A program made the translations under genes and the position numbers. A stretch of DNA of 64,000 bases, from NCBI GenBank assembly GCA_044239895.1, contig JBIIAM010000001.1, positions 478,401 through 542,400 of the forward strand, read 5' to 3'. Origin of the DNA: Acidimicrobiales bacterium (GTDB lineage Bacteria > Actinomycetota > Acidimicrobiia > Acidimicrobiales > Acidimicrobilacustridaceae). Below the pieces are notes generated by a model, which did no database searches, was not told the DNA's origin, and saw only the letters and a list, made by a program, of their open reading frames with translations. This document shows, one piece after another, positions 1 to 64,000 of the stretch. Each line of letters starts with the position of its first letter. The stretch's first letter is position 1.

Positions 1-178
1 CGCCCATGTTGCCGATCTGCTCGTCGAGAATCACGAGATCGGGTTCGAGTTGGTCGATCGCCTGGAGGACGTCGATGCCCTGTCGGACGCGGAACACCGT
101 GGTGTCATCGTCGGACAATGCAGCGTCGACCTCGTCGAGGATCCAGTCGGCATCGGTAGCCAGCAGTACTTTCGGCAC
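1..178 (-). CDS. response regulator receiver-domain protein, N-terminal part only (gene runs off the left edge)
   Basis: The reverse-strand frame reads VPKVLLATDADWILDEVDAALSDDDTTVFRVRQGIDVLQAIDQLEPDLVILDEQIGNMG, a CheY-like receiver pattern. It is absent from the ORF track because it is truncated. I took the GTG at 176-178 as the start; an in-frame GTG at 290-292 is also possible. Confidence 0.55.
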   Translation of the reverse strand, partial: MPKVLLATDADWILDEVDAALSDDDTTVFRVRQGIDVLQAIDQLEPDLVILDEQIGNMG

Positions 179-351
179 GAGGCCGAGGCTACCGGTTCGG
201 CCCGAGGCTGCCCAACCGCGGCATGGGTCGCGGATCGGGATATCCGGAGCTTCCGGGACCCCGCTTTTGCTGATGGGGGCTGGTGCGGCCACGATGAGAC
301 GTACGAATCCTGATCCACTCCGGTCAGGATGTCCTTTCCCGGAGGCGCGCC

Positions 352-1701
352 TTGCTCAAGCGGTCGAAGTTCAGTGCGGTGCTCGCCGTCTCGGCGCTTG
401 TTTGTGTTGCTCTCGGCCTTCTCGGTTCAGCCGGAAGTGCAATGGCCCAAGAGGCCCCATCCCCCGAAGCTCGGGTGACATCGGGAGCGACAGCCATTGC
501 CGACGACGCCGGCTTCGTCTCCATCATCAAGGTAAGCGGACTCATCGATCCAGTCCTCGCCGATTTCATCTCGTCGTCGATCACGAAGGCCGAAAGCGAA
601 GGCGCTCTTTCGCTCGTACTTCAGGTCAACTCGACCGGTGTCGTGGTGAGCGACGCTGTCCTCATTGATCTCCTCCGTCAGATGCAGAGTTCGAACGTCC
701 CCATCGGCATCTGGGTCGGCCCGTCGGGCTCGCGACTGACGGGACCTGCCGCACAGTTTGTCGGTGCAGCCGCTCAGGTCGGCATGGCCCCGGGAACGCG
801 ACTCGGCAACGCGGGCGAGCCGCTCATCGCTGGTCTCGACATGAAACGACTCGCCCCACTTATCGACAACACCGTGAGCAATCAGGAAGCGGCGGATCTC
901 GGTATCACGACGCTCAATGCGCCGACAGTTGGCGATTATCTCGTGAACTCACCGGGCGTGAAGACCCGTGAAATCACAGCAGAAAATGGCGAAACTCGCC
1001 GCGAGCCGCTCACGCAGGTTCGCTTCGGGCAGATCTCGCTGGTTGCGCAGTTGATGCACACGGTTGCGAGTCCGGCAGTTTCGTATCTCTTGCTCACGAT
1101 CGGCCTCGCGCTCATCATCTTTGAATTGTTTACCGCCGGCGTCGGCGTTGCGGGCGTTGTCGGTGCGGTGTCGCTAATCCTCTCCGGATATGGCCTTGCG
1201 GTATTGCCGACGAACTGGTGGGCAGTGGCGTTGATCTTCGCGGCGATGATCGCGTTTGCGATCGACGTTCAGACAGGCATCCCGAGGTTCTGGACTGGTG
1301 CCGGTGTGGTTCTGTACGTGATCGGTTCATTCACGCTCTTCGACGGACTCTCACTCTCGTGGGTCACGCTGCTGGTGGGCGTGGTCTCGGTGCTGCTCGC
1401 GTTCCTGGCGGGCATGCCATCAATGGTCCGAACCCGCTTCTCCACCCCGACGATCGGGCGCGAATGGATGATCGGGGAGATCGGTCGTGCCGTTTCTGCG
1501 GTCAATCCCGACGGGGTCGTTCAGATCCGGGAAGCGCTCTGGCGAGCGTCGACCAACCGGGCGACGCCGATCGAGGAACTTGACCGGATCCGCGTGATTG
1601 GCATCGATGGATTGGTCCTCGAGGTCGAGCCCGAAGAGGGTGGCGCCAAGGACTATCGGGACCGTTCACCCCGTTCCGGAGCCGACATTCCGGCGGAGTG
1701 A
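352..1701 (+). CDS. NfeD-family membrane-bound serine protease (ClpP class)
   Basis: 449 aa with an N-terminal signal peptide and a ClpP-like soluble domain (IIKVSGLIDPVLADFI). Several TM helices sit in the middle, and the C-terminal segment resembles the NfeD OB fold (DGVVQIREALWRAS). Confidence 0.75.
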   Translation: MLKRSKFSAVLAVSALVCVALGLLGSAGSAMAQEAPSPEARVTSGATAIADDAGFVSIIKVSGLIDPVLADFISSSITKAESEGALSLVLQVNSTGVVVSDAVLIDLLRQMQSSNVPIGIWVGPSGSRLTGPAAQFVGAAAQVGMAPGTRLGNAGEPLIAGLDMKRLAPLIDNTVSNQEAADLGITTLNAPTVGDYLVNSPGVKTREITAENGETRREPLTQVRFGQISLVAQLMHTVASPAVSYLLLTIGLALIIFELFTAGVGVAGVVGAVSLILSGYGLAVLPTNWWAVALIFAAMIAFAIDVQTGIPRFWTGAGVVLYVIGSFTLFDGLSLSWVTLLVGVVSVLLAFLAGMPSMVRTRFSTPTIGREWMIGEIGRAVSAVNPDGVVQIREALWRASTNRATPIEELDRIRVIGIDGLVLEVEPEEGGAKDYRDRSPRSGADIPAE

Positions 1702-1775
1702 CATTTGTCGCATTTCGTCTTGCTTGGTGGCGGCCAGACAGGTACGGTCGCCCTCAGAGGGGAGGCGGAGTATCC

Positions 1776-2039
1776 GTGAGTGCACAATCCGTAGAAGAGA
1801 ACTGGCAGCTCAAGGCGGCATGCCGGGGACCGCAGGCAGTGGTGTTCTTTCCACCGCCGCAGTTCGAACGCAAGGAAGACAAGCTCTACCGGGAAAGCCG
1901 GGCGAAGGAGATCTGCTCCGATTGCGGCGTTCGTCGGGATTGCCTTGAGTATGCGATCGAGATCCGCGAACCCCATGGCATTTGGGGTGGCTTGAACGAA
2001 ATGGAGCGTAAACCGCTCCTGACGGAACGGGTGAGTTAG
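1776..2039 (+). CDS. whiB: WhiB-family transcriptional regulator
   Basis: Four Cys in WhiB spacing (AACRG ... CSDCGVRRDC) followed by the GIWGG turn motif. I chose the in-frame GTG at 1776 because a GGAGG-like sequence lies at 1761-1770; the track ORF starts further upstream. Confidence 0.85.
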   Translation: MSAQSVEENWQLKAACRGPQAVVFFPPPQFERKEDKLYRESRAKEICSDCGVRRDCLEYAIEIREPHGIWGGLNEMERKPLLTERVS

Positions 2040-2219
2040 TCCCTCGTCAGCCGTAAGGCCTGCGACATTCGTTCGGGGGGACGAATGCTCGCTGCATACC
2101 CAGCGTCGGAATCGGCTTGCCCGGTCCGGCGCTGGGGTTTTTTTGCCGCCGCATCGGCAAACGCTGGTGGCCAGATCGCCCGGGAGATTTGGTCGTCGGC
2201 AGGTAGAATCGCCCTCGTG

Positions 2220-2699
2220 ATGTTCGCGCTGCTCTTCGTTTTCGTGATCGGGCCGCTGATCGAGTTGTATGCCCTCGTCACGGTGGCGGGTTGGATCGGT
2301 TGGTTCCCGGCGCTGGCGTTGCTGGCGGCGATGAGCCTCTTCGGGGCATGGCTGGTCAAGCGTGAGGGGCTTGGCGTCATGCGTCGGATGCAGGAAAGCG
2401 CTGGTCGTGGCGAGGTGCCCGCGAATCAGGTCGTCGACGGTGGACTGCTGCTTCTTGCTGGCTGCCTGTGCATCGTCCCCGGTTTCGTCACCGGAACCGT
2501 CGGTCTGCTCCTTCTGGTGCCGCCGATCCGTGTCGTTGTGCGGAACTGCCTGGTCCCTCGTTGGACCGGGGCCATGCGCGTGCCCGGGTTCAGTCGGTTC
2601 ACGCGGGCCTCGGTGGTTAACGTCGAGTACATCGGCGACATCACGCCGAATCGCACGGAGCCATCGACGCCAATCGAGCTGGGCCCGGCAAATGACTGA
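2220..2699 (+). CDS. fxsA: FxsA-family membrane protein
   Basis: MFALLFVFVIGPLIELYALVTVAGWIGW... matches the typical FxsA N-terminus. I used the internal ATG at 2220 instead of the longer track ORF. The 3' end overlaps the next start. Confidence 0.7.
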   Translation: MFALLFVFVIGPLIELYALVTVAGWIGWFPALALLAAMSLFGAWLVKREGLGVMRRMQESAGRGEVPANQVVDGGLLLLAGCLCIVPGFVTGTVGLLLLVPPIRVVVRNCLVPRWTGAMRVPGFSRFTRASVVNVEYIGDITPNRTEPSTPIELGPAND

Positions 2700-3579
2700 G
2701 AGGCCCGATGCCGGCAACTCCGCCGACGAATCCATCGAGGGCGCAGACAAAATCGAAACGGCACCGCCGCTGATTGCTGGTGTGCCCCGCGCGTTGTCCC
2801 CGCTGGTGCGTCGAATCGTCGCCCCAAATCCGGGCAAGATGACGGGCCCGGGAACCAACACTTATCTCGTGGGCCTCGACGAGATCGCAGTCATCGATCC
2901 CGGTCCCGATATGGCCGAGCACATCGATGCAATCGTCGATTGCGGCGGCGATCGCATCCGCTGGATCCTGTGCACTCACACCCACCTTGACCACTCACCC
3001 GGCGCAGCCGCCCTCAAGGCCGCCACCGGGGCGAAGGTCATGGCGTTCGGCAATCGCGACGGACTCAAGGTCGACAAGCGGATCGCTCAGGGCTCACAGA
3101 TCGAAGCGACCGAATTCCGGCTCACTGCGCAGCACACGCCCGGCCACGCGTCGAACCACCTCTGCTATCTCCTCGAGGAGGAGCGCATGCTCTTCTCGGG
3201 TGATCACGTCATGCAGGGCTCCACCGTCGTCATCAAGCCCCCTGACGGCGACATGGCGGCCTATCTCGACTCGCTGGCCAAGGTTCGGGCGCTTCGGCTT
3301 CAATCGATTGCTCCGGGTCACGGCCAATTGATCGAAGACCCGGACCACGTCATCGACTGGTACATCGCCCATCGACTCGAACGTGAGGCTGATGTGATCG
3401 CCGCGCTCGGCGCGGCCGGCTCGGCGAAGATCAGCGCACTCGTGGAAACGATCTACGTCGGGCTCGATCCGGAACTCGTTCCCATGGCACAACGCAGCGT
3501 GCATGCACACCTACTCAAGCTCGCGGCCGAAGGTAGGGCGACGGGAAAAACTCTCGCCGGAACATGGACGTCGGTCTGA
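2692..3579 (+). CDS. MBL-fold metallo-hydrolase
   Basis: Contains the HxHxDH motif (CTHTHLDHSPGAAAL) plus downstream His/Asp ligands. I chose the ATG at 2692 (MTERPD); the upstream part of the track ORF is a shadow of fxsA. Confidence 0.8.
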   Translation: MTERPDAGNSADESIEGADKIETAPPLIAGVPRALSPLVRRIVAPNPGKMTGPGTNTYLVGLDEIAVIDPGPDMAEHIDAIVDCGGDRIRWILCTHTHLDHSPGAAALKAATGAKVMAFGNRDGLKVDKRIAQGSQIEATEFRLTAQHTPGHASNHLCYLLEEERMLFSGDHVMQGSTVVIKPPDGDMAAYLDSLAKVRALRLQSIAPGHGQLIEDPDHVIDWYIAHRLEREADVIAALGAAGSAKISALVETIYVGLDPELVPMAQRSVHAHLLKLAAEGRATGKTLAGTWTSV

Positions 3580-3593
3580 CGTTCGCTGAACTG

Positions 3594-4949
3594 TTAGTCC
3601 GGCGGTCGGTCGGGGAACCGATCGAAGCGGGCGAGTTGTGGGAACGAGATCACCCAGATCCCGACGACGCCGAGTGTTGCGATGCCGCCGAATACGACGG
3701 CGCCGGCCGTGCCGATGATCTGTCCGAGAACGCCGGACTCGAAGGCACCGAGTTCATTTGATGCGCCGAGGAACACCCCCTCCACTGCCATAACGCGTCC
3801 GCGCGCAGCATTCGGCGTCACCAGCGGAACGAGAGTGGAGCGAATGAACACGCTCACCGAATCTGCGGCACTGAGTAGGACCATCGCAATGAAGGCGACC
3901 ATGAAACTGTGCGTAAGGCCCAGCACGATGGTGAAGATGCCGAACAGTGCCACCGTGGTGAACAGGATCGGACCGACATGGCGGCGTAGCGGTCGGGTGC
4001 TCAGCCACACAGTCACGGCGGCTGCACCGATACCGCCCGCGGCGCGGAGCCAACCGAGACCGACGGCGTCGACATGCAACCGCTTCTCGGCGATGGCCGG
4101 AAGCAGCGCGACCGCACCACCGAAGAGGACGGCGAACAGATCGAGCGAGATCGCCCCGAGGAGGATGGGATTCCCCCGGATGACTCGTATGCCCTCGAAC
4201 GCTTCGTGCCAGCGACTTTTGGACGGCGAATTGTCAGTCGCGTCGGTCTGGGTGCTTCCGTTGTCCCCAACGACCTCCGGGGGGCTGCTGATCTCGGCGG
4301 CGTAGGCCTCACCGGTGACGTCAAGCAGTTCAGCGGGGCGACTCTCGTCGCTGAGTGCAACGAGCGAAGCCGATGCGGGGCCGGCGACGGATGCGGGGCC
4401 GGCGTCGGCATGATCGCGTTGCGGGCGGGCGAATTGGATGGCGATAGCGCCGAGTCCGGCGAGCACCATGCAGGCGTAGAAGGGCCACGACGGAGCGCCG
4501 ATGTAGAGGAAGCCGGCCATGACCGGACCCACGATGATTGCGGTTTGCCAGCCGGCGACATTGAATGCCACGAGTCGGGGAAGTCCGCCGGGTGGAGCGA
4601 TGTCGGCCGGCAGCGATCGCAAAGCCGGATTGACGAAGGCACGCGAAGTCCCGAACGCGATGACGAGAGCAAAGATCGGCCACGTCGCCGTGTTGCCAGT
4701 GGTGGCGTACCAGGCAAGTCCTCCAGAGGCTGCGACTTCGCCGATGAGTCCGAGACTCACGAGTCGGCGGCGATCGAAACGGTCGGCGAGGGAACCAGTG
4801 ACCGTCATTAGCAACATCGCGGGAACGAACTCGGCGAGACCGAGCAGGCCGAGATCGAGATCGCGACCCGAAAGGTCGTAGAGCTGTTTGCCGAGAGCGG
4901 TTACTTGGGCAACGGCCGCCATCGTCGCGACGAGCGACGTGAAGAGCAA
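3594..4949 (-). CDS. MFS transporter
   Basis: 451 aa with about 12 predicted TM helices. A long Ala/Ser/Pro-rich central loop separates the two 6-TM halves. Confidence 0.8.
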   Translation of the reverse strand: MLFTSLVATMAAVAQVTALGKQLYDLSGRDLDLGLLGLAEFVPAMLLMTVTGSLADRFDRRRLVSLGLIGEVAASGGLAWYATTGNTATWPIFALVIAFGTSRAFVNPALRSLPADIAPPGGLPRLVAFNVAGWQTAIIVGPVMAGFLYIGAPSWPFYACMVLAGLGAIAIQFARPQRDHADAGPASVAGPASASLVALSDESRPAELLDVTGEAYAAEISSPPEVVGDNGSTQTDATDNSPSKSRWHEAFEGIRVIRGNPILLGAISLDLFAVLFGGAVALLPAIAEKRLHVDAVGLGWLRAAGGIGAAAVTVWLSTRPLRRHVGPILFTTVALFGIFTIVLGLTHSFMVAFIAMVLLSAADSVSVFIRSTLVPLVTPNAARGRVMAVEGVFLGASNELGAFESGVLGQIIGTAGAVVFGGIATLGVVGIWVISFPQLARFDRFPDRPPD

Positions 4950-5046
4950 TGCGCGTACCGATCGCTGACGAAGCAGATCGCGGGCGGAAGGAATTGTTTC
5001 GACGATTTCGGAACGCTACCGGTCGGGAGTCAGTTGTTCGAAGGAC

Positions 5047-6177
5047 TCAGTGCTCGACGCGGTACTCGAAGCCGTCAGCAGTGGGCCTGCGTTCGGCTTT
5101 GCCGGCCAGACGAAGGTGCTCAAGATGTGCGGCGGTTTCGCTGTCGGCCATTGGGCCGCGACTACGGACGGAGAACAAGGACTCCGACCATTTGGGAACT
5201 GCCGCCCAACCTGTTTCATCGGCGGCGTCGACGAGGAACTGCAACCGGCTCGCGTGATGGTCCTTGATCTCCTGACAACGTCCGGCCAGATTGCCAAACG
5301 GATGCCCGTGGGCGGGGAGCACTTGGGTGATGCCCTCGAGCGCCGCGACCTTGTCGAGATTGAGGAGATAGTTGGAAAGGGGATCGCCGCCCATGAAGCC
5401 AGCGATATGCGGCGTGATCGTGGGAAGAACATGATCGCCAGACAACAGCACGCCGTCTTCGGGCGACCACATGCACAGATGGTCGTGGGTGTGGCCCGGG
5501 GTGAAGACCGCAACCCAGTCGCGGTCTCCGAGTCGGACAACGTCAGCATCATCAACGACGATCGTCGGGCGAGGTGCTTTCATCCACGACAGTTCCTCGA
5601 TGCGTCCGTCGGCGATTGCTTCTCGGATCCGATTCCGAAACGCCTTGAATCCGGGGAATTGCTGTTCCATGTCCTCTTCGTCGGTGTTCGAGATCGCGTC
5701 GAGGATCGTGCCCGCTTCAGAGGCATCGGCGGGATCGAGAGGTTCGAGCGGGGTCTCCTCAAGATCGAGCAGATCGGTCCACTTCCGGAACATGGTCGAT
5801 GTGAGGACTTCCGCGTTGCATTCCTCAATGAGCCGATGGGCGCCGCCGAAATGATCGGGATGGGAATGAGTGATGTAGGTGGTGTGCACCCGCTTGAGCG
5901 GAATGCCGGCATCGCGCAGTCGAACCTGCAGCGCTTCCCACGAAGCATCGGTAGGCAATCCGGGATCGACGAGCGTGAATCCTCGCGAGTCTTCGATGGC
6001 GTACGTGTTGACGTGGCCGAGACCGGTGAAGTCTGTCGGCAACTGGAGGCGAAGGATGCCGCGGGCCACCTCGATGATCTCGGTCGATGCGTCTTCCTGC
6101 TCCTGGCGCGGAACGCGCACAGCAGGGACGGCATCGCCATGCGAATGGTCGGTGTGATCGTGTTGTTCCCCCATCAC
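5047..6177 (-). CDS. MBL-fold metallo-hydrolase
   Basis: 376 aa with the HxHxDH motif (ITHSHPDHFGGA) and later His ligands (TPGHTHDH, PAHGH). Confidence 0.8.
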   Translation of the reverse strand: MMGEQHDHTDHSHGDAVPAVRVPRQEQEDASTEIIEVARGILRLQLPTDFTGLGHVNTYAIEDSRGFTLVDPGLPTDASWEALQVRLRDAGIPLKRVHTTYITHSHPDHFGGAHRLIEECNAEVLTSTMFRKWTDLLDLEETPLEPLDPADASEAGTILDAISNTDEEDMEQQFPGFKAFRNRIREAIADGRIEELSWMKAPRPTIVVDDADVVRLGDRDWVAVFTPGHTHDHLCMWSPEDGVLLSGDHVLPTITPHIAGFMGGDPLSNYLLNLDKVAALEGITQVLPAHGHPFGNLAGRCQEIKDHHASRLQFLVDAADETGWAAVPKWSESLFSVRSRGPMADSETAAHLEHLRLAGKAERRPTADGFEYRVEH

Positions 6178-6211
6178 CAGTCGACCCTACCGGGTGGGAG
6201 CGGGACTGAGT

Positions 6212-6769
6212 TCAGGCCGAGGGCGATGGCGGATCGGCAAGAACGCAGAACGAGTCACGGTAGTAGCGGAGCTCGGCGACGCTTTCGCGGATGTCATCGA
6301 GAGCACGATGACCCTCGGCCTTGGGTGGCGCCGCCCCCAGAAGCGTGGGATTCCAGCGCTTCATCAGTTCTTTGAGAGTCGAAACGTCGACCGATCGGTA
6401 GTGGAGGAAGTTCTCGATCTCTGGGAGATAGACGCTGAGAAACCGACGATCGGTACCGATGGAGTTGCCACACAGCGGCACCGTTCTCGGCTTTGCGATG
6501 TGTTCCTTAAGGAAGGCCAGAGTCGCTTCGCCGGCCTCCTCGAGCGAGATGGTGGATCGTTGGATCTCCGGAAGAAGCCCGCTGCGGGTATGCATCCCCA
6601 CGACGACATCATCCATGAGTGCGAGGGCTTCAGCCGGTTGATGGATGACGAGGTCGGGACCTTCGGCGATGAGTTCAAGATTGTCATCGGTGAGGAGGGT
6701 CGCGATTTCGACGATCACGTTCCGATCGGTGTCGAGACCGGTCATTTCGAGATCCATCCAGGCGAGCAC
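6212..6769 (-). CDS. orn: oligoribonuclease
   Basis: Shows DEDDh exonuclease motifs in the typical Orn arrangement: [21 protein letters not shown] and [13 protein letters not shown]. Confidence 0.9.
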
Positions 6770-6813
6770 GGCGAAAGCCTACGCAGGTCTCGGACGGGTC
6801 CTACGATCCTGTC

Positions 6814-7260
6814 GTGATCGAGATTCCCGCTGTGCGCCTTGACCAGGATCTGCCCTTGCCCGTGTACGCCCGCATGGGCGATGCCGGCCTCGATCTTGTG
6901 GCCCGCGAATCAGTGACTATCGCCTGTGCCGGTGGTCGGGCTCTCGTCCCCACCGGCGTTGCTGTCGCGATCCCAGAAGGGTTCGCCGGCTTCGTCCAGC
7001 CCAGGAGCGGACTCGCCCTGAAACACGGCGTGACATGCCTCAACACGCCGGGGCTCATCGATAGCGGCTACCGAGGTGAGCTCAAGGTGCTGTTGATCAA
7101 CACGGACCCGACCGAGCCGTTCGAGGTGGTGCGCGGCGAACGGATCGCGCAGCTTGTTGTGCAACGAGTCGAGCATGTTGTTCTCGAATCGGTTGAGGCG
7201 TTCGACGATCTCGACACCACCGAACGCGGACAGGGCGGGTTCGGTCACACGGGAAACTGA
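6814..7260 (+). CDS. dut: dUTP diphosphatase
   Basis: Carries the dUTPase motifs [24 protein letters not shown] and the C-terminal [10 protein letters not shown]. Confidence 0.9.
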
Positions 7261-7315
7261 CGCGCCGGTCTTTGCCGCCCGTCTAAACGAGCGAACGACG
7301 CGTTCGCACGGAGAC

Positions 7316-9679
7316 TCAGTCGACCGCAGAATTCGTGTTGGCGGCGGCCCGCAATCCCAGACGGAAACTGATCTCGACCGCCGCAGCGCCGATGGCACCC
7401 ATTCCGATGGCCGCGATAAGCAGGGTCCGCTCAGGTAGTGGAAGTTCGAAATAGTTCCGGAACCATGGAATCGAGAGAGCGCCGATGAACGCGGCGGTCA
7501 TGGCGGCGACGAGAGCGCCCTTGGCACGAGTGAGTGGTCGACAAAGAATCTCGAGAATCCAAATGGCGACTGTGAAGAGCGTGACGACGGCGACTGATCG
7601 GCCGGTTTCGAGATCGGTTTCCGATCGAGCGATCAGGAACGCAGTGAGTGTTGTGACCGCCGCGATGACGCCAGATGGAATGGCGAAGCGCAAGACGCGC
7701 CGAAGGAAATGAGGCAGGGCTCGTCTGGCGTTGGGAGTCAGGGCGAGGAAGAAGCCGGGGATTCCGATGGTCAGCGACGAGATGATGGTGAAGTGGCGCG
7801 GAAGGAAAGGGAACGGAACCCGACCGAGGCCCACTGCGATTGCAAGGAATGCGGCGTAGAAGGTCTTTGAGAGGAACAGGTTCGCAACCCGCTCCACGTT
7901 GGCAATGACTCGTCGACCTTCGTCCACCACCGAGGGGAATACTGCGAAGTCGTTGTCGAGAAGTACGAAGCGGGCGACCGCACGGGCCGCCGCGGAACCG
8001 GAACCCATTGCGACGCCGACGTCAGCGTCCTTGAGCGCGAGCGTGTCGTTGACGCCGTCGCCAGTCATTGCGACGGTATGTCCGCGCGATTGCAGGGCAT
8101 GGACCATGGCGCGCTTCTGTTGCGGAGTGACTCGACCAAAGACCGAGTGCGACTCCATGATGTCGGCGAGTGCTTCCTGATCATCAGGAAGTGTCCGCGC
8201 ATCGATGGGATTGTCAGCACCGGGTACGCCAACGCGTGTTGCCACTGCACCGACGGTCACGGGACTGTCGCCGGAAATGACCTTGACGAGAACGTCTTGC
8301 TGGCCGAAGTACGCAATCGTCGCCGGCGCGGCCTCGCGCAGGCGTTCGTCCAGAACGACGAGCGCGGCAGGCTGGAGAAGTTCCGGGAGAACTTCGGCGC
8401 TGAGTCCGCTTGGCGATTGAGCGAGGAGCAGCACGCGCCGACCCGCGCTCGCGTAGTGGTTTAGTCGCTCACGGATGACCGACAGCCTGTCGTCATCGGG
8501 AGCCTGATCAAGAAGGATGTCGGGAGCACCGAGGAACCATGAGCCATGCCCATCAAACGTTGCCGCGCTCCATTTTCGGGCTGACGAGAACGGCACCACA
8601 GCGGTAACGGCCCAGGATGGTGGAGTCGAATACTCGGCGACGACCGCGGCGAGGCTGGGATTGGGATGATCGTCGGCGGCTCCGAGAGCTCCGAGGACCG
8701 AACCGACGTCGACCGGTTCTGCATCGTCCGGAGCAAGATGCTCAACCGTCGCGAGTGTGAGAGATCCCTCGGTCAAGGTTCCCGTCTTGTCGACGCAGAT
8801 GACGTCAACGCGAGCGAGTCCTTCGATGGCGGCAAGTTCCTGCGTGAGTACGTTCTTGCGCGCGAGGCGGGTTGCCCCGAGTGCGAAAGCGATGCTGGTG
8901 AGCAGCACCAGACCTTCGGGGACCATAGCGACAAGCCCCGCCACCGATCCCTGAATGGCGGCGACGAATCCATCGTGTGTGGCGAGTTGCGACGAGACCA
9001 GCAGTATCGAGGCGGGAATCATCATCCAACCGATAACGGTGATGACTCGGTTGATGCCATTGCGCAACTCGCTCTTTACAAGTGAGAACTGTCGGGCTTC
9101 GCTCGAAAGTTTGAACGCATACGAATTGGCTCCGACTGCGGTAGCTCGAATGGCGCCATTGCCGGCGACAACGAAACTCCCGGACATAACTGAATCACCA
9201 ACCGCCTTCTCGACGGGTTCGGCTTCGCCGGTGAGTAGCGACTCGTCGATCTCCATGCCGGAACCGTCGACAACTTCACCGTCAACCGCGATCTGGTCAC
9301 CGAGGCTGAGAATGATCACATCATCAAGAACAAGATCCTTTGATGGGATGTGCGTGTCGATCCCATCGCGCCGCACGGTCGATGTCGGCGCATTCAGCAC
9401 GGCAAGCCGATCAAGTGACCGCTTCGACTGAAGTTCTTGGACTATGCCGATGAGTGCATTCGAAACAAGGACGAAGCCGAACAGCCCGTCGGCATATTCG
9501 CCGATAGCGATGATGACGAGGAGCAGAATGCCGAGTAGCGCGTTGAACGGCGTGAAGACATTGGCTCGGATGATCTGTCGAGTGGTCCTACTCGTGAGAC
9601 TCGGAGCGTCGTTCGTATCGCCGCAAGCCTGACGATCGGCGACCTCGGCCGCGCTCAGCCCACGAATAGTTGTCGACAT
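7316..9679 (-). CDS. cation-transporting P-type ATPase (P2-like, non-heavy-metal)
   Basis: 787 aa with the TGE loop (LTGEAEPV), the phosphorylation site (CVDKTGTLT) and the hinge (MTGDGVNDTLALKDADVGVAMG). There is no CPC motif or metal-binding domain. Confidence 0.85.
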   Translation of the reverse strand: MSTTIRGLSAAEVADRQACGDTNDAPSLTSRTTRQIIRANVFTPFNALLGILLLVIIAIGEYADGLFGFVLVSNALIGIVQELQSKRSLDRLAVLNAPTSTVRRDGIDTHIPSKDLVLDDVIILSLGDQIAVDGEVVDGSGMEIDESLLTGEAEPVEKAVGDSVMSGSFVVAGNGAIRATAVGANSYAFKLSSEARQFSLVKSELRNGINRVITVIGWMMIPASILLVSSQLATHDGFVAAIQGSVAGLVAMVPEGLVLLTSIAFALGATRLARKNVLTQELAAIEGLARVDVICVDKTGTLTEGSLTLATVEHLAPDDAEPVDVGSVLGALGAADDHPNPSLAAVVAEYSTPPSWAVTAVVPFSSARKWSAATFDGHGSWFLGAPDILLDQAPDDDRLSVIRERLNHYASAGRRVLLLAQSPSGLSAEVLPELLQPAALVVLDERLREAAPATIAYFGQQDVLVKVISGDSPVTVGAVATRVGVPGADNPIDARTLPDDQEALADIMESHSVFGRVTPQQKRAMVHALQSRGHTVAMTGDGVNDTLALKDADVGVAMGSGSAAARAVARFVLLDNDFAVFPSVVDEGRRVIANVERVANLFLSKTFYAAFLAIAVGLGRVPFPFLPRHFTIISSLTIGIPGFFLALTPNARRALPHFLRRVLRFAIPSGVIAAVTTLTAFLIARSETDLETGRSVAVVTLFTVAIWILEILCRPLTRAKGALVAAMTAAFIGALSIPWFRNYFELPLPERTLLIAAIGMGAIGAAAVEISFRLGLRAAANTNSAVD

Positions 9680-9688
9680 GTCCGCAGA

Positions 9689-10117
9689 TCAGTCTGCAGG
9701 GACAACAACGACTGGGCAGGGAGCGTGGGTCACACATTGCTGGCTAACCGAGCCGAGAAGGAGTCCGGCGAATCCGCCGTGGCCGCGCGCACCCACGACG
9801 AGGAGATCGGCATCTTTCGCGGCTTCGAGAAGAGCGGCAGCCGGTGAACCCTCTGCGACAAGGATCATCACGGGCGCTTCGTCGGTGGCGACGATTCCCT
9901 CGTCGGCGATGGTCGCAACGAGAGCTCGTTCTGACTCGCCGCCGAGATCCTCAGAGGTGGGCATTGCTCCGAACGCAGGCAATGTCGTCGTGATGGGAAA
10001 CTGCCACACCGTCACGACCTCAAGTTCACAGTTGCGAATAATCGACTCGCGGTGTGCCCATCGGAGCGCGGCGCGCGATCCCTTTGAACTGTCGACGCCG
10101 ACAACGATCTTGTTCAT
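9689..10117 (-). CDS. universal stress protein
   Basis: 142 aa with MNKIVVGVDSS at the N-terminus and the UspA ATP-binding tail VVGARGHGGFAGLLLGSVSQQCVTHAPCPVVVV. Confidence 0.85.
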   Translation of the reverse strand: MNKIVVGVDSSKGSRAALRWAHRESIIRNCELEVVTVWQFPITTTLPAFGAMPTSEDLGGESERALVATIADEGIVATDEAPVMILVAEGSPAAALLEAAKDADLLVVGARGHGGFAGLLLGSVSQQCVTHAPCPVVVVPAD

Positions 10118-10138
10118 CGAAACTCCTGGAGGCTCTGG

Positions 10139-10606
10139 TTACGGCTTGGGAATGGGAACAAGAAGAACCGGTACATGCGATCGCCGGACGACTTCTTCAG
10201 CGACGCTTCCGACAAGAAGATGATGAAGCCCACCATGCCCGTGTGTGCCAAGGACGATGTGGGTCGCGTTGAGTTGGTGTGAGGCTTCCAGAAGCGTCTG
10301 TGCTGTCGGACCAAGGAGGACGACTGCGTGGATGTCGATTCCGGTTGCTGCACTGAGCCCCTCGGCGAGTTCGCGCAACCGGCGGTGTTCATCGGTCAAC
10401 TCGCCGGCCCGAACCTGGCGGGTGAACGGGCTGATGTCCTCTTTGTCGTAGCCGGCCAGAATCGGCTCGCCGGCCGCAATGTGGACGAGGTGCAGGGTTC
10501 CCCCGGAGGCTCGAGCGAGCCCCATGCCTTCACTCACGATGCGGTCGGTCTGATCCGAGAAGTCGACTGAGGCCATGACATCGCCCGCCAAATGTGAGGT
10601 CGTCAT
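10139..10606 (-). CDS. universal stress protein
   Basis: 155 aa with the UspA tail motif VLGTHGHGGLHHLLVGSVAEEVVRRSHVPVLLV. It lies in tandem with the preceding USP. Confidence 0.85.
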   Translation of the reverse strand: MTTSHLAGDVMASVDFSDQTDRIVSEGMGLARASGGTLHLVHIAAGEPILAGYDKEDISPFTRQVRAGELTDEHRRLRELAEGLSAATGIDIHAVVLLGPTAQTLLEASHQLNATHIVLGTHGHGGLHHLLVGSVAEEVVRRSHVPVLLVPIPKP

Positions 10607-10718
10607 AGCCCGAGCCTAGGGGTTTCGTGCTCCGAGGAGTTTCCCCAAGCTATTTCGAGCGATAAGGCGTACCCTGAATTTCTATAAGGTCCGGCTCGGA
10701 TCTTGGGGGGGGGTAGTT

Positions 10719-11153
10719 ATGAAGTTTGTCGATTCCCGCTCAGGTTTAGAAGTGATCGAGCGTTCGGAGTGCCTGACGCTCTTGCAATCCCGCTTCGTCG
10801 GTCGGCTCGCGCTGGTCACGGGCGGACAACCGCAGATCTATCCGGTGAACTATGCGATGGACGGCGAACATGTGATTTTCCGAACCGGTGACGGGACGAA
10901 GTTCACAGCGTCGAAGCGGGGAGAAGCAGTTTCGTTCGAGGTCGACGAGGTAGACCAGCACTCCCGCACTGGGTGGAGCGTTGTCGTGAGCGGTTGGGCT
11001 CGGGTGGTCGATGATCTCGTCCGCATCGGACGACTTACCGAGATTGGCCTGGAGCCTTGGTCCGGACCGCTGAGTCATCACTGGGTGGCGGTCAATCCCG
11101 AACGCATAACGGGTCGCCGGGTTGAACCCGGCCCTCGCCGCATGGCTTCCTGA
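10719..11153 (+). CDS. pyridoxamine 5'-phosphate oxidase-like (FMN-binding split barrel) family protein
   Basis: 144 aa. The pattern LSRSECLTLL..GRLALV..GQPQIYPVNYAMDGEHVIFRT is typical of PPOX-class small flavoproteins. Confidence 0.65.
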   Translation: MKFVDSRSGLEVIERSECLTLLQSRFVGRLALVTGGQPQIYPVNYAMDGEHVIFRTGDGTKFTASKRGEAVSFEVDEVDQHSRTGWSVVVSGWARVVDDLVRIGRLTEIGLEPWSGPLSHHWVAVNPERITGRRVEPGPRRMAS

Positions 11154-11261
11154 TTAGCCGGGGCTCTGGCCGAGTCAGGAAGCTCAACTAAGGATCTGCC
11201 GGGCCGCAGCGTCCGTGGTCGTATTCCGCGCTGACGCTCGCAAATTGTCGTGCGAAGATGA

Positions 11262-11834
11262 TTGGGTATGAATGTTCAGACGTTCTCTTCCCTCTTTGGA
11301 CTGCTCGCATTGCTGTGCTGGTTCGGCACGCTGGCCATCGTCGTAGGCGCAATCATCCGACGATTCGCTCCCAACCCGATTCCGATCGTTGAACAACTAC
11401 GTGACGATCTCGGTCGGTTCGCATTGCCGCTGGCGTGGCTCGTGGCTGCAGTGACAACCGTCGGTTCGCTCTATTACTCAAAGGTGCAGGGATACGTCCC
11501 GTGCGAACTGTGCTGGTACCAGCGCATCTGCATGTACCCCTTCGCCGTAATCCTCGGAATCGCGGCATTCCGCCGGACCCCATCGGTCCGCGTCTACGCG
11601 ATCCCAGTTCTGTCCATCGGGGCGGCCATAGCGGCCTACCACTCGTGGATCCAGGCCTATCCACCATCGAACGGGACATCGTTCTGCAGCGCTACCGCTT
11701 CCTGCACCGAGCGTTATGTCTGGGAATTCGGTTTTATTTCGCTCCCCTTTATGGCGCTTTCGGCATTTGTTGTCATGATTGCGCTGCTGTCCATCGCCCG
11801 CTACGAACCGCTTTCTGATCAGGAGAACTTGTGA
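11262..11834 (+). CDS. disulfide bond formation protein B (BdbC/DsbB-like)
   Basis: Four TM helices with a CxxC in the first loop ([14 protein letters not shown]) and a second Cys pair (FCSATASC). It overlaps the downstream thioredoxin-like gene by 4 nt. Confidence 0.75.
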
Positions 11835-12571
11835 GTAATCGCCCGAATCGATCCAAATCAGCCTCGGCTCGTGTTCGTCAGGCCGCCAATGGCGACAAGA
11901 GTAAGTCGACCAAATTGCTCTGGACCGGATTAGCCGTTGTGATCATCGTGATCGGCGTCGTTGTCATCGGCGTCAGTCGAAGCAGCAGTAATTCGAGTGG
12001 CAAAGGTGGAGTCGCCAGTCCGAGCGGAGGCACCGTCGTTCCGAACGGCGACCTCACGATCGGGCAGATCCAAGTCGTTGGCGCGAACCTTCCGTCGAAG
12101 CCGGACACGGGCGCCGATCCCGCTATCGGGATGACGATCCCGCAGGTCACCGGTCAGTCCTTCGACGGCAAGACCGACGTGATCACGCCGGAGGGCAAGC
12201 CCATGGTGATCATGGCTCTCGCCCACTGGTGCTCGCATTGTCAGAAGGAAGTGCCAGTCATTCAGAACTGGTTGGACAAAAATGGCATGCCCGCCGATGT
12301 CGATCTTGTGAGCATCGCCACCTCGAACGATCCGGCAAAGTCGAACTACCCGGCCGGAGACTGGCTCCGCAGGGAGCAATGGTCGGTGCCGACCATTCTC
12401 GACAACAAGGAGACGGCCGGTGCTCGCGCCTATGGCGTCGGCGGCTTCCCGTACTTCGTTGTGGTCTCGCCCGCGGGCAAGGTCATCTATCGCACCAGCG
12501 GCGAACTGACCATTGCCCAGTGGGAAGGCGTTCTCGAGGCAGCTCGTACAGGCATCTCGCCGACCGTCTGA
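11831..12571 (+). CDS. membrane-anchored thioredoxin-fold protein (TlpA/redoxin-like)
   Basis: An N-terminal TM anchor is followed by a low-complexity linker and the CxxC active site (AHWCSHCQKE). It is coupled to the DsbB-like gene. Confidence 0.8.
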   Translation: MSNRPNRSKSASARVRQAANGDKSKSTKLLWTGLAVVIIVIGVVVIGVSRSSSNSSGKGGVASPSGGTVVPNGDLTIGQIQVVGANLPSKPDTGADPAIGMTIPQVTGQSFDGKTDVITPEGKPMVIMALAHWCSHCQKEVPVIQNWLDKNGMPADVDLVSIATSNDPAKSNYPAGDWLRREQWSVPTILDNKETAGARAYGVGGFPYFVVVSPAGKVIYRTSGELTIAQWEGVLEAARTGISPTV

Positions 12572-12620
12572 TCCGGTCCATCGAGGTCCCATCTGGGCCT
12601 GATCCCGGCTAGTTCTTCCT

Positions 12621-12674
12621 TGCTGGCTCGTCTCTGGTTGCCTTAGCAACTGGAAACGAGCCAGCAGTCGTTTT
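12621..12674 (+). terminator. long imperfect hairpin plus T-run between the convergent thioredoxin-like gene and tRNA-Lys
   Basis: An 11-bp outer stem (tgctggctcgt at 12621-12631 with acgagccagca at 12656-12666) encloses an inner gttgc/gcaac stem. It is followed by gtcgtttt. Confidence 0.5.
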
Positions 12675-12678
12675 GCGG

Positions 12679-12750
12679 TGCCTCCGGTGGGATTCGAACC
12701 CACGCTCGTCGGATTAAAAGTCCGCTGCCTTACCGCTTGGCCACAGAGGC
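12679..12750 (-). tRNA. tRNA-Lys (anticodon UUU)
   Basis: Hand-folded cloverleaf on the reverse strand. The acceptor is GCCTCTG/CGGAGGC, the T arm is GTGGG-TTCGAAT-CCCAC, and the anticodon loop is CTTTTAA. The D arm, GCC-AAGCGGTAA-GGC, is more Gln/Glu-like than usual for tRNA-Lys. CCA is not encoded. Confidence 0.8.
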
Positions 12751-12811
12751 GAGAAGGGGTCACGTTACCCGCCTCACCGCCTTCGCCTGAAGGCGGGATT
12801 AGCGTCGACGC

Positions 12812-14089
12812 GTGAACGTGCCCGAACCGACCCCGGGGATCTCCGGCCGAGCCTGCGCACGCTGGCGGAACTGCCCAGTTCAGGTTCAGGCTCTGGTTCT
12901 CTTCTTCCTGATCGGATCGGTGGTCTTCGCCGCCGTCTGGTTCGGCGCACGCGGTCCAATTTCCCTTGCGGGGAATCAGGATCTCTCTAGCTATCCGGGT
13001 TCAGCGATCTTCGGAGGCTGGTTCCGGTTTGACGGTCGCTGGTACGACCTGATCGTCACGAAGGGTTATTGGTTCAATGGCCCGACCGTCCAGTCATCTG
13101 TCGCGTATTTCCCTGGCTATCCGCTGGTGCTCTGGATGCTGCATTTCGTGACCGGAATCTCGGTGAAGTTGCTGGGCTCAATCGTGACGATCGCGTGTGG
13201 GGCCGGCGTGGCGGTGCTGTTCGTGTCATGGAGTCGCCTGCGCGCTACCGACCGAGTTGTCCGCATTGCTCTGGTCACCATGCTCCTTTACCCCTACGCC
13301 TTTTATCTAATGGGCGCGGTCTACGGAGACGCGCTCTTTCTCGTTGCAGCTTTGGGTGCCTTCGTTCTCCTCGAACGCGATCACGCCGTACTGGCGGGAC
13401 TCGCCGGAGCTGTCGCGACTGCGACGCGGCCTGTCGGGATAGCACTCATCATCGGCCTCATTGCGCTCACCCTGTGGCGTCGGCATGTGATCGAGTCTGG
13501 CGATGGTCGGCTGCGGATGCGGATTATGTGGCGGCGGCTGCGCTGGTCTGACAGCGGGGTCTTGCTCTCATTCGGTGGCTTGCTTGGATACATGACCTTT
13601 CTGGGTATTCGGTTCGGTCATCCGTTTGCGTTCGATGAAGTGCAACAGGCGCCCGGTTGGGACCAGGGGGCCGGGCCGCGCACGTGGCTCAAGATCACCT
13701 GGTTTCAGCAGATCAAGAACCTCCCGAGTTGGTTCATCGACTGGATACGCAACGGTGACACGGCAACCTTCGAGAAGGTGATGTACGCCGCAACCGTGAT
13801 CATGCAGGGCCTGTTCGTTCTGGGCTTTCTCTTTCTGGCGTGGCAGGTCTGGCGTCGATTCGGGTGGGGCTACGGCGTCTATTCATTCGCCCTGCTGGCC
13901 ATTCCCCTGCTCGGAACCAAAGATTTTCAAGGAAGCGGCCGTTATCTGCTTGCCGCGTTCCCCTGTTTCCTTGCTCTCGGGGCACTTTTTGAGGGCCGTG
14001 CCGCATTGCGATGGGCGTGGTGGGGTTCGAGCGCTTTCGTACTTTTTGCGTGGGCCTTCGCATTCGGTCGCGGGTACTACGTAGCCTGA
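12812..14089 (+). CDS. polytopic membrane protein, probable GT-C-fold glycosyltransferase
   Basis: 425 aa with about 10 or more TM helices and an early extracytoplasmic loop (YWFNGPTVQSSVAYFPGYPL). It is the first gene of an operon with a GT2, a deacetylase and a methyltransferase. The family assignment is tentative. Confidence 0.5.
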   Translation: MNVPEPTPGISGRACARWRNCPVQVQALVLFFLIGSVVFAAVWFGARGPISLAGNQDLSSYPGSAIFGGWFRFDGRWYDLIVTKGYWFNGPTVQSSVAYFPGYPLVLWMLHFVTGISVKLLGSIVTIACGAGVAVLFVSWSRLRATDRVVRIALVTMLLYPYAFYLMGAVYGDALFLVAALGAFVLLERDHAVLAGLAGAVATATRPVGIALIIGLIALTLWRRHVIESGDGRLRMRIMWRRLRWSDSGVLLSFGGLLGYMTFLGIRFGHPFAFDEVQQAPGWDQGAGPRTWLKITWFQQIKNLPSWFIDWIRNGDTATFEKVMYAATVIMQGLFVLGFLFLAWQVWRRFGWGYGVYSFALLAIPLLGTKDFQGSGRYLLAAFPCFLALGALFEGRAALRWAWWGSSAFVLFAWAFAFGRGYYVA

Positions 14090-14093
14090 CCTA

Positions 14094-14876
14094 ATGGCGA
14101 ACTTCGAGAGCCTCACGATCTTCTATCCGATGTGGAACGAACAGGACACGATCCACCGCGCCGTCAACGCCGCGTTCGAGGCTGGCGACGCGCTCGTTGC
14201 CGACGGCGAGATCGCCACGTACGACGTTCTGATCATCAACGATGCGTCGACAGACGCGACCGGCGAAATCGCGGATCGTCTTGCCGAATCCGATTCCCGC
14301 GTTTCTGTCGTGCATCACGCGGTCAATCGCAAACTCGGAGGCACCATCAAAACGGGATTCGAGAATGCCCGCGGCGAAATTGTTCTTTACACCGATGCCG
14401 ATCTGCCGTTCGACATGGCCGAGTTGTCAAAGGCTGTTCGTCTGCTGCGCATCTACGAAGCTGACGTCGTCAGCGCCTATCGATTCGATCGCACAGGCGA
14501 GGGTACGCGTCGCCTCATCTACAGCTACGTGTACAACCACCTCGTCCAGACACTGTTCGGACTCAGGCTGCGCGACATGAATTTTGCCTTCAAGCTACTG
14601 AGGCGTTCAATGCTCGATCAGGTGGAGCTGAAGAGTGAGGGTTCGTTTATCGATGTCGAACTGCTGGCTCGCGCCAAGAGGCTCGGCTTCGAGATCGTTC
14701 AGTTTGGTGTCGACTATTTTCCGCGAACTCGCGGGATATCGACGCTCTCGTCGAACTCAGTGATCGTGAAGATCGTGCGCGAAATGTTGCAACTGCGTAG
14801 TGAGCTGCAGGCACTCGAACCGTTGCCGCTCGAGGTCCGTCATCCTTGGGCGTCGGGTGGCGGCGAGCCCGCGTGA
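14094..14876 (+). CDS. family 2 glycosyltransferase (polyprenyl-phosphate sugar synthase-like)
   Basis: Shows the GT-A signature: IFYPMWNEQDTI, LIINDASTDATGEIA and YTDADLPFD (DxD). Confidence 0.85.
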   Translation: MANFESLTIFYPMWNEQDTIHRAVNAAFEAGDALVADGEIATYDVLIINDASTDATGEIADRLAESDSRVSVVHHAVNRKLGGTIKTGFENARGEIVLYTDADLPFDMAELSKAVRLLRIYEADVVSAYRFDRTGEGTRRLIYSYVYNHLVQTLFGLRLRDMNFAFKLLRRSMLDQVELKSEGSFIDVELLARAKRLGFEIVQFGVDYFPRTRGISTLSSNSVIVKIVREMLQLRSELQALEPLPLEVRHPWASGGGEPA

Positions 14877-15730
14877 GCGCAGCAGGACTTCGGCCGTTGC
14901 TCGTCGTCAATGCCGATGATTACGGGCTGACCGAGGGGGTTTCTCGGGGCATCCTCGAAGCCCATCGCAACGGCGTCGTGACATCGGTTTCCGTTCTTTC
15001 CCTTACTCCCGCATTCGAAACGTCGGCGCGCTGGCTCGCCGATGAGCCCGCCCTTGGGCGAGGCGCACATCTCGCTGCGGTGGGCGAAGATCCTCCGCTG
15101 CTGTCGGCACGCGAAGTTCCGACTCTCGTCGATCGCAAGGGTCACCTCCACAATTCATGGCGGACCTTTCTTCCGAGCGCCGCGGTTGGTCGTATCGATC
15201 CGGACGATCTCCGTCGCGAGTTCGCTGCTCAACTGGATGCGATAGCCGGAGCCGGAATCACGATCGACCATCTCGACACGCATCAGAACATCCACATGTG
15301 GCCGATGGTGGCTGACGTTGTCATGGGATTGGGCGAGGAGCGTGGTGTCCGAACCATTCGCGTCACTCGTTCGACGGGACGCGGTGTCGTCGGGCAGACC
15401 GTGAAGCGCCTTTCTCGTCGGCTGGAGAAGCAACTCAAACAACGCGGCTGGAACTCACCCGAGGCATCGACGGGACTCGACGAAGCCGGGTGTCTTGAGA
15501 CTTCAGCGATGGTCGCGGCACTGGGGCGTCTGGCTAGGACAGGTGCAGCAAGTGCCGAACTTGCGACACATCCGGGCGCTCCGGGCGACGCGGACCGGGC
15601 CCGATACAACTGGGATTATCAGTGGGATGATGAGTTCGAAGCGCTGCAATCAAAAACTGTTCTCCTCGCCATCGAAGAACTCGGATTCCGTTTGGGAACC
15701 TTTGCCGATCTAGCCCCGGGAGCGACGTGA
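14873..15730 (+). CDS. ChbG/HpnK (YdjC) family carbohydrate deacetylase
   Basis: The N-terminus LVVNADDYGLTEGVSRGILEAHRNGVVTSVS and later HLDTHQNIH are typical of the YdjC family. I chose the GTG at 14873, which overlaps the GT2 stop (GTGA). Confidence 0.8.
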   Translation: MSAAGLRPLLVVNADDYGLTEGVSRGILEAHRNGVVTSVSVLSLTPAFETSARWLADEPALGRGAHLAAVGEDPPLLSAREVPTLVDRKGHLHNSWRTFLPSAAVGRIDPDDLRREFAAQLDAIAGAGITIDHLDTHQNIHMWPMVADVVMGLGEERGVRTIRVTRSTGRGVVGQTVKRLSRRLEKQLKQRGWNSPEASTGLDEAGCLETSAMVAALGRLARTGAASAELATHPGAPGDADRARYNWDYQWDDEFEALQSKTVLLAIEELGFRLGTFADLAPGAT

Positions 15731-16410
15731 AGGCTCCGAAGTCCCCGGCGGCACGGCGAACGATGGCTCTTTGGAGCGACGCGCCGCGCTCATCGCGGCT
15801 CCACACGACCATCCGGTGGTGGTCGGCACCGTTCACGGAGCTCGAACTCGAAGTCCCACTGGCCGGAGACATCCTCGAAGTTGGTTGCGGTCACGGCATC
15901 TTCACCGTCTTCCTTGGGATCTCCTCCCGGGCGCGTCGCGTTGTCGGCATCGACATCGATGCCGACAAAATCGCGCTCGCAAAGTCGGCGGCATCGAATC
16001 TGCGCCCGGGCGAGGCGGAGGTGGCCTTCGACCTCATGCCAGCCGGGTCCATTCCCGCGTTGGAAGGCGGCTGGCGGGCGATCGTCTTCGCAGATGTGCT
16101 TTACCTGATGCATCCCGAGGATCGTGCGGCGATCCTGGCGGCATGCTTCGAAGCACTCGCTCCCGGAGGTCTGTTGATCGTCAAGGAAGTCGACACGCGA
16201 CCAAGAATGAAAGCGTGGCTCGCTCAGTTTCAGGAACTGCTTTCAACACGCGTGTTCCGCATTACCCACGGAAATAATCTCGACTTCCCGTCAATGACAG
16301 AACTTGATGCGCTTATGAGCGAGCTCGGGATGTCCACGATCGCTAAACACATCGACGATGGCTACATGCATCCGCATTGTGTTGTGATCGGAACTAAGCC
16401 GGCATCCTGA
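15727..16410 (+). CDS. class I SAM-dependent methyltransferase
   Basis: Contains motif I (ILEVGCGHGIF) and an acidic loop (VVGIDID). The GTG start overlaps the upstream stop (GTGA). Confidence 0.8.
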   Translation: MKAPKSPAARRTMALWSDAPRSSRLHTTIRWWSAPFTELELEVPLAGDILEVGCGHGIFTVFLGISSRARRVVGIDIDADKIALAKSAASNLRPGEAEVAFDLMPAGSIPALEGGWRAIVFADVLYLMHPEDRAAILAACFEALAPGGLLIVKEVDTRPRMKAWLAQFQELLSTRVFRITHGNNLDFPSMTELDALMSELGMSTIAKHIDDGYMHPHCVVIGTKPAS

Positions 16411-16429
16411 CTGCTCCGTATCGGACAAA

Positions 16430-17005
16430 TCAGAAGAGCGTGTCGCTCGTTGGTCCAGTTTCGTCTGAGTCTGAGTCTGAGTCTGCGTCCGCGTATGTAG
16501 TGCTGTCGGTGTCGGATTCGGCGATCGATTTGGCGATCAGGAATCCGCGGGCGCGCTCGGCAAGCGGGTATTGATCCACGAGTTGATGGAATGCCGCCGA
16601 ATGGTTGAGTTCGACGAGATGTGCGAGTTCGTGCACGAGCACGTAGTCGAGCACCCATGGTGGCCATTGTGCGAGGCGGGTCGAGATCCTGATCTCGCCG
16701 GTGGACGGCGTGCACGATCCCCATTGCGTGCGTTGTTCCGCCCAGCGCACGTGCGTCGGCTGCGGAAACTTGAATCGGCGGGCCAGCTTGGCTGCTCGTG
16801 CGGCTAGGTCGACAGTGTCGGCCTGATACCGACGCGAGAGGCGGGCAACGAGATCATCAATGTGTCCGTCGAGTTCGGCTTGGGGAATGCCTGCTGGTGC
16901 CTGAATTCGAATAACGCCATCGACGACGGTTGCCTGGACGGTTTTACGGCGACGCCGGCTGTAGACGACCTCGACCGGAAGCGGGTTCGGCTGAGGGGTA
17001 GTCAA
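16430..17005 (-). CDS. YgjP-like (DUF45/M48-related) metal-dependent hydrolase
   Basis: Has the HExxH motif in the typical context WGSC....I..S.RL...P.WVLDYVLVHELAHL. The start is uncertain. I chose the TTG at 17005, 8 nt after the upstream stop; the track ORF extends to 17161 and overlaps the upstream gene. Confidence 0.7.
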   Translation of the reverse strand: MTTPQPNPLPVEVVYSRRRRKTVQATVVDGVIRIQAPAGIPQAELDGHIDDLVARLSRRYQADTVDLAARAAKLARRFKFPQPTHVRWAEQRTQWGSCTPSTGEIRISTRLAQWPPWVLDYVLVHELAHLVELNHSAAFHQLVDQYPLAERARGFLIAKSIAESDTDSTTYADADSDSDSDETGPTSDTLF

Positions 17006-17012
17006 CGCGAAA

Positions 17013-17594
17013 TCAGATCTGTTCGGGGATCGTGAGTTCGTCGTCGTCGACGAGGACAAGCCGTTCACCGATCTCGAACCGGTCGCCGTGATGGGTGATC
17101 CAGCGAGCTCCGAGATTTGGCATGCGTTCCCATGGGAGCCCGGAATCGCGCTCGAGGGCACCGATCACGCCGCCGTGAGTGACAACGACAACATCCCCAC
17201 CGGTGAACTCGGACTCGATACGTCCGAGCGCGCGCAGGGTTCGTTCCATGAGGGCATCGTGAAGTTCGTAACCCGGCGGCCACCGATCGTGCGTGAGATA
17301 GCCGGGCCACTCCTGCTCGATCTCAGCACGGGTGAGACCTTCCCATTCGCCGGCATCGCGTTCGGCGAGTTCGGCATCGATGACGACAGGGCCGACGCCA
17401 ATCTGTTCGCTGATGATCCGAGCGGTCGTGAGTGCCCTATCGAGGGGTGAGGCGACGATGACGTCAACCGCTCCGATGCGCTGGGCGGCGTGAAGGGCCT
17501 GGAGTCGACCGAGATCGGTGAGGGCAGGATCAGCTGAGCCCTGCCAACGACCAAGGGCGTTCCATTCCGATTGTCCGTGGCGTACAAGCAGCAT
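17013..17594 (-). CDS. histidine phosphatase family protein (phosphoglycerate mutase-like)
   Basis: Carries the RHG motif at the N-terminus (MLLVRHGQSEWN) and later VTHGGVI. I chose the ATG at 17594 rather than the longer track ORF. Confidence 0.8.
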   Translation of the reverse strand: MLLVRHGQSEWNALGRWQGSADPALTDLGRLQALHAAQRIGAVDVIVASPLDRALTTARIISEQIGVGPVVIDAELAERDAGEWEGLTRAEIEQEWPGYLTHDRWPPGYELHDALMERTLRALGRIESEFTGGDVVVVTHGGVIGALERDSGLPWERMPNLGARWITHHGDRFEIGERLVLVDDDELTIPEQI

Positions 17595-17669
17595 CCGGGT
17601 CACGGGGTCGACGGTACCCGCCGAGGGCGACACGACCGAATCAGCGCGCCAAACGCCTAGTCTCTCGCC

Positions 17670-17909
17670 GTGGCCACGCTCCGATTGTTCGCCGCAGCCC
17701 GCGAAGCTGCCGGTACAGGGCGCGCTTCCGTGCCGGGAGCGACCGTTCAGGCCGTGATCGATGCCGCCGTGGCCGAGTTCGGTCCGAACTTCGCTCGGGT
17801 CGTCGAGTCGAGTCGGATCTGGCGCAACGGCGAACAAGCCGAACTGGCCGATCCGGTGAACGAGGACGACGAGGTTGCTGTGCTTCCACCGGTCTCAGGT
17901 GGTAGCTGA
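17670..17909 (+). CDS. MoaD/ThiS-family ubiquitin-like sulfur-carrier protein
   Basis: 79 aa with a beta-grasp-like pattern and a C-terminus of ...EVAVLPPVSGGS, i.e. Gly-Gly followed by one extra residue. Confidence 0.65.
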   Translation: MATLRLFAAAREAAGTGRASVPGATVQAVIDAAVAEFGPNFARVVESSRIWRNGEQAELADPVNEDDEVAVLPPVSGGS

Positions 17910-18694
17910 TGGCCACCTCGCCGGAATCTGGAACCATGCTCAGTCGACTCGTCTACGTGCCGAAGACCGATGGCCCGCATGTCCGCCTGGGTCTTCTCTG
18001 GTTCGTGGGGGCGGTCGTCGCGTGTGCGATTGGCCCAATCGCCGTGGCGTTCCTCTTCTCCTCGTTGGCGACAGTCTCCGCACTTCAGACCTCAAGGGTT
18101 TGGATGCGCCGAGGACGCGAAGTCGATTGGCTGGTCGCGACGATCGGATCTGCGGCGGTGGTGCTTGCCGCGCAACTTGGAGCCGCGCTCGCCGGTTTGG
18201 CCCTGCTGGGGATGGTTGCCTCGTCGTTGATCGCCGCCAAGGTCGCCCCGGCGCGTAGCGACGAAGTCTTCGCCCGGGCTGGTCGCACGTTGCGCTCGGG
18301 TGCCGTCGCCGCCGTCGCAGCCGCGTCGGTGGTGATCCTTGCCCGAACCGACATGGGGGCGTTGGTCGTCCTTCTCGTTCTGGTGAGCGTTTACGAGGTC
18401 GGTGATTATCTCGTCGGTACCGGTTCGAACCTTCCGATCGAGGGCCCGGTGGCGGGTATCGCGGCAGTGCTTGTGCTCACGTTCACCGAATCGGTCTTCC
18501 AACTTGGACCTTTCGAAGCACAGGCGACATGGGTATTCGGCGGAATGGTTGCGGTCGGTGCGCCGCTCGGGGCGGTTGTCGGCTCAGCGATTGCTCCCGG
18601 CGCTGATGCGGCCGGCCCGGCCCTTCGCCGACTCGACGCGTGGTTGATCACGGCCCCGGCCTGGTGCTGGATGCTGTGGGGCTATCTCAACTAG
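17909..18694 (+). CDS. polytopic membrane protein, function unknown
   Basis: 261 aa, Ala/Val/Leu-rich, with about 7 TM helices. Its ATG overlaps the MoaD-like stop by 1 nt. I recognised no family motif. Confidence 0.5.
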   Translation: MATSPESGTMLSRLVYVPKTDGPHVRLGLLWFVGAVVACAIGPIAVAFLFSSLATVSALQTSRVWMRRGREVDWLVATIGSAAVVLAAQLGAALAGLALLGMVASSLIAAKVAPARSDEVFARAGRTLRSGAVAAVAAASVVILARTDMGALVVLLVLVSVYEVGDYLVGTGSNLPIEGPVAGIAAVLVLTFTESVFQLGPFEAQATWVFGGMVAVGAPLGAVVGSAIAPGADAAGPALRRLDAWLITAPAWCWMLWGYLN

Positions 18695-18766
18695 CGCTTG
18701 ATTCAGCGACGGAATTTGCTCCCGATCGTGACGACTCACTGTTTCTCGCCGTAGCGTGGAGGCGTC

Positions 18767-19984
18767 ATGAGATCGCTTGCTGTGCTGTCGATGCACACAT
18801 CCCCCCTTGCGCAACCCGGTAGCGGTGATTCGGGTGGAATGAATGTGTACGTGCGCGAACTCGTCGGGGCGCTGGCCCAAGCGGGGGTGGACACGGAGGT
18901 CTTCGTGCGCCGCACCGACCCATCGCTGCCCGATGTGGTCGATGTCGAACCCGGGTTCCGCGTTGTTCACATCGATGCTGGCCCGTTCGATCTCCCCAAG
19001 GAAGATCTTCCCGACGTTCTCGAACTTTTCGGTGACGGCGTTGCGGAGCGGATGCGAACGCGCGGCGGCTACGACGCCATCCATGCCAACTACTGGCTCT
19101 CGGGCGTTGTCGGTCACCGACTCAAGCACGAGTTGTCGCTCCCGCTTGTCTCAACGTTCCACACGCTGGCGCGCGTCAAGGCCGAAACCGGTGACGACGA
19201 ACCCCAACGTCGTATCGACGCCGAGACGCAGGTCATCGCATGCTCCGATGCGATTCTTGCGAACTGTGCCGCCGAAGTTACCCAGCTCGTCGAGTTGTAC
19301 GGCGCTGATCCATCAAGGGTTGAGATCGTTCCTCCCGGGGTCGATCACGCGTTCTTCTCGCCCGGTGACCGCAACGGTGCCCGCCTCGCTCTGGGGTTGG
19401 GCGATCATCCGGTGCTGCTGTTCGCCGGTCGGATTCAGCCGCTCAAGGGTCTGACGATTGCGATCGCCGCGCTTGCCGAACTCGATCAGAAATTCGATGA
19501 TGCCGTACTCGTCGTCGTGGGTGGACCAAGCGGTGCCGAGGGCGAAGCCGAACTGGAGGCCGCCCGATCGCTCATAAGCGAACTCGGTCTGGGCGAACGT
19601 GTTCACTTCGTTCCGCCGCAACCGCATCATCTGCTTTCCACTTATTACCGAGCGGCCGATGTCTGCGTCGTCCCGAGCCGATCCGAATCGTTCGGTCTCG
19701 TGGCGCTCGAAGCAGCAGCGTGTGGAACGCCCGTCGTCGCAGCGGCGGTAGGTGGTTTGCTCACGCTTGTCGAGGATGGCGTAACCGGATTCCTGATCGA
19801 CACGCGCAACCCCTCCGACTACGCGGCTGCGATTGACAAACTCCTCAGCGACAAGCCCATGTCGCTCTTGATGGACGCTTCGGCCGCCGATTACGCGCGT
19901 CAGTACACCTGGTCGACGACAGCGGCGCGTTTGCGTCGTCTGTATGCCGATCTGACGCTGCGAGCGCCGGTCTCATGCGACTGA
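18767..19984 (+). CDS. mshA: D-inositol-3-phosphate glycosyltransferase (mycothiol biosynthesis)
   Basis: The N-terminus LSMHTSPLAQPGSGDSGGMNVYVRE is the characteristic MshA signature. A GT4 C-terminal domain follows (SRSESFGLVALEAAACGTPVV). Confidence 0.85.
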   Translation: MRSLAVLSMHTSPLAQPGSGDSGGMNVYVRELVGALAQAGVDTEVFVRRTDPSLPDVVDVEPGFRVVHIDAGPFDLPKEDLPDVLELFGDGVAERMRTRGGYDAIHANYWLSGVVGHRLKHELSLPLVSTFHTLARVKAETGDDEPQRRIDAETQVIACSDAILANCAAEVTQLVELYGADPSRVEIVPPGVDHAFFSPGDRNGARLALGLGDHPVLLFAGRIQPLKGLTIAIAALAELDQKFDDAVLVVVGGPSGAEGEAELEAARSLISELGLGERVHFVPPQPHHLLSTYYRAADVCVVPSRSESFGLVALEAAACGTPVVAAAVGGLLTLVEDGVTGFLIDTRNPSDYAAAIDKLLSDKPMSLLMDASAADYARQYTWSTTAARLRRLYADLTLRAPVSCD

Positions 19985-19999
19985 GAGGCTGGTTCGATC

Positions 20000-20467
20000 A
20001 TGGCCGATGAGATTGCTGACAACGCAGAACTCGACGCGGTCGAGTTAATGATCGATGGATGGCTCGCTGAACAACTCGCTGACAATCCAGTTGTCGCAGC
20101 CGTCGAGCGCGGTGAACCGGGTGAGCGTCGCTGGTATGTCCGCGTGACGGGCGAAAGCAAAGACATCTTCACGATCTGGTTCACATTGCGTCAGCGTTCG
20201 CTCCACTTCGAGACGTACGTGATGCCGGCCCCGGAAGAGAACCCGACCGAGTTCTACGAACACCTGCTGCGTCGAAATCGAAAACTGCACGGTGTCACGT
20301 TCTGCATTGGCGATGAGGACGCGGTCTTCCTCGTCGGTGCCGTGCCGGTGCACTCAATTGACGAGGGAGAGCTCGATCGGATTCTCGGGTCGGTCTACGC
20401 CTATGTCGAAAAATGCTTCCTGCCCGCGCTGCGCATCGGCTTTGCGACGCGCTTCGCCGGACTCTGA
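20000..20467 (+). CDS. YbjN-like (putative sensory transduction / chaperone-like) domain protein
   Basis: 155 aa, acidic. The pattern ERRWYVRVTGESKD.FTIWF.L..RSLHFETYVMP resembles YbjN-family proteins commonly found next to mshA in actinobacteria. This is from my recollection of that context. Confidence 0.55.
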   Translation: MADEIADNAELDAVELMIDGWLAEQLADNPVVAAVERGEPGERRWYVRVTGESKDIFTIWFTLRQRSLHFETYVMPAPEENPTEFYEHLLRRNRKLHGVTFCIGDEDAVFLVGAVPVHSIDEGELDRILGSVYAYVEKCFLPALRIGFATRFAGL

Positions 20468-20616
20468 GTCCTTCGGACCCTTTCCGTACATCTGGTGGTT
20501 TTCCGGATCTTCCGCCCGTACCTTGACTCCCGTTCGGGCGGGCGGTGATCGGCACAGCCATCGGGGAAGTGGCCATGTCGACGCCGTACGCCCGAACGCC
20601 ATCGGCGGGTCGCCCG

Positions 20617-20664
20617 CAGTAAAACCGGAGCGCAGTAAAACCGGGGCTCAGTGAAACCGGAGCG
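20617..20664 (+). repeat. three tandem 16-nt direct repeats upstream of proC
   Basis: CAGTAAAACCGGAGCG / CAGTAAAACCGGGGCT / CAGTGAAACCGGAGCG occur at exact 16-nt period starting at 20617, 20633 and 20649. The array ends 20 nt before the proC start. Confidence 0.85.
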
Positions 20665-20683
20665 CGTTGAGTAGCGTCGGAAC

Positions 20684-21475
20684 ATGATTCGACTTCAGAT
20701 TGTCGGTGGCGGACGTATGGGTGAAGCCCTTCTTGGTGGGCTCGTCGCCGGAGGTTGGGCTGAACCCGCCGAACTCTGCGTCGTTGAGCGTCTGGCTGAA
20801 CGTCGTAGCGAACTCTCCCGACTGTTTCCGGGCGTTGCCGTCGTTGGCGAACTTGCCGAGGCCGAGGGTGCGGTTATCGCAGTCAAACCCAACGACGTTG
20901 CGTCGACGTGCGTCGATCTGGCCGCCACTGGCGTCACCCGTGTCCTGTCCATCGCCGCCGGGATCACGACCGACGCGCTGCGGGCATCGCTTGGGCCCGA
21001 CGTCGCTGTCGTGCGGGCCATGCCGAACACCCCATCGCTGGTCGGCGCGGGCGCCGCGGCCATCGCCGGCGCCGAGGGCACGAGCGAAGCCGATCTTGAC
21101 TGGGCATCATCCATCCTCGAAGCAGTCGGAATCGTTGTCCGTGTTGACGAAGACAAGATCGACGCGGTCACCGGGCTCTCTGGTTCGGGTCCGGCCTACG
21201 TGATGGTTCTCGCCGAGAGCCTGATCGAGGCGGGGGTTCTCGTTGGACTCCCTCATGAGGTTGCTGAGGTCCTTGCGGTGCAGACCCTTCTCGGCTCGGC
21301 ACAGTTGCTGCACAGCAGCGACGAAACCGCAGCGTCATTGCGGGCGGGCGTGACCTCCCCAGGCGGGACAACCGCAGCCGGCTTGCGGGCGCTTGAGAGC
21401 GGGGGAATGCGGGCCGCACTGATCGATGCGGTCGTTGCGGCGACCGAGCGCTCGAGGGAACTCGGTCGGGCCTGA
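20684..21475 (+). CDS. proC: pyrroline-5-carboxylate reductase
   Basis: Has an N-terminal Rossmann segment (IVGGGRMGEAL), then AVKPNDV, MPNTPSLVGAGA and GSGPAYV. Confidence 0.9.
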   Translation: MIRLQIVGGGRMGEALLGGLVAGGWAEPAELCVVERLAERRSELSRLFPGVAVVGELAEAEGAVIAVKPNDVASTCVDLAATGVTRVLSIAAGITTDALRASLGPDVAVVRAMPNTPSLVGAGAAAIAGAEGTSEADLDWASSILEAVGIVVRVDEDKIDAVTGLSGSGPAYVMVLAESLIEAGVLVGLPHEVAEVLAVQTLLGSAQLLHSSDETAASLRAGVTSPGGTTAAGLRALESGGMRAALIDAVVAATERSRELGRA

Positions 21476-21496
21476 CCCCGGTAGCCTTCGATCCTC

Positions 21497-22360
21497 ATGC
21501 CACTGCGTTACGACACCATCTCGTTCCTGTCCGATTACGGACTTACCGACGAATTCGTCGGAGTCGTGCATTCGGTCATTCGATCGATCGCACCCGAGGT
21601 CGCCGTGATCGACATCACGCACGGCATCAAGCCCTATGACGTGCGCGCCGGCGGATTAGCGCTTGCCCGCAGCGCGTCCTATCTCTGCCCCGGCGTCGTC
21701 GTAGCGGTGGTCGATCCAGTCGTGGGGACCGCTCGCCGAGCGATCGCCGTCGAGGTGGGCGACGGCATGTCGGTACTTGTTGGTCCCGACAACGGGATCC
21801 TCGCGGCGGCTGTCGCACTCTGTGGCGGTGCCACTCGCGCGGTGCAAATAACGAACCCGGATTACTGCCTCCCGGGCGATTCGACGACCTTCGACGGCCG
21901 CGACATCTTCGGCCCGGCCGCGGCACATCTCTGCCTCGGTGTTGATCTCGCGGATCTCGGCCCATCAATCGATCCGATCTCGCTGTTCCCCGCGATGATC
22001 CCGCTGACTCGCGAAGACGAGGGGCGTCTTCACGGGGAAGTGCTCTGGGTCGACCGCTACGGAAACGCTCAACTGAATGTCGATCCCGACGAACTTGTCG
22101 AGTTCGAAGAACACGTGCGGCTTGTCTTCGACGACGGATCGCGTACCGCGCGGCGCGTCTCGAACTTTGCCTCTGTCGATCAGAACGAAGTTGGACTGGT
22201 TGTCGACGCATACGGATTGCTCGCGATCGTTCTTGATCGTCGATCGGCCGCTGACGAACTCGGTCTCGTGGCCGGCTCGGCGGTCACCATTGAAGCTGTC
22301 GACGAAGACCGGATGCCCGGCACCGTGACCCCCGTCAATCTCAGCCCCCGTCGAACCTGA
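21497..22360 (+). CDS. SAM hydrolase / SAM-dependent halogenase family protein (DUF62)
   Basis: ISFLSDYGLTDEFVGVVHSVI..IAPEV.VIDITH and later DRYGN are characteristic of S-adenosyl-L-methionine hydroxide adenosyltransferase-type proteins. Confidence 0.8.
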   Translation: MPLRYDTISFLSDYGLTDEFVGVVHSVIRSIAPEVAVIDITHGIKPYDVRAGGLALARSASYLCPGVVVAVVDPVVGTARRAIAVEVGDGMSVLVGPDNGILAAAVALCGGATRAVQITNPDYCLPGDSTTFDGRDIFGPAAAHLCLGVDLADLGPSIDPISLFPAMIPLTREDEGRLHGEVLWVDRYGNAQLNVDPDELVEFEEHVRLVFDDGSRTARRVSNFASVDQNEVGLVVDAYGLLAIVLDRRSAADELGLVAGSAVTIEAVDEDRMPGTVTPVNLSPRRT

Positions 22361-22375
22361 TCAAACGGAGAAATC

Positions 22376-22465
22376 ATGCGCCCCGCAACTTCGCTCGCAG
22401 TCGGACTGCTCCTGCTGGTCATCCTCGGAGCTGCCGTGATGCAGCTCTTCGTGCTCGCCAAGTAA
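22376..22465 (+). CDS. candidate 29-aa hydrophobic micropeptide
   Basis: The ATG sits 6 nt after GGAG (acggagaaatcATG) and encodes MRPATSLAVGLLLLVILGAAVMQLFVLAK, a single TM helix. It is below the ORF-track size cutoff and I have no homology evidence. Confidence 0.3.
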   Translation: MRPATSLAVGLLLLVILGAAVMQLFVLAK

Positions 22466-22481
22466 CGGGCGTCTCTGCCGG

Positions 22482-23294
22482 TCAGGCCACCTCGGCGCGC
22501 GGAGCGTGCCACGCAACTGGTTCGGGCACGGCGCTCAGCGCGGAGCGCGGCCCCGAATTGGTGATCAGGAATCCCACGAAGATCACTGAGATCCCGGCAA
22601 CAAGCGACAGAGCGAAACCGTTCATCTCGTCGACCACCGAGTTGAGGAGTCCGCCGGCACTGAGCACGAGCGTCCCGAACGCGATGAAAAGATTGGCGAG
22701 AGCCAGCCGGGCGGGGGAGAGTCGGCCAGGTGCGACGGTATTGCGGCGCTGTCGGAAAAGACGCCATGCGCTCCACATCGCCCCACCGATGATGACGATT
22801 GCTGCAATACCGGATCCGAGTGCCGCCGCGATCCGCGGCCCGATGCCGAACACGACTTTTCCCTGCGGCAGCACATTGGGTTCGATCGTTCCCACAAGTG
22901 GCGCTTCGAGAACGATGCCGACACAAAATGCGCCGAGCAGCGAGACGATGGCGGTCCAACGTCGACCGTGGCGTTCGCCGGCAATGAGTTCGACGGTTCC
23001 GAGGGCAAGAAACGGAACGTTCAGAATGGCCCCGAAGAGATAGAAGGCCTTGAAGGACCATTCGTCCCATCCGATCGCCGCGCCGACCCACAGTGATGCC
23101 GAACCGGCGGCGAACAGCAGAAGTGACACGGTCCAAGCTGCCTCGTGCCGCCGACGGTTGGTAAGCCATCGTTCGAGGGTCGACAGGGCAAAGGCCAGCG
23201 AGATCATCGTGGCGGCCGCAGCCAGGGCCACATGCAAGGTCATGGCGACAGCGTAGGGCGGGTGGGCTCGTGACCGGGAAGCCGGGATCGCCAA
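22482..23294 (-). CDS. polytopic membrane protein, function unknown
   Basis: 270 aa with about 7 TM helices. Codon usage is consistent with its neighbours. The true start may be the internal MTLHVALAAA. Confidence 0.55.
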   Translation of the reverse strand: MAIPASRSRAHPPYAVAMTLHVALAAAATMISLAFALSTLERWLTNRRRHEAAWTVSLLLFAAGSASLWVGAAIGWDEWSFKAFYLFGAILNVPFLALGTVELIAGERHGRRWTAIVSLLGAFCVGIVLEAPLVGTIEPNVLPQGKVVFGIGPRIAAALGSGIAAIVIIGGAMWSAWRLFRQRRNTVAPGRLSPARLALANLFIAFGTLVLSAGGLLNSVVDEMNGFALSLVAGISVIFVGFLITNSGPRSALSAVPEPVAWHAPRAEVA

Positions 23295-23341
23295 ATGGGA
23301 GCGGAAATAGCGCGAATCGCGCCGACTTTGTGAATTAGGGA

Positions 23342-24064
23342 ATGGGATCGGTAGCGTTGCGATTCGTGGAACGCACCCGACGAAAAATCCCCGAAGCCAC
23401 CGTCGCGCGTCTTCCCGTCTATCTGCGTACCTTGCTTGAGCTCCAAGCCGACCAGACAGTCACGATCTCGTCGGAACGGCTCGCCGAAATGGCCGGGGTA
23501 AACGCAGCCAAAGTCCGCAAGGATCTCTCCTATCTCGGCTCCTATGGCACGAGAGGCGTCGGCTACGACGTGGAGTACCTCCTCTTCCAAATGAGCCGTG
23601 AACTCGGCCTGACGAACGACTGGCAGGTTGTCATCGTCGGCGTCGGCAATCTCGGTGCCGCCCTCGCTAATTACGGAGGGTTCGGTGAGCGTGGCTTTCC
23701 CGTGGGGGCGCTCGTCGATGCCGATCGAGCCAAGGTCGGTTTGCTCGTGGGTGGACACCGGATCCATCACCTCGACGATCTCGATCAACTCGTCGCCGAC
23801 CGCGCCATCGCCATTGGCGTCATTGCCACGCCGGCAATCGGGGCCCAAGAAGTCGCCGATCGGCTGGTGGCCGCCGGGATCACCTCGATCCTAAATTTCG
23901 CCCCCACGATGGTTTCCGTGCCTCCCGAGGTCTCGATCCGCAAGGTCGATCTCGCTTTGGAATTACAAATCCTGAGTTTCTATCGCCAGCGCGATGCCGC
24001 GGGAGAGGGCCTCGAGGTCGACGATGACCTCGTTGCGCTCCGCTCTCCAAGATCGGAGAACTGA
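23342..24064 (+). CDS. rex: redox-sensing transcriptional repressor Rex
   Basis: A winged-helix N-terminus (IPEATVARLPVYLRTL, RKDLSYLGSYGTRGVGY) is followed by an NADH Rossmann fold (VVIVGVGNLGAALANY). Confidence 0.9.
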   Translation: MGSVALRFVERTRRKIPEATVARLPVYLRTLLELQADQTVTISSERLAEMAGVNAAKVRKDLSYLGSYGTRGVGYDVEYLLFQMSRELGLTNDWQVVIVGVGNLGAALANYGGFGERGFPVGALVDADRAKVGLLVGGHRIHHLDDLDQLVADRAIAIGVIATPAIGAQEVADRLVAAGITSILNFAPTMVSVPPEVSIRKVDLALELQILSFYRQRDAAGEGLEVDDDLVALRSPRSEN

Positions 24065-24066
24065 TC

Positions 24067-24702
24067 ATGCCGGTCGAAGGGATGCTCTATCCCGTGAACC
24101 TTGTGCTCGCCGAGCGCCGTTGTCTCGTAGTCGGTGGGGGGCCAGTCGCCGTTCAGAAAGCGGCCGAGCTGGTTGTGTGTGGCGCCGAGGTCCACGTTGT
24201 TGCCCCGGCGATGTGTCCGGAAATGGACAATCTCGATGGGGTCATCCGTCACAATCGACCCTACGAAGCCGGCGAAGTAGCCGATTATCGACTCGCGATC
24301 ACCGCCACAGATGACCCGAATGTGAACCGCCAGGTCTTCGAAGAAGGAGAGGCTGCCGGCGTATGGGTCAACAGCGCCGATGATCCGAAAAATTGCGCGT
24401 TCACGCTGCCATCACGTGTTCGACAAGGGCCTATCCTCCTGACATTCGCCACGGGTGGGCATTCCCCGGCCATGGCGACCTGGTTCAGACGCCGATTCTC
24501 GGCCGAAATTGGACCGGAGTATCTCGCTCTGATGGAAGTGCTGTCAGAGGAACGCACCCGGCTGCAGGAGGCCGGAATCTCGACCGAGGGCCTTAACTGG
24601 CAAGGAGCGCTCGATTCGGGAATGCTGGAACTCATCCGCGAGGGTCGCCTCGCCGAAGCTAAGGAGCGCCTCCAGGCGTGTCTGTCGTCGTCATTGGACT
24701 GA
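24067..24702 (+). CDS. precorrin-2 dehydrogenase / sirohydrochlorin ferrochelatase (siroheme synthase N-terminal type)
   Basis: YPVNLVLAERRCLVVGGGPVAVQKA is the typical CysG-N/SirC Rossmann start. The gene lies directly upstream of hemA. Confidence 0.8.
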   Translation: MPVEGMLYPVNLVLAERRCLVVGGGPVAVQKAAELVVCGAEVHVVAPAMCPEMDNLDGVIRHNRPYEAGEVADYRLAITATDDPNVNRQVFEEGEAAGVWVNSADDPKNCAFTLPSRVRQGPILLTFATGGHSPAMATWFRRRFSAEIGPEYLALMEVLSEERTRLQEAGISTEGLNWQGALDSGMLELIREGRLAEAKERLQACLSSSLD

Positions 24703-25937
24703 ACCATCGCACGGTCCCCCTCTCACTTCTCGAGAGGGTCACCATCGACGGCGCCCGCTTGCCAAAGGCGCTGCATGACGTCATGTCGCAGGTGCACGTC
24801 AGCGAAGCTGTTGTCCTCTCGACGTGTAACCGCACCGAGGTCTACGTCGTCGCCGAGAAGTTCCATCCGGCCTACGCCGATCTGCGCACGTTCTTCTCCG
24901 AATTGGCATTCGTTCCGCCTGAGGATCTTGCCGATCATCTTTACGTTCACGATGCCGACTCCGCCGCCGGACACCTGTTCCGCGTGGCATCGGGTATCGA
25001 CTCCGCCGTTGTCGGCGAGGCCGAGATTCTCGGTCAGGTACGCGTCGCATGGGAGCGGGCCCAAGAGGAAGGCACGGCGGGATCACAACTCAATCTGTTG
25101 TTCCGTCATGCACTCGAAGTCGGCAAGCGCGCCCGCACTGAAACCGGAATCGGCCGACATGTGGCGTCGGTATCTAGTGCCGCTGTCGCCATGGCCGCCG
25201 AACGCCTCGGATCGCTCGATGGTCGCAGCATCCTTGTCGTCGGTGCCGGCGAGATGGGCGAAGGCATGGTTCGTGCTCTCGCCTCCAATGGCGTCACCGA
25301 CATCCGCATCGCGAATCGCACATGGGAGAACGCGGCGGAACTCGCCGAACGTCTCGGAGGCCGGGCCATCAGGCTCGCTGATCTCGATGCGTCTCTCAGC
25401 GAGGTCGACCTGCTGCTCACCGGCACGGGTGCGTCCTCGATGATCATTGAATATTCCGATCTCGCCCGCGTGATGGCGAACCGCAACGGCCGCGAGATTC
25501 TCGTCGTCGATGTGGCGGTTCCCCGCGACGTTGATCCATCGGCCGGAGAGATCCCTGGCGTCACGATTCTCGACATGGACGATCTGCGATCATTCGCCGA
25601 AGCGGGTCAGGCCGAACGTCGCCGTGAAGTTGTTCTCGTGCAGGAAATGGTCGACAGCGAGATCGAACGCTTCGTGTCCATCAGTACCGCTCGCGAGGTT
25701 GCGCCCCTTGTTGCGCTCCTGCATGAGCGCGCCGAGGAAATTCGGGCGTCGGAGCTTGAACGCTTTGCTTCGAAATTCGCTGATCTCGACGAGCGCCAGC
25801 TCGAAGCAATCGATGCGCTCACTCACGGCATCGTCGCCAAACTTCTCCACCGTCCAACAGTCGGTCTGAAGGACGCCGCCGGCACGCCCAAGGGCGAGCG
25901 CCTGGCGGAGGCATTGCGCGATCTGTTCGAGCTCTAG
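24678..25937 (+). CDS. hemA: glutamyl-tRNA reductase
   Basis: Shows VIGLNHRTVPLSLLE, the catalytic-Cys context LSTCNRTEVY, and the NADPH site VVGAGEMGE. Confidence 0.9.
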   Translation: MSVVVIGLNHRTVPLSLLERVTIDGARLPKALHDVMSQVHVSEAVVLSTCNRTEVYVVAEKFHPAYADLRTFFSELAFVPPEDLADHLYVHDADSAAGHLFRVASGIDSAVVGEAEILGQVRVAWERAQEEGTAGSQLNLLFRHALEVGKRARTETGIGRHVASVSSAAVAMAAERLGSLDGRSILVVGAGEMGEGMVRALASNGVTDIRIANRTWENAAELAERLGGRAIRLADLDASLSEVDLLLTGTGASSMIIEYSDLARVMANRNGREILVVDVAVPRDVDPSAGEIPGVTILDMDDLRSFAEAGQAERRREVVLVQEMVDSEIERFVSISTAREVAPLVALLHERAEEIRASELERFASKFADLDERQLEAIDALTHGIVAKLLHRPTVGLKDAAGTPKGERLAEALRDLFEL

Positions 25938-25947
25938 CGGTCACCGG

Positions 25948-26880
25948 GTGCCAGCTTCCGATTCAGTTCACATCCGGGCCGCCACCCGCGGAAGTGCCCT
26001 CGCCCTGTGGCAGACCGATCATGTCGCCGAATTGCTGGCGCGAGCAGCGGCGTCGACGGGCATCTCGCTCACGTTCGAACGTGTTGTTGTTGAGACGGTC
26101 GCCGATGCGCGCCTCGACATCCCGATCTGGGAAATGGGTGGCAAGGGCGTCTTCGTCAAGGAGATCCAAGCTGCGGTGCTTGATGGTCGTGCCGATATCG
26201 CCGTCCATTCGGGAAAGGACCTCCCGGCCCGAACCCCCGACGAACTCGTGCTTGCTGCCGTCCCCGAGCGTGCCGATCCGCGCGACGTTCTGATCGGTTC
26301 GACACTCGCGGGCCTTCGCCAAGGCGCAACGGTTGCTTCCGGTTCAGTGCGTCGCCGCGCGCAGTTGGCGGCATTGCGTCCCGATCTCGTGTTCGAAGGG
26401 TTGCGCGGGAACATCGCGAAGCGACTCGAGAAGTCATTCGATTTCGACGCAATCGTGATGGCAGTAGCTGCTATCGACCGTCTTGGTCTCGATCTCTCGG
26501 ATCGAGTGGTCGAGATTCTCGAACCCGAGATAATGCTCCCGCAGGTCGCGCAGGGCGCCTTGGCCGTCGAATGTTTGGTTTCCGACGATGCAATTCGTAA
26601 CCTGCTTGCGATGATTGAACATGCACCCAGTCGCCTCGCCGTCGACGCCGAGCGCGCCTTTCTGGATGAACTCGGTGGCGATTGCAACCTTCCGGCCGGA
26701 GCGTTCGCGACTGTGGATGCAAGCATGATGACCATCGAGGGACTCCTTGCATCTTTCGACGGTCAGACGGTGATTCGCGACCGGCGCGTCGTCGACGTTG
26801 CCGATGGCACAGCAACCGGTCGCTCGATCGCCCGACATCTGCTCGACGATCTCGGCGGATCAGCGCTCCTCGATCGGTGA
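25948..26880 (+). CDS. hemC: hydroxymethylbilane synthase (porphobilinogen deaminase)
   Basis: Shows IRAATRGSALALWQT, GGKGVFVKEI, AVHSGKDLP, LRGNI..RL and the cofactor Cys context GGDCNLPAGA. Confidence 0.9.
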   Translation: MPASDSVHIRAATRGSALALWQTDHVAELLARAAASTGISLTFERVVVETVADARLDIPIWEMGGKGVFVKEIQAAVLDGRADIAVHSGKDLPARTPDELVLAAVPERADPRDVLIGSTLAGLRQGATVASGSVRRRAQLAALRPDLVFEGLRGNIAKRLEKSFDFDAIVMAVAAIDRLGLDLSDRVVEILEPEIMLPQVAQGALAVECLVSDDAIRNLLAMIEHAPSRLAVDAERAFLDELGGDCNLPAGAFATVDASMMTIEGLLASFDGQTVIRDRRVVDVADGTATGRSIARHLLDDLGGSALLDR

Positions 26881-26904
26881 GCACTTGCATGCCGGGGCGA
26901 TCTG

Positions 26905-27555
26905 ATGCCTGATCAACACGGTCTCTCCGATGAATCGGGCGAGGAACGCGAAGTTGGGGTCGGGCCCCATCCCTTGCCTTGGCCTGAAGATCCTCGACTA
27001 GATCCGGAATTGCTCCGCGATGGCGATCGACGGAACGTGCTCGACGGCTATCGGTACTGGAGCAACGAGGCGATTGTCGCGGAGCTCGACACTCGTCGAC
27101 ACGGTTTTCACGTAGCCATCGAGAACTGGCAGCACGATCTCAACATCGGAACAGTCGTTCGCACGGCGAATGCGTTCAACACTGCCGGAGTTCACATTGT
27201 CGGGAAGAAGCGCTGGAACAAGCGCGGCGCGATGGTCACCGATCGTTATCTCCACGTGCAGCACCATCCGGAACTTGCAGATCTGATTGCCTGGGCGGCC
27301 GCCAACGGCATGTCGATCGTTGGGATCGACATCGTTCCCGGTTCGGTTCCGCTTGAAACGGCGACCTTGCCGCAACGATGCCTGTTCCTGTTCGGCCAGG
27401 AAGGTCCCGGACTTTCCGAAGAAGCCTGCGCGGCGTCGTCGATGGTGTGCTCGATCGCCCAGTTCGGTTCAACGCGTTCGATCAATGTCGGGGTAGCCGC
27501 GGGGATAGCGATGCACGCGTGGGTCCGTCAGTACGCGTCCGATCTCCCCTCCTGA
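26905..27555 (+). CDS. TrmH/SpoU-family RNA 2'-O-methyltransferase
   Basis: Shows the SPOUT motifs NIGTVVRTANAF, LFGQEGPGLS and SINVGVAAGIAM. Confidence 0.8.
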   Translation: MPDQHGLSDESGEEREVGVGPHPLPWPEDPRLDPELLRDGDRRNVLDGYRYWSNEAIVAELDTRRHGFHVAIENWQHDLNIGTVVRTANAFNTAGVHIVGKKRWNKRGAMVTDRYLHVQHHPELADLIAWAAANGMSIVGIDIVPGSVPLETATLPQRCLFLFGQEGPGLSEEACAASSMVCSIAQFGSTRSINVGVAAGIAMHAWVRQYASDLPS

Positions 27556-27579
27556 GCTGACGTCCCTTACCCTGCGTTC

Positions 27580-29073
27580 GTGGACACCGTCTGGATTCTC
27601 GGCGACCAGCTGAATCGCAATGTAGGCGCTCTGCGTGGGCTTGCTCCGGGCGATGTGCGAGTTCTCATGATCGAAAGCGCGACCAAGCTGGCGAACGGTC
27701 GGTGGCATCGCCAGCGAGCACATCTGGTGCTGGCCTCGATGAGACGTTTCGCCGCCGAACTGCGCGCCGAGGGCTTCGAAGTTGACTATCGAACAACGTC
27801 TTCGATGCCGGGGGGGCTCGACGACCATCGTCGGGAGTTTGCGCCTGAACGAGTTCGTGCCATGAGCCCGATGTCGTGGGATGCGGTCGAAATGCTGACT
27901 GCACGCGGAGTCGAACTTTCTCCGAACGAACAGTTCCTTTGCTCGGCTTCAGAGTTCGCCGCATGGGCCGACGGGAAGAAATCACTCAAGATGGAGGACT
28001 TCTACCGATGGCAGCGTCGGCGTCTTGATGTCCTGATGGACGGCTCCGAACCGGTCACCGGCCGCTGGAACTTCGATGCCGATAACCGCGAGCCTCCGCC
28101 CAAAGATGGAAGGGACTGGCCGGCTCCTATCGTCGACGAACTTGATGTCCTCGACGCGCAGGTCGCGGCCGACATTGAGCAACTGTGTCCTGACGCGTTC
28201 GGCGAACTAGCGAGTGGGCTGTGGGCGACATCGCGCGTTGGGGCGCTGGCCCGCCTTGATCAGTTCATCGACGACGTCCTTCCGCTCTTCGGCCCCCATG
28301 AAGACTCGATGCTGCGCTCGGAGTGGAAGCTGGCCCACTCCGCTCTGAGCCCGTATCTCAACCTCGGCCTGCTGCATCCGGGCGAGGTGATCGAAGCAGC
28401 CGAAGCCGCGTATCGAACGGGTCGAGTTCCGATTGCATCTGCCGAGGGTTTCATCCGACAGATCATCGGATGGCGTGAATACGTCTGGGGCCTCTATTGG
28501 TTGTGGATGCCGGAGTACGGAGAACTGAACGCCCTCGATGCCGATCAGGTGCTGCCCCCTGCATTTGAAGGCGCACCGACACAGATGGCTTGCGTTTCAC
28601 ACACTGTCGCCGGGATCGACAAGCGCGGATGGAGCCATCACATCGAACGACTGATGATCCTCGGCAATTTGTCACTCACCGCAGGAGTTCGGCCGCAAGC
28701 AGTCGTGGACTGGATGTGGAAGTCGTTTGTGGATGGTGCCGAATGGGTGATGGTCCCGAACGTCATCGGCATGGCGCTTTTCGCTGATGGTGGCCGCATG
28801 GCAACGAAGCCATATGCCTCCGGAGGCGCGTATATCAAGCGCATGAGTGACCATTGCAAAGGTTGCGCGTTCGATCCGACAAAACGGGTGGGTGAAACTG
28901 CGTGCCCGTTCACGACGCTTTATTGGGACTTTCTCGCACGGAACGAAGAGGTTCTGCGATCTAACCATCGGCTCGGAAACCAACTGGGATCGATGCGTAA
29001 GCTTTCGGACCTCGACATGGTTCGTGAGAGAGCGACTGAAATCCGCTCACGACTCTCCAGCGGCGACCTTTGA
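27580..29073 (+). CDS. cryptochrome/photolyase-family protein (photolyase-related, FeS-BCP/CryB-like class)
   Basis: 497 aa. The N-terminus MDTVWILGDQL and the C-terminal Cys cluster (C.GC.F....R.GE.ACPF) fit the COG3046-type photolyase-related proteins. The assignment is by pattern recollection only. Confidence 0.7.
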   Translation: MDTVWILGDQLNRNVGALRGLAPGDVRVLMIESATKLANGRWHRQRAHLVLASMRRFAAELRAEGFEVDYRTTSSMPGGLDDHRREFAPERVRAMSPMSWDAVEMLTARGVELSPNEQFLCSASEFAAWADGKKSLKMEDFYRWQRRRLDVLMDGSEPVTGRWNFDADNREPPPKDGRDWPAPIVDELDVLDAQVAADIEQLCPDAFGELASGLWATSRVGALARLDQFIDDVLPLFGPHEDSMLRSEWKLAHSALSPYLNLGLLHPGEVIEAAEAAYRTGRVPIASAEGFIRQIIGWREYVWGLYWLWMPEYGELNALDADQVLPPAFEGAPTQMACVSHTVAGIDKRGWSHHIERLMILGNLSLTAGVRPQAVVDWMWKSFVDGAEWVMVPNVIGMALFADGGRMATKPYASGGAYIKRMSDHCKGCAFDPTKRVGETACPFTTLYWDFLARNEEVLRSNHRLGNQLGSMRKLSDLDMVRERATEIRSRLSSGDL

Positions 29074-29097
29074 CCGCTGTATTTCGAAGATCGACGT

Positions 29098-29304
29098 TTA
29101 GGCGACCGCGACGACTTCGTAACCGGCTTCGTCGACGGCAGCGCGCACAGCAGCTTCGGTGATGTCACCTACGACGAGAACGGTCTTGGCGTCGATGTCG
29201 ACACTTACTGAGTCGACATCGGCCATCGGGGAGATCTCTCCCTCGATGGCGGACTTGCAGTGACCACAGGAAATGCCGGGAACGGAATAGGTGCGCGTTG
29301 TCAT
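29098..29304 (-). CDS. copZ: heavy-metal-associated copper chaperone
   Basis: 68 aa with an HMA fold and the GISCGHC metal site. It overlaps the copA stop by 4 nt. Confidence 0.85.
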
Positions 29305-31610
29305 GTGGATTCCTTGCGATTGGTGGTGCCTGTTGATGTGCTGACGCGTCGTGCTCCCTTGAACCGCCGCAGTCGCAGCGAGTTGGTGACAACGAAGACC
29401 GATGAGAAGCCCATGGTGCCGGCGGCGATCATCGGATTCAGTACGCCGAATGCTGCGAGCGGGATTGCGGCAACGTTGTAGGCAAATGCCCAGAAGAGAT
29501 TGCCCTTGATGGTCGCAAGCGTGCGGCGAGAAAGCGCGATGGCGTCGGCGGCAGCACGAAGATCGCCACTGACGATCGTGAGATCGCTGGCTTCGATCGC
29601 AATGTCGGTGCCAGTTCCGATGGCAATACCGAGATCGGCTTGAGCAAGAGCGGGTGCATCGTTGATGCCATCGCCGATCATGGCGACCGTGTGGCCAGCA
29701 GCCTGAAGCCGCACGACTTCGGCCACCTTGTCGGCCGGCATGACCTCGGCGATCACCCGATCGACTCCGACGATTTGCCCGACACGTTCAGCGGTGAGCC
29801 GGTTGTCGCCGGTGACTAGAACAACGTCGAGACCGAGTTGGTGAAGTTCGGCAACGGCATCGGCACTCGTTGCCTTGATGCGATCGGCAACAACAAGAAC
29901 ACCCTGCGCGCGGAGAGTGCTGGTGTCGGATGCGTCGTCAGCCCATCCGACGATGACAGCGGTGTGCCCCGAACCTTCAGCGGCTTTTGTTGCTGCCTCC
30001 AGATCATCTGTAAGCGTCACGAACAATGAACGACGTCCGACCCCGACATAGAAAGTCGATCCGGAATCGGTGATGACTGTTGCGGTGACTCCCCGGCCCG
30101 GGATGTTTTCAAAATCGGAGACGGCTGCAGCGACAGTCAAAGCTTGTACGGATGACTTGGCACCCGCGACGATTGCGGCGGCGATGGGGTGTTCGGAGCG
30201 TTCTTCGACTGCGGCCGCAAGGCCGAGTGCCGCTCCGATCGTGGCGGTGGGCGAGGCGATGGTGTCGACGAGTTCCATGCGGCCTTCGGTGAGAGTGCCG
30301 GTCTTGTCGAGGATGGCGACGTCTACGCGGCGCGTCTGTTCGAGAACCTCGCCACCTTTGATGATGATCCCGAGCTGTGCGCCGCGCCCGGTACCAACCA
30401 TGATCGCGGTAGGTGTGGCGAGACCGAGAGCGCACGGGCAGGCGATGATCAGTACGGCGACAGCCGCACTGAAGGTGTCCTGGACGGGATGGCCGGTCAC
30501 GGACCAGCCGATGACTGTGGCTACGGCGATGACGAGAACGATGGGAACGAAGACGCCAGCGATGCGGTCGGCAAGGCGCTGGATTGGGGCGCGTGACCCC
30601 TGCGCTTCGTCGACGAGTGCGACGATCTGGGCGAGAGCGGTGTCGGCACCGACTCGCGTTGTCTCGACTATGAGATGACCGTTTGCGTTGATGGTGGCGC
30701 CGGCGACGTCATCTCCGGGGCCGACGTCGACAGGAACCGGTTCACCGGTGAGCATCGACATGTCGATCGCCGAATGTCCGTCGACGACGATGCCGTCAGT
30801 CGGAATCTTCTCGCCTGGCCTGACGACAAAGCGCATGCCGACGGTGAGATCAGCGATGTCGATCTCTCGCCCGTCTTCGAGTCGGGCGGTCTTCGCCCCG
30901 AGTTCGGCAAGTTTGCGCAAGGCATCGCCTGAACGACGACGGGCCCTCGCTTCAAACCACTTGCCGAGAAGAATGAGCGTGACGATCACACCGGCAGTCT
31001 CGAAGTAAACGTGGGCGACGGGTTCAGACGAGTCCATCCCGAGCATCGACCCCATCGAATCGTGTGAGTCGGCGGCATTGAGGAACAGCAGCGCGATGGT
31101 CGACCATGTCCACGCCGCCAATGTTCCCATCGACACGAGCGTGTCCATCGTGGCCGCACCATGTCGAAGATTGACTAGTGCCGCGCGATGAAAACCCCAA
31201 CCGCTGTAGAACACGACGGGAGTAGCGAGAGCGAATGCAACCCATTGCCAGTTGGCAAACATGAACGCAGGAACCATCGAGATGAGCAGCAGAGGGATGG
31301 TGAGCGCGGTGGCGACAACTAATCGGTTGCGAAGTACTCGCTCGCCCGCGGCTTCGGCTTCGGCATGACGATCTTCAACGGGAACGTGATAACCGAGGCT
31401 TTCGATCTTTGCGGCCAGTTGATCCCGATCAGTTCGGTTCGAATCGAAACGAACGGTGGCCCGTCCCGCCGCGAGGTTTACGTCGGCTTGTTCGACGCCA
31501 TCAAGCTTCCCGAGACCCTTCCCGATCCTGACTGCGCAGGCTGCACACGTCATCCCCTCGACGGGAATCTCGATGCGGGTCAGGCTGGGAGTTGCGGCTG
31601 TTGCGCTCAC
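29301..31610 (-). CDS. copA: copper-translocating P1B-type ATPase
   Basis: Has an N-terminal HMA domain (GMTCAACA), a CPC transmembrane motif ([13 protein letters not shown]), DKTGTLT, and the [10 protein letters not shown] hinge. Confidence 0.9.
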
Positions 31611-31659
31611 ACAGACAACGATACGACCAGATCGGGAGAACGCAATGGGGAATCGCCGA

Positions 31660-32496
31660 TCAAGGTTGTGGTCGAACCATTGCGATGATCACGCGGCCCT
31701 TGTGGGTCTCGGTGAGTGACGCGTCATAGCGGTAGCCCTCAGGATGGGTGAACTTCCCGAGTGCATCGGGTTCATCCGCTCCGGTGGCGAGAACGTGGCG
31801 CACGAGTGCCCCTTTGAGCAGTTTGTTCCAGTGGTTCACCGTCGTGAACGTCCGTGGTGCACCTTTGCGTTGCTTCTGTTCGTCGAGGAACTTCACGCTG
31901 AGGATGGACAATGGCGCTCCCGTTGCTGATCCGGGAGTCGGCGGAGACCAGGCGGCATCGTGTTCCTTCGGGAGAAGGTCCCAGACAACGGTGCCGGCCG
32001 TGAGCCGAGAGATGGCATCGGTGAGTGGTTGTTTCCATCCCGGAGCGAGCTTGCCCACGGGCGAGAGCGACGCTCCCATCTTGAGTTTGTAATCAGGTAT
32101 GAGGTCATCGGGACGGAGAACTCCCCAAAGACCGCTGAAGATGAGGACTTGTTTCGAGAGTCGCTTCCGATCGCGCGCCGAGAGTGATTGCACGTCGAGA
32201 GCGTCATAGAGAACGCCGGTATAGCGATTGATGGCCGGCATCATCGGCCCCTGGTGGACCGCGAGGTTGGCGGCGGTTGCAGCCGCGAGCGCTTTCCCCT
32301 TGACGCCGAGCAATTTCGAACGGCTTGCTTCGTGATGACCCATCGCTGCAATCAGCGAGGACGACACGATGAGTCGATGCGGATCGAGTTCGGGGAACGA
32401 GACCTTCGCCGATTGCCGAAGAGGACCGGTTCCGCCCGGTTGCTTTCCTTCGGAAGGCGGAAGCAGGAGGATGGGTGGCGTGGCCATGGGGGACAT
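31660..32496 (-). CDS. yaaA: peroxide stress protein YaaA (UPF0246)
   Basis: The N-terminus [10 protein letters not shown] and later [15 protein letters not shown] are typical of YaaA. Confidence 0.8.
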
Positions 32497-32840
32497 CCTG
32501 ACCGATCCGGGACATTCGGTGAATACGGAGTGAATTCACTGGTCAGGGCAATCTCGAAGGGGAACTCCCCGGCTCGGCGTGATAGAAAAGAGATCCGGCA
32601 GAGCATGCCGATCCGAGTAGTCGCATCGCCGAGGAGGTGACGCATATGCCAGCCAGCGAACCCCCAAGTACGTACAGGACTCCATACGTCATCTCTTCAC
32701 GTCACCGCTGACCCCCGGGCAAGAACTCGTCGGGTTGGGGTGAATCCCCGTTATTCACCGACGGGATCGACTTTTTAAGGTCGTTGGAGAGATGGCACGA
32801 GTTCGCCCTGTCCATCTTCCTTTAGCGAGTGGAGCTCGTC

Positions 32841-34175
32841 ATGTCTCAAACTCTCCACGCGCCGCGTGCTCTCGCGCAGCGACGAAATCAACGAACAAAG
32901 CGGTTGCTCGCCCTCGAGGCGGTTGCAGAATCACTCATCTCGGTCGCCGGACTTGGTGGCGCGCCCGTGGTCCATTCATCGGGTGCCGAAGTTGGGCGCC
33001 TGGTTGACATCGTCGTGCGCTGGGAGGGCGAGCCCTACCCGCCGTTGACGGGCCTCGTCGTACGCGTCGGCCGCAACCTCTCGTGGGTCCCGGCCAAGAA
33101 GATTGTCGAACTTTCGCAGCGCAAGATTGTGTTGCGTTCAGCGAAGCTCGACCTCCGTGATTTTTCGCGTCGCGACAACGAAGTGAAACTTGTCGACGAC
33201 GTCATCGATCACCAGATGGTCGACGTCGATGGGGTGCGCGTGTTCCGCGCCGCTGATCTCTTCCTCGCTCAGGTAGGTGGCGGTTTCCGACTTGTGGGTG
33301 CCGATGTCGGCTTTTCGACGTTGCTGCGCCGCCTCGGTCCAGCCCGTTGGCGTTCGCGCCCGCATCCCGATCGGGTGATCGACTGGGCTGCGATCCAGCC
33401 GTTCAGCGATCCGGGGGAACCGGTGCGTCTGAGTCGGGCCAACAACGAACTCCGCCGTCTCCGACCTGGTGAGCTTGCCGATCTTCTGGAAGAACTCGGC
33501 CGTTCGCAGCGTCAGGAACTCCTTGCCGCGCTTGACGCGGAGACGGCCGCGGATGCGCTCGAGGAGATGGAGAGCGACGAACTCGCTGTCTTGCTGCGCG
33601 ATGCCGCGCCGGAACAAGCGGCGGCGCTTGTCGCTGAGATGGAACCCGACGAGGCGGCCGAAGCACTGCGAGATCTTGACGACGAAACTCGTGACGAACT
33701 GCTCGCGGCGATGCCGGCCGACATCGCCGGCGTGCTCACTGGTCTTCTCGGCTACGACGAGGAAACCGCGGGCGGGTTCATGACGTCATCGATCATCGCG
33801 TTTTCAGGTGACGTGACGGTTGCTGACGCGCAGCAGAAGCTTCGGTCGCTGTCGGAAAATTCCGACTTTGACGGTGTGTTGGTTGTCGATGCTGATGGTG
33901 TACTCGTCGATGACGTCCATATGTTCGACCTGTTCACGGCCGAACCCGATCAGCGGTTGATCGATCTGACTGGCACACCCTGGCCCGTAACGGTGACCAC
34001 CGATGTGGCGCTCGATGAGGTTGTCGAGGCGTTCGTCGAGAACCGCGGTTCCTCCGTGGTGGTTGTCGATGCCGATGGCCGGCCATTGGGTCGAATCCTC
34101 GCTGACGATGTCGTTGATGCTCTGCTCCCAGATCGCGAGCGCGGACGCCGTCCCTTCTCGGGGCTGCTCTCCTAG
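32841..34175 (+). CDS. soluble MgtE-N-domain / tandem CBS protein with N-terminal PRC-barrel-like region (no transporter membrane domain)
   Basis: An acidic MgtE_N-like helical repeat (ELADLLEEL, AADALEEMESDELAVLL, EAAEALRDLDDE) is followed by two CBS-like modules. I saw no TM helices. I chose the ATG at 32841, 7 nt after GGAG. Confidence 0.65.
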   Translation: MSQTLHAPRALAQRRNQRTKRLLALEAVAESLISVAGLGGAPVVHSSGAEVGRLVDIVVRWEGEPYPPLTGLVVRVGRNLSWVPAKKIVELSQRKIVLRSAKLDLRDFSRRDNEVKLVDDVIDHQMVDVDGVRVFRAADLFLAQVGGGFRLVGADVGFSTLLRRLGPARWRSRPHPDRVIDWAAIQPFSDPGEPVRLSRANNELRRLRPGELADLLEELGRSQRQELLAALDAETAADALEEMESDELAVLLRDAAPEQAAALVAEMEPDEAAEALRDLDDETRDELLAAMPADIAGVLTGLLGYDEETAGGFMTSSIIAFSGDVTVADAQQKLRSLSENSDFDGVLVVDADGVLVDDVHMFDLFTAEPDQRLIDLTGTPWPVTVTTDVALDEVVEAFVENRGSSVVVVDADGRPLGRILADDVVDALLPDRERGRRPFSGLLS

Positions 34176-34186
34176 AGGGTCTCGTC

Positions 34187-35479
34187 ATGTCCGAACTCCA
34201 GTCATCGTCCGAATCGATTTCGAAGGCGCAGCGTTCGTCCGCGCCCAAGCGGCGTCGGCGGTGGAGGATCTGGCTGGCAGTCCTCGGACCAGGACTCATT
34301 GCTGCGAACGCAGGCAACGACGCCGGTGGCATTGCCACCTATGCATCGGCCGGAGCGCAGTTCGGTTATCGCACGCTGTTCGTGATGATGCTCGTCACCA
34401 TCGCACTTGTTGTCGTGCAGGAAATGTCCGCGAGGCTCGGAGCACACACCGGCGAAGGACTGATGTCACTGATCCGTGAACAGTTCCCGCTGAGGGCCTC
34501 GGCATTCGCGATCGTCTGCCTGCTGATCGCGAATCTCGGTCTTGTCGTGTCGGAGTTCGCCGGGATCGGCGCGGCCTTCGAATTGTTTGGCGTGTCTCGA
34601 TACATCTCGATACCGATTGCCGCATTGGTGATCTGGGCCGTCGTCGTGCTCGGCAACTACAGATACGCCGAGCGTGTGTTTCTGATTCTTGGTCTTGCGT
34701 TCATTGCGTATCCGATCGCCGCGATCCTCGCAAAGCCCGATTGGTCCGAAGTGGCCAGCAATACATTCATCCCCCACATGCTGGGAACGAAGGAATTCCT
34801 ATTCCTTGTCGTCGCTCTCATCGGCACAACCATCACGCCGTACATGCAGCTTTATCAAGCGGCTGCGGTGGCCGATCGCGGATCTGGCCCTGATGAATAC
34901 CGGATGGTCAAAATCGACACGATCACCGGAGCGGTGTTCGCCAACCTGATCTCAATGGCGATCATCGTGGCGACAGCCGCCGTCATTGGCGGCACTGGTC
35001 CGCTGAGTTCGGCCAAACAAGCGGCGCAGGCGCTGGAACCGGTAGCCGGCGCAGGTGCCGAGATTCTGTTCGGCATTGGGTTGCTCGGTGCGTCGGCGCT
35101 GGCTGCCGCGGTAGTTCCACTGGCGACGTCCTATGCGGTTGCCGAGGCTGTCGGTGTTGAGCGGTCGGTCTCGCGCACGTTCCGCGAAGCTCCGCTGTTC
35201 ATGGGTCTCTTCACCGCTCTTGTGGTTGTTGGAGCCAGCGTTGCTCTGTTGCCGGGCAACCTCATATCGCTTCTCATCAACATGCAGGTTTTGAATGGCA
35301 TCATCACGCCGATCGTTCTTACATTCATTCTCATTCTCGCCAATCGGCGCGGCGTGCTCGGTGACGCGGTCAACGGGACACGTTTTCGGATCGTCGCCAC
35401 TATCTGCGTCGTCGTCATCGCTGCACTTTCCGCCACGGTGCTGATTCAGACCGTCCTCGGCTGGGTCGGTCTCCTATGA
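34187..35479 (+). CDS. mntH: NRAMP-family divalent metal (Mn2+/Fe2+) transporter
   Basis: Contains the NRAMP signature GPGLIAANAGNDAGGIATYASAGAQFGY and 11-12 TM helices. Confidence 0.85.
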   Translation: MSELQSSSESISKAQRSSAPKRRRRWRIWLAVLGPGLIAANAGNDAGGIATYASAGAQFGYRTLFVMMLVTIALVVVQEMSARLGAHTGEGLMSLIREQFPLRASAFAIVCLLIANLGLVVSEFAGIGAAFELFGVSRYISIPIAALVIWAVVVLGNYRYAERVFLILGLAFIAYPIAAILAKPDWSEVASNTFIPHMLGTKEFLFLVVALIGTTITPYMQLYQAAAVADRGSGPDEYRMVKIDTITGAVFANLISMAIIVATAAVIGGTGPLSSAKQAAQALEPVAGAGAEILFGIGLLGASALAAAVVPLATSYAVAEAVGVERSVSRTFREAPLFMGLFTALVVVGASVALLPGNLISLLINMQVLNGIITPIVLTFILILANRRGVLGDAVNGTRFRIVATICVVVIAALSATVLIQTVLGWVGLL

Positions 35480-35511
35480 CGGGGTTGACGATCCGGAAGG
35501 TGCGTTGATCG

Positions 35512-35895
35512 GTGGATTATCTGCGGATCTGGGCCGATAACGACGGGGAGAGTCATCTCGAGGAGGTCACTCTCGATCGGGTTGTCACCCCTGCAGCTGC
35601 GGGCATTGTCGAACTGTGCGTCTCGGCCGGAATCGCTGTTGATCGCCTGCAGTTCCTCGAGGCCCATGCCATAGACCAGCGTCCCGATTGGCATTGTGCC
35701 CCGCGCCGTCAGTTCGTGGTGTGGCTCGACGGTTCAGTGCGGATCACAACGAGCGACGGGGACTCGCGACTGTTGCCAATAGGAAGCGTGGTGCTGGCCG
35801 AGGACCTCCACGGCAAGGGGCATGTCACCGAACACGAACCTGGAGTTCGTCGAATACTTCAGATCCCGCTTGGTCCACCGGTAGCCGATTCGTAG
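35512..35895 (+). CDS. small cupin-like protein, function unknown
   Basis: 127 aa with a GTG start. The beta-rich pattern (WHCAPRRQFVVWLDGSVRITTSDG...VVLAEDLHGKGH) suggests a cupin barrel. Support is weak. Confidence 0.4.
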   Translation: MDYLRIWADNDGESHLEEVTLDRVVTPAAAGIVELCVSAGIAVDRLQFLEAHAIDQRPDWHCAPRRQFVVWLDGSVRITTSDGDSRLLPIGSVVLAEDLHGKGHVTEHEPGVRRILQIPLGPPVADS

Positions 35896-35932
35896 AAACG
35901 ATGATTAGCTCATCTCGATTGCCAGGAGTTTC

Positions 35933-37489
35933 ATGGACCCCGAAGTTATTCATCGCCGCCGCTGGTTGATCCTCGCGATCCTCGCTGTGAGTGTGTTTCT
36001 CGTAGTCGTGGACAACACGATTGTGAACGTCGCACTTCCGACACTCAGTCGCGACCTCGGTGCGAGCACCACCGAGCTGCAGTGGATTGTTGACGCCTAC
36101 AGCCTCGTGTTCGCCGGGTTACTCCTTGCCGCTGGCGGTTTGGGTGATCGTCTCGGACGCAAGGGCACGATGCAGGTCGGTTTGGTGCTGTTCGCACTTA
36201 CCTCGCTGCTCGGAGCGTTCTCAACAAACTCAGCCCAGCTGATTGCGTCGCGCGCAGCAATGGGAATCGGTGCGGCTCTGATCTTCCCGGCCACGCTTGC
36301 GATTCTCACCAACGTCTTCACCGACCCGACCGAGCGGGCAAAGGCGATCGGCGTGTGGTCTGCAGTTTCGGGAGCAGCCGTCGCCTTCGGGCCGATCACT
36401 GGCGGCTTCCTCCTCTCGCGTTTCTGGTGGGGTTCGGTGTTCCTCGTGAACGTACCGATCGTCGTGATTGCGTTGGTCGGCGGCTGGTTCCTCATACCAA
36501 CATCGCGCGATCCCGATGTTGGACGATTCGACTTCATCGGCATGCTCACATCGATCGGTGCAGTCGGAGTGCTGGTATTCACCGTCATCGAAGGTCCACG
36601 TTGGGGATGGACATCAGCGACAACGTTCGCCGGTTTCGCGGCCGCAATCGTTTTTCTCGCCGTATTCATCTGGTGGGAACTACGGACCGCTCGCCCACTC
36701 ATTGACGTGCGCGTGTTCAGGATCGCCCGATTCAGTGCCGCTGCCGGCGCTATCGCTGTCGTCTTCTTCGCGCTATTCGGTTTCATCTTCATGGTCACGC
36801 AGTACTTCCAGTTCGTGCGCGGTTACTCGACGCTTTCGGCTGGTTTGCACACGCTCCCATTCGCGATCTTCGCCGGAATCACTGCGCCGATCGGGGCGCG
36901 ACTTGCACTGCGTTTCGGACCACGAAGAGTCGTGAGTTCCGGGTTGATGTTGATGGCGATTGGACTGGCTCTTGCGAGCACCTTTTCGGCCGACACCGCA
37001 TACTTCGGTCCCGTAGTCATGTCGATGGCGTTGATGGCCGTCGGGCTTTCGCTGGTCACAGCCCCCGCCACTGAAGCGGTGATGAGTTCACTGCCAAGAG
37101 AGAAGGCAGGTGCGGGCGCGGCGGTGAACGACACAACTCGTGAGATCGGCGGAACTCTCGGAGTGGCTGTCGTCGGCAGTGTGTTCGCCTCGGTGTACAC
37201 CCCCAAGGTCGCGAGTTTCCTGTCGCAATTCCCCATTCCCGAGGAAGGGCTCAACGCCGCCCGGGAATCAATGGGTGGCGCAATGGTCGTGATCGAACGG
37301 GCCCCGGCCGAACTGCAAGAACTGATCCGGGCCGCTGCATCCCAGGCGTTTATGGATGGGATGGGCCTTGGTTGCCTCGTTGCCGGGGGAGTGGCACTGG
37401 CCGGTTCGATAGCGGCCTTCATTGCCTTGCCCGACCGTGTTGAGGACGAGGCTCCCCGCCCTGACGAGTGGGCTGACGCACAAATCTGA
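35933..37489 (+). CDS. DHA2-family MFS efflux transporter (EmrB/QacA-like, 14 TM)
   Basis: RRWLILAILAVSVFLVVVDNTIVNVALPTL..LG.S...LQW and the motif GGLGDRLGRK are present. It is a paralog of 41434-43041. Confidence 0.85.
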   Translation: MDPEVIHRRRWLILAILAVSVFLVVVDNTIVNVALPTLSRDLGASTTELQWIVDAYSLVFAGLLLAAGGLGDRLGRKGTMQVGLVLFALTSLLGAFSTNSAQLIASRAAMGIGAALIFPATLAILTNVFTDPTERAKAIGVWSAVSGAAVAFGPITGGFLLSRFWWGSVFLVNVPIVVIALVGGWFLIPTSRDPDVGRFDFIGMLTSIGAVGVLVFTVIEGPRWGWTSATTFAGFAAAIVFLAVFIWWELRTARPLIDVRVFRIARFSAAAGAIAVVFFALFGFIFMVTQYFQFVRGYSTLSAGLHTLPFAIFAGITAPIGARLALRFGPRRVVSSGLMLMAIGLALASTFSADTAYFGPVVMSMALMAVGLSLVTAPATEAVMSSLPREKAGAGAAVNDTTREIGGTLGVAVVGSVFASVYTPKVASFLSQFPIPEEGLNAARESMGGAMVVIERAPAELQELIRAAASQAFMDGMGLGCLVAGGVALAGSIAAFIALPDRVEDEAPRPDEWADAQI

Positions 37490-37521
37490 CGGTGATTTTC
37501 GGCCCTGTAGCGGGATCCCCC

Positions 37522-37544
37522 TAATTACTGATCTAAGGTAATTA
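37522..37544. promoter_or_regulatory. AT-rich inverted repeat TAATTAC-N9-GTAATTA
   Basis: Seven-bp arms at 37522-37528 and 37538-37544 form an isolated AT-rich island in a GC-rich intergenic region. It lies between the MFS gene and the first SBP gene. A GC hairpin (gcctttc-tacg-gaaaggc) follows at 37565-37582. Confidence 0.35.
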
Positions 37545-37645
37545 ACCGATACATCCAATCCGGTGCCTTTCTACGGAAAGGCGGCAGGGTCCGGATCGAA
37601 ATCCACGGTCACCGCTCGGTGCCATAACCAATAAAAGGGGAACCA

Positions 37646-39067
37646 GTGTCAGCTGGTCAGGAAACCGGGATGGCATCAAGCCACCCGACTCGAGGAATGC
37701 GTCGCGGAAACCGCGCCGTACTTGCCGTGGCCGTTGTGGCCGCGATCAGTCTGTTTGCCGGCGCCTGTGGCGGCGGCCGTTCGGACTCGACAACCGATAC
37801 AACCGCAAAGGGCGGCGCTTCAAGCACCGCCTTCGGTGATCTTGCCTCGCCTTGTGGCGCAGGCACGCCGGCGGGTCCGACCTCGCAGGGCGTCACCGCT
37901 GATTCGGTCACCATTGGTTACGGCGATGACGCCGGTTACGCCGGTGCTCCCGGTCTGAACAAGGAAATCTCTGACTCAATCAAGGCGATGATCGCCTGGT
38001 GTAACGGCCAAGGTGGCATCAACGGTCGCAAGGTCGTTGGCAACTACTACGACGCCGCGATCATGAACGTCAACAACGCGATGACCGAAGCTTGTGGACA
38101 GGTCTTCATGCTGGTTGGCGAAGGCTGGTCGCTCGACTCCGCTCAGGAGCAGACCCGTCTCGGCTGCGGCCTTCCCGCGGTTCCGACCTACACGGTGAGC
38201 CCGGCATTCGCCCACGGCAAGCTGATGTTCCAGCCCATCCCGAACCCGGTCGACAAGACCCCGATTGAGTACGGCTACGCAATGGCCGAGATGTTCCCGA
38301 CGCAGGTCAAGAAGGCTGCCGTCATGACGGCCAACTACGCCGCGACAAAGGACTCGACCGACAAAGCCAAGCTCGCCCTTCCGGCAGCAGGCTGGACCTT
38401 CCTTGACTGTGAACAGCTCTATAGCATCGGTGGCGAAGCCGACTTCAAGCCGTTCGTCCAGCGTCTCAAGGATTGTGGCGCCGAAGTTGTTTACTTCTCC
38501 GGCTCCCCGGCTCCGAACTTCCAGAACGTGCTCGATGCTGCCAAGCAGCTGAACTTCAGCCCGATCTGGATGGTTGATGCCAACTTCTACGACTCGACGT
38601 TCGCCAAGTGGAACACCTCGGGCAACGCCGACAAGGTCTACGTCCGCATGGCGTACACGCCGTTCGAGCAGGCCAGCTCCAACCCGGCCACCCAGCAGTA
38701 CATCGATCTTCTCACCAAGGCCGGTGGCAAGATCGGTGGCCTCGGCGCCCAGGCTGTCTCGGCATTCCTTCTGTGGGCTTCGGCTGCGCAGGAATGTGGC
38801 GACACACTTACCCGCGACTGCGTTGTCTCGAAGCTTTCCGCCATTGATGAGTGGACTGGTGGTGGCCTCCACACCGCCACCGATCCCGGGGCCAACAACC
38901 CACCCGAGTGCGGAATGGTCCTCAAGATGACGGGCACCAAGTTCGAGCAGGTCTACCCGGCCAAGCTGGGCGAGTTCGATTGCTCACCCAAGTACGTCGG
39001 AACCGTCACCGGCCCCTTGGTTGCGGCCGCGAACCTGGATGCGAATCGAATCGCACAACCGAAGTAA
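37646..39067 (+). CDS. ABC-transporter substrate-binding lipoprotein (Leu/Ile/Val-binding, type 1 PBP family), copy 1
   Basis: Has a signal peptide with lipobox (LFAGAC) and a Ser/Thr linker. The periplasmic-binding-protein pattern follows (VTIGYGDDAG, ING RKVVGNYYD). Confidence 0.8.
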   Translation: MSAGQETGMASSHPTRGMRRGNRAVLAVAVVAAISLFAGACGGGRSDSTTDTTAKGGASSTAFGDLASPCGAGTPAGPTSQGVTADSVTIGYGDDAGYAGAPGLNKEISDSIKAMIAWCNGQGGINGRKVVGNYYDAAIMNVNNAMTEACGQVFMLVGEGWSLDSAQEQTRLGCGLPAVPTYTVSPAFAHGKLMFQPIPNPVDKTPIEYGYAMAEMFPTQVKKAAVMTANYAATKDSTDKAKLALPAAGWTFLDCEQLYSIGGEADFKPFVQRLKDCGAEVVYFSGSPAPNFQNVLDAAKQLNFSPIWMVDANFYDSTFAKWNTSGNADKVYVRMAYTPFEQASSNPATQQYIDLLTKAGGKIGGLGAQAVSAFLLWASAAQECGDTLTRDCVVSKLSAIDEWTGGGLHTATDPGANNPPECGMVLKMTGTKFEQVYPAKLGEFDCSPKYVGTVTGPLVAAANLDANRIAQPK

Positions 39068-39340
39068 TCCGCTGGGGCATCCGCCCCGCTTGATGTGAAC
39101 AAATTTAGAGGTAAACGAATGTGGTGGTCACCGGGCTTCGGTCCGATGGCCGCCTCATTCGCGTTCCGACCACTTTCGATTGCACATTGGTCGGAATTGG
39201 GCAAGGATTCGCGTGTATCAGTTTTCGGGGAACGTTCGGGGGAACGCTCCATGAACCGATTCTGATGAGGGGACCAAGTCGAACCCGGACGCACGTGCAT
39301 CGTCGCCGGTTGGCGGCACAAACCAATAAAAGGGGAACCA

Positions 39341-40753
39341 GTGTCAGCTGGACAGGAAAACGGGATGGCCTTGCGCCGTCCGACTCGAACTAAGCGCGGA
39401 GCCGTGCTGGCCGTCGCCGTTGTGGCTGCGATCAGTCTTTTTGCCGGCGCCTGTGGCGGCGGCCGTTCAGACTCGACAACCGACACGACCGCAAAGGGTG
39501 GCGCTTCGAGCACCGCCTTCGGTGATCTTGCCTCGCCTTGCGGTAAGGGCACGCCGTCCGGTCCGACCTCGCAGGGTGTCAGTGCTGATTCGGTCACGAT
39601 TGGTTTCGGCGACGACGCCGGTTTCGCCACTTCTCCCGGTCTGAACAAAGAAATGTCCGACGCGATGAAGGCGATGATTGCTTGGTGTAACGAGCAGGGT
39701 GGCATCAACGGTCGCAAGGTCGTTGGCAACTACTACGACGCCGCGATCATGAACGTGAACAACGTGATGATCGAAGCGTGCTCGCAGGTCTTCATGCTTG
39801 TTGGTCAGGGCTGGTCGCTCGACTCCGCTCAGGAGCAGACCCGTCTCGGCTGTGCGCTGCCTTCAGTGCCCACCTACACGGTGAGCCCGGCATTCGCCAA
39901 CGGCAAGCTCATGTATCAGCCGCTCCCGAACCCGGTCGACAAGACCCCGATCGAGGTCGCGTATGGAATGGCCGAGAAGTTCCCGACGCAGGTCAAGAAG
40001 GCTGCCGTCATGACGGCCAACTACGCCGCGACGAAGGACACCACCGACAAGGTGCAGCTGGCTTTCCCCGCCGCCGGTTGGACATTCCTCAATTGTGAAC
40101 AGACCTACGCCATCACCGGCGAAGCCGACTGGAAGCCGTTCCTCCAGCGTCTCAAGGATTGTGGCGCCGAGGTTGTGTTCTTCTCCGGCTCCCCGGCACC
40201 GAACTTCCAGAACGTGCTCGATGCTTCGAAGCAGCTCAACTACAGCCCGATCTGGCTGACCGATGCCAACTTCTATGACACGACGTTCGCCAAGTGGAAC
40301 ACCTCGGGCAACGCCGACAACGTCTATGTAAGCATCGGCTACACCATGTTCGAGCAGGCCAGCACCAACCCGGCCACTCAGAAGTATCTCGACCTGATGG
40401 CGAAGTCCAATGGCAAAGTCGGCCTTCTGGGCGCACAGGCAACCTCGGCATTCCTTCTGTGGGCTTCGGCTGCGCAGGAATGTGGCGCCACGCTCACCCG
40501 CGACTGCGTGATGACCAAGCTCGCCGGCATTCACGAATGGACAGGCGGAGGACTTCATTCTCCGGCTGATCCTGGCGGCAACATTCCCCGTACCTGTGGC
40601 ATCATCGTCAAGTTGAAGGGCACCACGTACGAGCAGTTCTACCCGGCCAAGCTGGGCGAGTTCGATTGTTCGCCGAAGTACGTTGCGACGGTCAAGGGCC
40701 CCTTGGTCACCGCAGCGAACCTTGATGCGAATCGAATCGCACAACCGAAGTAA
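39341..40753 (+). CDS. ABC-transporter substrate-binding lipoprotein (type 1 PBP family), copy 2
   Basis: It is a paralog of 37646-39067 with the same lipobox and linker and the same C-terminus (ANLDANRIAQPK). Confidence 0.8.
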   Translation: MSAGQENGMALRRPTRTKRGAVLAVAVVAAISLFAGACGGGRSDSTTDTTAKGGASSTAFGDLASPCGKGTPSGPTSQGVSADSVTIGFGDDAGFATSPGLNKEMSDAMKAMIAWCNEQGGINGRKVVGNYYDAAIMNVNNVMIEACSQVFMLVGQGWSLDSAQEQTRLGCALPSVPTYTVSPAFANGKLMYQPLPNPVDKTPIEVAYGMAEKFPTQVKKAAVMTANYAATKDTTDKVQLAFPAAGWTFLNCEQTYAITGEADWKPFLQRLKDCGAEVVFFSGSPAPNFQNVLDASKQLNYSPIWLTDANFYDTTFAKWNTSGNADNVYVSIGYTMFEQASTNPATQKYLDLMAKSNGKVGLLGAQATSAFLLWASAAQECGATLTRDCVMTKLAGIHEWTGGGLHSPADPGGNIPRTCGIIVKLKGTTYEQFYPAKLGEFDCSPKYVATVKGPLVTAANLDANRIAQPK

Positions 40754-40788
40754 TCCGCCGGGGCATCCGCCCCGAATGATGTGAGTGA

Positions 40789-40831
40789 GGAGGGCGGTCA
40801 CCGGGCTTCGGTCCGGTGACCGCCCTCCTTT
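40789..40831 (+). terminator. strong intrinsic terminator after SBP copy 2
   Basis: A perfect 16-bp stem (ggagggcggtcaccgg / ccggtgaccgccctcc) with loop gcttcggt is followed by ttt. The homologous site after copy 1 (about 39121-39155) is degenerate. Confidence 0.8.
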
Positions 40832-40941
40832 CACGTTCCGGCTTGGAGCCGGCGCACGTCACTGGCGCTGACCATTGGTTTTTGGAAAAACGTCGTTAGG
40901 GTCGTGGAAGAGTCGATCCGCTAAGCAAACGAGGAACGTCG

Positions 40942-41370
40942 ATGTCGAAGTACCACGTGAGTGTCGAAAGCCCGAAATCGGTTGACGAGGCATTTGCCTA
41001 CATGGCTGATCTGCGCAACTTCGCGAACTGGGATCCGGGAGTTCTGTCAGTTGTCCAAGTAGTCGGTGACGGTGCCGGACCAACTTCAAGTTTCGACGTC
41101 ACCGTGAAGAGCGTCGGCGGAGGAACAGTGCTGCGCTACGAGACGATCGAGTACGACGAACCAGGCAATCTTCTGGTCAAAGCCAAGAACGCTAATTTCA
41201 CGTCGATCGACCGAATCACGATCGTTCCGAAAGGCGACGGATCGCTGGTCACCTACTCGGCAGAACTGCTTCTAAACGGCTGGCTCAGTCCTCTCAATCC
41301 GTTGCTCGGATTGGTCTTCGACCGCATCGGTGACCGCGCTGCGGTCGGCCTGCGCCGTGTGTTGGCCTGA
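40942..41370 (+). CDS. SRPBCC-family (polyketide cyclase/dehydrase-like) protein
   Basis: 142 aa. The pattern S.EEAFAYMADLRNFANWDPGV is typical of the SRPBCC ligand-binding fold. Confidence 0.65.
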   Translation: MSKYHVSVESPKSVDEAFAYMADLRNFANWDPGVLSVVQVVGDGAGPTSSFDVTVKSVGGGTVLRYETIEYDEPGNLLVKAKNANFTSIDRITIVPKGDGSLVTYSAELLLNGWLSPLNPLLGLVFDRIGDRAAVGLRRVLA

Positions 41371-41433
41371 TCGCCATCGCCAACCGGATTTGACTCGCAT
41401 TTTGCGACGGTAGGGTCTTCCCAACCGGGGGAG

Positions 41434-43041
41434 TTGGAGATGTTGGGGATGACTATGAAGTCGGCGCGATGGACGCCCGAGCGGATTCATCGGCATCGAT
41501 GGTGGACCCTCGCTGCGATTTGCCTTGCCGTCACGATCACGTCGATCGACAACACCATCATGAACGTCGGTCTACCGTCGATCGTGCGGGGGTTGGGTGC
41601 ATCGCAGGCACAGTTGCAATGGCTTCTTGATTCCTACACGATCGTGTTCGCCTGCCTGTTGCTGACGATGGGTGCGATCGGCGACAAATGGGGTCGTCAT
41701 CACATGCTGCGGATCGGTCTCGTTCTGTTCGGGATCTTTTCGGCGTTTGCGTGTTTCGCCAATACTACAAACGCGCTGATCGTCTGCCGTGGGCTCATGG
41801 GCCTCGGTGCGGCGTTCATCTTTCCCGCAACACTTGCGATTCTCGCCGTTACCTTCGAGGCCGACGAACGACCGAAGGCGATCGGCATCTGGGCGGGGGT
41901 GGCCGGCGTTGGTGTGGCTGCCGGCCCGTTGCTCGGCGGTTTCCTGCTGACGCACTTCTGGTGGGGCTCGATCTTCCTCATCAACGTTCCGCTCTGCGTT
42001 ATTGCTGTCGTGATGGCGTGGTTCCTTGTTCCTCCGTCGAAGAGCAGTGACGTTGGGCGCAAACTCGATCCGATTGGTGCGTTGTTATCGATCGTTGCTC
42101 TTCTCGCGCTGCTCTACGGAATCATCGAACTGCCAGCGATGGGAATAACTAATCCTGCAGTCGTCGCTGCATTCGTTCTCGGAGTGTTGTTCGTCGGTAT
42201 GTTCGCGATCTGGGAGACACGAAGCGATCATCCGATGCTTGATCTCGAATTCTTCCGCAATCCCCGATTCAGTGCGGCGAGTCTGACCATCACGCTCAAC
42301 TACTTCGTGATGTTCGGATCGACGTTTCTCATCGTGCAGTACTTCCAATTCATCCTCGGCTACTCACCATTTAAGGCCGGCCTGTTGACTGCGCCGGTCG
42401 CGGTCGGGCTCATGGTCACCAGCCCGCTCGTGCATAAGTTGGTCAAGCGATGGGGAACCACGCTCGTGGTGGTTATTGGTCTACTTACATCCGCCGGAGT
42501 TCTCGTCTGTTACGGGATTGAGTCGATCATCTCGTCGGATATCGGCGGCGTGATCGTGCGCACCATCTTTGGCGTGGGGCTCGCCCTGACGGCGACACCT
42601 GCGACGGAATCAATCATGGGTTCGCTTCCTCGCAATCGGGCCGGAGTCGGTTCGGCAGTCAACGACACGACGCGCCAGATCGGTGGAGCACTTGGTGTTG
42701 CCGTTGTCGGCAGCATCTTTGCGTGGCGGTATCACGCCTCACTTGGTGATCTCACCGGTGTGCCGCCCGCGGCGGCCGAAGCGGCTCGCAATTCTGTCGG
42801 ACGGGCGATTTCCGCGGCGGCGTCGCTACCTCCCGAGATCGCAGACCAGTTGCTCGACAACGCGCGCCAGGCTTACGTCAGCGCGATGCGCGTCGGGATG
42901 TGGCTTTGCGCCGGGCTATTGGTCGTTACCGCCGGACTCGCCGCGAAGTTCTTGCCGTCAACGGCCGCACTCGACGACAGCGATCCGCAGGTTCGCGCCG
43001 ACGAGATCGAATTTGCCTCGATTGACGACGGGATCCTCTGA
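41434..43041 (+). CDS. DHA2-family MFS efflux transporter (14 TM)
   Basis: HRWWTLAAICLAVTITSIDNTIMNVGLPSI and GAIGDKWGRH are present. It is a paralog of 35933-37489. The exact start among several early Met codons is uncertain. Confidence 0.85.
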   Translation: MEMLGMTMKSARWTPERIHRHRWWTLAAICLAVTITSIDNTIMNVGLPSIVRGLGASQAQLQWLLDSYTIVFACLLLTMGAIGDKWGRHHMLRIGLVLFGIFSAFACFANTTNALIVCRGLMGLGAAFIFPATLAILAVTFEADERPKAIGIWAGVAGVGVAAGPLLGGFLLTHFWWGSIFLINVPLCVIAVVMAWFLVPPSKSSDVGRKLDPIGALLSIVALLALLYGIIELPAMGITNPAVVAAFVLGVLFVGMFAIWETRSDHPMLDLEFFRNPRFSAASLTITLNYFVMFGSTFLIVQYFQFILGYSPFKAGLLTAPVAVGLMVTSPLVHKLVKRWGTTLVVVIGLLTSAGVLVCYGIESIISSDIGGVIVRTIFGVGLALTATPATESIMGSLPRNRAGVGSAVNDTTRQIGGALGVAVVGSIFAWRYHASLGDLTGVPPAAAEAARNSVGRAISAAASLPPEIADQLLDNARQAYVSAMRVGMWLCAGLLVVTAGLAAKFLPSTAALDDSDPQVRADEIEFASIDDGIL

Positions 43042-43083
43042 AGCAGAGATCTTGTCGGAGCCGCTGGGGTCTGGTTCCGCAGT

Positions 43084-44364
43084 TCAGTCTGCGGCGGGAC
43101 CGGTTCGTCTGGTTGGGACGATCCGGCTGGGGTCGGCGATGGCGGTGTCGGCTGCGGGTGATGCGAAGCGACGCTCGAGTCCGGTGATCGCGTCGAGCAG
43201 TCCGGCGACTTCGAAGACACGGTTTCGCCGCCCGAGCGTGCCTTGGATGAGCACTCCGTGTTTCAACAGCGTATTGACGGCATCGTTGGTCCGTGCTCGG
43301 GAGCGTCCGATGGCGGTCGCCGCGGTGTCGACGGTGAGAACTGGCAAGCCCGGGAGGGCGGATAGAAGGGCATCGACTGCAGAGTTGGCCCGCACGCGAC
43401 CAACCTGTGCGCGCCACTGTTGTTCAAGTTCGGCGAGGGTCGCGGCGAAGTTCGTTGCATCGTCGCACGCGCGCATGAGTTCATTGGTGAACCGCGAGAT
43501 CCACTGGACAGTCGCGGCCGACACAACCGGGTCGTTGGCGGGGGCGTCGTAGCGGAACCCGACCAGCCCCGCGATGTAGTCGCTGGCGTTGGTGGCGAGG
43601 ATGAGGCTGACGGGGGGCACAAAGTTGGGGGCCAGGCCGCGGCGGCGCAGCACCAGATGGATCAGGGCCCGTCCGACCCTTCCGTTGCCGTCAACGAACG
43701 GGTGAATTGTTTCGAACTGAGCATGGACAATCGCAGCTTGCACGAGCGCGGAGTGATCGTCGCCAGACAGGTAGGTGCACAGATCCTCGAGCAGCGCAGG
43801 AACGTATCCATGCGGGGGCGGGACGTAAGCGGCTCGGCACGGGTTGATCCCCCCAACCCAGTTCTGTTCTTGGCGCACGACCCCGCCCCAATGTGCGTCG
43901 TTGGTGCCGGCGAGCAGACGGGTATGAAGCTGGCAGATGTCCGAGACGGTGATCGGCCGGTCAGCATCCGCGAGCTCAAGCGCGTCGCTCATGGCGCCGA
44001 TGTTGGCGAGTACGGCCCGAGCAGTCTCGTCAGTGGTCTCGAGGCCTGTCTGCATGGCGAAGGCTTCCTTGGCCAGGCGCCGAGCATTGATCTGGAGGCC
44101 TTCGATGTAGGACGAGCCGACGGCTTCGGCTCGAAGCAGCAGCCTGGCAACCGACTCAATGCTGGCGAGACCCGTGCCGCGGTCTTGCAGAGCAGCGACG
44201 GCGCGTTCGGCGTCCGCTAGGTCCGCGACTAGCTCGGCCGGGAGCGCCAGTTCGCGGCCGACCAGTGGATCCGCGACGTACGCCCGGTAAGTACAGGCGC
44301 TGCGTTCACGGCGGGTGCGCGCCGTGAGGCTCCCTTCCCAAATGAGCTCTTCGTAGTGGGCCAT
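43084..44364 (-). CDS. Fic-family protein (AMPylase-type, with N-terminal inhibitory motif and C-terminal winged-helix-like region)
   Basis: Contains the canonical Fic motif HPFVDGNGRVGRAL. An upstream SSYIEG matches the (S/T)xxxE(G/N) auto-inhibition helix. Confidence 0.85.
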   Translation of the reverse strand: MAHYEELIWEGSLTARTRRERSACTYRAYVADPLVGRELALPAELVADLADAERAVAALQDRGTGLASIESVARLLLRAEAVGSSYIEGLQINARRLAKEAFAMQTGLETTDETARAVLANIGAMSDALELADADRPITVSDICQLHTRLLAGTNDAHWGGVVRQEQNWVGGINPCRAAYVPPPHGYVPALLEDLCTYLSGDDHSALVQAAIVHAQFETIHPFVDGNGRVGRALIHLVLRRRGLAPNFVPPVSLILATNASDYIAGLVGFRYDAPANDPVVSAATVQWISRFTNELMRACDDATNFAATLAELEQQWRAQVGRVRANSAVDALLSALPGLPVLTVDTAATAIGRSRARTNDAVNTLLKHGVLIQGTLGRRNRVFEVAGLLDAITGLERRFASPAADTAIADPSRIVPTRRTGPAAD

Positions 44365-44511
44365 GAAGCGTTCCTCCTAAACGCATCATAGTGCCGGTTA
44401 GCGGCTAACTGAAACTATGGGGCGGTTTTAGTGCCGGTTGCAGTAGAGGCGTGGTGAACGGAGAAAGGGGCTGAACGGGGATTTCCCCAGTCGAGCGACC
44501 GCATTCCGTTG

Positions 44512-44583
44512 TGCCCCCGAGTGGACTCGAACCACCGCACATGGTTTAGGAAACCAATGCTCTATCCCCTGAGCTACGAGGGC
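44512..44583 (-). tRNA. tRNA-Arg (anticodon CCU)
   Basis: Hand-folded on the reverse strand. The acceptor is GCCCTCG/CGGGGGC, the D arm is GCTC-AGGGGATA-GAGC, the anticodon loop is TTCCTAA, and the T arm is GGTGG-TTCGAGT-CCACT. CCA is not encoded. Confidence 0.9.
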
Positions 44584-44679
44584 GGGGATGGACCGGAACG
44601 CGGCACGAAACTGTCGTGTGGCGGCCCGGGGCCATGGGTTGAGGGTAGTTCGGGGCCTATTGGGCGGTCGAAACTTCGG
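44577..44679 (+). repeat. island repeat, copy A (right half only, fused to the genuine tRNA-Arg 5' end)
   Basis: cgagggcggggatggaccggaacgcggcacgaaactgtcgtgtggcggcccggggccatggg...gggtagttcgggg...gggcggtcgaaac. The first ~63 nt are identical to copy E. Confidence 0.85.
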
Positions 44680-44750
44680 TTTAATCAAACCAAAGTTTCG
44701 AGCGCGTTCTTGGCGCGCTGAAGCCACCCGGTCCGAAAGTTCGGGTGGCT
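44669..44750 (-). terminator. three consecutive hairpins between the 531-aa gene stop and the tRNA
   Basis: First, cgaaacttcggttt-aatc-aaaccaaagtttcg (13 of 14 bp) at 44669-44700. Second, agcgcg-ttcttgg-cgcgct at 44701-44719. Third, agccacccg-N11-cgggtggct at 44722-44750. Confidence 0.4.
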
Positions 44751-44756
44751 ACGTAC

Positions 44757-46352
44757 CTATGCGGCGGCGGCGACCGCGTGATTTGGTGGCCTCCATTGAC
44801 CGAACCAGCGTGAAAGGTCCGCACCGGTTCGGTGGTGCCATGCGAGCAGTGTGGTGATCGCGAGGTGGGCTTGGTACCCGTGGAGGTCAAACAGTTGTCG
44901 ATGACGGCCAACGCTGCGGGCGCGTTCGTTTGGCAATGTCATCTTGAGGTGATGGTGCATCGATTCGGAGTCTTCGCGAAGTCCAAACAGCCGACCGAAT
45001 GAGTTATCGGTTTCAGGGATGACTCGCAGGGCGCGGGTGCGCGGTGTCTTGTCGGTGATCTCGTGGTTATAGGAGTTGTGTCGGATTGGTGTGGTGGCGT
45101 TGCGGAGTTTGCGGGGGATGCCGGGTAGGTCGGGGATCTGCCATGTTCCGTAGAAGCGGTAGGTGTCGGTGCGGTCACTCACTCGTTGTGTCCGCACCCG
45201 CACAAGTCCAACTGATTTGCGTTCGTCGCCGATGACCAGTTCGATGCGTGGGGTCCCGTCCACTGCCTGGACGACGAGGAATTTCTTGGTGCCGTCGGTG
45301 AGAGAGAATTCGCGCTCGTTGAGGTTGAAAACCGGAACTTTGCCAGATGAGGTGCGCTGCACTTTCGATACTGGCAAGAGGCCAGCCGAAAGCAGGCGGT
45401 CGTAGTCGGTGGCATGCAGTGCCATGTCGTAGACAAAGCCCTGCAGCCCGGGAAGTTGCGGAAAGATCCGCAGTGCCATGTCGACGGCAAGTGTGGCGTC
45501 ACTCATGTTCGAATGAGGCTTGAAGTCGAGCGCCATGATCAGTCGCTCGTTCGGATACGGATTGCGGGCGATGACGCTGACGAGCATGTTGCCGTTCGCT
45601 TGAGAGTTGTCTCGATAGGCGGTGGCATCGGGATCGAAACGTGTGGTGATGATTTCGCCAGTAGACGGGTCGACATAGGTGGGCGATGAACTGTTGTAGA
45701 GCGATGGAATCCAGGTTCCATCACCGCGCAGCATGTTCTGTGCGGCTGGTTCAGTCCACGAACCATTTTTCGGGTTGCACATGCCAGTGGCAATGGCGAT
45801 ATCGGCACAGAGAGTCTCGAATGCTGTTGCGAGACCTTCGACGGCGTCGTCGAACTCAACATGAGCTTTTCGGTAGCTGGCGTATTGATTTCGGGTGATG
45901 CCCGAAACCGAAAGGCGCCGGGTTGGGTCGTCGGGATAGGCGAGTACCGCTGCTTCGCAGATCAGGTTCCATTGCACCCGGTCACGAAAGAAGCGGTGGG
46001 TGGCGCGTGCTGAGCCGAGGATGGTGTTGGTGATGTTGAACAACAGCACATCGGCTGCAGCGCATTCGCGTGGTCGTCCGCTGCGAGCCTTAGGTGTCTC
46101 CTGTGACTCCATCTTCTCGGCCAGTTCCCAGAGGCCAGACCATGCGGCGATTGCTTGAATCTGTTGGGGGACCGACAGCTCAAGTGAGGCAGGTGTCGGT
46201 GGGCGTTTTCGGCCGGGCCGGATTCCAGCGCTGCCGGTCGGACCATCGAGGCGTTCCTCGACGGTGAAGTCACCCGGTTTGGCATTCAGCGACCGGATCG
46301 GGATCGGTTCGATACCGAAGGCTTTGACGCGGTTGCGGCGTTGCTTGGCCAT
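44757..46352 (-). CDS. 531-aa protein with Tn5/IS4-like DDE transposase signature (tentative)
   Basis: Has a basic N-terminus. Candidate catalytic residues are D211 (LRGDGTW), D309 (FVYDMALH) and E464, which lies within F-x2-R-x3-E-x6-K (FGLREDSESMHHHLK). That matches the IS4 Y-(2)-R-(3)-E-(6)-K spacing with Y replaced by F. D-D and D-E distances (98 and 155 aa) are close to Tn5. I found no flanking inverted repeats. Confidence 0.45.
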   Translation of the reverse strand: MAKQRRNRVKAFGIEPIPIRSLNAKPGDFTVEERLDGPTGSAGIRPGRKRPPTPASLELSVPQQIQAIAAWSGLWELAEKMESQETPKARSGRPRECAAADVLLFNITNTILGSARATHRFFRDRVQWNLICEAAVLAYPDDPTRRLSVSGITRNQYASYRKAHVEFDDAVEGLATAFETLCADIAIATGMCNPKNGSWTEPAAQNMLRGDGTWIPSLYNSSSPTYVDPSTGEIITTRFDPDATAYRDNSQANGNMLVSVIARNPYPNERLIMALDFKPHSNMSDATLAVDMALRIFPQLPGLQGFVYDMALHATDYDRLLSAGLLPVSKVQRTSSGKVPVFNLNEREFSLTDGTKKFLVVQAVDGTPRIELVIGDERKSVGLVRVRTQRVSDRTDTYRFYGTWQIPDLPGIPRKLRNATTPIRHNSYNHEITDKTPRTRALRVIPETDNSFGRLFGLREDSESMHHHLKMTLPNERARSVGRHRQLFDLHGYQAHLAITTLLAWHHRTGADLSRWFGQWRPPNHAVAAAA

Positions 46353-47396
46353 CTACGCCACCCGCCACTCATGAACTAACGCTCTGGCGGTCGCATCAAG
46401 CGAATCCGAACCGAGGAACAGCGCGGCAGCTTCGATTCCGGATTCTTCGAGAACACGGCGGGCAAAGGTGTGACGGATTGAGCGTGCACTTACCTGTCGG
46501 TCGCGTGCGAACCCGGCATCGCGAAGGATCCGGTGCATCCCGGCGGTGACGGTGTGCGCGGCACGTTCATGTCCGAGGTCGTTGCCGCAACAGACACGCT
46601 TGTCATCAACCAAAGACTGTTGAGCAACAACAAGGCGGAGTGTGTCGACACCCCAACCACTGAGCGGTCCGTTCCGTGCGTTGCGACCCGAGAACCGGAC
46701 AACACCTCGATCGAGATCGACATCGTTGCCGCGAACCTCGGCGATCTCGGCGGCAGTTGCACCGGCTTCGCTGAGAGCAACGAACCACGGGGCGAACGTG
46801 AAGAGGAATCCGCCCGTGCATTCGTTACGGATCCGCTGCATCTCACGGTCGGTGAGTAGGCGCGCTGGTTCCGCGTGGCCTCGTTGAATGGACGGGCCAA
46901 GAAGATCGCATGCCGGTGTGATGCCGAGGTGTTCGAGTTCACGCAGCAGTGACTGGATGATCGAGCGTCGATTCGATGCGGTGGTCGCGCTCACATCGCT
47001 CAGCCGTCCGCGGAATGTGGATGCACCCCAGAAGAACGCGTCGGCATGATCGGGTTCGATCTCGTCGAAGAACTCAACGCCCGATGCTTGAAGTTGCTTG
47101 AAGAACCGTGATGCTTCCTTCACGTACTTCGCTTCAGTTCCGGGTGCGCCTGAATACTGCAATTGCAGAGCATTCAGCCCAAGCGTTCGTACTGTTGCCA
47201 GTGGGATCCGGTCGGCATCCATCGCACTCAGCGCAGCTACCAACAACAGCATTCGCTGGTGTTGCAACAACTCTTGATAGTTGAGGGCGCGGTTGGTCGG
47301 GAGGCTGCCAATGGTTCCGAACAATTCGAACTGCGCGAAGTCAAACAACGGCCGTGGAATCGCAAGGTCCGCACGAAGGGGGGTACGTGTACGCAT
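46353..47396 (-). CDS. tyrosine-recombinase-fold protein with degenerate active site
   Basis: Box II is recognisable (SIRHTFARRVLEESG...LFLGSDSLDATARAL). However, there is no Tyr anywhere after RHTFA, the box I Arg position reads AGATAAE, and the beta-hairpin Lys position reads GRNARNGPL. Its stop abuts the start of the 531-aa gene with 0 nt spacing. Confidence 0.6.
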   Translation of the reverse strand: MRTRTPLRADLAIPRPLFDFAQFELFGTIGSLPTNRALNYQELLQHQRMLLLVAALSAMDADRIPLATVRTLGLNALQLQYSGAPGTEAKYVKEASRFFKQLQASGVEFFDEIEPDHADAFFWGASTFRGRLSDVSATTASNRRSIIQSLLRELEHLGITPACDLLGPSIQRGHAEPARLLTDREMQRIRNECTGGFLFTFAPWFVALSEAGATAAEIAEVRGNDVDLDRGVVRFSGRNARNGPLSGWGVDTLRLVVAQQSLVDDKRVCCGNDLGHERAAHTVTAGMHRILRDAGFARDRQVSARSIRHTFARRVLEESGIEAAALFLGSDSLDATARALVHEWRVA

Positions 47397-47491
47397 CTTG
47401 TGTACACAGATTTTCTCACGTGACCTATCGATCTCAGTGCAACTAATGCTGATTCTTTGAAACGAGTATCCGTATTCAGTGTCACCTGTAC

Positions 47492-48403
47492 CTACCAGGC
47501 GTACTCACTGCGATCAGCTGCAGGGCAATGATCAAACAGCGGACAGATCTGACAATGTTCGCCACCGTTTAAACGTGGTTCGAACCATGACTGCATCTCG
47601 CCGATACGACGTGTCGCTTCACAAACACGCTCACACCACATGGAAACAAATTCGTTGTCAACGGTTCGTGTAATGCCGGTGCCGCCGACAAGATCCCACG
47701 ACACAATCCGTGCTGGCGGGCATCCGGTGCGCAGACCATGCAGCAACACGGCCGGGCCGAGCCCTTCGAGACGGGCTGAGGTTGGGGGAGTCATCGTGAA
47801 CGACACCAACGTCGCCCCCGCCTCAAACCCACCATCACCCATGCTCGCGGCGCCGACGGTTGCGTCGACCAGTTCACTGGTGAGTGTCATTCGACCGAGT
47901 CGGGTGCGGGCCGATACTGCGCCTGGCACCAGTGATGTGAGCGCAGTGCGGTTGGGCCAGTCGGCATCAAGCCGCACCAACCCCATTGCAACCTCGGCAC
48001 GAAGCTCAGCCAACTGACCGGCAGGCATCATCCGAATCCAATGGCCGAGCAGATCGTCGGTGGCGGCAAACCGATGCAACACCTGACCGGTGAACGTCAA
48101 AGGCTGCACCGAACCATACGTGCCGAGATTCTCGGCCAGCCACCGTCGGGCCACCCGGCGGGTTGCTTTCAGGCGAAACCCGGCCATGGACAGTTCGGAC
48201 TCATCGACTTCGCGTTGACCTGCCCACCAGCCCGGGCAGGTCAACACCTCCTCAATCGACGCTGAATTCAACAAGGTCGGCTGACCCAACCCCGCCGAAG
48301 CAGTCGTGAACAACCGCTTGGTCGTGGCCGCCCAATCAGAAGGCCACGCAACTGACGGGTGATCGGCGGCAATCAACTCGCCGAGTGTCAGTGACTCGCT
48401 CAT
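47492..48403 (-). CDS. PD-(D/E)XK nuclease-family protein with Cas4/AddB-type Fe-S cysteine cluster
   Basis: The C-terminus has C-x2-C-x5-C (HCQICPLFDHC), and there is an upstream Cys (LTCPGWW), as in RecB/Cas4-like exonucleases. I chose the ATG at 48403, which overlaps the upstream stop (ATGA). Confidence 0.6.
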   Translation of the reverse strand: MSESLTLGELIAADHPSVAWPSDWAATTKRLFTTASAGLGQPTLLNSASIEEVLTCPGWWAGQREVDESELSMAGFRLKATRRVARRWLAENLGTYGSVQPLTFTGQVLHRFAATDDLLGHWIRMMPAGQLAELRAEVAMGLVRLDADWPNRTALTSLVPGAVSARTRLGRMTLTSELVDATVGAASMGDGGFEAGATLVSFTMTPPTSARLEGLGPAVLLHGLRTGCPPARIVSWDLVGGTGITRTVDNEFVSMWCERVCEATRRIGEMQSWFEPRLNGGEHCQICPLFDHCPAADRSEYAW

Positions 48404-48804
48404 CGGGTCACCCCCTGAGCAAGGATCGTCGAAGGAGCCGGGGTGATGAGACGGAACCACACATAGAAATGTGTCGGATCCGAATCAGTCGGGTCGTTGC
48501 CGTACTCGGCCTCCCACCGCTCACCCACAACAACACCCGACATGCGCAAGGACTCAAGACGTCGGCGATAGGAGTTCCGCAGATCAGAAGCCATCTGCGA
48601 AGCCGAAGCCTTCGTCAACGGCTCAGTCATACGAAACCAAACACCCGGCTTCACCCGAGCCATCGACAACCGCTCAGGCCACGTCCCCCGACGGGAACAA
48701 CCAGAACGGCCAATCTTCGGCGGAATCGACTCCACCGCAGCCGGAACCGTCACTTTTGACGCAGGCGGGTTGGATGGAAAGGAAAGCGTTACTTCGTGAT
48801 GCAT
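48400..48804 (-). CDS. hypothetical protein translationally coupled to the Cas4-like nuclease
   Basis: The ORF is 134 aa; an alternative start at M48 (position 48663) would give 87 aa. I recognised no motif. The ATGA overlap with the downstream gene supports expression. Confidence 0.4.
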   Translation of the reverse strand: MHHEVTLSFPSNPPASKVTVPAAVESIPPKIGRSGCSRRGTWPERLSMARVKPGVWFRMTEPLTKASASQMASDLRNSYRRRLESLRMSGVVVGERWEAEYGNDPTDSDPTHFYVWFRLITPAPSTILAQGVTR

Positions 48805-48900
48805 AGGAATCCCCTTTCAGGGCTTGTGTGTGTATGTACTCAAACGAAGATAGCGTCGAGTATGAACGAACACAACCCCTAGGCCAACTAATCTCTCCCC

Positions 48901-49116
48901 ATGGGGAGAAAGGTCGATGTCGACCTACTGGTGGATGCCACAGCGATCGCCGAACGCATGGGCTTTGCGCGACCCCAGGCAGTGCATAACTGGCGCGCTC
49001 GATACCCGGAATTCCCGAAGCCGGTCGCCGAGTTTGGTAAGTCAACCCTCTGGTACTGGCCTGATGTCGAGGAGTGGCTTCGCAAGACCGGCCGTCTCAA
49101 TGGGCGTCTAGCCTGA
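48901..49116 (+). CDS. small helix-turn-helix DNA-binding protein (AlpA/excisionase/MerR-like)
   Basis: 71 aa. The pattern [32 protein letters not shown]......[10 protein letters not shown] is typical of small HTH proteins heading island or R-M operons. Confidence 0.55.
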
Positions 49117-49132
49117 CGGGGTAATTCCCGAT

Positions 49133-50725
49133 TTGGCGGAGTTAGGCGCGAGAGGCAGGACAGTTCCAGTGGCATCACCGAAGGTGGACATCCAGGACAT
49201 CGAGAACCGCTTGTGGGATGCGGCCGATGAACTCCGGGCCAATTCAAATCTGAAGGAGTCTGAGTATTCCGTTCCGGTCCTTGGGCTGATCTTCCTCAAG
49301 TACGCCGACAGCCGGTTCTCGGCGCTCGAAGCCGAACTCGAAGGTAAGGGCAGCGGTCGTCGCAAGATCGGTAAGACCGACTATCAGGCTCGCGGCGTCA
49401 TGTACCTCCCGCCCGACGCCCGCTTCTCCACGCTGCTCGAACTGGCTGAAGGCGACGATCTCGGCCAAGCCCTTAACGACGCAATGGCTGCGATCGAACG
49501 CGAGAACGACGACCTTAAGGGTGTGTTGCCGCGTAGTTATAAGGCCCTCACGAACGCCACGCTCACAACGTTGCTGCGTAATGTGAACTCAATCCTCGGT
49601 GACATCGACGGCGACGCGTTCGGCAAGGTCTACGAATATTTCCTCGGCAGGTTCGCTATGGCCGAAGGCCGGAAGGGTGGGCAGTTCTTCACGCCTACCT
49701 CACTCGTACAACTCATTGTCGAGATCATCGAACCGTTTAGCGGAAAGATCTACGACCCGGCCTGTGGCTCGGGTGGCATGTTCGTGCAAAGCGCACGATT
49801 CGTCGACGAACACCGCCAAGGCGCAACCGACAAACTCTCCGTGTACGGACAAGAACGCGTCGGCGAAACCGTCAACCTCTGCCGCATGAACCTCGCAGTT
49901 CACGGCCTGGGTGGACAGGTGCGACAAGGCAACACCTACTACGAAGATCCCTACGACTCAGTCGGCCAGTTCGACTACGTGATGGCGAACCCGCCGTTCA
50001 ACGTCAACAAGATCGACAAGACCAAACTCGTCGATGACCCCCGCTTCCCGCTGGGGCTGCCGAAGGCCGACAACGGCAACTACCTGTGGATCCAGCTGTT
50101 CCACAGTTCGCTCAGCGAGAAGGGCCGGGCCGGGTTCGTTATGGCGAATTCTGCAGCCGATGCTGCAGGGTCTGAACTCGAGATCCGCCGCAAGATCATC
50201 GAAGACAAATCAGTTGATGTCATGGTCTCGATCGGGCCGAACTTCTTCTACACAGTCGCATTGCCGTGCACGCTGTGGTTCTTCGACAAGGGCAAGCGCA
50301 AGACGGACAGGGCTGACTCAGTCCTCTTCATTGACGCTCGCAAGGTCTTCAATCAGATCGATCGAGCACACCGCGACTTCAAGCCGGAGCAGATCGAGTT
50401 CCTTGCCAACATCGTGCGCCTCCATCGCGGGGAGAAGCCTGAACTCGTCGAAGGATCAGACGAACTCATGGCGGAAGCATTCCCCGATGGCAAGTACGAG
50501 GATGTCGCCGGCTTATGCAAGGTTGCAACTCTCGCAGAAATCGAAGCGCAAGGTTGGAGTCTCAACCCAGGCAGGTACGTCGGCATCGAAGCTGAAGCCG
50601 AAGATGACTTTGTTTTCGGGGAGAAACTTCGGAGCTTGGGCGAGGAGTTGGGTCAACTCACTGCTGAATCTGCTTTGCTCTCTAATCGGATATCAGAGTC
50701 CGTCGCTGAGATCTCCAGACCATGA
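49133..50725 (+). CDS. hsdM: type I restriction-modification system, DNA methyltransferase subunit
   Basis: Has an HsdM N-terminal domain ([31 protein letters not shown]), the SAM motif ([10 protein letters not shown]) and the catalytic NPPF (MANPPFN). The start codon (TTG at 49133) is uncertain. Confidence 0.9.
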
Positions 50726-51999
50726 GTGAACGAGAATCGATACCTCTGCGAGATGTTGTGGGGCGCTATATCGGCGGCGGCTGGGGAAAGGACTCCCCAA
50801 CTGAAACGCATCCGTTGCCAGCATTCGTCATTCGTGGCACAGACTTCACAGACGTGTCCTTGGGCGGACTCGGGTCTGCGCCCCTGCGGTTTCATTCGCC
50901 CTCGAACCTCAAGACTCGCCGCCTTCAGGCCGGGGACCTTCTGCTTGAGGTCTCAGGGGGCAGTCGAGATCAACCGGTTGGAAGATCGCTGCTTATTACT
51001 CCTGAAATCAGGGCGAGGTTCGATGGCGATGTCATATGCGCGAGCTTCTGCAAGCTGGTTCGACCGAATACGGACCGCATTGATCCGACTTTTTTCTTTT
51101 ACTTCCTCCAGGCAATTTACGCGGACAGAACGATTACCCAGTTCCAAGTCCAATCCACGGGAATCAGTAACTTTCAGTTCGAGGCGTTTCTTGATGAGCA
51201 GAGAATTCATCTTCCATCTTTGGAAGTTCAGCGAAGATCCGTGCGAGTGCTTCGCAATTGCGATGCGTTGATTGAGAACAATTCGCGGCGGATTGAGATT
51301 TTGGAGGAGATGGCGCAGGCGATCTATCGGGAGTGGTTCGTGGAGTTCCGGTACCCCGGCCACGAGGATGTCCCTCTCGTCGACACTGACCTTGGCCCTA
51401 TCCCCGAAGACTGGGAATGGCTACAAATTCGAGAGATCTCTTCGGAGTGCAGAACAAGTGTTGATCCAACTGGGTTGAACGCGGACGTTCCCTACTTCGG
51501 CCTTGAACATCTTCCTCAGCGATCTGTTGCACTTAGTGATTGGGGGCGTGCGTCCGAGGCGGGTAGTCGTAAGTACCAGTTTGAAGTCGGCGATATCCTC
51601 TTCGGAAAAATTCGACCTTATTTCCATAAGGTGGGGGTACCTCCGGTTGCGGGAATTTGCTCGACCGATGCGATCGTTGTGAGACCAAACGAAGGGTTCT
51701 CTGGAATCTGCCTAGCCACAGTTTCGAGTGATGCATTTGTTGCCCAGGCCGTCCAAACTTCGCAGGGCACGAAGATGCCTCGGGCAAATTGGGCAGTCCT
51801 TGAGACATACCCGGTTGCCGTTCCATCGTGTGGTCTGCTCGGAACGTTTGAGTCCTATATGGCAGACACCGTTCAGATGATTCAGACGCTGGTGATGACT
51901 AATCGGGTTCTCCGCGAAACTAGAGATCTGCTGCTTCCTCGTTTGATCTCTGGGGAGATTGATCCGTCGGGGTTGGATATCGAATTGGCGGATTCATAG
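50722..51999 (+). CDS. hsdS: type I restriction-modification system, specificity subunit
   Basis: 425 aa with two target-recognition halves separated by a conserved helical spacer ([25 protein letters not shown]). The C-terminal helix is [12 protein letters not shown]. It overlaps hsdM by 4 nt. Confidence 0.85.
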
Positions 52000-52001
52000 G
52001 C

Positions 52002-55000
52002 ATGAGTGCGTTCCGTAAGACCGAGGATGTTCTGGTCGAGAAGCCGGCAATTGAGCTGATGGCTCAGTTGGGTTGGACGACGGTCGATGCGATGACCGAG
52101 GTCCATGGTCCGGACGGAACTTTGGGTCGAGACAACCAGGGTGAGGTTGTGCTTACTCGTCACCTTCGTGATGCGTTAAGGCGGTTGAATCCGAAACTTC
52201 CAGACGAAGCAATTTCTCTCGCTGTCGCTGAACTTTCTCGTGATCGATCGGTGATGAACGAGGTCGTTGCCAACCGCGAGCTGTACCAGTTGATGAAAGA
52301 TGGCGTCACTGTCGAGGTTCGCAACGACAAAGGCGCCACCGTGACCGAACGGGTCCGAGTTATCGATTGGGCCGATCCGTCAGCGAATGAGTTCTTGCTT
52401 GTGTCGCAGTTGTGGGTGACAGGACCGTTCCATACGCGTCGTGCTGATCTGATCGGGTTCGTGAACGGTCTGCCGTTGGTGTTCATTGAGTTGAAGGCCT
52501 CGCAGAAGAAGATTGAGGACGCCTACAACAACAACCTCACTGATTACCGGGACACGATCCCGGCACTGTTCATTCCGAACGCTTTCATCATCTTGTCCAA
52601 CGGCATCGAATCGAAAGTTGGTTCGATTACTGCTGGGTGGGAGCACTTCACGGAGTGGAAGAAAATCGATGAGGAATCTGAACCGGGTGTGATTTCGCTT
52701 GAGACGATGCTTCGTGGCACTTGTGACCCGGCCCGGCTGTTGGATCTGGTCGAGAACTTCATCGCCTATCAGGACAAAGCCGGTGGTGTCGTCAAGTTGA
52801 TGGCGAGAAACCATCAGTACCTGGGCGTGAACAATGCGATTGAACGGCTCCGCGAAACCCGCACCGCCCCTGAGGCTGAGCGAGGTCGCTTGGGTGTGTT
52901 CTGGCACACCCAGGGTTCGGGCAAGACCCTGTCGATGCTGTTTTTCTCGCAGAAGATCCTTCGCAAGATTGCCGGGAACTGGACGTTCGTAGTTGTCACC
53001 GACCGAACCCAACTTGATGATCAGGCCTACCGGGAGTTCACCGAAGCCGGTGTGCTGACCGAAGGCCATGTTCAGGCCACAAGCAGTGAGAACTTGCGTC
53101 AGTTGTTGGGTGAGGATCACCGCTATGTGTTCACGTTGATCCAGAAGTTTCAGACCGGCCGGTTCGATGAGTTCCCGATGCTGTCGGATCGCTCAGACAT
53201 CATCGTGATCAATGACGAAGCCCATCGTTCGCAGTATGACACGCTGGCGTTGAACATGCGCAACGCGTTGCCGAACGCTTCGTTTCTCGGCTTCACCGGT
53301 ACACCGCTGATCGCCGGGGAGGAACGCACACGCGAAGTCTTCGGTGATTACGTCTCGATCTACGACTTTGGCGATTCGATCCGTGATGGTTCAACGGTTC
53401 CGCTCTTCTACGAAAACCGCATTCCCGAACTGCAGTTATCGAATGAGAACTTCGACGTCGAACTCGAACGAATCCTCGAAGAGGCTGAACTCGACGAAGA
53501 GCAAGAAGAAAAACTGGCCCGCTTGTTTGCCAAGCAATATCAGCTCGTCACGCGTGAGGAACGGCTCGAACGGGTCGCCGCTGATCTTGTCGAGCACTTC
53601 TTGGGCCGCGGATTCCAGGGCAAAGCCATAGTCATCTCGATCGACAAGGCCACCACCGTGCGCATGTTCGACAAGGTGACCGCCAAGTGGCAGGAACGTC
53701 TTGCTACGAACCGGACTCGACTTCTCGATGCAAATTTGGGTGGTGACGAGCGCGCGCTGCTGGAAGCCGAAGTCGCCTACATGGCTGAGACTGACATGGC
53801 TGTGGTCGTGTCACAGTCACAGAACGAAATCCTTGAGATGCGGCGCAAAGGCCTCGACATCATTCCGCATCGCAAACGGATGGTTGAAGAGAACCTCGAA
53901 AAGAAGTTCAAAGACTCCAAGGACCCGTTCCGCCTCGCATTCGTCTGTGCCATGTGGACCACCGGTTTCGATGTGCCGTCCTGTTCGACGATCTATCTCG
54001 ACAAGCCGATGAAGAACCACACCCTCATGCAGACGATCACCCGGGCGAACCGGGTGTTCCCCGAGAAGAACAACGGTCTGATCGTCGACTACATCGGGGT
54101 GTTCCGCAGTCTCGAAGCAGCCCTTGCCATTTACGCAGCCCCGCGTGGCGGGGGAGAGACACCGGTCGGGCCGAAGACCGAACTGGTCGCAGCGCTGCGG
54201 GCAACGATCGACAACGCCGTTGCGTTCTGCACATCACATGGGATCGATGTCGACTCGTTCAAGAAACTCGAAGGCTTCGCAGTTATCGCCGCTGGCGAGA
54301 ATGCAGTCGAAGTCCTGATCAGCGATGAGGACACGAAGAACACGTTCCTTGCCCACGCCCGACTCGTGAACCGTCTATTCAAAGCGATCCTCCCCGATCA
54401 GGCAGCCAACGAGTTCGGTCCCACCCGGGCCGTTCTCAACTACATCGCCGAACTGATCCTGAACCTGAAACCCAACGTCGACGTCTCACACGTCCTCGGT
54501 CAGATCGAGAAACTCCTTGACGAGTCAGTCGCTGCAAACGCATACGTAATCCGTGCACCGACCCAAGGTGCCAATACTTCACTCATCGACCTGAACCAGG
54601 TTGACTGGGAACTGCTGGCGAAGAAGTTCGCAGCCGGCAGGAAGCGAACCGAGGCGGCGAAGCTTCAGGCGAACATCGAGTTGAAGGTCAATGCTCTCGC
54701 CCGGGTAAACCCCACGCGTGCTGACTGGGTCGAGAAATTTCAGCAACTCATCAGCGAGTACAACAACGGATCTGTCAACGTTGAAGAGTTCTTCAAGCGA
54801 CTCGTGGAGTTCACTCAGCAACTCAACGAAGAGGAACGCCGGGGGCTCGCCGAGAACCTCAGCGAGGAACAACTCGCCGTCTACGACCTGCTCATGCGAC
54901 CGGCCCCCGAACTCACTGAGGCTGAGAAGAAGCAGGTCAAGCAGGTCGCCGAATCGTTGCTTGAACTACTCAAGCGAGAGAAACTCGTTTTGGACTGGCG

Positions 55001-55169
55001 CAAGGAACAACAAGCGCGCGCTGCTGTACGTCTCGCAGTTGAAGAGACCCTCGACCAGTTGCCTGAGAAGTTCGGCACTGGTCTTTACGCAGAGAAGTGT
55101 GATCTCGTCTACCAGCATGTGTTCGACAGCTACTGGGACGACGGCAAGAACGTCTATTCAGTTGCGTGA
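52002..55169 (+). CDS. hsdR: type I restriction endonuclease, R subunit
   Basis: 1055 aa with an N-terminal nuclease region, an SF2 helicase Walker A (HTQGSGKTLSM) and a DEAH box (VINDEAHRSQ). Later helicase motifs are also present (TGTPL, QTITRANR). Confidence 0.9.
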   Translation: MSAFRKTEDVLVEKPAIELMAQLGWTTVDAMTEVHGPDGTLGRDNQGEVVLTRHLRDALRRLNPKLPDEAISLAVAELSRDRSVMNEVVANRELYQLMKDGVTVEVRNDKGATVTERVRVIDWADPSANEFLLVSQLWVTGPFHTRRADLIGFVNGLPLVFIELKASQKKIEDAYNNNLTDYRDTIPALFIPNAFIILSNGIESKVGSITAGWEHFTEWKKIDEESEPGVISLETMLRGTCDPARLLDLVENFIAYQDKAGGVVKLMARNHQYLGVNNAIERLRETRTAPEAERGRLGVFWHTQGSGKTLSMLFFSQKILRKIAGNWTFVVVTDRTQLDDQAYREFTEAGVLTEGHVQATSSENLRQLLGEDHRYVFTLIQKFQTGRFDEFPMLSDRSDIIVINDEAHRSQYDTLALNMRNALPNASFLGFTGTPLIAGEERTREVFGDYVSIYDFGDSIRDGSTVPLFYENRIPELQLSNENFDVELERILEEAELDEEQEEKLARLFAKQYQLVTREERLERVAADLVEHFLGRGFQGKAIVISIDKATTVRMFDKVTAKWQERLATNRTRLLDANLGGDERALLEAEVAYMAETDMAVVVSQSQNEILEMRRKGLDIIPHRKRMVEENLEKKFKDSKDPFRLAFVCAMWTTGFDVPSCSTIYLDKPMKNHTLMQTITRANRVFPEKNNGLIVDYIGVFRSLEAALAIYAAPRGGGETPVGPKTELVAALRATIDNAVAFCTSHGIDVDSFKKLEGFAVIAAGENAVEVLISDEDTKNTFLAHARLVNRLFKAILPDQAANEFGPTRAVLNYIAELILNLKPNVDVSHVLGQIEKLLDESVAANAYVIRAPTQGANTSLIDLNQVDWELLAKKFAAGRKRTEAAKLQANIELKVNALARVNPTRADWVEKFQQLISEYNNGSVNVEEFFKRLVEFTQQLNEEERRGLAENLSEEQLAVYDLLMRPAPELTEAEKKQVKQVAESLLELLKREKLVLDWRKEQQARAAVRLAVEETLDQLPEKFGTGLYAEKCDLVYQHVFDSYWDDGKNVYSVA

Positions 55170-55221
55170 ATCCATCAAACTATAAATTACGGGTACCGTC
55201 GAACGGCTGTGAGGTGAAGAT

Positions 55222-55944
55222 ATGTGGAATAGATACAAAGGTAAGGATCTTTCCGGCAAAGATTTCAGTCGTGCTCACCTTCAGGAGAAAGACTTTTCAG
55301 GGTCAGACCTGTCGGGCGCGGACTTCACTGAAGCAGATCTTGCGCGGGCCGACCTGCGAGGCGCCAACCTGCGAGGCGCCAATCTTTCAGGCGCTCAACT
55401 GTCATTGACGTTGATGTGGGGGGCAAACCTTTCAGGGGCGAACCTGGAGAATTGTTATCTATACAGAGTGAGTTGGCATGATCTGAACCTGTCGGGAGCA
55501 AACCTCACGGGGGCGAACTTAGAAAGAGCGAATTTGGGGAGTTCCGACTTAACGAACGCGGTCTTTAAAAATGTCAATCTGACTTTTGCTGATTTATCGG
55601 GTGCAACTGTTAGAGGCGCCGACTTCACCGGCGCAAATTTGCATTGGGTCAATCTTGACCGAGTAGTCGCAAGTCCCCAGGAACTAGCGAAACTTTCGGA
55701 GTTAAAGGAATTAGGTGAACCACCTAAAGTTGCGAAGCCAAAACCGCTTTCCGGTTCGAGTTCACCGAAAACGGGATTCACTAGCCATGAGCATCAAAAT
55801 CCGAATCGTTCGCCTTATGCCGACGATCCGATTTATGACCGGTACTACACACATTGGGGTCAGGAAGGCCGGGAATTCGATTGGTGGATTGATCGTGAGT
55901 GCCCCCATCGCATCCGGATCCAGGATTGTGGAAACTGCTATTAA
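55222..55944 (+). CDS. pentapeptide-repeat protein with Cys-containing C-terminal tail
   Basis: About 170 aa of A(D/N)LxX repeats (ADLRGANLRGANLSGAQLS...), then a Pro/Lys/Ser linker. The tail ends DRECPHRIRIQDCGNCY. A GAGG sits 7 nt upstream of the ATG. Confidence 0.85.
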   Translation: MWNRYKGKDLSGKDFSRAHLQEKDFSGSDLSGADFTEADLARADLRGANLRGANLSGAQLSLTLMWGANLSGANLENCYLYRVSWHDLNLSGANLTGANLERANLGSSDLTNAVFKNVNLTFADLSGATVRGADFTGANLHWVNLDRVVASPQELAKLSELKELGEPPKVAKPKPLSGSSSPKTGFTSHEHQNPNRSPYADDPIYDRYYTHWGQEGREFDWWIDRECPHRIRIQDCGNCY

Positions 55945-55948
55945 AACG

Positions 55949-55975
55949 GAGAGCGAAAACAACGCTCTTTTGGTT
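55949..55975 (+). terminator. hairpin plus T-rich tail after the pentapeptide-repeat gene
   Basis: The stem is gagagcg-aaaacaa-cgctctt (6 bp plus one G:U), followed by tttggtt. It starts 5 nt after the stop codon. Confidence 0.5.
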
Positions 55976-56033
55976 CAGCGAATCCCCTGGGTTTGGGAGA
56001 CATGAGGGTCCCTCTCAGTGTGATGCCGGCTGC

Positions 56034-56223
56034 CGCGTTTCACTTTTGGCCGAAACGCGTTTCACCATCTATTTCTGTAAACGCTTTGACCTGCGGGTTT
56101 TGGATTACGCGCCATCCCCACGAGGGCGGGGATGGCGCGGAACGTGGCGCGAAACTCGGCGCAACGGCCCGGAAGCCATTGGAGAAGGGTAGTTCGGGGG
56201 TTCTGGGCCGGTCGAAAGTTCAG
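56034..56223 (+). repeat. island repeat, copy B (full length)
   Basis: Starts cgcgtttcacttttggccgaaacgcgtttcacc and ends ggtcgaaagttcag. It is closely similar to copy D, with scattered substitutions. Confidence 0.9.
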
Positions 56224-56252
56224 TTTGATCAGCCGGAAACTCGGGGCCGGGC

Positions 56253-56813
56253 TTATTTGCTCTCTGTGGAGCGGCGCTGTCGGTAGGAGTGGGTATTCAC
56301 CCTGTTTCCGCATCGTGATGTGTCGCACCACCGTCGAGTTCCCGGGCGTGACTCGTCATAGAAGATCAACGCGCACCCTGGTCCTTCGCACCGGCGCAGT
56401 CGACCATCGCGAAGTGCGAGCAATTCGATCGCATCGCGCGCGACTGTGCTCAACGCTGCATCGACTCCGCTTCCGTCGTACTTGAGAGCGATTGACCCGT
56501 TCGACGCAAGCTCTGGGATGTACGCAGAGCGTGCTGCGTTCCCGTTGATCACTTTTCGTTGTGACGTAGAAGGCGGCTGATCATCAACAGCCCTAGAGAG
56601 CGCTCCGAAGATTGCTTCCCGAAGTTCTTTGAACCGATCGAGATCTTGGCTATCTAATTGGCCAGAGGTCTGTAGGTCGTGGGAGGACGTCCAACTGCGC
56701 AGATCACGAGGCGTTAGCAAGAGTTCAGTCGGACTCACATTGCGATAGCGCAGTGTCCAGGTCAGGTCGATCGAGAGGCGGCTGGAGCGAAGCGAGTCGT
56801 TGGGAATGCGCAT
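56253..56813 (-). CDS. CGNR zinc-finger (ABATE-domain) protein
   Basis: The C-terminus LRRCEGPGCALIFYDESRPGTRRWCDTSRCGNRVNTHSYRQRR is the CGNR zinc-finger signature. Confidence 0.8.
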   Translation of the reverse strand: MRIPNDSLRSSRLSIDLTWTLRYRNVSPTELLLTPRDLRSWTSSHDLQTSGQLDSQDLDRFKELREAIFGALSRAVDDQPPSTSQRKVINGNAARSAYIPELASNGSIALKYDGSGVDAALSTVARDAIELLALRDGRLRRCEGPGCALIFYDESRPGTRRWCDTSRCGNRVNTHSYRQRRSTESK

Positions 56814-56816
56814 TGA

Positions 56817-57293
56817 TCAACTTCCCTTCACAAGAATCTGCGCTTCGATCTCGAGGGTGAGATTCGCAGGAAGCGAGGAGACGCCGACAGCAAGACGGCT
56901 ATGGCGGCCGGCTTCGCCAAAGACTTCGACAAGAACGTCTGACGCTGCGTCAATCACCGAAGTGTGTTCGACGAACTGCGGCATTGCATTCACTACGCCG
57001 TAGACCCGCACTACTTGTTCGACGCGGTCGAGCGATCCGAGCGCATCGCGAATGGTCGCCAACATGTTGATCGCAGCTGAACGCGCCGCTTCCCGAGCTT
57101 CGTCGGCGGTGGTGTCCTCGCCGCATCGCCCTGCGTGAAGTGTTCCGTCTGGTCGGGTACCGAAGTGTCCACCGACCCAAAGGACATCTCGTGCCAAAAC
57201 CGTAGGTACGTATTGGCCGAATGCGGGCAGGGGAGCAGGTAGCTCGATTCCTGTTGCTTTGAGTCGCTCCTCATGGGAATCAATCGATGTCAT
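56817..57293 (-). CDS. RidA/YjgF-family (reactive intermediate deaminase-like) protein
   Basis: The N-terminus ERLKATGIELPAPLPAFGQYVPTVLARDVLWVGGH and the C-terminal LPANLTLEIEAQILV are typical of the YjgF/RutC class. Confidence 0.8.
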   Translation of the reverse strand: MTSIDSHEERLKATGIELPAPLPAFGQYVPTVLARDVLWVGGHFGTRPDGTLHAGRCGEDTTADEAREAARSAAINMLATIRDALGSLDRVEQVVRVYGVVNAMPQFVEHTSVIDAASDVLVEVFGEAGRHSRLAVGVSSLPANLTLEIEAQILVKGS

Positions 57294-57300
57294 GAGATGG

Positions 57301-57333
57301 ACACTAGACAGAGGTTTAACCTCTGTCTAGTGT
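57301..57333. promoter_or_regulatory. 33-bp near-perfect palindrome in the ridA / DUF1272 divergent region
   Basis: acactagacagaggtt-t-aacctctgtctagtgt has 16-bp perfect arms and begins 8 nt from the ridA start codon. Two smaller hairpins follow: cccatc/gatggg at 57337-57353 and gtgat/atcac at 57353-57367. Confidence 0.6.
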
Positions 57334-57388
57334 GGACCCATCTGATTGATGGGTGATCGAGAATCACTGAATACGGAAGAGAAGATTG

Positions 57389-57562
57389 ATGCTTGAAATG
57401 CGTAAGTCCTGCGAACGGTGTGAAGCGCCGCTAGCGGCCGATGGTGTTGCCGTGATTTGCAGCTTTGAATGCACGTTCTGCACGAACTGTGGTGGTGAAC
57501 TCGAAAATCGCTGTCCCAACTGCGGCGGCGAACTCGTTAGTCGTCCCCGACGGGCGGCGTAA
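57389..57562 (+). CDS. DUF1272-like small zinc-ribbon protein
   Basis: 57 aa, below the ORF-track cutoff: MLEMRKSCERCEAPLAADGVAVICSFECTFCTNCGGELENRCPNCGGELVSRPRRAA. The Cys pattern and ICSFECTFC core match my recollection of DUF1272. Confidence 0.65.
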   Translation: MLEMRKSCERCEAPLAADGVAVICSFECTFCTNCGGELENRCPNCGGELVSRPRRAA

Positions 57563-57586
57563 CCCTGGATTGAAGAAGTAGTCCAG

Positions 57587-57773
57587 CGCGTTTCACTTTT
57601 GGCCGAAACGCGTTTCACTACCTATTTGTGGAAACCCACTGACCTGCGGGTTTTGAATTACGCGCACGTCCCGCGAGCGGGGTGTGAGTGGAACCTGGCG
57701 CGAAACTCGGCGCAACGGCCCGGAAGCCATGTGGGAAGGGTAGTTCGGGGTGTATCAGGCGGTCGAAAGTTGC
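57587..57773 (+). repeat. island repeat, copy C (full length, most divergent)
   Basis: It has the same ends and order of blocks as B, D and E. The central hairpin is remodelled to cacgtcccg-cgag-cggggtgtg. Confidence 0.85.
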
Positions 57774-57838
57774 TTTGTGGTTAGGCTTTGTTTGTCGACC
57801 GGCAAAGGGTCTCTCGACTTTTAGTCGGGAGTTCTCAT

Positions 57839-58450
57839 ATGGTCCGCAGATCAGTTCTCGCAATGTTCGCTGTTATGGCGATTGTGTTGGGTTGTGTTGT
57901 TGTTTCGACACCGGCCGGTGCCGTTGTCGATAGCGCGACAATCGTGGCAAGCCCGAACGCCGGCACTAACTACGATGAACTGCGTTCGGTGTCGTGTGTG
58001 AGTGTGTCCGAGTGCGTCGCGGTTGGTTACACGTACACCGACTCGGCCTATGAGACGTTGGCGATGGTGTGGAATGGCAGTGTCTGGTCGATTGTGTCGA
58101 GCCCCAACGCCGGCACCAGCGTCGATGCGCTGATGTCGGTGTCGTGTGTGAGTGTGTCGTCATGTGTTGCGGTTGGTTACACAGACACTGGTTCGGCTAT
58201 TGAGACGTTGGTGATGGTGTGGGATGGCAGCGTGTGGTCGGTTGTGTCAAGCCCCAGTCCCGGCACTATCGACGATGAGATGTTTTCGGTTTCGTGTGTG
58301 AGTGCGTCGGAGTGTGTTGCGGTTGGTTACACGGACATCGGGAACAACATCTATGAGACGTTGGTGCTTTCGTTGACCGGGCCAGTGCCTCCGTCAACAA
58401 CTACAACGACAGTCGCGTCAGACCCGGTTGTCCCTGCGTTCACCGGCTGA
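57839..58450 (+). CDS. secreted protein with three tandem ~48-aa Cys-containing repeats
   Basis: A signal peptide (MVRRSVLAMFAVMAIVLGCVVVSTPAGA) is followed by three copies of SPNAGT..D.L.SVSCVSVS.CVAVGYT.T.S..ETL.MVW.GSVWS.VS. The C-terminus is Thr/Pro-rich. I chose the ATG at 57839 after GGGAG. Confidence 0.7.
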   Translation: MVRRSVLAMFAVMAIVLGCVVVSTPAGAVVDSATIVASPNAGTNYDELRSVSCVSVSECVAVGYTYTDSAYETLAMVWNGSVWSIVSSPNAGTSVDALMSVSCVSVSSCVAVGYTDTGSAIETLVMVWDGSVWSVVSSPSPGTIDDEMFSVSCVSASECVAVGYTDIGNNIYETLVLSLTGPVPPSTTTTTVASDPVVPAFTG

Positions 58451-58491
58451 ACCTGCGGCACTACCGCCACGCCTAATCGGCTCGATTGGAC

Positions 58492-58681
58492 CGCGTTTCA
58501 CTTTTGGCCGAAACGCGTTTCACCATCAGTTTCTGTAAACCCGTTGACCTGCGGGTTTTGAATTACGCGCCATCCCCACGAGGGCGGGGATGGCGCGGAA
58601 CGAGGCGCGAAACTCGGCGCAACGGCCCGGAAGCCATGGGAGAAGGGTAGTTCGGGGTCTATCGGGCGGTCGAAAGTTCAG
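58492..58681 (+). repeat. island repeat, copy D (full length)
   Basis: Three clean hairpins: 58493-58516 (gcgtttc/gaaacgc), 58537-58558 (aaacccg/cgggttt) and 58567-58596 (gcgccatcccc/ggggatggcgc). Confidence 0.9.
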
Positions 58682-58767
58682 TTAGATCAAGGCGAATTCT
58701 CTAACAACCGAAACGGTGGCGTCTCAAGGTCTGGAATTGGGACGGGGTCCTTTTCAGCTTCAACTCT

Positions 58768-58785
58768 GATACCCTTAGGGGTATC
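58768..58785. promoter_or_regulatory. CsoR/CstR-type operator-like palindrome upstream of the SQR-like gene
   Basis: GATACCC-TTAG-GGGTATC has 7-bp perfect arms, lies 29 nt upstream of the ATG, and is followed by AAAGGAGG. The TACCC-N4-GGGTA core resembles operators I recall for CsoR-family repressors. Confidence 0.5.
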
Positions 58786-58813
58786 TAAGAATTGAAAAAA
58801 AGGAGGCCACAGA

Positions 58814-60271
58814 ATGGCCGAGGTTGTGGTTTTGGGAGCGGGGGTTGCGGGCCACACTGCTGCGCTCCATCTCAAGCGGATGTTGCCGAAGGGCGACACT
58901 GTCACGGTCGTGTCGCCGAAGTCCGATTGGAATTGGATCCCATCAAATATTTGGGTTGGGGTAGGAAAGATGGCTCCGGAAAAGGTTGTTTTTCCTCTCG
59001 CACCGATCTATCGGCGTAAGGGAATCAACTTTGTGCAAGGCAAAGCAGTAAGCGTCTACGTCGAGGGGAGGGCTGAGGATCAGCGTCCATTCGTTGAGGT
59101 TGAACTCACCCAGGGAGCAGTTGGCTCCAAGGTGAACGTGCATTATGACTTTCTCGTCAATGCCACTGGCCCGCAGTTGCGATTCGATGCAACGGAAGGA
59201 TTGGGCCCAGAAGCAAATTCGCAATCGGTATGCACCGCTTCACATGCGACTCAAGCATCTGCCGCCCTTGACTCCGCAATTGCTTTGATGGAATCCGGGA
59301 AAAAGCAAACGTTTGTAATTGGAATGGGGCATGGGACATGTACCTGTGAAGGTGCAGCATTTGAATACGTCTTTAATGTTGAACATGTGCTGCGAGAACG
59401 CGGTGTGCGTGAGATGGCTCGTGTCGTCTACCTCACCAATGAACACGAAGTCGGCGATTTTGGGGTCGGTGGAATGTCATTTGAAAAAGATGGCCTGACC
59501 ATCACGAGCGAGCAATGGATGACGCGACTCTTTGCAGAACGAGGCATCGAAGTTATTGCCCAAGCTCATGTGACATCAGTTGAGCCAACTGCGGTCAACT
59601 ACGACCTTATTGACGGAACTTCGAGCTCGCTTGATTTCGATTTCGCAATGCTTCTGCCTCCATTCAAGGGCGTCGGGCTAACGGCAATTGACCGGGAGGG
59701 AAACGATGTCTCGGAGACAGTGTTCGCACCGAGCGGTTTCATGAAGGTTGATGCCAACTACGAGTCGAAACCATTTGAGGATTGGTTGGCTGACGATTGG
59801 CCCAGCACTTACGAGAGCCCGAGCTACCCCAATGTGTTCGCCGCAGGAATTGCTTTTGCGCCTCCACATGCCATCTCTCGTCCATACAAGACGCCGAAGG
59901 GTGACCTTGTCGCTCCAAGTCCTCCTCGAACGGGCATGCCATCGGGAGTCCAGGGAAAGACGGTGGCAGAAACAATTAATGACCGAATCCGACATGGCGA
60001 TCTAGGTCGTGCCGCAAAGCGTGCATCGATGGCTGAAATGGGTGCAGCGTGCATTGCGTCGGTGGGTGCGGGTATTCGAAATGGTGCTGCCGCAACAATC
60101 ACAATGTCGCCGATTGTTCCTGACACGAAACGGTACGGATCAAGTGGCCGTATCGCTAGTCAGACCTTTGGTGAGATTGGGTTAGCGGGGCACTGGATGA
60201 AGCGACTTTTGCACACATTGTTTATCTACAAGGCCAAAGCCCGTCCGGGCTGGTGGCTGATCCCGGAGTGA
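58814..60271 (+). CDS. sulfide:quinone oxidoreductase-like FAD-dependent oxidoreductase
   Basis: Has an N-terminal FAD site (VVVLGAGVAGHTAALHL) and WNWIPSNIWVGVG typical of the SQR/FCSD family. Conserved Cys contexts are GTCTCEGAA and GAACIASVG. A C-terminal amphipathic tail is also present. Confidence 0.7.
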   Translation: MAEVVVLGAGVAGHTAALHLKRMLPKGDTVTVVSPKSDWNWIPSNIWVGVGKMAPEKVVFPLAPIYRRKGINFVQGKAVSVYVEGRAEDQRPFVEVELTQGAVGSKVNVHYDFLVNATGPQLRFDATEGLGPEANSQSVCTASHATQASAALDSAIALMESGKKQTFVIGMGHGTCTCEGAAFEYVFNVEHVLRERGVREMARVVYLTNEHEVGDFGVGGMSFEKDGLTITSEQWMTRLFAERGIEVIAQAHVTSVEPTAVNYDLIDGTSSSLDFDFAMLLPPFKGVGLTAIDREGNDVSETVFAPSGFMKVDANYESKPFEDWLADDWPSTYESPSYPNVFAAGIAFAPPHAISRPYKTPKGDLVAPSPPRTGMPSGVQGKTVAETINDRIRHGDLGRAAKRASMAEMGAACIASVGAGIRNGAAATITMSPIVPDTKRYGSSGRIASQTFGEIGLAGHWMKRLLHTLFIYKAKARPGWWLIPE

Positions 60272-60273
60272 AA

Positions 60274-60411
60274 ATGAATGATCAACGACCACCCACAAAT
60301 ATCGGAACCGGCGTCAATCGCAAAGAACAACGAAAGCGAATGGGATTACTCAGACAAGGCTTTCGATTTTTGGTTCTCAACTTCAAGATCTTTCGTCTGA
60401 CTCGACACTGA
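60274..60411 (+). CDS. candidate 45-aa basic small ORF immediately after the SQR-like gene
   Basis: The ATG lies 2 nt after the sqr stop and encodes MNDQRPPTNIGTGVNRKEQRKRMGLLRQGFRFLVLNFKIFRLTRH. I have no homology evidence, and it may be non-coding. Confidence 0.2.
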   Translation: MNDQRPPTNIGTGVNRKEQRKRMGLLRQGFRFLVLNFKIFRLTRH

Positions 60412-60473
60412 ACCAGACATGAACGAGTGGCACCGCAGATTCTCGGTTCTCGTCGGTTCAAGTTTGAGGTTGA

Positions 60474-61400
60474 TTAGGGAGTGAGCGGTCGAGAGCGAAT
60501 TCTCGCCGCAAGTGCATCAGCGACGAGCGATGTGGCTTGTCTGAAAAGGGGGGCCCTTGGATCCGTGGTCCGCCATACCAATGAAAGTGTTCGACCCCAA
60601 GTCGGATCCGCGAGTTCACGGATTGCCAGCCCACTACCGGCGCGTGCTTCAACCTCAACTGCGCACGCAGGTAGCAATGTTGCGGCGCTACTAGATGCAA
60701 TCATCTGGCTAAGAACAGCGAGGCTCGTTTGGTGCACGCCACGACTATTCGTTGCATCGGCAATGCGGCAAACGTCGAGGATGTGATCGCGGAGACAATG
60801 GCCGTCTTCCAGCAAGAGAAGCTCGAGTCCACTTAGGTCCGTCTCGGTGACAAGCTTGGTTGTGTTGAGAGGGTTTGACTCAGCGAGTGCGAGAACGAAT
60901 GGCTCGAAAAGCAGTTCGCTGACCTCAAGTGATCTGGTCTGGGCGGGAGTGGCTAAGAGGCCAAAGTCAATCCGACCTTGAGCAATTTCGCCTATGAGGT
61001 CGGCTGTTCGTAGCTCATGCAGTTCGAGATGCGCTTCGGGCCAGGATGTTCGCAACGTTCGAGCCAATGTCGAGAAGAGATAAGGGGCAATGGTTGGAAT
61101 TGCGCCGATACGAATTGCGCCTACAACGGCGCCTCGATGAGCCGCTGAGGCGTGGGTCAGTTCGTCGGCCTGAAGTAGCAACATTCGAGCGCGGGTGATG
61201 ACCTCTTCACCAGCGGACGTGGTGATGCAAGACGATCGGTTTCGCTCGAAAAGAACGAACTCAAGGCGTCGTTCAAGCTCGGCGATCTGAGCTGAGAGCC
61301 CCGGTTGAGAAACAAAGAGTGCCTCGGCAGCCCTGCTGAACGAGCCGTGGTCGGCAACGGCGACGGCGTATTCAAGTTGCCGAAAGGTTGGCCGCTCCAC
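60474..61400 (-). CDS. oxyR: LysR-family peroxide sensor OxyR
   Basis: Has a LysR HTH (FRQLEYAVAVADHGSFSRAAEALFVSQPGLSAQI). The OxyR redox pair sits in its canonical context, LLLLEDGHCLRDHILDVC (equivalent to E. coli C199 and C208). Confidence 0.85.
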   Translation of the reverse strand: MERPTFRQLEYAVAVADHGSFSRAAEALFVSQPGLSAQIAELERRLEFVLFERNRSSCITTSAGEEVITRARMLLLQADELTHASAAHRGAVVGAIRIGAIPTIAPYLFSTLARTLRTSWPEAHLELHELRTADLIGEIAQGRIDFGLLATPAQTRSLEVSELLFEPFVLALAESNPLNTTKLVTETDLSGLELLLLEDGHCLRDHILDVCRIADATNSRGVHQTSLAVLSQMIASSSAATLLPACAVEVEARAGSGLAIRELADPTWGRTLSLVWRTTDPRAPLFRQATSLVADALAARIRSRPLTP

Positions 61401-61409
61401 TTCCCTAGT

Positions 61410-63692
<2,283 letters not shown>

Positions 63693-63749
63693 GGAACTTC
63701 GGTCGGGAGTGATGTGTGCGAAATTGATTCCGAACACCTCACTCCCGAT

Positions 63750-63939
63750 CGCGTTTCACTTTTGGCCGAAACGCGTTTCACCACCTATTTCTGTAAACCC
63801 GTTGACCTGCGGGTTTTGAATTACGCGCCATCCCCACGAGGGCGGGGATGGACCGGAACGCGGCACGAAACTGTCGTGTGGCGGCCCGGGGCCATGGGCT
63901 GAGGGTAGTTCGGGGCATGTTGGGCGGTCGAACGTTCAG
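63750..63939 (+). repeat. island repeat, copy E (full length; right half nearly identical to copy A)
   Basis: The left half resembles B, C and D. The right half is of the A subtype (ggaccggaacgcggcacgaaactgtcgtgtggcggcccggggccatggg). The motif gtcgaccggcaaagggtctctcgact follows it, and the same motif follows copy C. Confidence 0.9.
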
Positions 63940-64000
63940 TGGCGACTACGTTTTCCGAGTCGACCGGCAAAGGGTCTCTCGACTATCTGGTCAAAGGGTG

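Follow-up and report, generated by a model that had tools for sequence, protein, structure and literature searches.

The window analyzed here, a stretch of 64,000 nucleotides, contains on its minus strand two adjoining genes encoding a 347-aa protein designated P0001 (46353..47396) and a 531-aa protein designated P0002 (44757..46352). The original prediction, made from the letters of this DNA, described P0001 as a tyrosine-recombinase-fold protein without a catalytic Tyr, P0002 as a Tn5/IS4-like DDE protein, and the two genes as directly coupled. The ORF coordinates and the junction confirmed the coupling, with the TAG stop codon of P0001 abutting the ATG of P0002 with 0 nt between them. Next to the pair lies a tRNA-Arg(CCT) gene (44511..44583, minus strand), detected by ARAGORN and by the Rfam tRNA model (60 bits), which is the insertion target in the interpretation developed below.

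P0001 gave weak matches in Pfam and NCBIfam, and its sequence-profile match was XerA (2.3e-6). The AF2 model of P0001 (pLDDT 82) contains the two-domain fold, core-binding plus catalytic, that is typical of the tyrosine recombinases Xer, Int, and Cre, and a Foldseek search with this model returned XerA, Tn1549 Int, IntI4, lambda Int, XerH, and Cre at a probability of 1.0 and TM values of at most 0.59. The R-K-H-R-H/W pentad and nucleophilic Tyr of active tyrosine recombinases were not found in P0001. In the alignment with XerA, the box I Arg is replaced with T214, the hairpin Lys with N239, His-II with R305, and His-III with S330, while Arg-II is retained as R308 and the position of the nucleophilic Tyr is occupied by A339. 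The only Tyr residues of P0001 are at positions 40, 81, and 91, and therefore its catalytic domain has no Tyr at all, in agreement with the earlier statement that none occurs downstream of the RHTFA motif; the losses of the box I Arg, the first box II His, and the hairpin Lys had also been predicted correctly. We also compiled a motif table of 35 partner proteins encoded beside P0002-type genes, and none of the 35 had a conserved Tyr, whereas the pentad losses (Arg-I, Lys, His-II, Arg-II, and His-III) differed by subfamily. Decay of the catalytic pentad together with absence of the nucleophile is thus a family-wide trait of P0001-type partners, and the model folds and the 35 partners bear out the description of P0001 as a recombinase-fold protein without a catalytic Tyr.

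A Pfam search of P0002 at E<=1 gave no match, PF01609 (DDE_Tnp_1) included, and a sequence-profile search of its family against PDB sequences was also without a match; two of 35 remote relatives matched PF01609 (best E 2e-5). The family comprises 1,535 clusters at 50% identity, all without annotation. In contrast to these sequence searches, the AF2 model of P0002 (pLDDT 84) gave Tn5 transposase as all of its top five Foldseek matches (best E 8e-8), and structural alignment by VIA yielded Z 14.3 with an rmsd of 3.8 over 279 residues, the aligned span covering residues 59-523. Weaker structural matches were piggyBac (Z 9.1) and TnsB (Z 5.6). The model has the RNase H-like core of the IS4/Tn5 group, and an all-beta insertion domain (residues 341-424) is located between D309 and E463. 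Across 35 diverse relatives of 24-31% identity, the sole invariant columns were D211, D309, R459, and E463. The predicted F-x2-R-x3-E-x6-K motif was found at F456-x2-R459-x3-E463-x6-K470 and corresponds to the YREK type of IS4, Y-x2-R-x3-E-x6-K; the relatives have Y or F at its first position, and K470 is nearly invariant in addition to the invariant R459. The original prediction had placed the triad at D211, D309, and E464 with spacings of 98 and 155 aa. Both Asp residues and the D-D distance of 98 aa were correct, but the glutamate is E463 (S464 being the next residue) and the D-E distance is 154 aa. As judged from the predicted structure and the motifs, which provide the link to Tn5, P0002 is a Tn5/IS4-type DDE enzyme, as had been proposed. 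The recombinase fold of P0001 and the Tn5 fold of P0002 were recovered from independent models, and together with the invariant DDE residues and R459 they go beyond what chance would produce.

The pair lies within an 11.5-kb unit (unit 1; 44584-56119) that has 12-nt terminal inverted repeats and an 8-bp flanking duplication. Its right end (44584..44756, minus strand), delineated by repeat family D2, alignment, and the junction table, terminates in the inverted repeat ...GGTCCATCCCC (44584-44595), which abuts position +1 of the tRNA gene; the adjoining target 8-mer GCCCTCGT (44576-44583) is nt 1-8 of tRNA-Arg(CCT). Two tandem sites of about 11 nt, of the TTTCGTGCC / TTCCGGTCCA type, are present in this right end, together with a segment of about 100 nt ('B') common to all array junctions, and this design is conserved in more than 30 loci. 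The left end (56033..56119, minus strand), defined by repeat families D1 and D3 and by the junctions, contains the inverted repeat GGGGATGGCGCG... (56108-56119) and a conserved subterminal segment of about 87 nt ('A') with two GTGAAACGCG repeats. The second copy of the duplicated GCCCTCGT follows at 56120..56127, after which comes the right end of the older unit 2. Between subfamilies the inverted repeats co-vary, as seen in GGGGATGG, GGGGTTGG, GGGGCCGGTAG, and GGGGGCGG. Both at unit 1 and at the array junctions, terminal inverted repeats were accompanied by a target duplication of fixed length, which was always the start of the tRNA gene. The earlier statement that the pair has no terminal inverted repeats around it did not hold: the repeats bound the 11.5-kb unit, not the pair itself, and they had been missed because the element is so long. 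Nor does the architecture fall outside the range of insertion sequences and transposons; with clear terminal inverted repeats and a fixed 8-bp flanking duplication, it is the layout of a site-specific transposon of large size that carries cargo. The right end probably supplies the promoter of the tRNA gene. A sigma-70 consensus scan of its 173 nt detected no promoter, a negative that carries little weight in an actinobacterium.

Apart from the pair, unit 1 encodes a third protein, P0003 (47492..48460, minus strand), whose true start is probably M20 (48403). Orthologues, paralogues, ESM Atlas clusters, and an alignment assign it to PD-(D/E)XK/Cas4-like proteins with four conserved Cys residues: its paralogues match PF12705, the ESM Atlas clusters are PDDEXK_1, and the D-x-K motif of the housekeeping paralogues is replaced. 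Orthologues of P0003 adjoin the pair in three other genomes (G301, G103, and G002), and the third module gene occurs only in the closest subfamily, for which this probably inactive protein would be an accessory. The cargo block of unit 1 spans 49133..55944 on the plus strand and, according to Pfam, consists of a type I restriction-modification system, hsdM (49133-50725), hsdS (50722-51999), and hsdR (52002-55169), followed by a gene for a pentapeptide-repeat protein (55222-55944). The Pfam-tested ORFs of unit 1 revealed neither another recombinase nor an AAA+ or TniQ-like domain.

Unit 1 is the newest member of an array. Nine more end-to-end junctions of the same design follow it, forming an array of about 30 kb in a single orientation that extends beyond the window end to about window-equivalent 74010 (G000:C1:552410). 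Nearly all of these junctions, the oldest being decayed, consist of a right end ...CGCGCCATCCCC, then GCCCTCGT, then a left end GGGGATGGCGCG.... Within the window, this order of right end, 8-mer, and left end delimits older non-autonomous units on the minus strand (56128..64000): unit 2 (56128-57670), unit 3 with a repeat protein (57677-58577), unit 4 with an FAD oxidoreductase, LysR, and KatG (58586-63835), and unit 5, which starts at 63844. An Rfam search of the array repeats gave no match. The original prediction had raised the possibility that the pair builds the array, and this is very probably so: each repeat resolves into a right end, the duplicated 8 bp, and a left end, and one of the older junctions retains a second transposase copy in decayed form. 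Within the genus, array size ranges from 0 to at least 9 junctions.

We surveyed the pair in other genomes and found that the coupling and the tRNA linkage recur there. In the class sample, a YR-like gene lay directly upstream of the transposase gene at 24 of 29 loci, about 22 of which had a same-strand tRNA gene 170-250 bp downstream of the transposase gene, and this arrangement was repeated at five of six loci from other classes. In all full-length copies with sufficient flanking sequence, the two genes occurred together without exception and either adjoined directly or overlapped. The order dead-recombinase gene, DDE gene, about 170-250 bp, and tRNA gene is recurrent in Acidimicrobiia and other Actinomycetota, with tRNA-Arg, -Lys, -Thr, -Ala, and -Phe genes as targets, and the position relative to the tRNA is held across proteins down to about 33% identity. 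The distribution is patchy, also within genera: the pair was present in 59 of the 401 Acidimicrobiia genomes sampled, and a complete genome of the same genus has no intact copy. Extra copies within one genome adjoin other tRNA genes, and loci or genomes may hold multiple copies and many decayed remnants at different tRNAs. The pair is probably the core of an apparently undescribed actinobacterial element family that inserts at tRNA gene starts.

For a copy at tRNA-Thr in genome G147, the left junction was predicted from the first 8 nt of its own tRNA plus the inverted right end. A single 16-mer identical to the prediction was located 41 kb upstream on the correct strand, with a native-like outer flank and no second right end. 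In the right end of this copy, the promoter-like copy and the 8-mer are separated by about 51 nt of terminal sequence. Furthermore, the 8-mers flanking related left ends within one genome differ, each matching its own tRNA. An empty tRNA-Thr site in relatives of G147 was sought with an exact flank pattern, which found none, and by flank search, which gave distant matches only; a pattern search for the left junction of a tRNA-Lys element in genome G235 returned only two-mismatch matches at chance level. In lake-water metagenome contigs from four runs, which were too fragmented at the repeats, no clean excision product, circle junction, or empty site was callable, and joints such as that of 44672 to 57794 could be attributed to cross-mapping among almost identical copies of the ends. 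No transposition event, excised form, or empty site turned up in any of these comparisons.

Taking these results together, we consider it likely that the 44584-56119 segment represents a DDE transposon that is autonomous, carries cargo, and inserted site-specifically at the 5' end of tRNA-Arg(CCT). Judging from its fold, the invariant DDE residues, and the end structure, P0002 would cleave DNA and transfer strands on the 12-nt terminal repeats. The observed structure suggests that insertion proceeds through cuts staggered by 8 bp over tRNA +1 to +8, so that the tRNA gene would be rebuilt beside the right end and a spare 8-mer would be left at the left end. The right end would take over the upstream region of the tRNA gene, for which it carries an apparent promoter-like copy. 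The rebuilt target would be open to renewed insertion; successive elements would therefore stack in one orientation, with older ones pushed outward, and such stacking could have produced the array of about 30 kb, mostly of non-autonomous cargo units. P0001 is most likely a sequence-specific DNA-binding subunit, because its chemistry is lost family-wide while the two-domain DNA-clamping fold is kept and its gene lies directly 5' of the transposase gene. It could recognize the tRNA target, in line with the targeting role that the original prediction suggested, or bind and pair the element ends. We tentatively propose, at slightly less than even confidence, that a Tn5-like transposase and a DNA-reading dead recombinase that sets the target or pairs the ends suffice to insert elements, 1.5 kb to several tens of kb in size, precisely and in a specific orientation at the first base pairs of a chosen tRNA gene. 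A predicted P0002-P0001 complex scored 0.00 in a run without controls, a result that speaks neither for nor against an interaction.

One point against a transposon is the disruption of the tRNA gene that cut-and-paste excision would entail. Moreover, 12-nt inverted repeats around a constant 8 bp are also the layout of a loxP-like core, and therefore the end structure alone fits transposition and site-specific recombination alike. The latter would be conservative recombination at a loxP-like site, performed by an integrase acting in trans or by P0001 using an unconventional nucleophile, with P0002 as an accessory or unrelated protein. The 12 nt, 8 nt, 12 nt junctions match canonical tyrosine-recombinase core sites, the two-domain fold of P0001 is complete, and integrase-driven accretion typically gives stacked same-orientation islands at tRNA genes. 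We nevertheless regard this explanation as very unlikely, since the 35 partners have no conserved Tyr and have variously lost the pentad, the DDE triad is the most conserved feature of the P0002 family, and no further recombinase is encoded among the Pfam-tested main ORFs of unit 1. In addition, a seamless att exchange would leave none of the roughly 51 nt seen in the G147 right end, and related left ends in one genome carry different 8-mers matching their own tRNAs. The strict position relative to the tRNA at about 33% protein identity, the intact and conserved state of both genes, and the lack of a mobility event in the lake metagenome contigs would also suit a domesticated, vertically inherited, immobile host module upstream of tRNA genes, one that regulates tRNA expression, for instance, or acts as a locus-specific factor of a recombination hotspot, with other elements having built the array. 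The patchy occurrence within genera, the same-genus complete genome devoid of an intact copy, the several copies and decayed remnants at different tRNAs, and the co-varying inverted repeats that bound units containing the pair make such a module highly improbable.

Less remote, though still unlikely in our estimation, is a DDE enzyme of the IS4 type that acts alone through an intrinsic preference for tRNA ends, P0001 being a regulator outside the transposition complex. The Tn5 and Tn10 transposases require no partner, and in the few pairs compared, P0001 divergence did not follow the tRNA target, P0001 simply evolving faster than the transposase. On the other hand, the abutting or overlapping genes and their strict co-occurrence argue for, though they fall short of proving, a stoichiometric partner, and there is a precedent, TnsF, in which a dead recombinase is essential for targeting (PMC10293859).

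We compared the proposed site-specific transposon with known systems. With Tn5 (IS50) and IS4 it shares the DDE triad, the beta-rich insertion domain, and the Y/F-x2-R-x3-E-x6-K signature, and the best structural match (Z 14.3) is found there. Both also end in inverted repeats and are flanked by a short target duplication of fixed length, which is 8 bp here and 9 bp in Tn5. It differs in its obligate neighboring dead-recombinase gene and in the lack of a Pfam DDE_Tnp_1 match for P0002. Whereas Tn5/IS4 elements choose near-random targets, this family is found strictly at +1 to +8 of specific tRNA genes, and its members are 1.5 to about 40 kb or more in size, carry cargo, and stack in tandem at one site. 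Islands of tyrosine integrases resemble it in the same-orientation stacking of unrelated cargo at one tRNA with att-like repeats between, and in that the displaced gene part is restored by the element. However, they use the 3' part, anticodon, or T loop of the tRNA gene and bring a 3' tRNA copy, whereas this element uses the 5' end (+1 to +8) and brings upstream sequence. They also depend on an active integrase and an att site in the tRNA 3' part, but the sole recombinase-fold protein here has no active site. To our knowledge, no bacterial mobile elements target the 5' end of tRNA genes. Integrons likewise combine a cassette array with structured repeats beside a recombinase-fold gene; in this case, however, the recombinase-fold protein is dead, a DDE enzyme is present, the module resides within the newest unit instead of a fixed platform, and the units end in inverted repeats and show a duplication of the target.

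By analogy, the closest precedent is TnsF of the Tn6022-like Tn7 transposons, an inactivated tyrosine-recombinase derivative that is essential and selects the comM target (Faure et al., 2023; PMC10293859). Its N-terminal zinc fingers are combined with two CB-like domains and no more than part of a catalytic domain, and it acts via TniQ, TnsC, TnsB, and TnsA (PMC10293859). As TnsF is described, both systems place a dead tyrosine-recombinase-derived protein beside DDE transposition genes, but P0001 retains a complete core-binding and catalytic-like fold and is partnered by a Tn5-like enzyme. The TnsB, TnsC, TniQ/TnsD, and TnsA set of Tn7-like elements was not detected: the ORFs of unit 1 that were tested with Pfam include no TnsA/B/C/TniQ-like genes, and P0002 is structurally far closer to Tn5 (Z 14.3) than to TnsB (Z 5.6). 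A literature search for the pairing of a Tn5-like transposase with a dead recombinase found no description, TnsF being the sole precedent.

The element would add a new class of site-specific transposons, in which an IS4/Tn5-type enzyme is paired with a pseudo-recombinase and the target is the 5' end of tRNA genes. It would be the second example, after TnsF, of a recombinase fold reused as a DNA-reading subunit, and with only two genes it is a much simpler system in which the evolution of target selectors could be tested. If the two-protein system is true, a recombinase fold has been co-opted a second, independent time by a DDE transposon, with a transposase of a superfamily other than that of Tn7. 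Because the target gene is spared, placement of large cargo at a defined site by so compact a system would also be of practical interest. For the organisms themselves, such a transposon would account for the assembly of a hypervariable island of defense and stress genes in freshwater Acidimicrobiia and other Actinomycetota, and the two-protein system, if true, would be a previously unrecognized builder of hypervariable islands across Actinomycetota.

Three co-oriented minus-strand genes point at the tRNA-Arg(CCT) gene (44583..44511, minus strand) and encode P0003 (48460..47492), the 347-aa tyrosine recombinase-like (YR-like) protein P0001 (47396..46353), and the 531-aa DDE protein P0002 (46352..44757). 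As originally noted, the TAG stop codon of P0001 is followed directly by the ATG of P0002 with no spacer. Source annotations give the transposase as a 'hypothetical protein' and its P0001-type partners as 'integrase' or 'site-specific integrase'. P0003 is a Cas4/RecB-like PD-(D/E)XK protein in which the four Fe-S cysteines and the first Asp are preserved and VSFTMT stands where housekeeping paralogues have the D-x-K motif IDLKTG (alignment A6); it is probably a second pseudo-enzyme of the module. Its orthologues adjoin the gene pair only in the closest subfamily (G301, G103, and G002).

Against Pfam and NCBIfam, P0001 gave only weak integrase/Xer matches, with the domain order correct, and a profile of 20 family members matched XerA (2.3e-6). 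Because its AlphaFold model (pLDDT 82) matched XerA, Tn1549 Int, IntI4, lambda Int, XerH, and Cre with a Foldseek probability of 1.0, we assigned P0001 to the tyrosine-recombinase fold. The aligned catalytic positions are occupied by T214, N239, R305, R308, S330, and A339, and the last Tyr is residue 91. A comparison of 35 partner proteins encoded at other loci gave no conserved Tyr column in the C-terminal tail, where H, Y, W, F, or L occurs. The integrase-type fold without a catalytic Tyr noticed from the sequence alone was thus borne out. A Tyr hidden by a 3' frameshift is not credible, because the tail is of conserved length and is followed at once by the P0002 gene. Pentad losses differ between subfamilies of these 35 partners, Arg-I being kept and Arg-II lost in many distant members, a pattern that fits an escape from catalytic constraint long ago, the fold being retained.

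P0002 had no match in Pfam or NCBIfam. An alignment of 20 sequences showed conserved GDGTW (D211), YDMA (D309), and [Y/F]GxREDxES...K (R459, E463, and K470) motifs. The model (pLDDT 84, pTM 0.85) has the RNase H-like order of strands and helices, with an all-beta insertion (341-424) ahead of the Glu helix. The top five Foldseek matches were all Tn5 transposase (best E 8e-8), and VIA-align superposed the model on Tn5 with a Z of 14.3 over 279 residues (rmsd 3.8), followed by piggyBac (9.1), ISCth4 (8.8), and TnsB (5.6). The proposed Tn5/IS4-like DDE protein therefore stands in its fold and in D211 and D309, while the catalytic Glu is E463 and not E464. An exhaustive profile search collected 1,535 clusters in this family; in 35 more distant clusters (24-31% identity), D211, D309, R459, and E463 were the sole invariant columns, and Pfam DDE_Tnp_1 matched 2 of the 35.

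A repeat of ~190 nt occurs in ten copies, all in one orientation and all within positions 522976-552502 of the source contig (G000:C1), forming an array from window 44576 to about 74100, beyond the window end. Read toward the tRNA, nearly all copies run CGCGCCATCCCC, GCCCTCGT, GGGGATGGCGCGTAATTC, the oldest junctions being decayed, and the junction at the tRNA gene itself runs GGTCCATCCCC, GCCCTCGT, AGCTCAG. Since GCCCTCGT equals nucleotides 1-8 of tRNA-Arg(CCT), each repeat comprises one unit's right end, followed by an 8-bp duplication and then by the left end of the neighboring unit, the termini being 12-nt inverted repeats. Although no terminal inverted repeats had been noticed around the gene pair, such termini delimit unit 1 (44584-56119; 11,536 bp). 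Besides the three module genes, this unit encodes a type I restriction-modification system and a pentapeptide protein. The remaining units, 2 to about 10 (0.9-5.3 kb each), are without a transposition module and carry KatG, LysR, an oxidoreductase, an ECF sigma/anti-sigma pair, a peptidase, and four paralogous repeat-protein genes, among other cargo; an older junction carries a decayed C-terminal fragment of a second transposase (66% identity). The repeat-protein paralogues (66-78% DNA identity) lie one in each of four separate units, at window 57677-58577 and at window-equivalent positions 63844-65341, 68534-70031, and 74011-77609 of G000:C1; therefore, this cassette entered the site repeatedly. 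Each gene is a series of 150-nt (50-aa) tandem repeats; copy numbers differ, and the products are 220, 402, 402, and 803 aa long. The G+C content falls from ~0.60 to ~0.545 from the restriction-modification genes onward (window 50000-64000), which fits foreign cargo; that of the transposition module is at host level (0.59-0.60).

For a tRNA-Thr copy in the complete genome G147, the predicted left junction was the first 8 nt of the tRNA plus the inverted right terminus, and one exact 16-mer match lay 41 kb upstream on the expected strand. Its outer flank was a native-looking upstream region, not another right end, and a near copy of this flank lies 51 nt inside the right end of the same element. 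This one case, together with the 'B' segment (~100 nt) common to the window junctions, suggests that the element may carry the tRNA promoter region along. For the Arg copy of G147, the left junction lies at a distance of 72 kb and shows a matching inverted repeat. The complete genome G014, from the same genus, has no more than a right end beside the tRNA and a small transposase remnant; the island is 9 kb there and 33 kb in the source genome, with flanks conserved on both sides. A Fic/DOC-family gene directly 3' of tRNA-Arg (window 43084-44364) is missing from the syntenic G014 site, so the other side of the tRNA is a variable spot too. No excision or insertion event was detected in lake-water metagenome contigs (4 runs), which are fragmented at repeats.

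At 13 loci in public Acidimicrobiia MAGs, tRNA-Arg(CCT) lies ~170-220 bp downstream on the same strand in nine, and the YR-like gene is immediately upstream of the transposase gene in all five with full flanks. Matches were found in 59 of 401 sampled genomes of the class (including the unpublished G254); of 29 loci from this sample, 24 had the YR-like gene directly upstream and a tRNA lay downstream in about 22. The phylum-level tally was 25 in 401 (including the unpublished G483 and G512), and no individual conclusion depends on these three unpublished genomes. The targets were Arg-CCT (commonest), Arg-CCG, Arg-TCT, Lys-TTT, Thr-TGT, and Ala-TGC, with Phe-GAA in other classes of the phylum. 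No element was seen beside the tRNA-Lys(TTT) gene at window 12677-12750, a target in other genomes. In the loci compared, right ends always terminate in CCC(C/G) directly ahead of tRNA +1 and bear a tandem pair of 11-12-nt sites with subfamily-specific, co-varying sequences; unrelated tRNA upstream regions show no such arrangement. At L035, L037, and L049, in three other genomes, the right end is joined to no more of the tRNA than its 5' half, up to and including the anticodon loop; the DNA beyond is unrelated and, in L035 and L049, contains CGTGACCTG. A second integrative element of another kind seems to have gone into the anticodon-loop region there, displacing the tRNA 5' half. At L027 (G374:C173), ~190 nt past the transposase stop, the 8-mer between right and left ends is ACGAGGGC, the reverse complement of the usual GCCCTCGT; on this short contig, the element may have inserted the other way round with respect to the tRNA, or the spacer between the inverted repeats may have flipped.

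The end structure, with its inverted termini and an 8-bp flank that is constant in length and identical to the target, fits DDE transposition; taken alone, it also matches recombination at a loxP-like core. However, the sole recombinase-fold protein is dead across the whole family, and the DDE triad is the best-conserved feature of its transposase partner. Moreover, the promoter-like copy and the 8-mer are separated in the right end by terminal sequence, and related left ends bear different 8-mers, each matching its own tRNA. For these reasons we favor transposition over loxP-like recombination.

Full-text literature searches turned up no account of a dead tyrosine recombinase partnering a Tn5/IS4-type transposase, and none of tRNA 5' ends serving as targets for bacterial transposons. 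The closest precedent for P0001 as a dead recombinase serving a DDE transposon is TnsF, an inactivated protein that derives from a tyrosine recombinase and is essential when Tn6022 targets comM (PMC10293859). P0001 may act as a target reader or an end-pairing factor. We class the element as a site-specific DDE transposon with a co-opted pseudo-recombinase, each insertion of which would re-create the target next to the new right end, and this would explain the one-way stacking.
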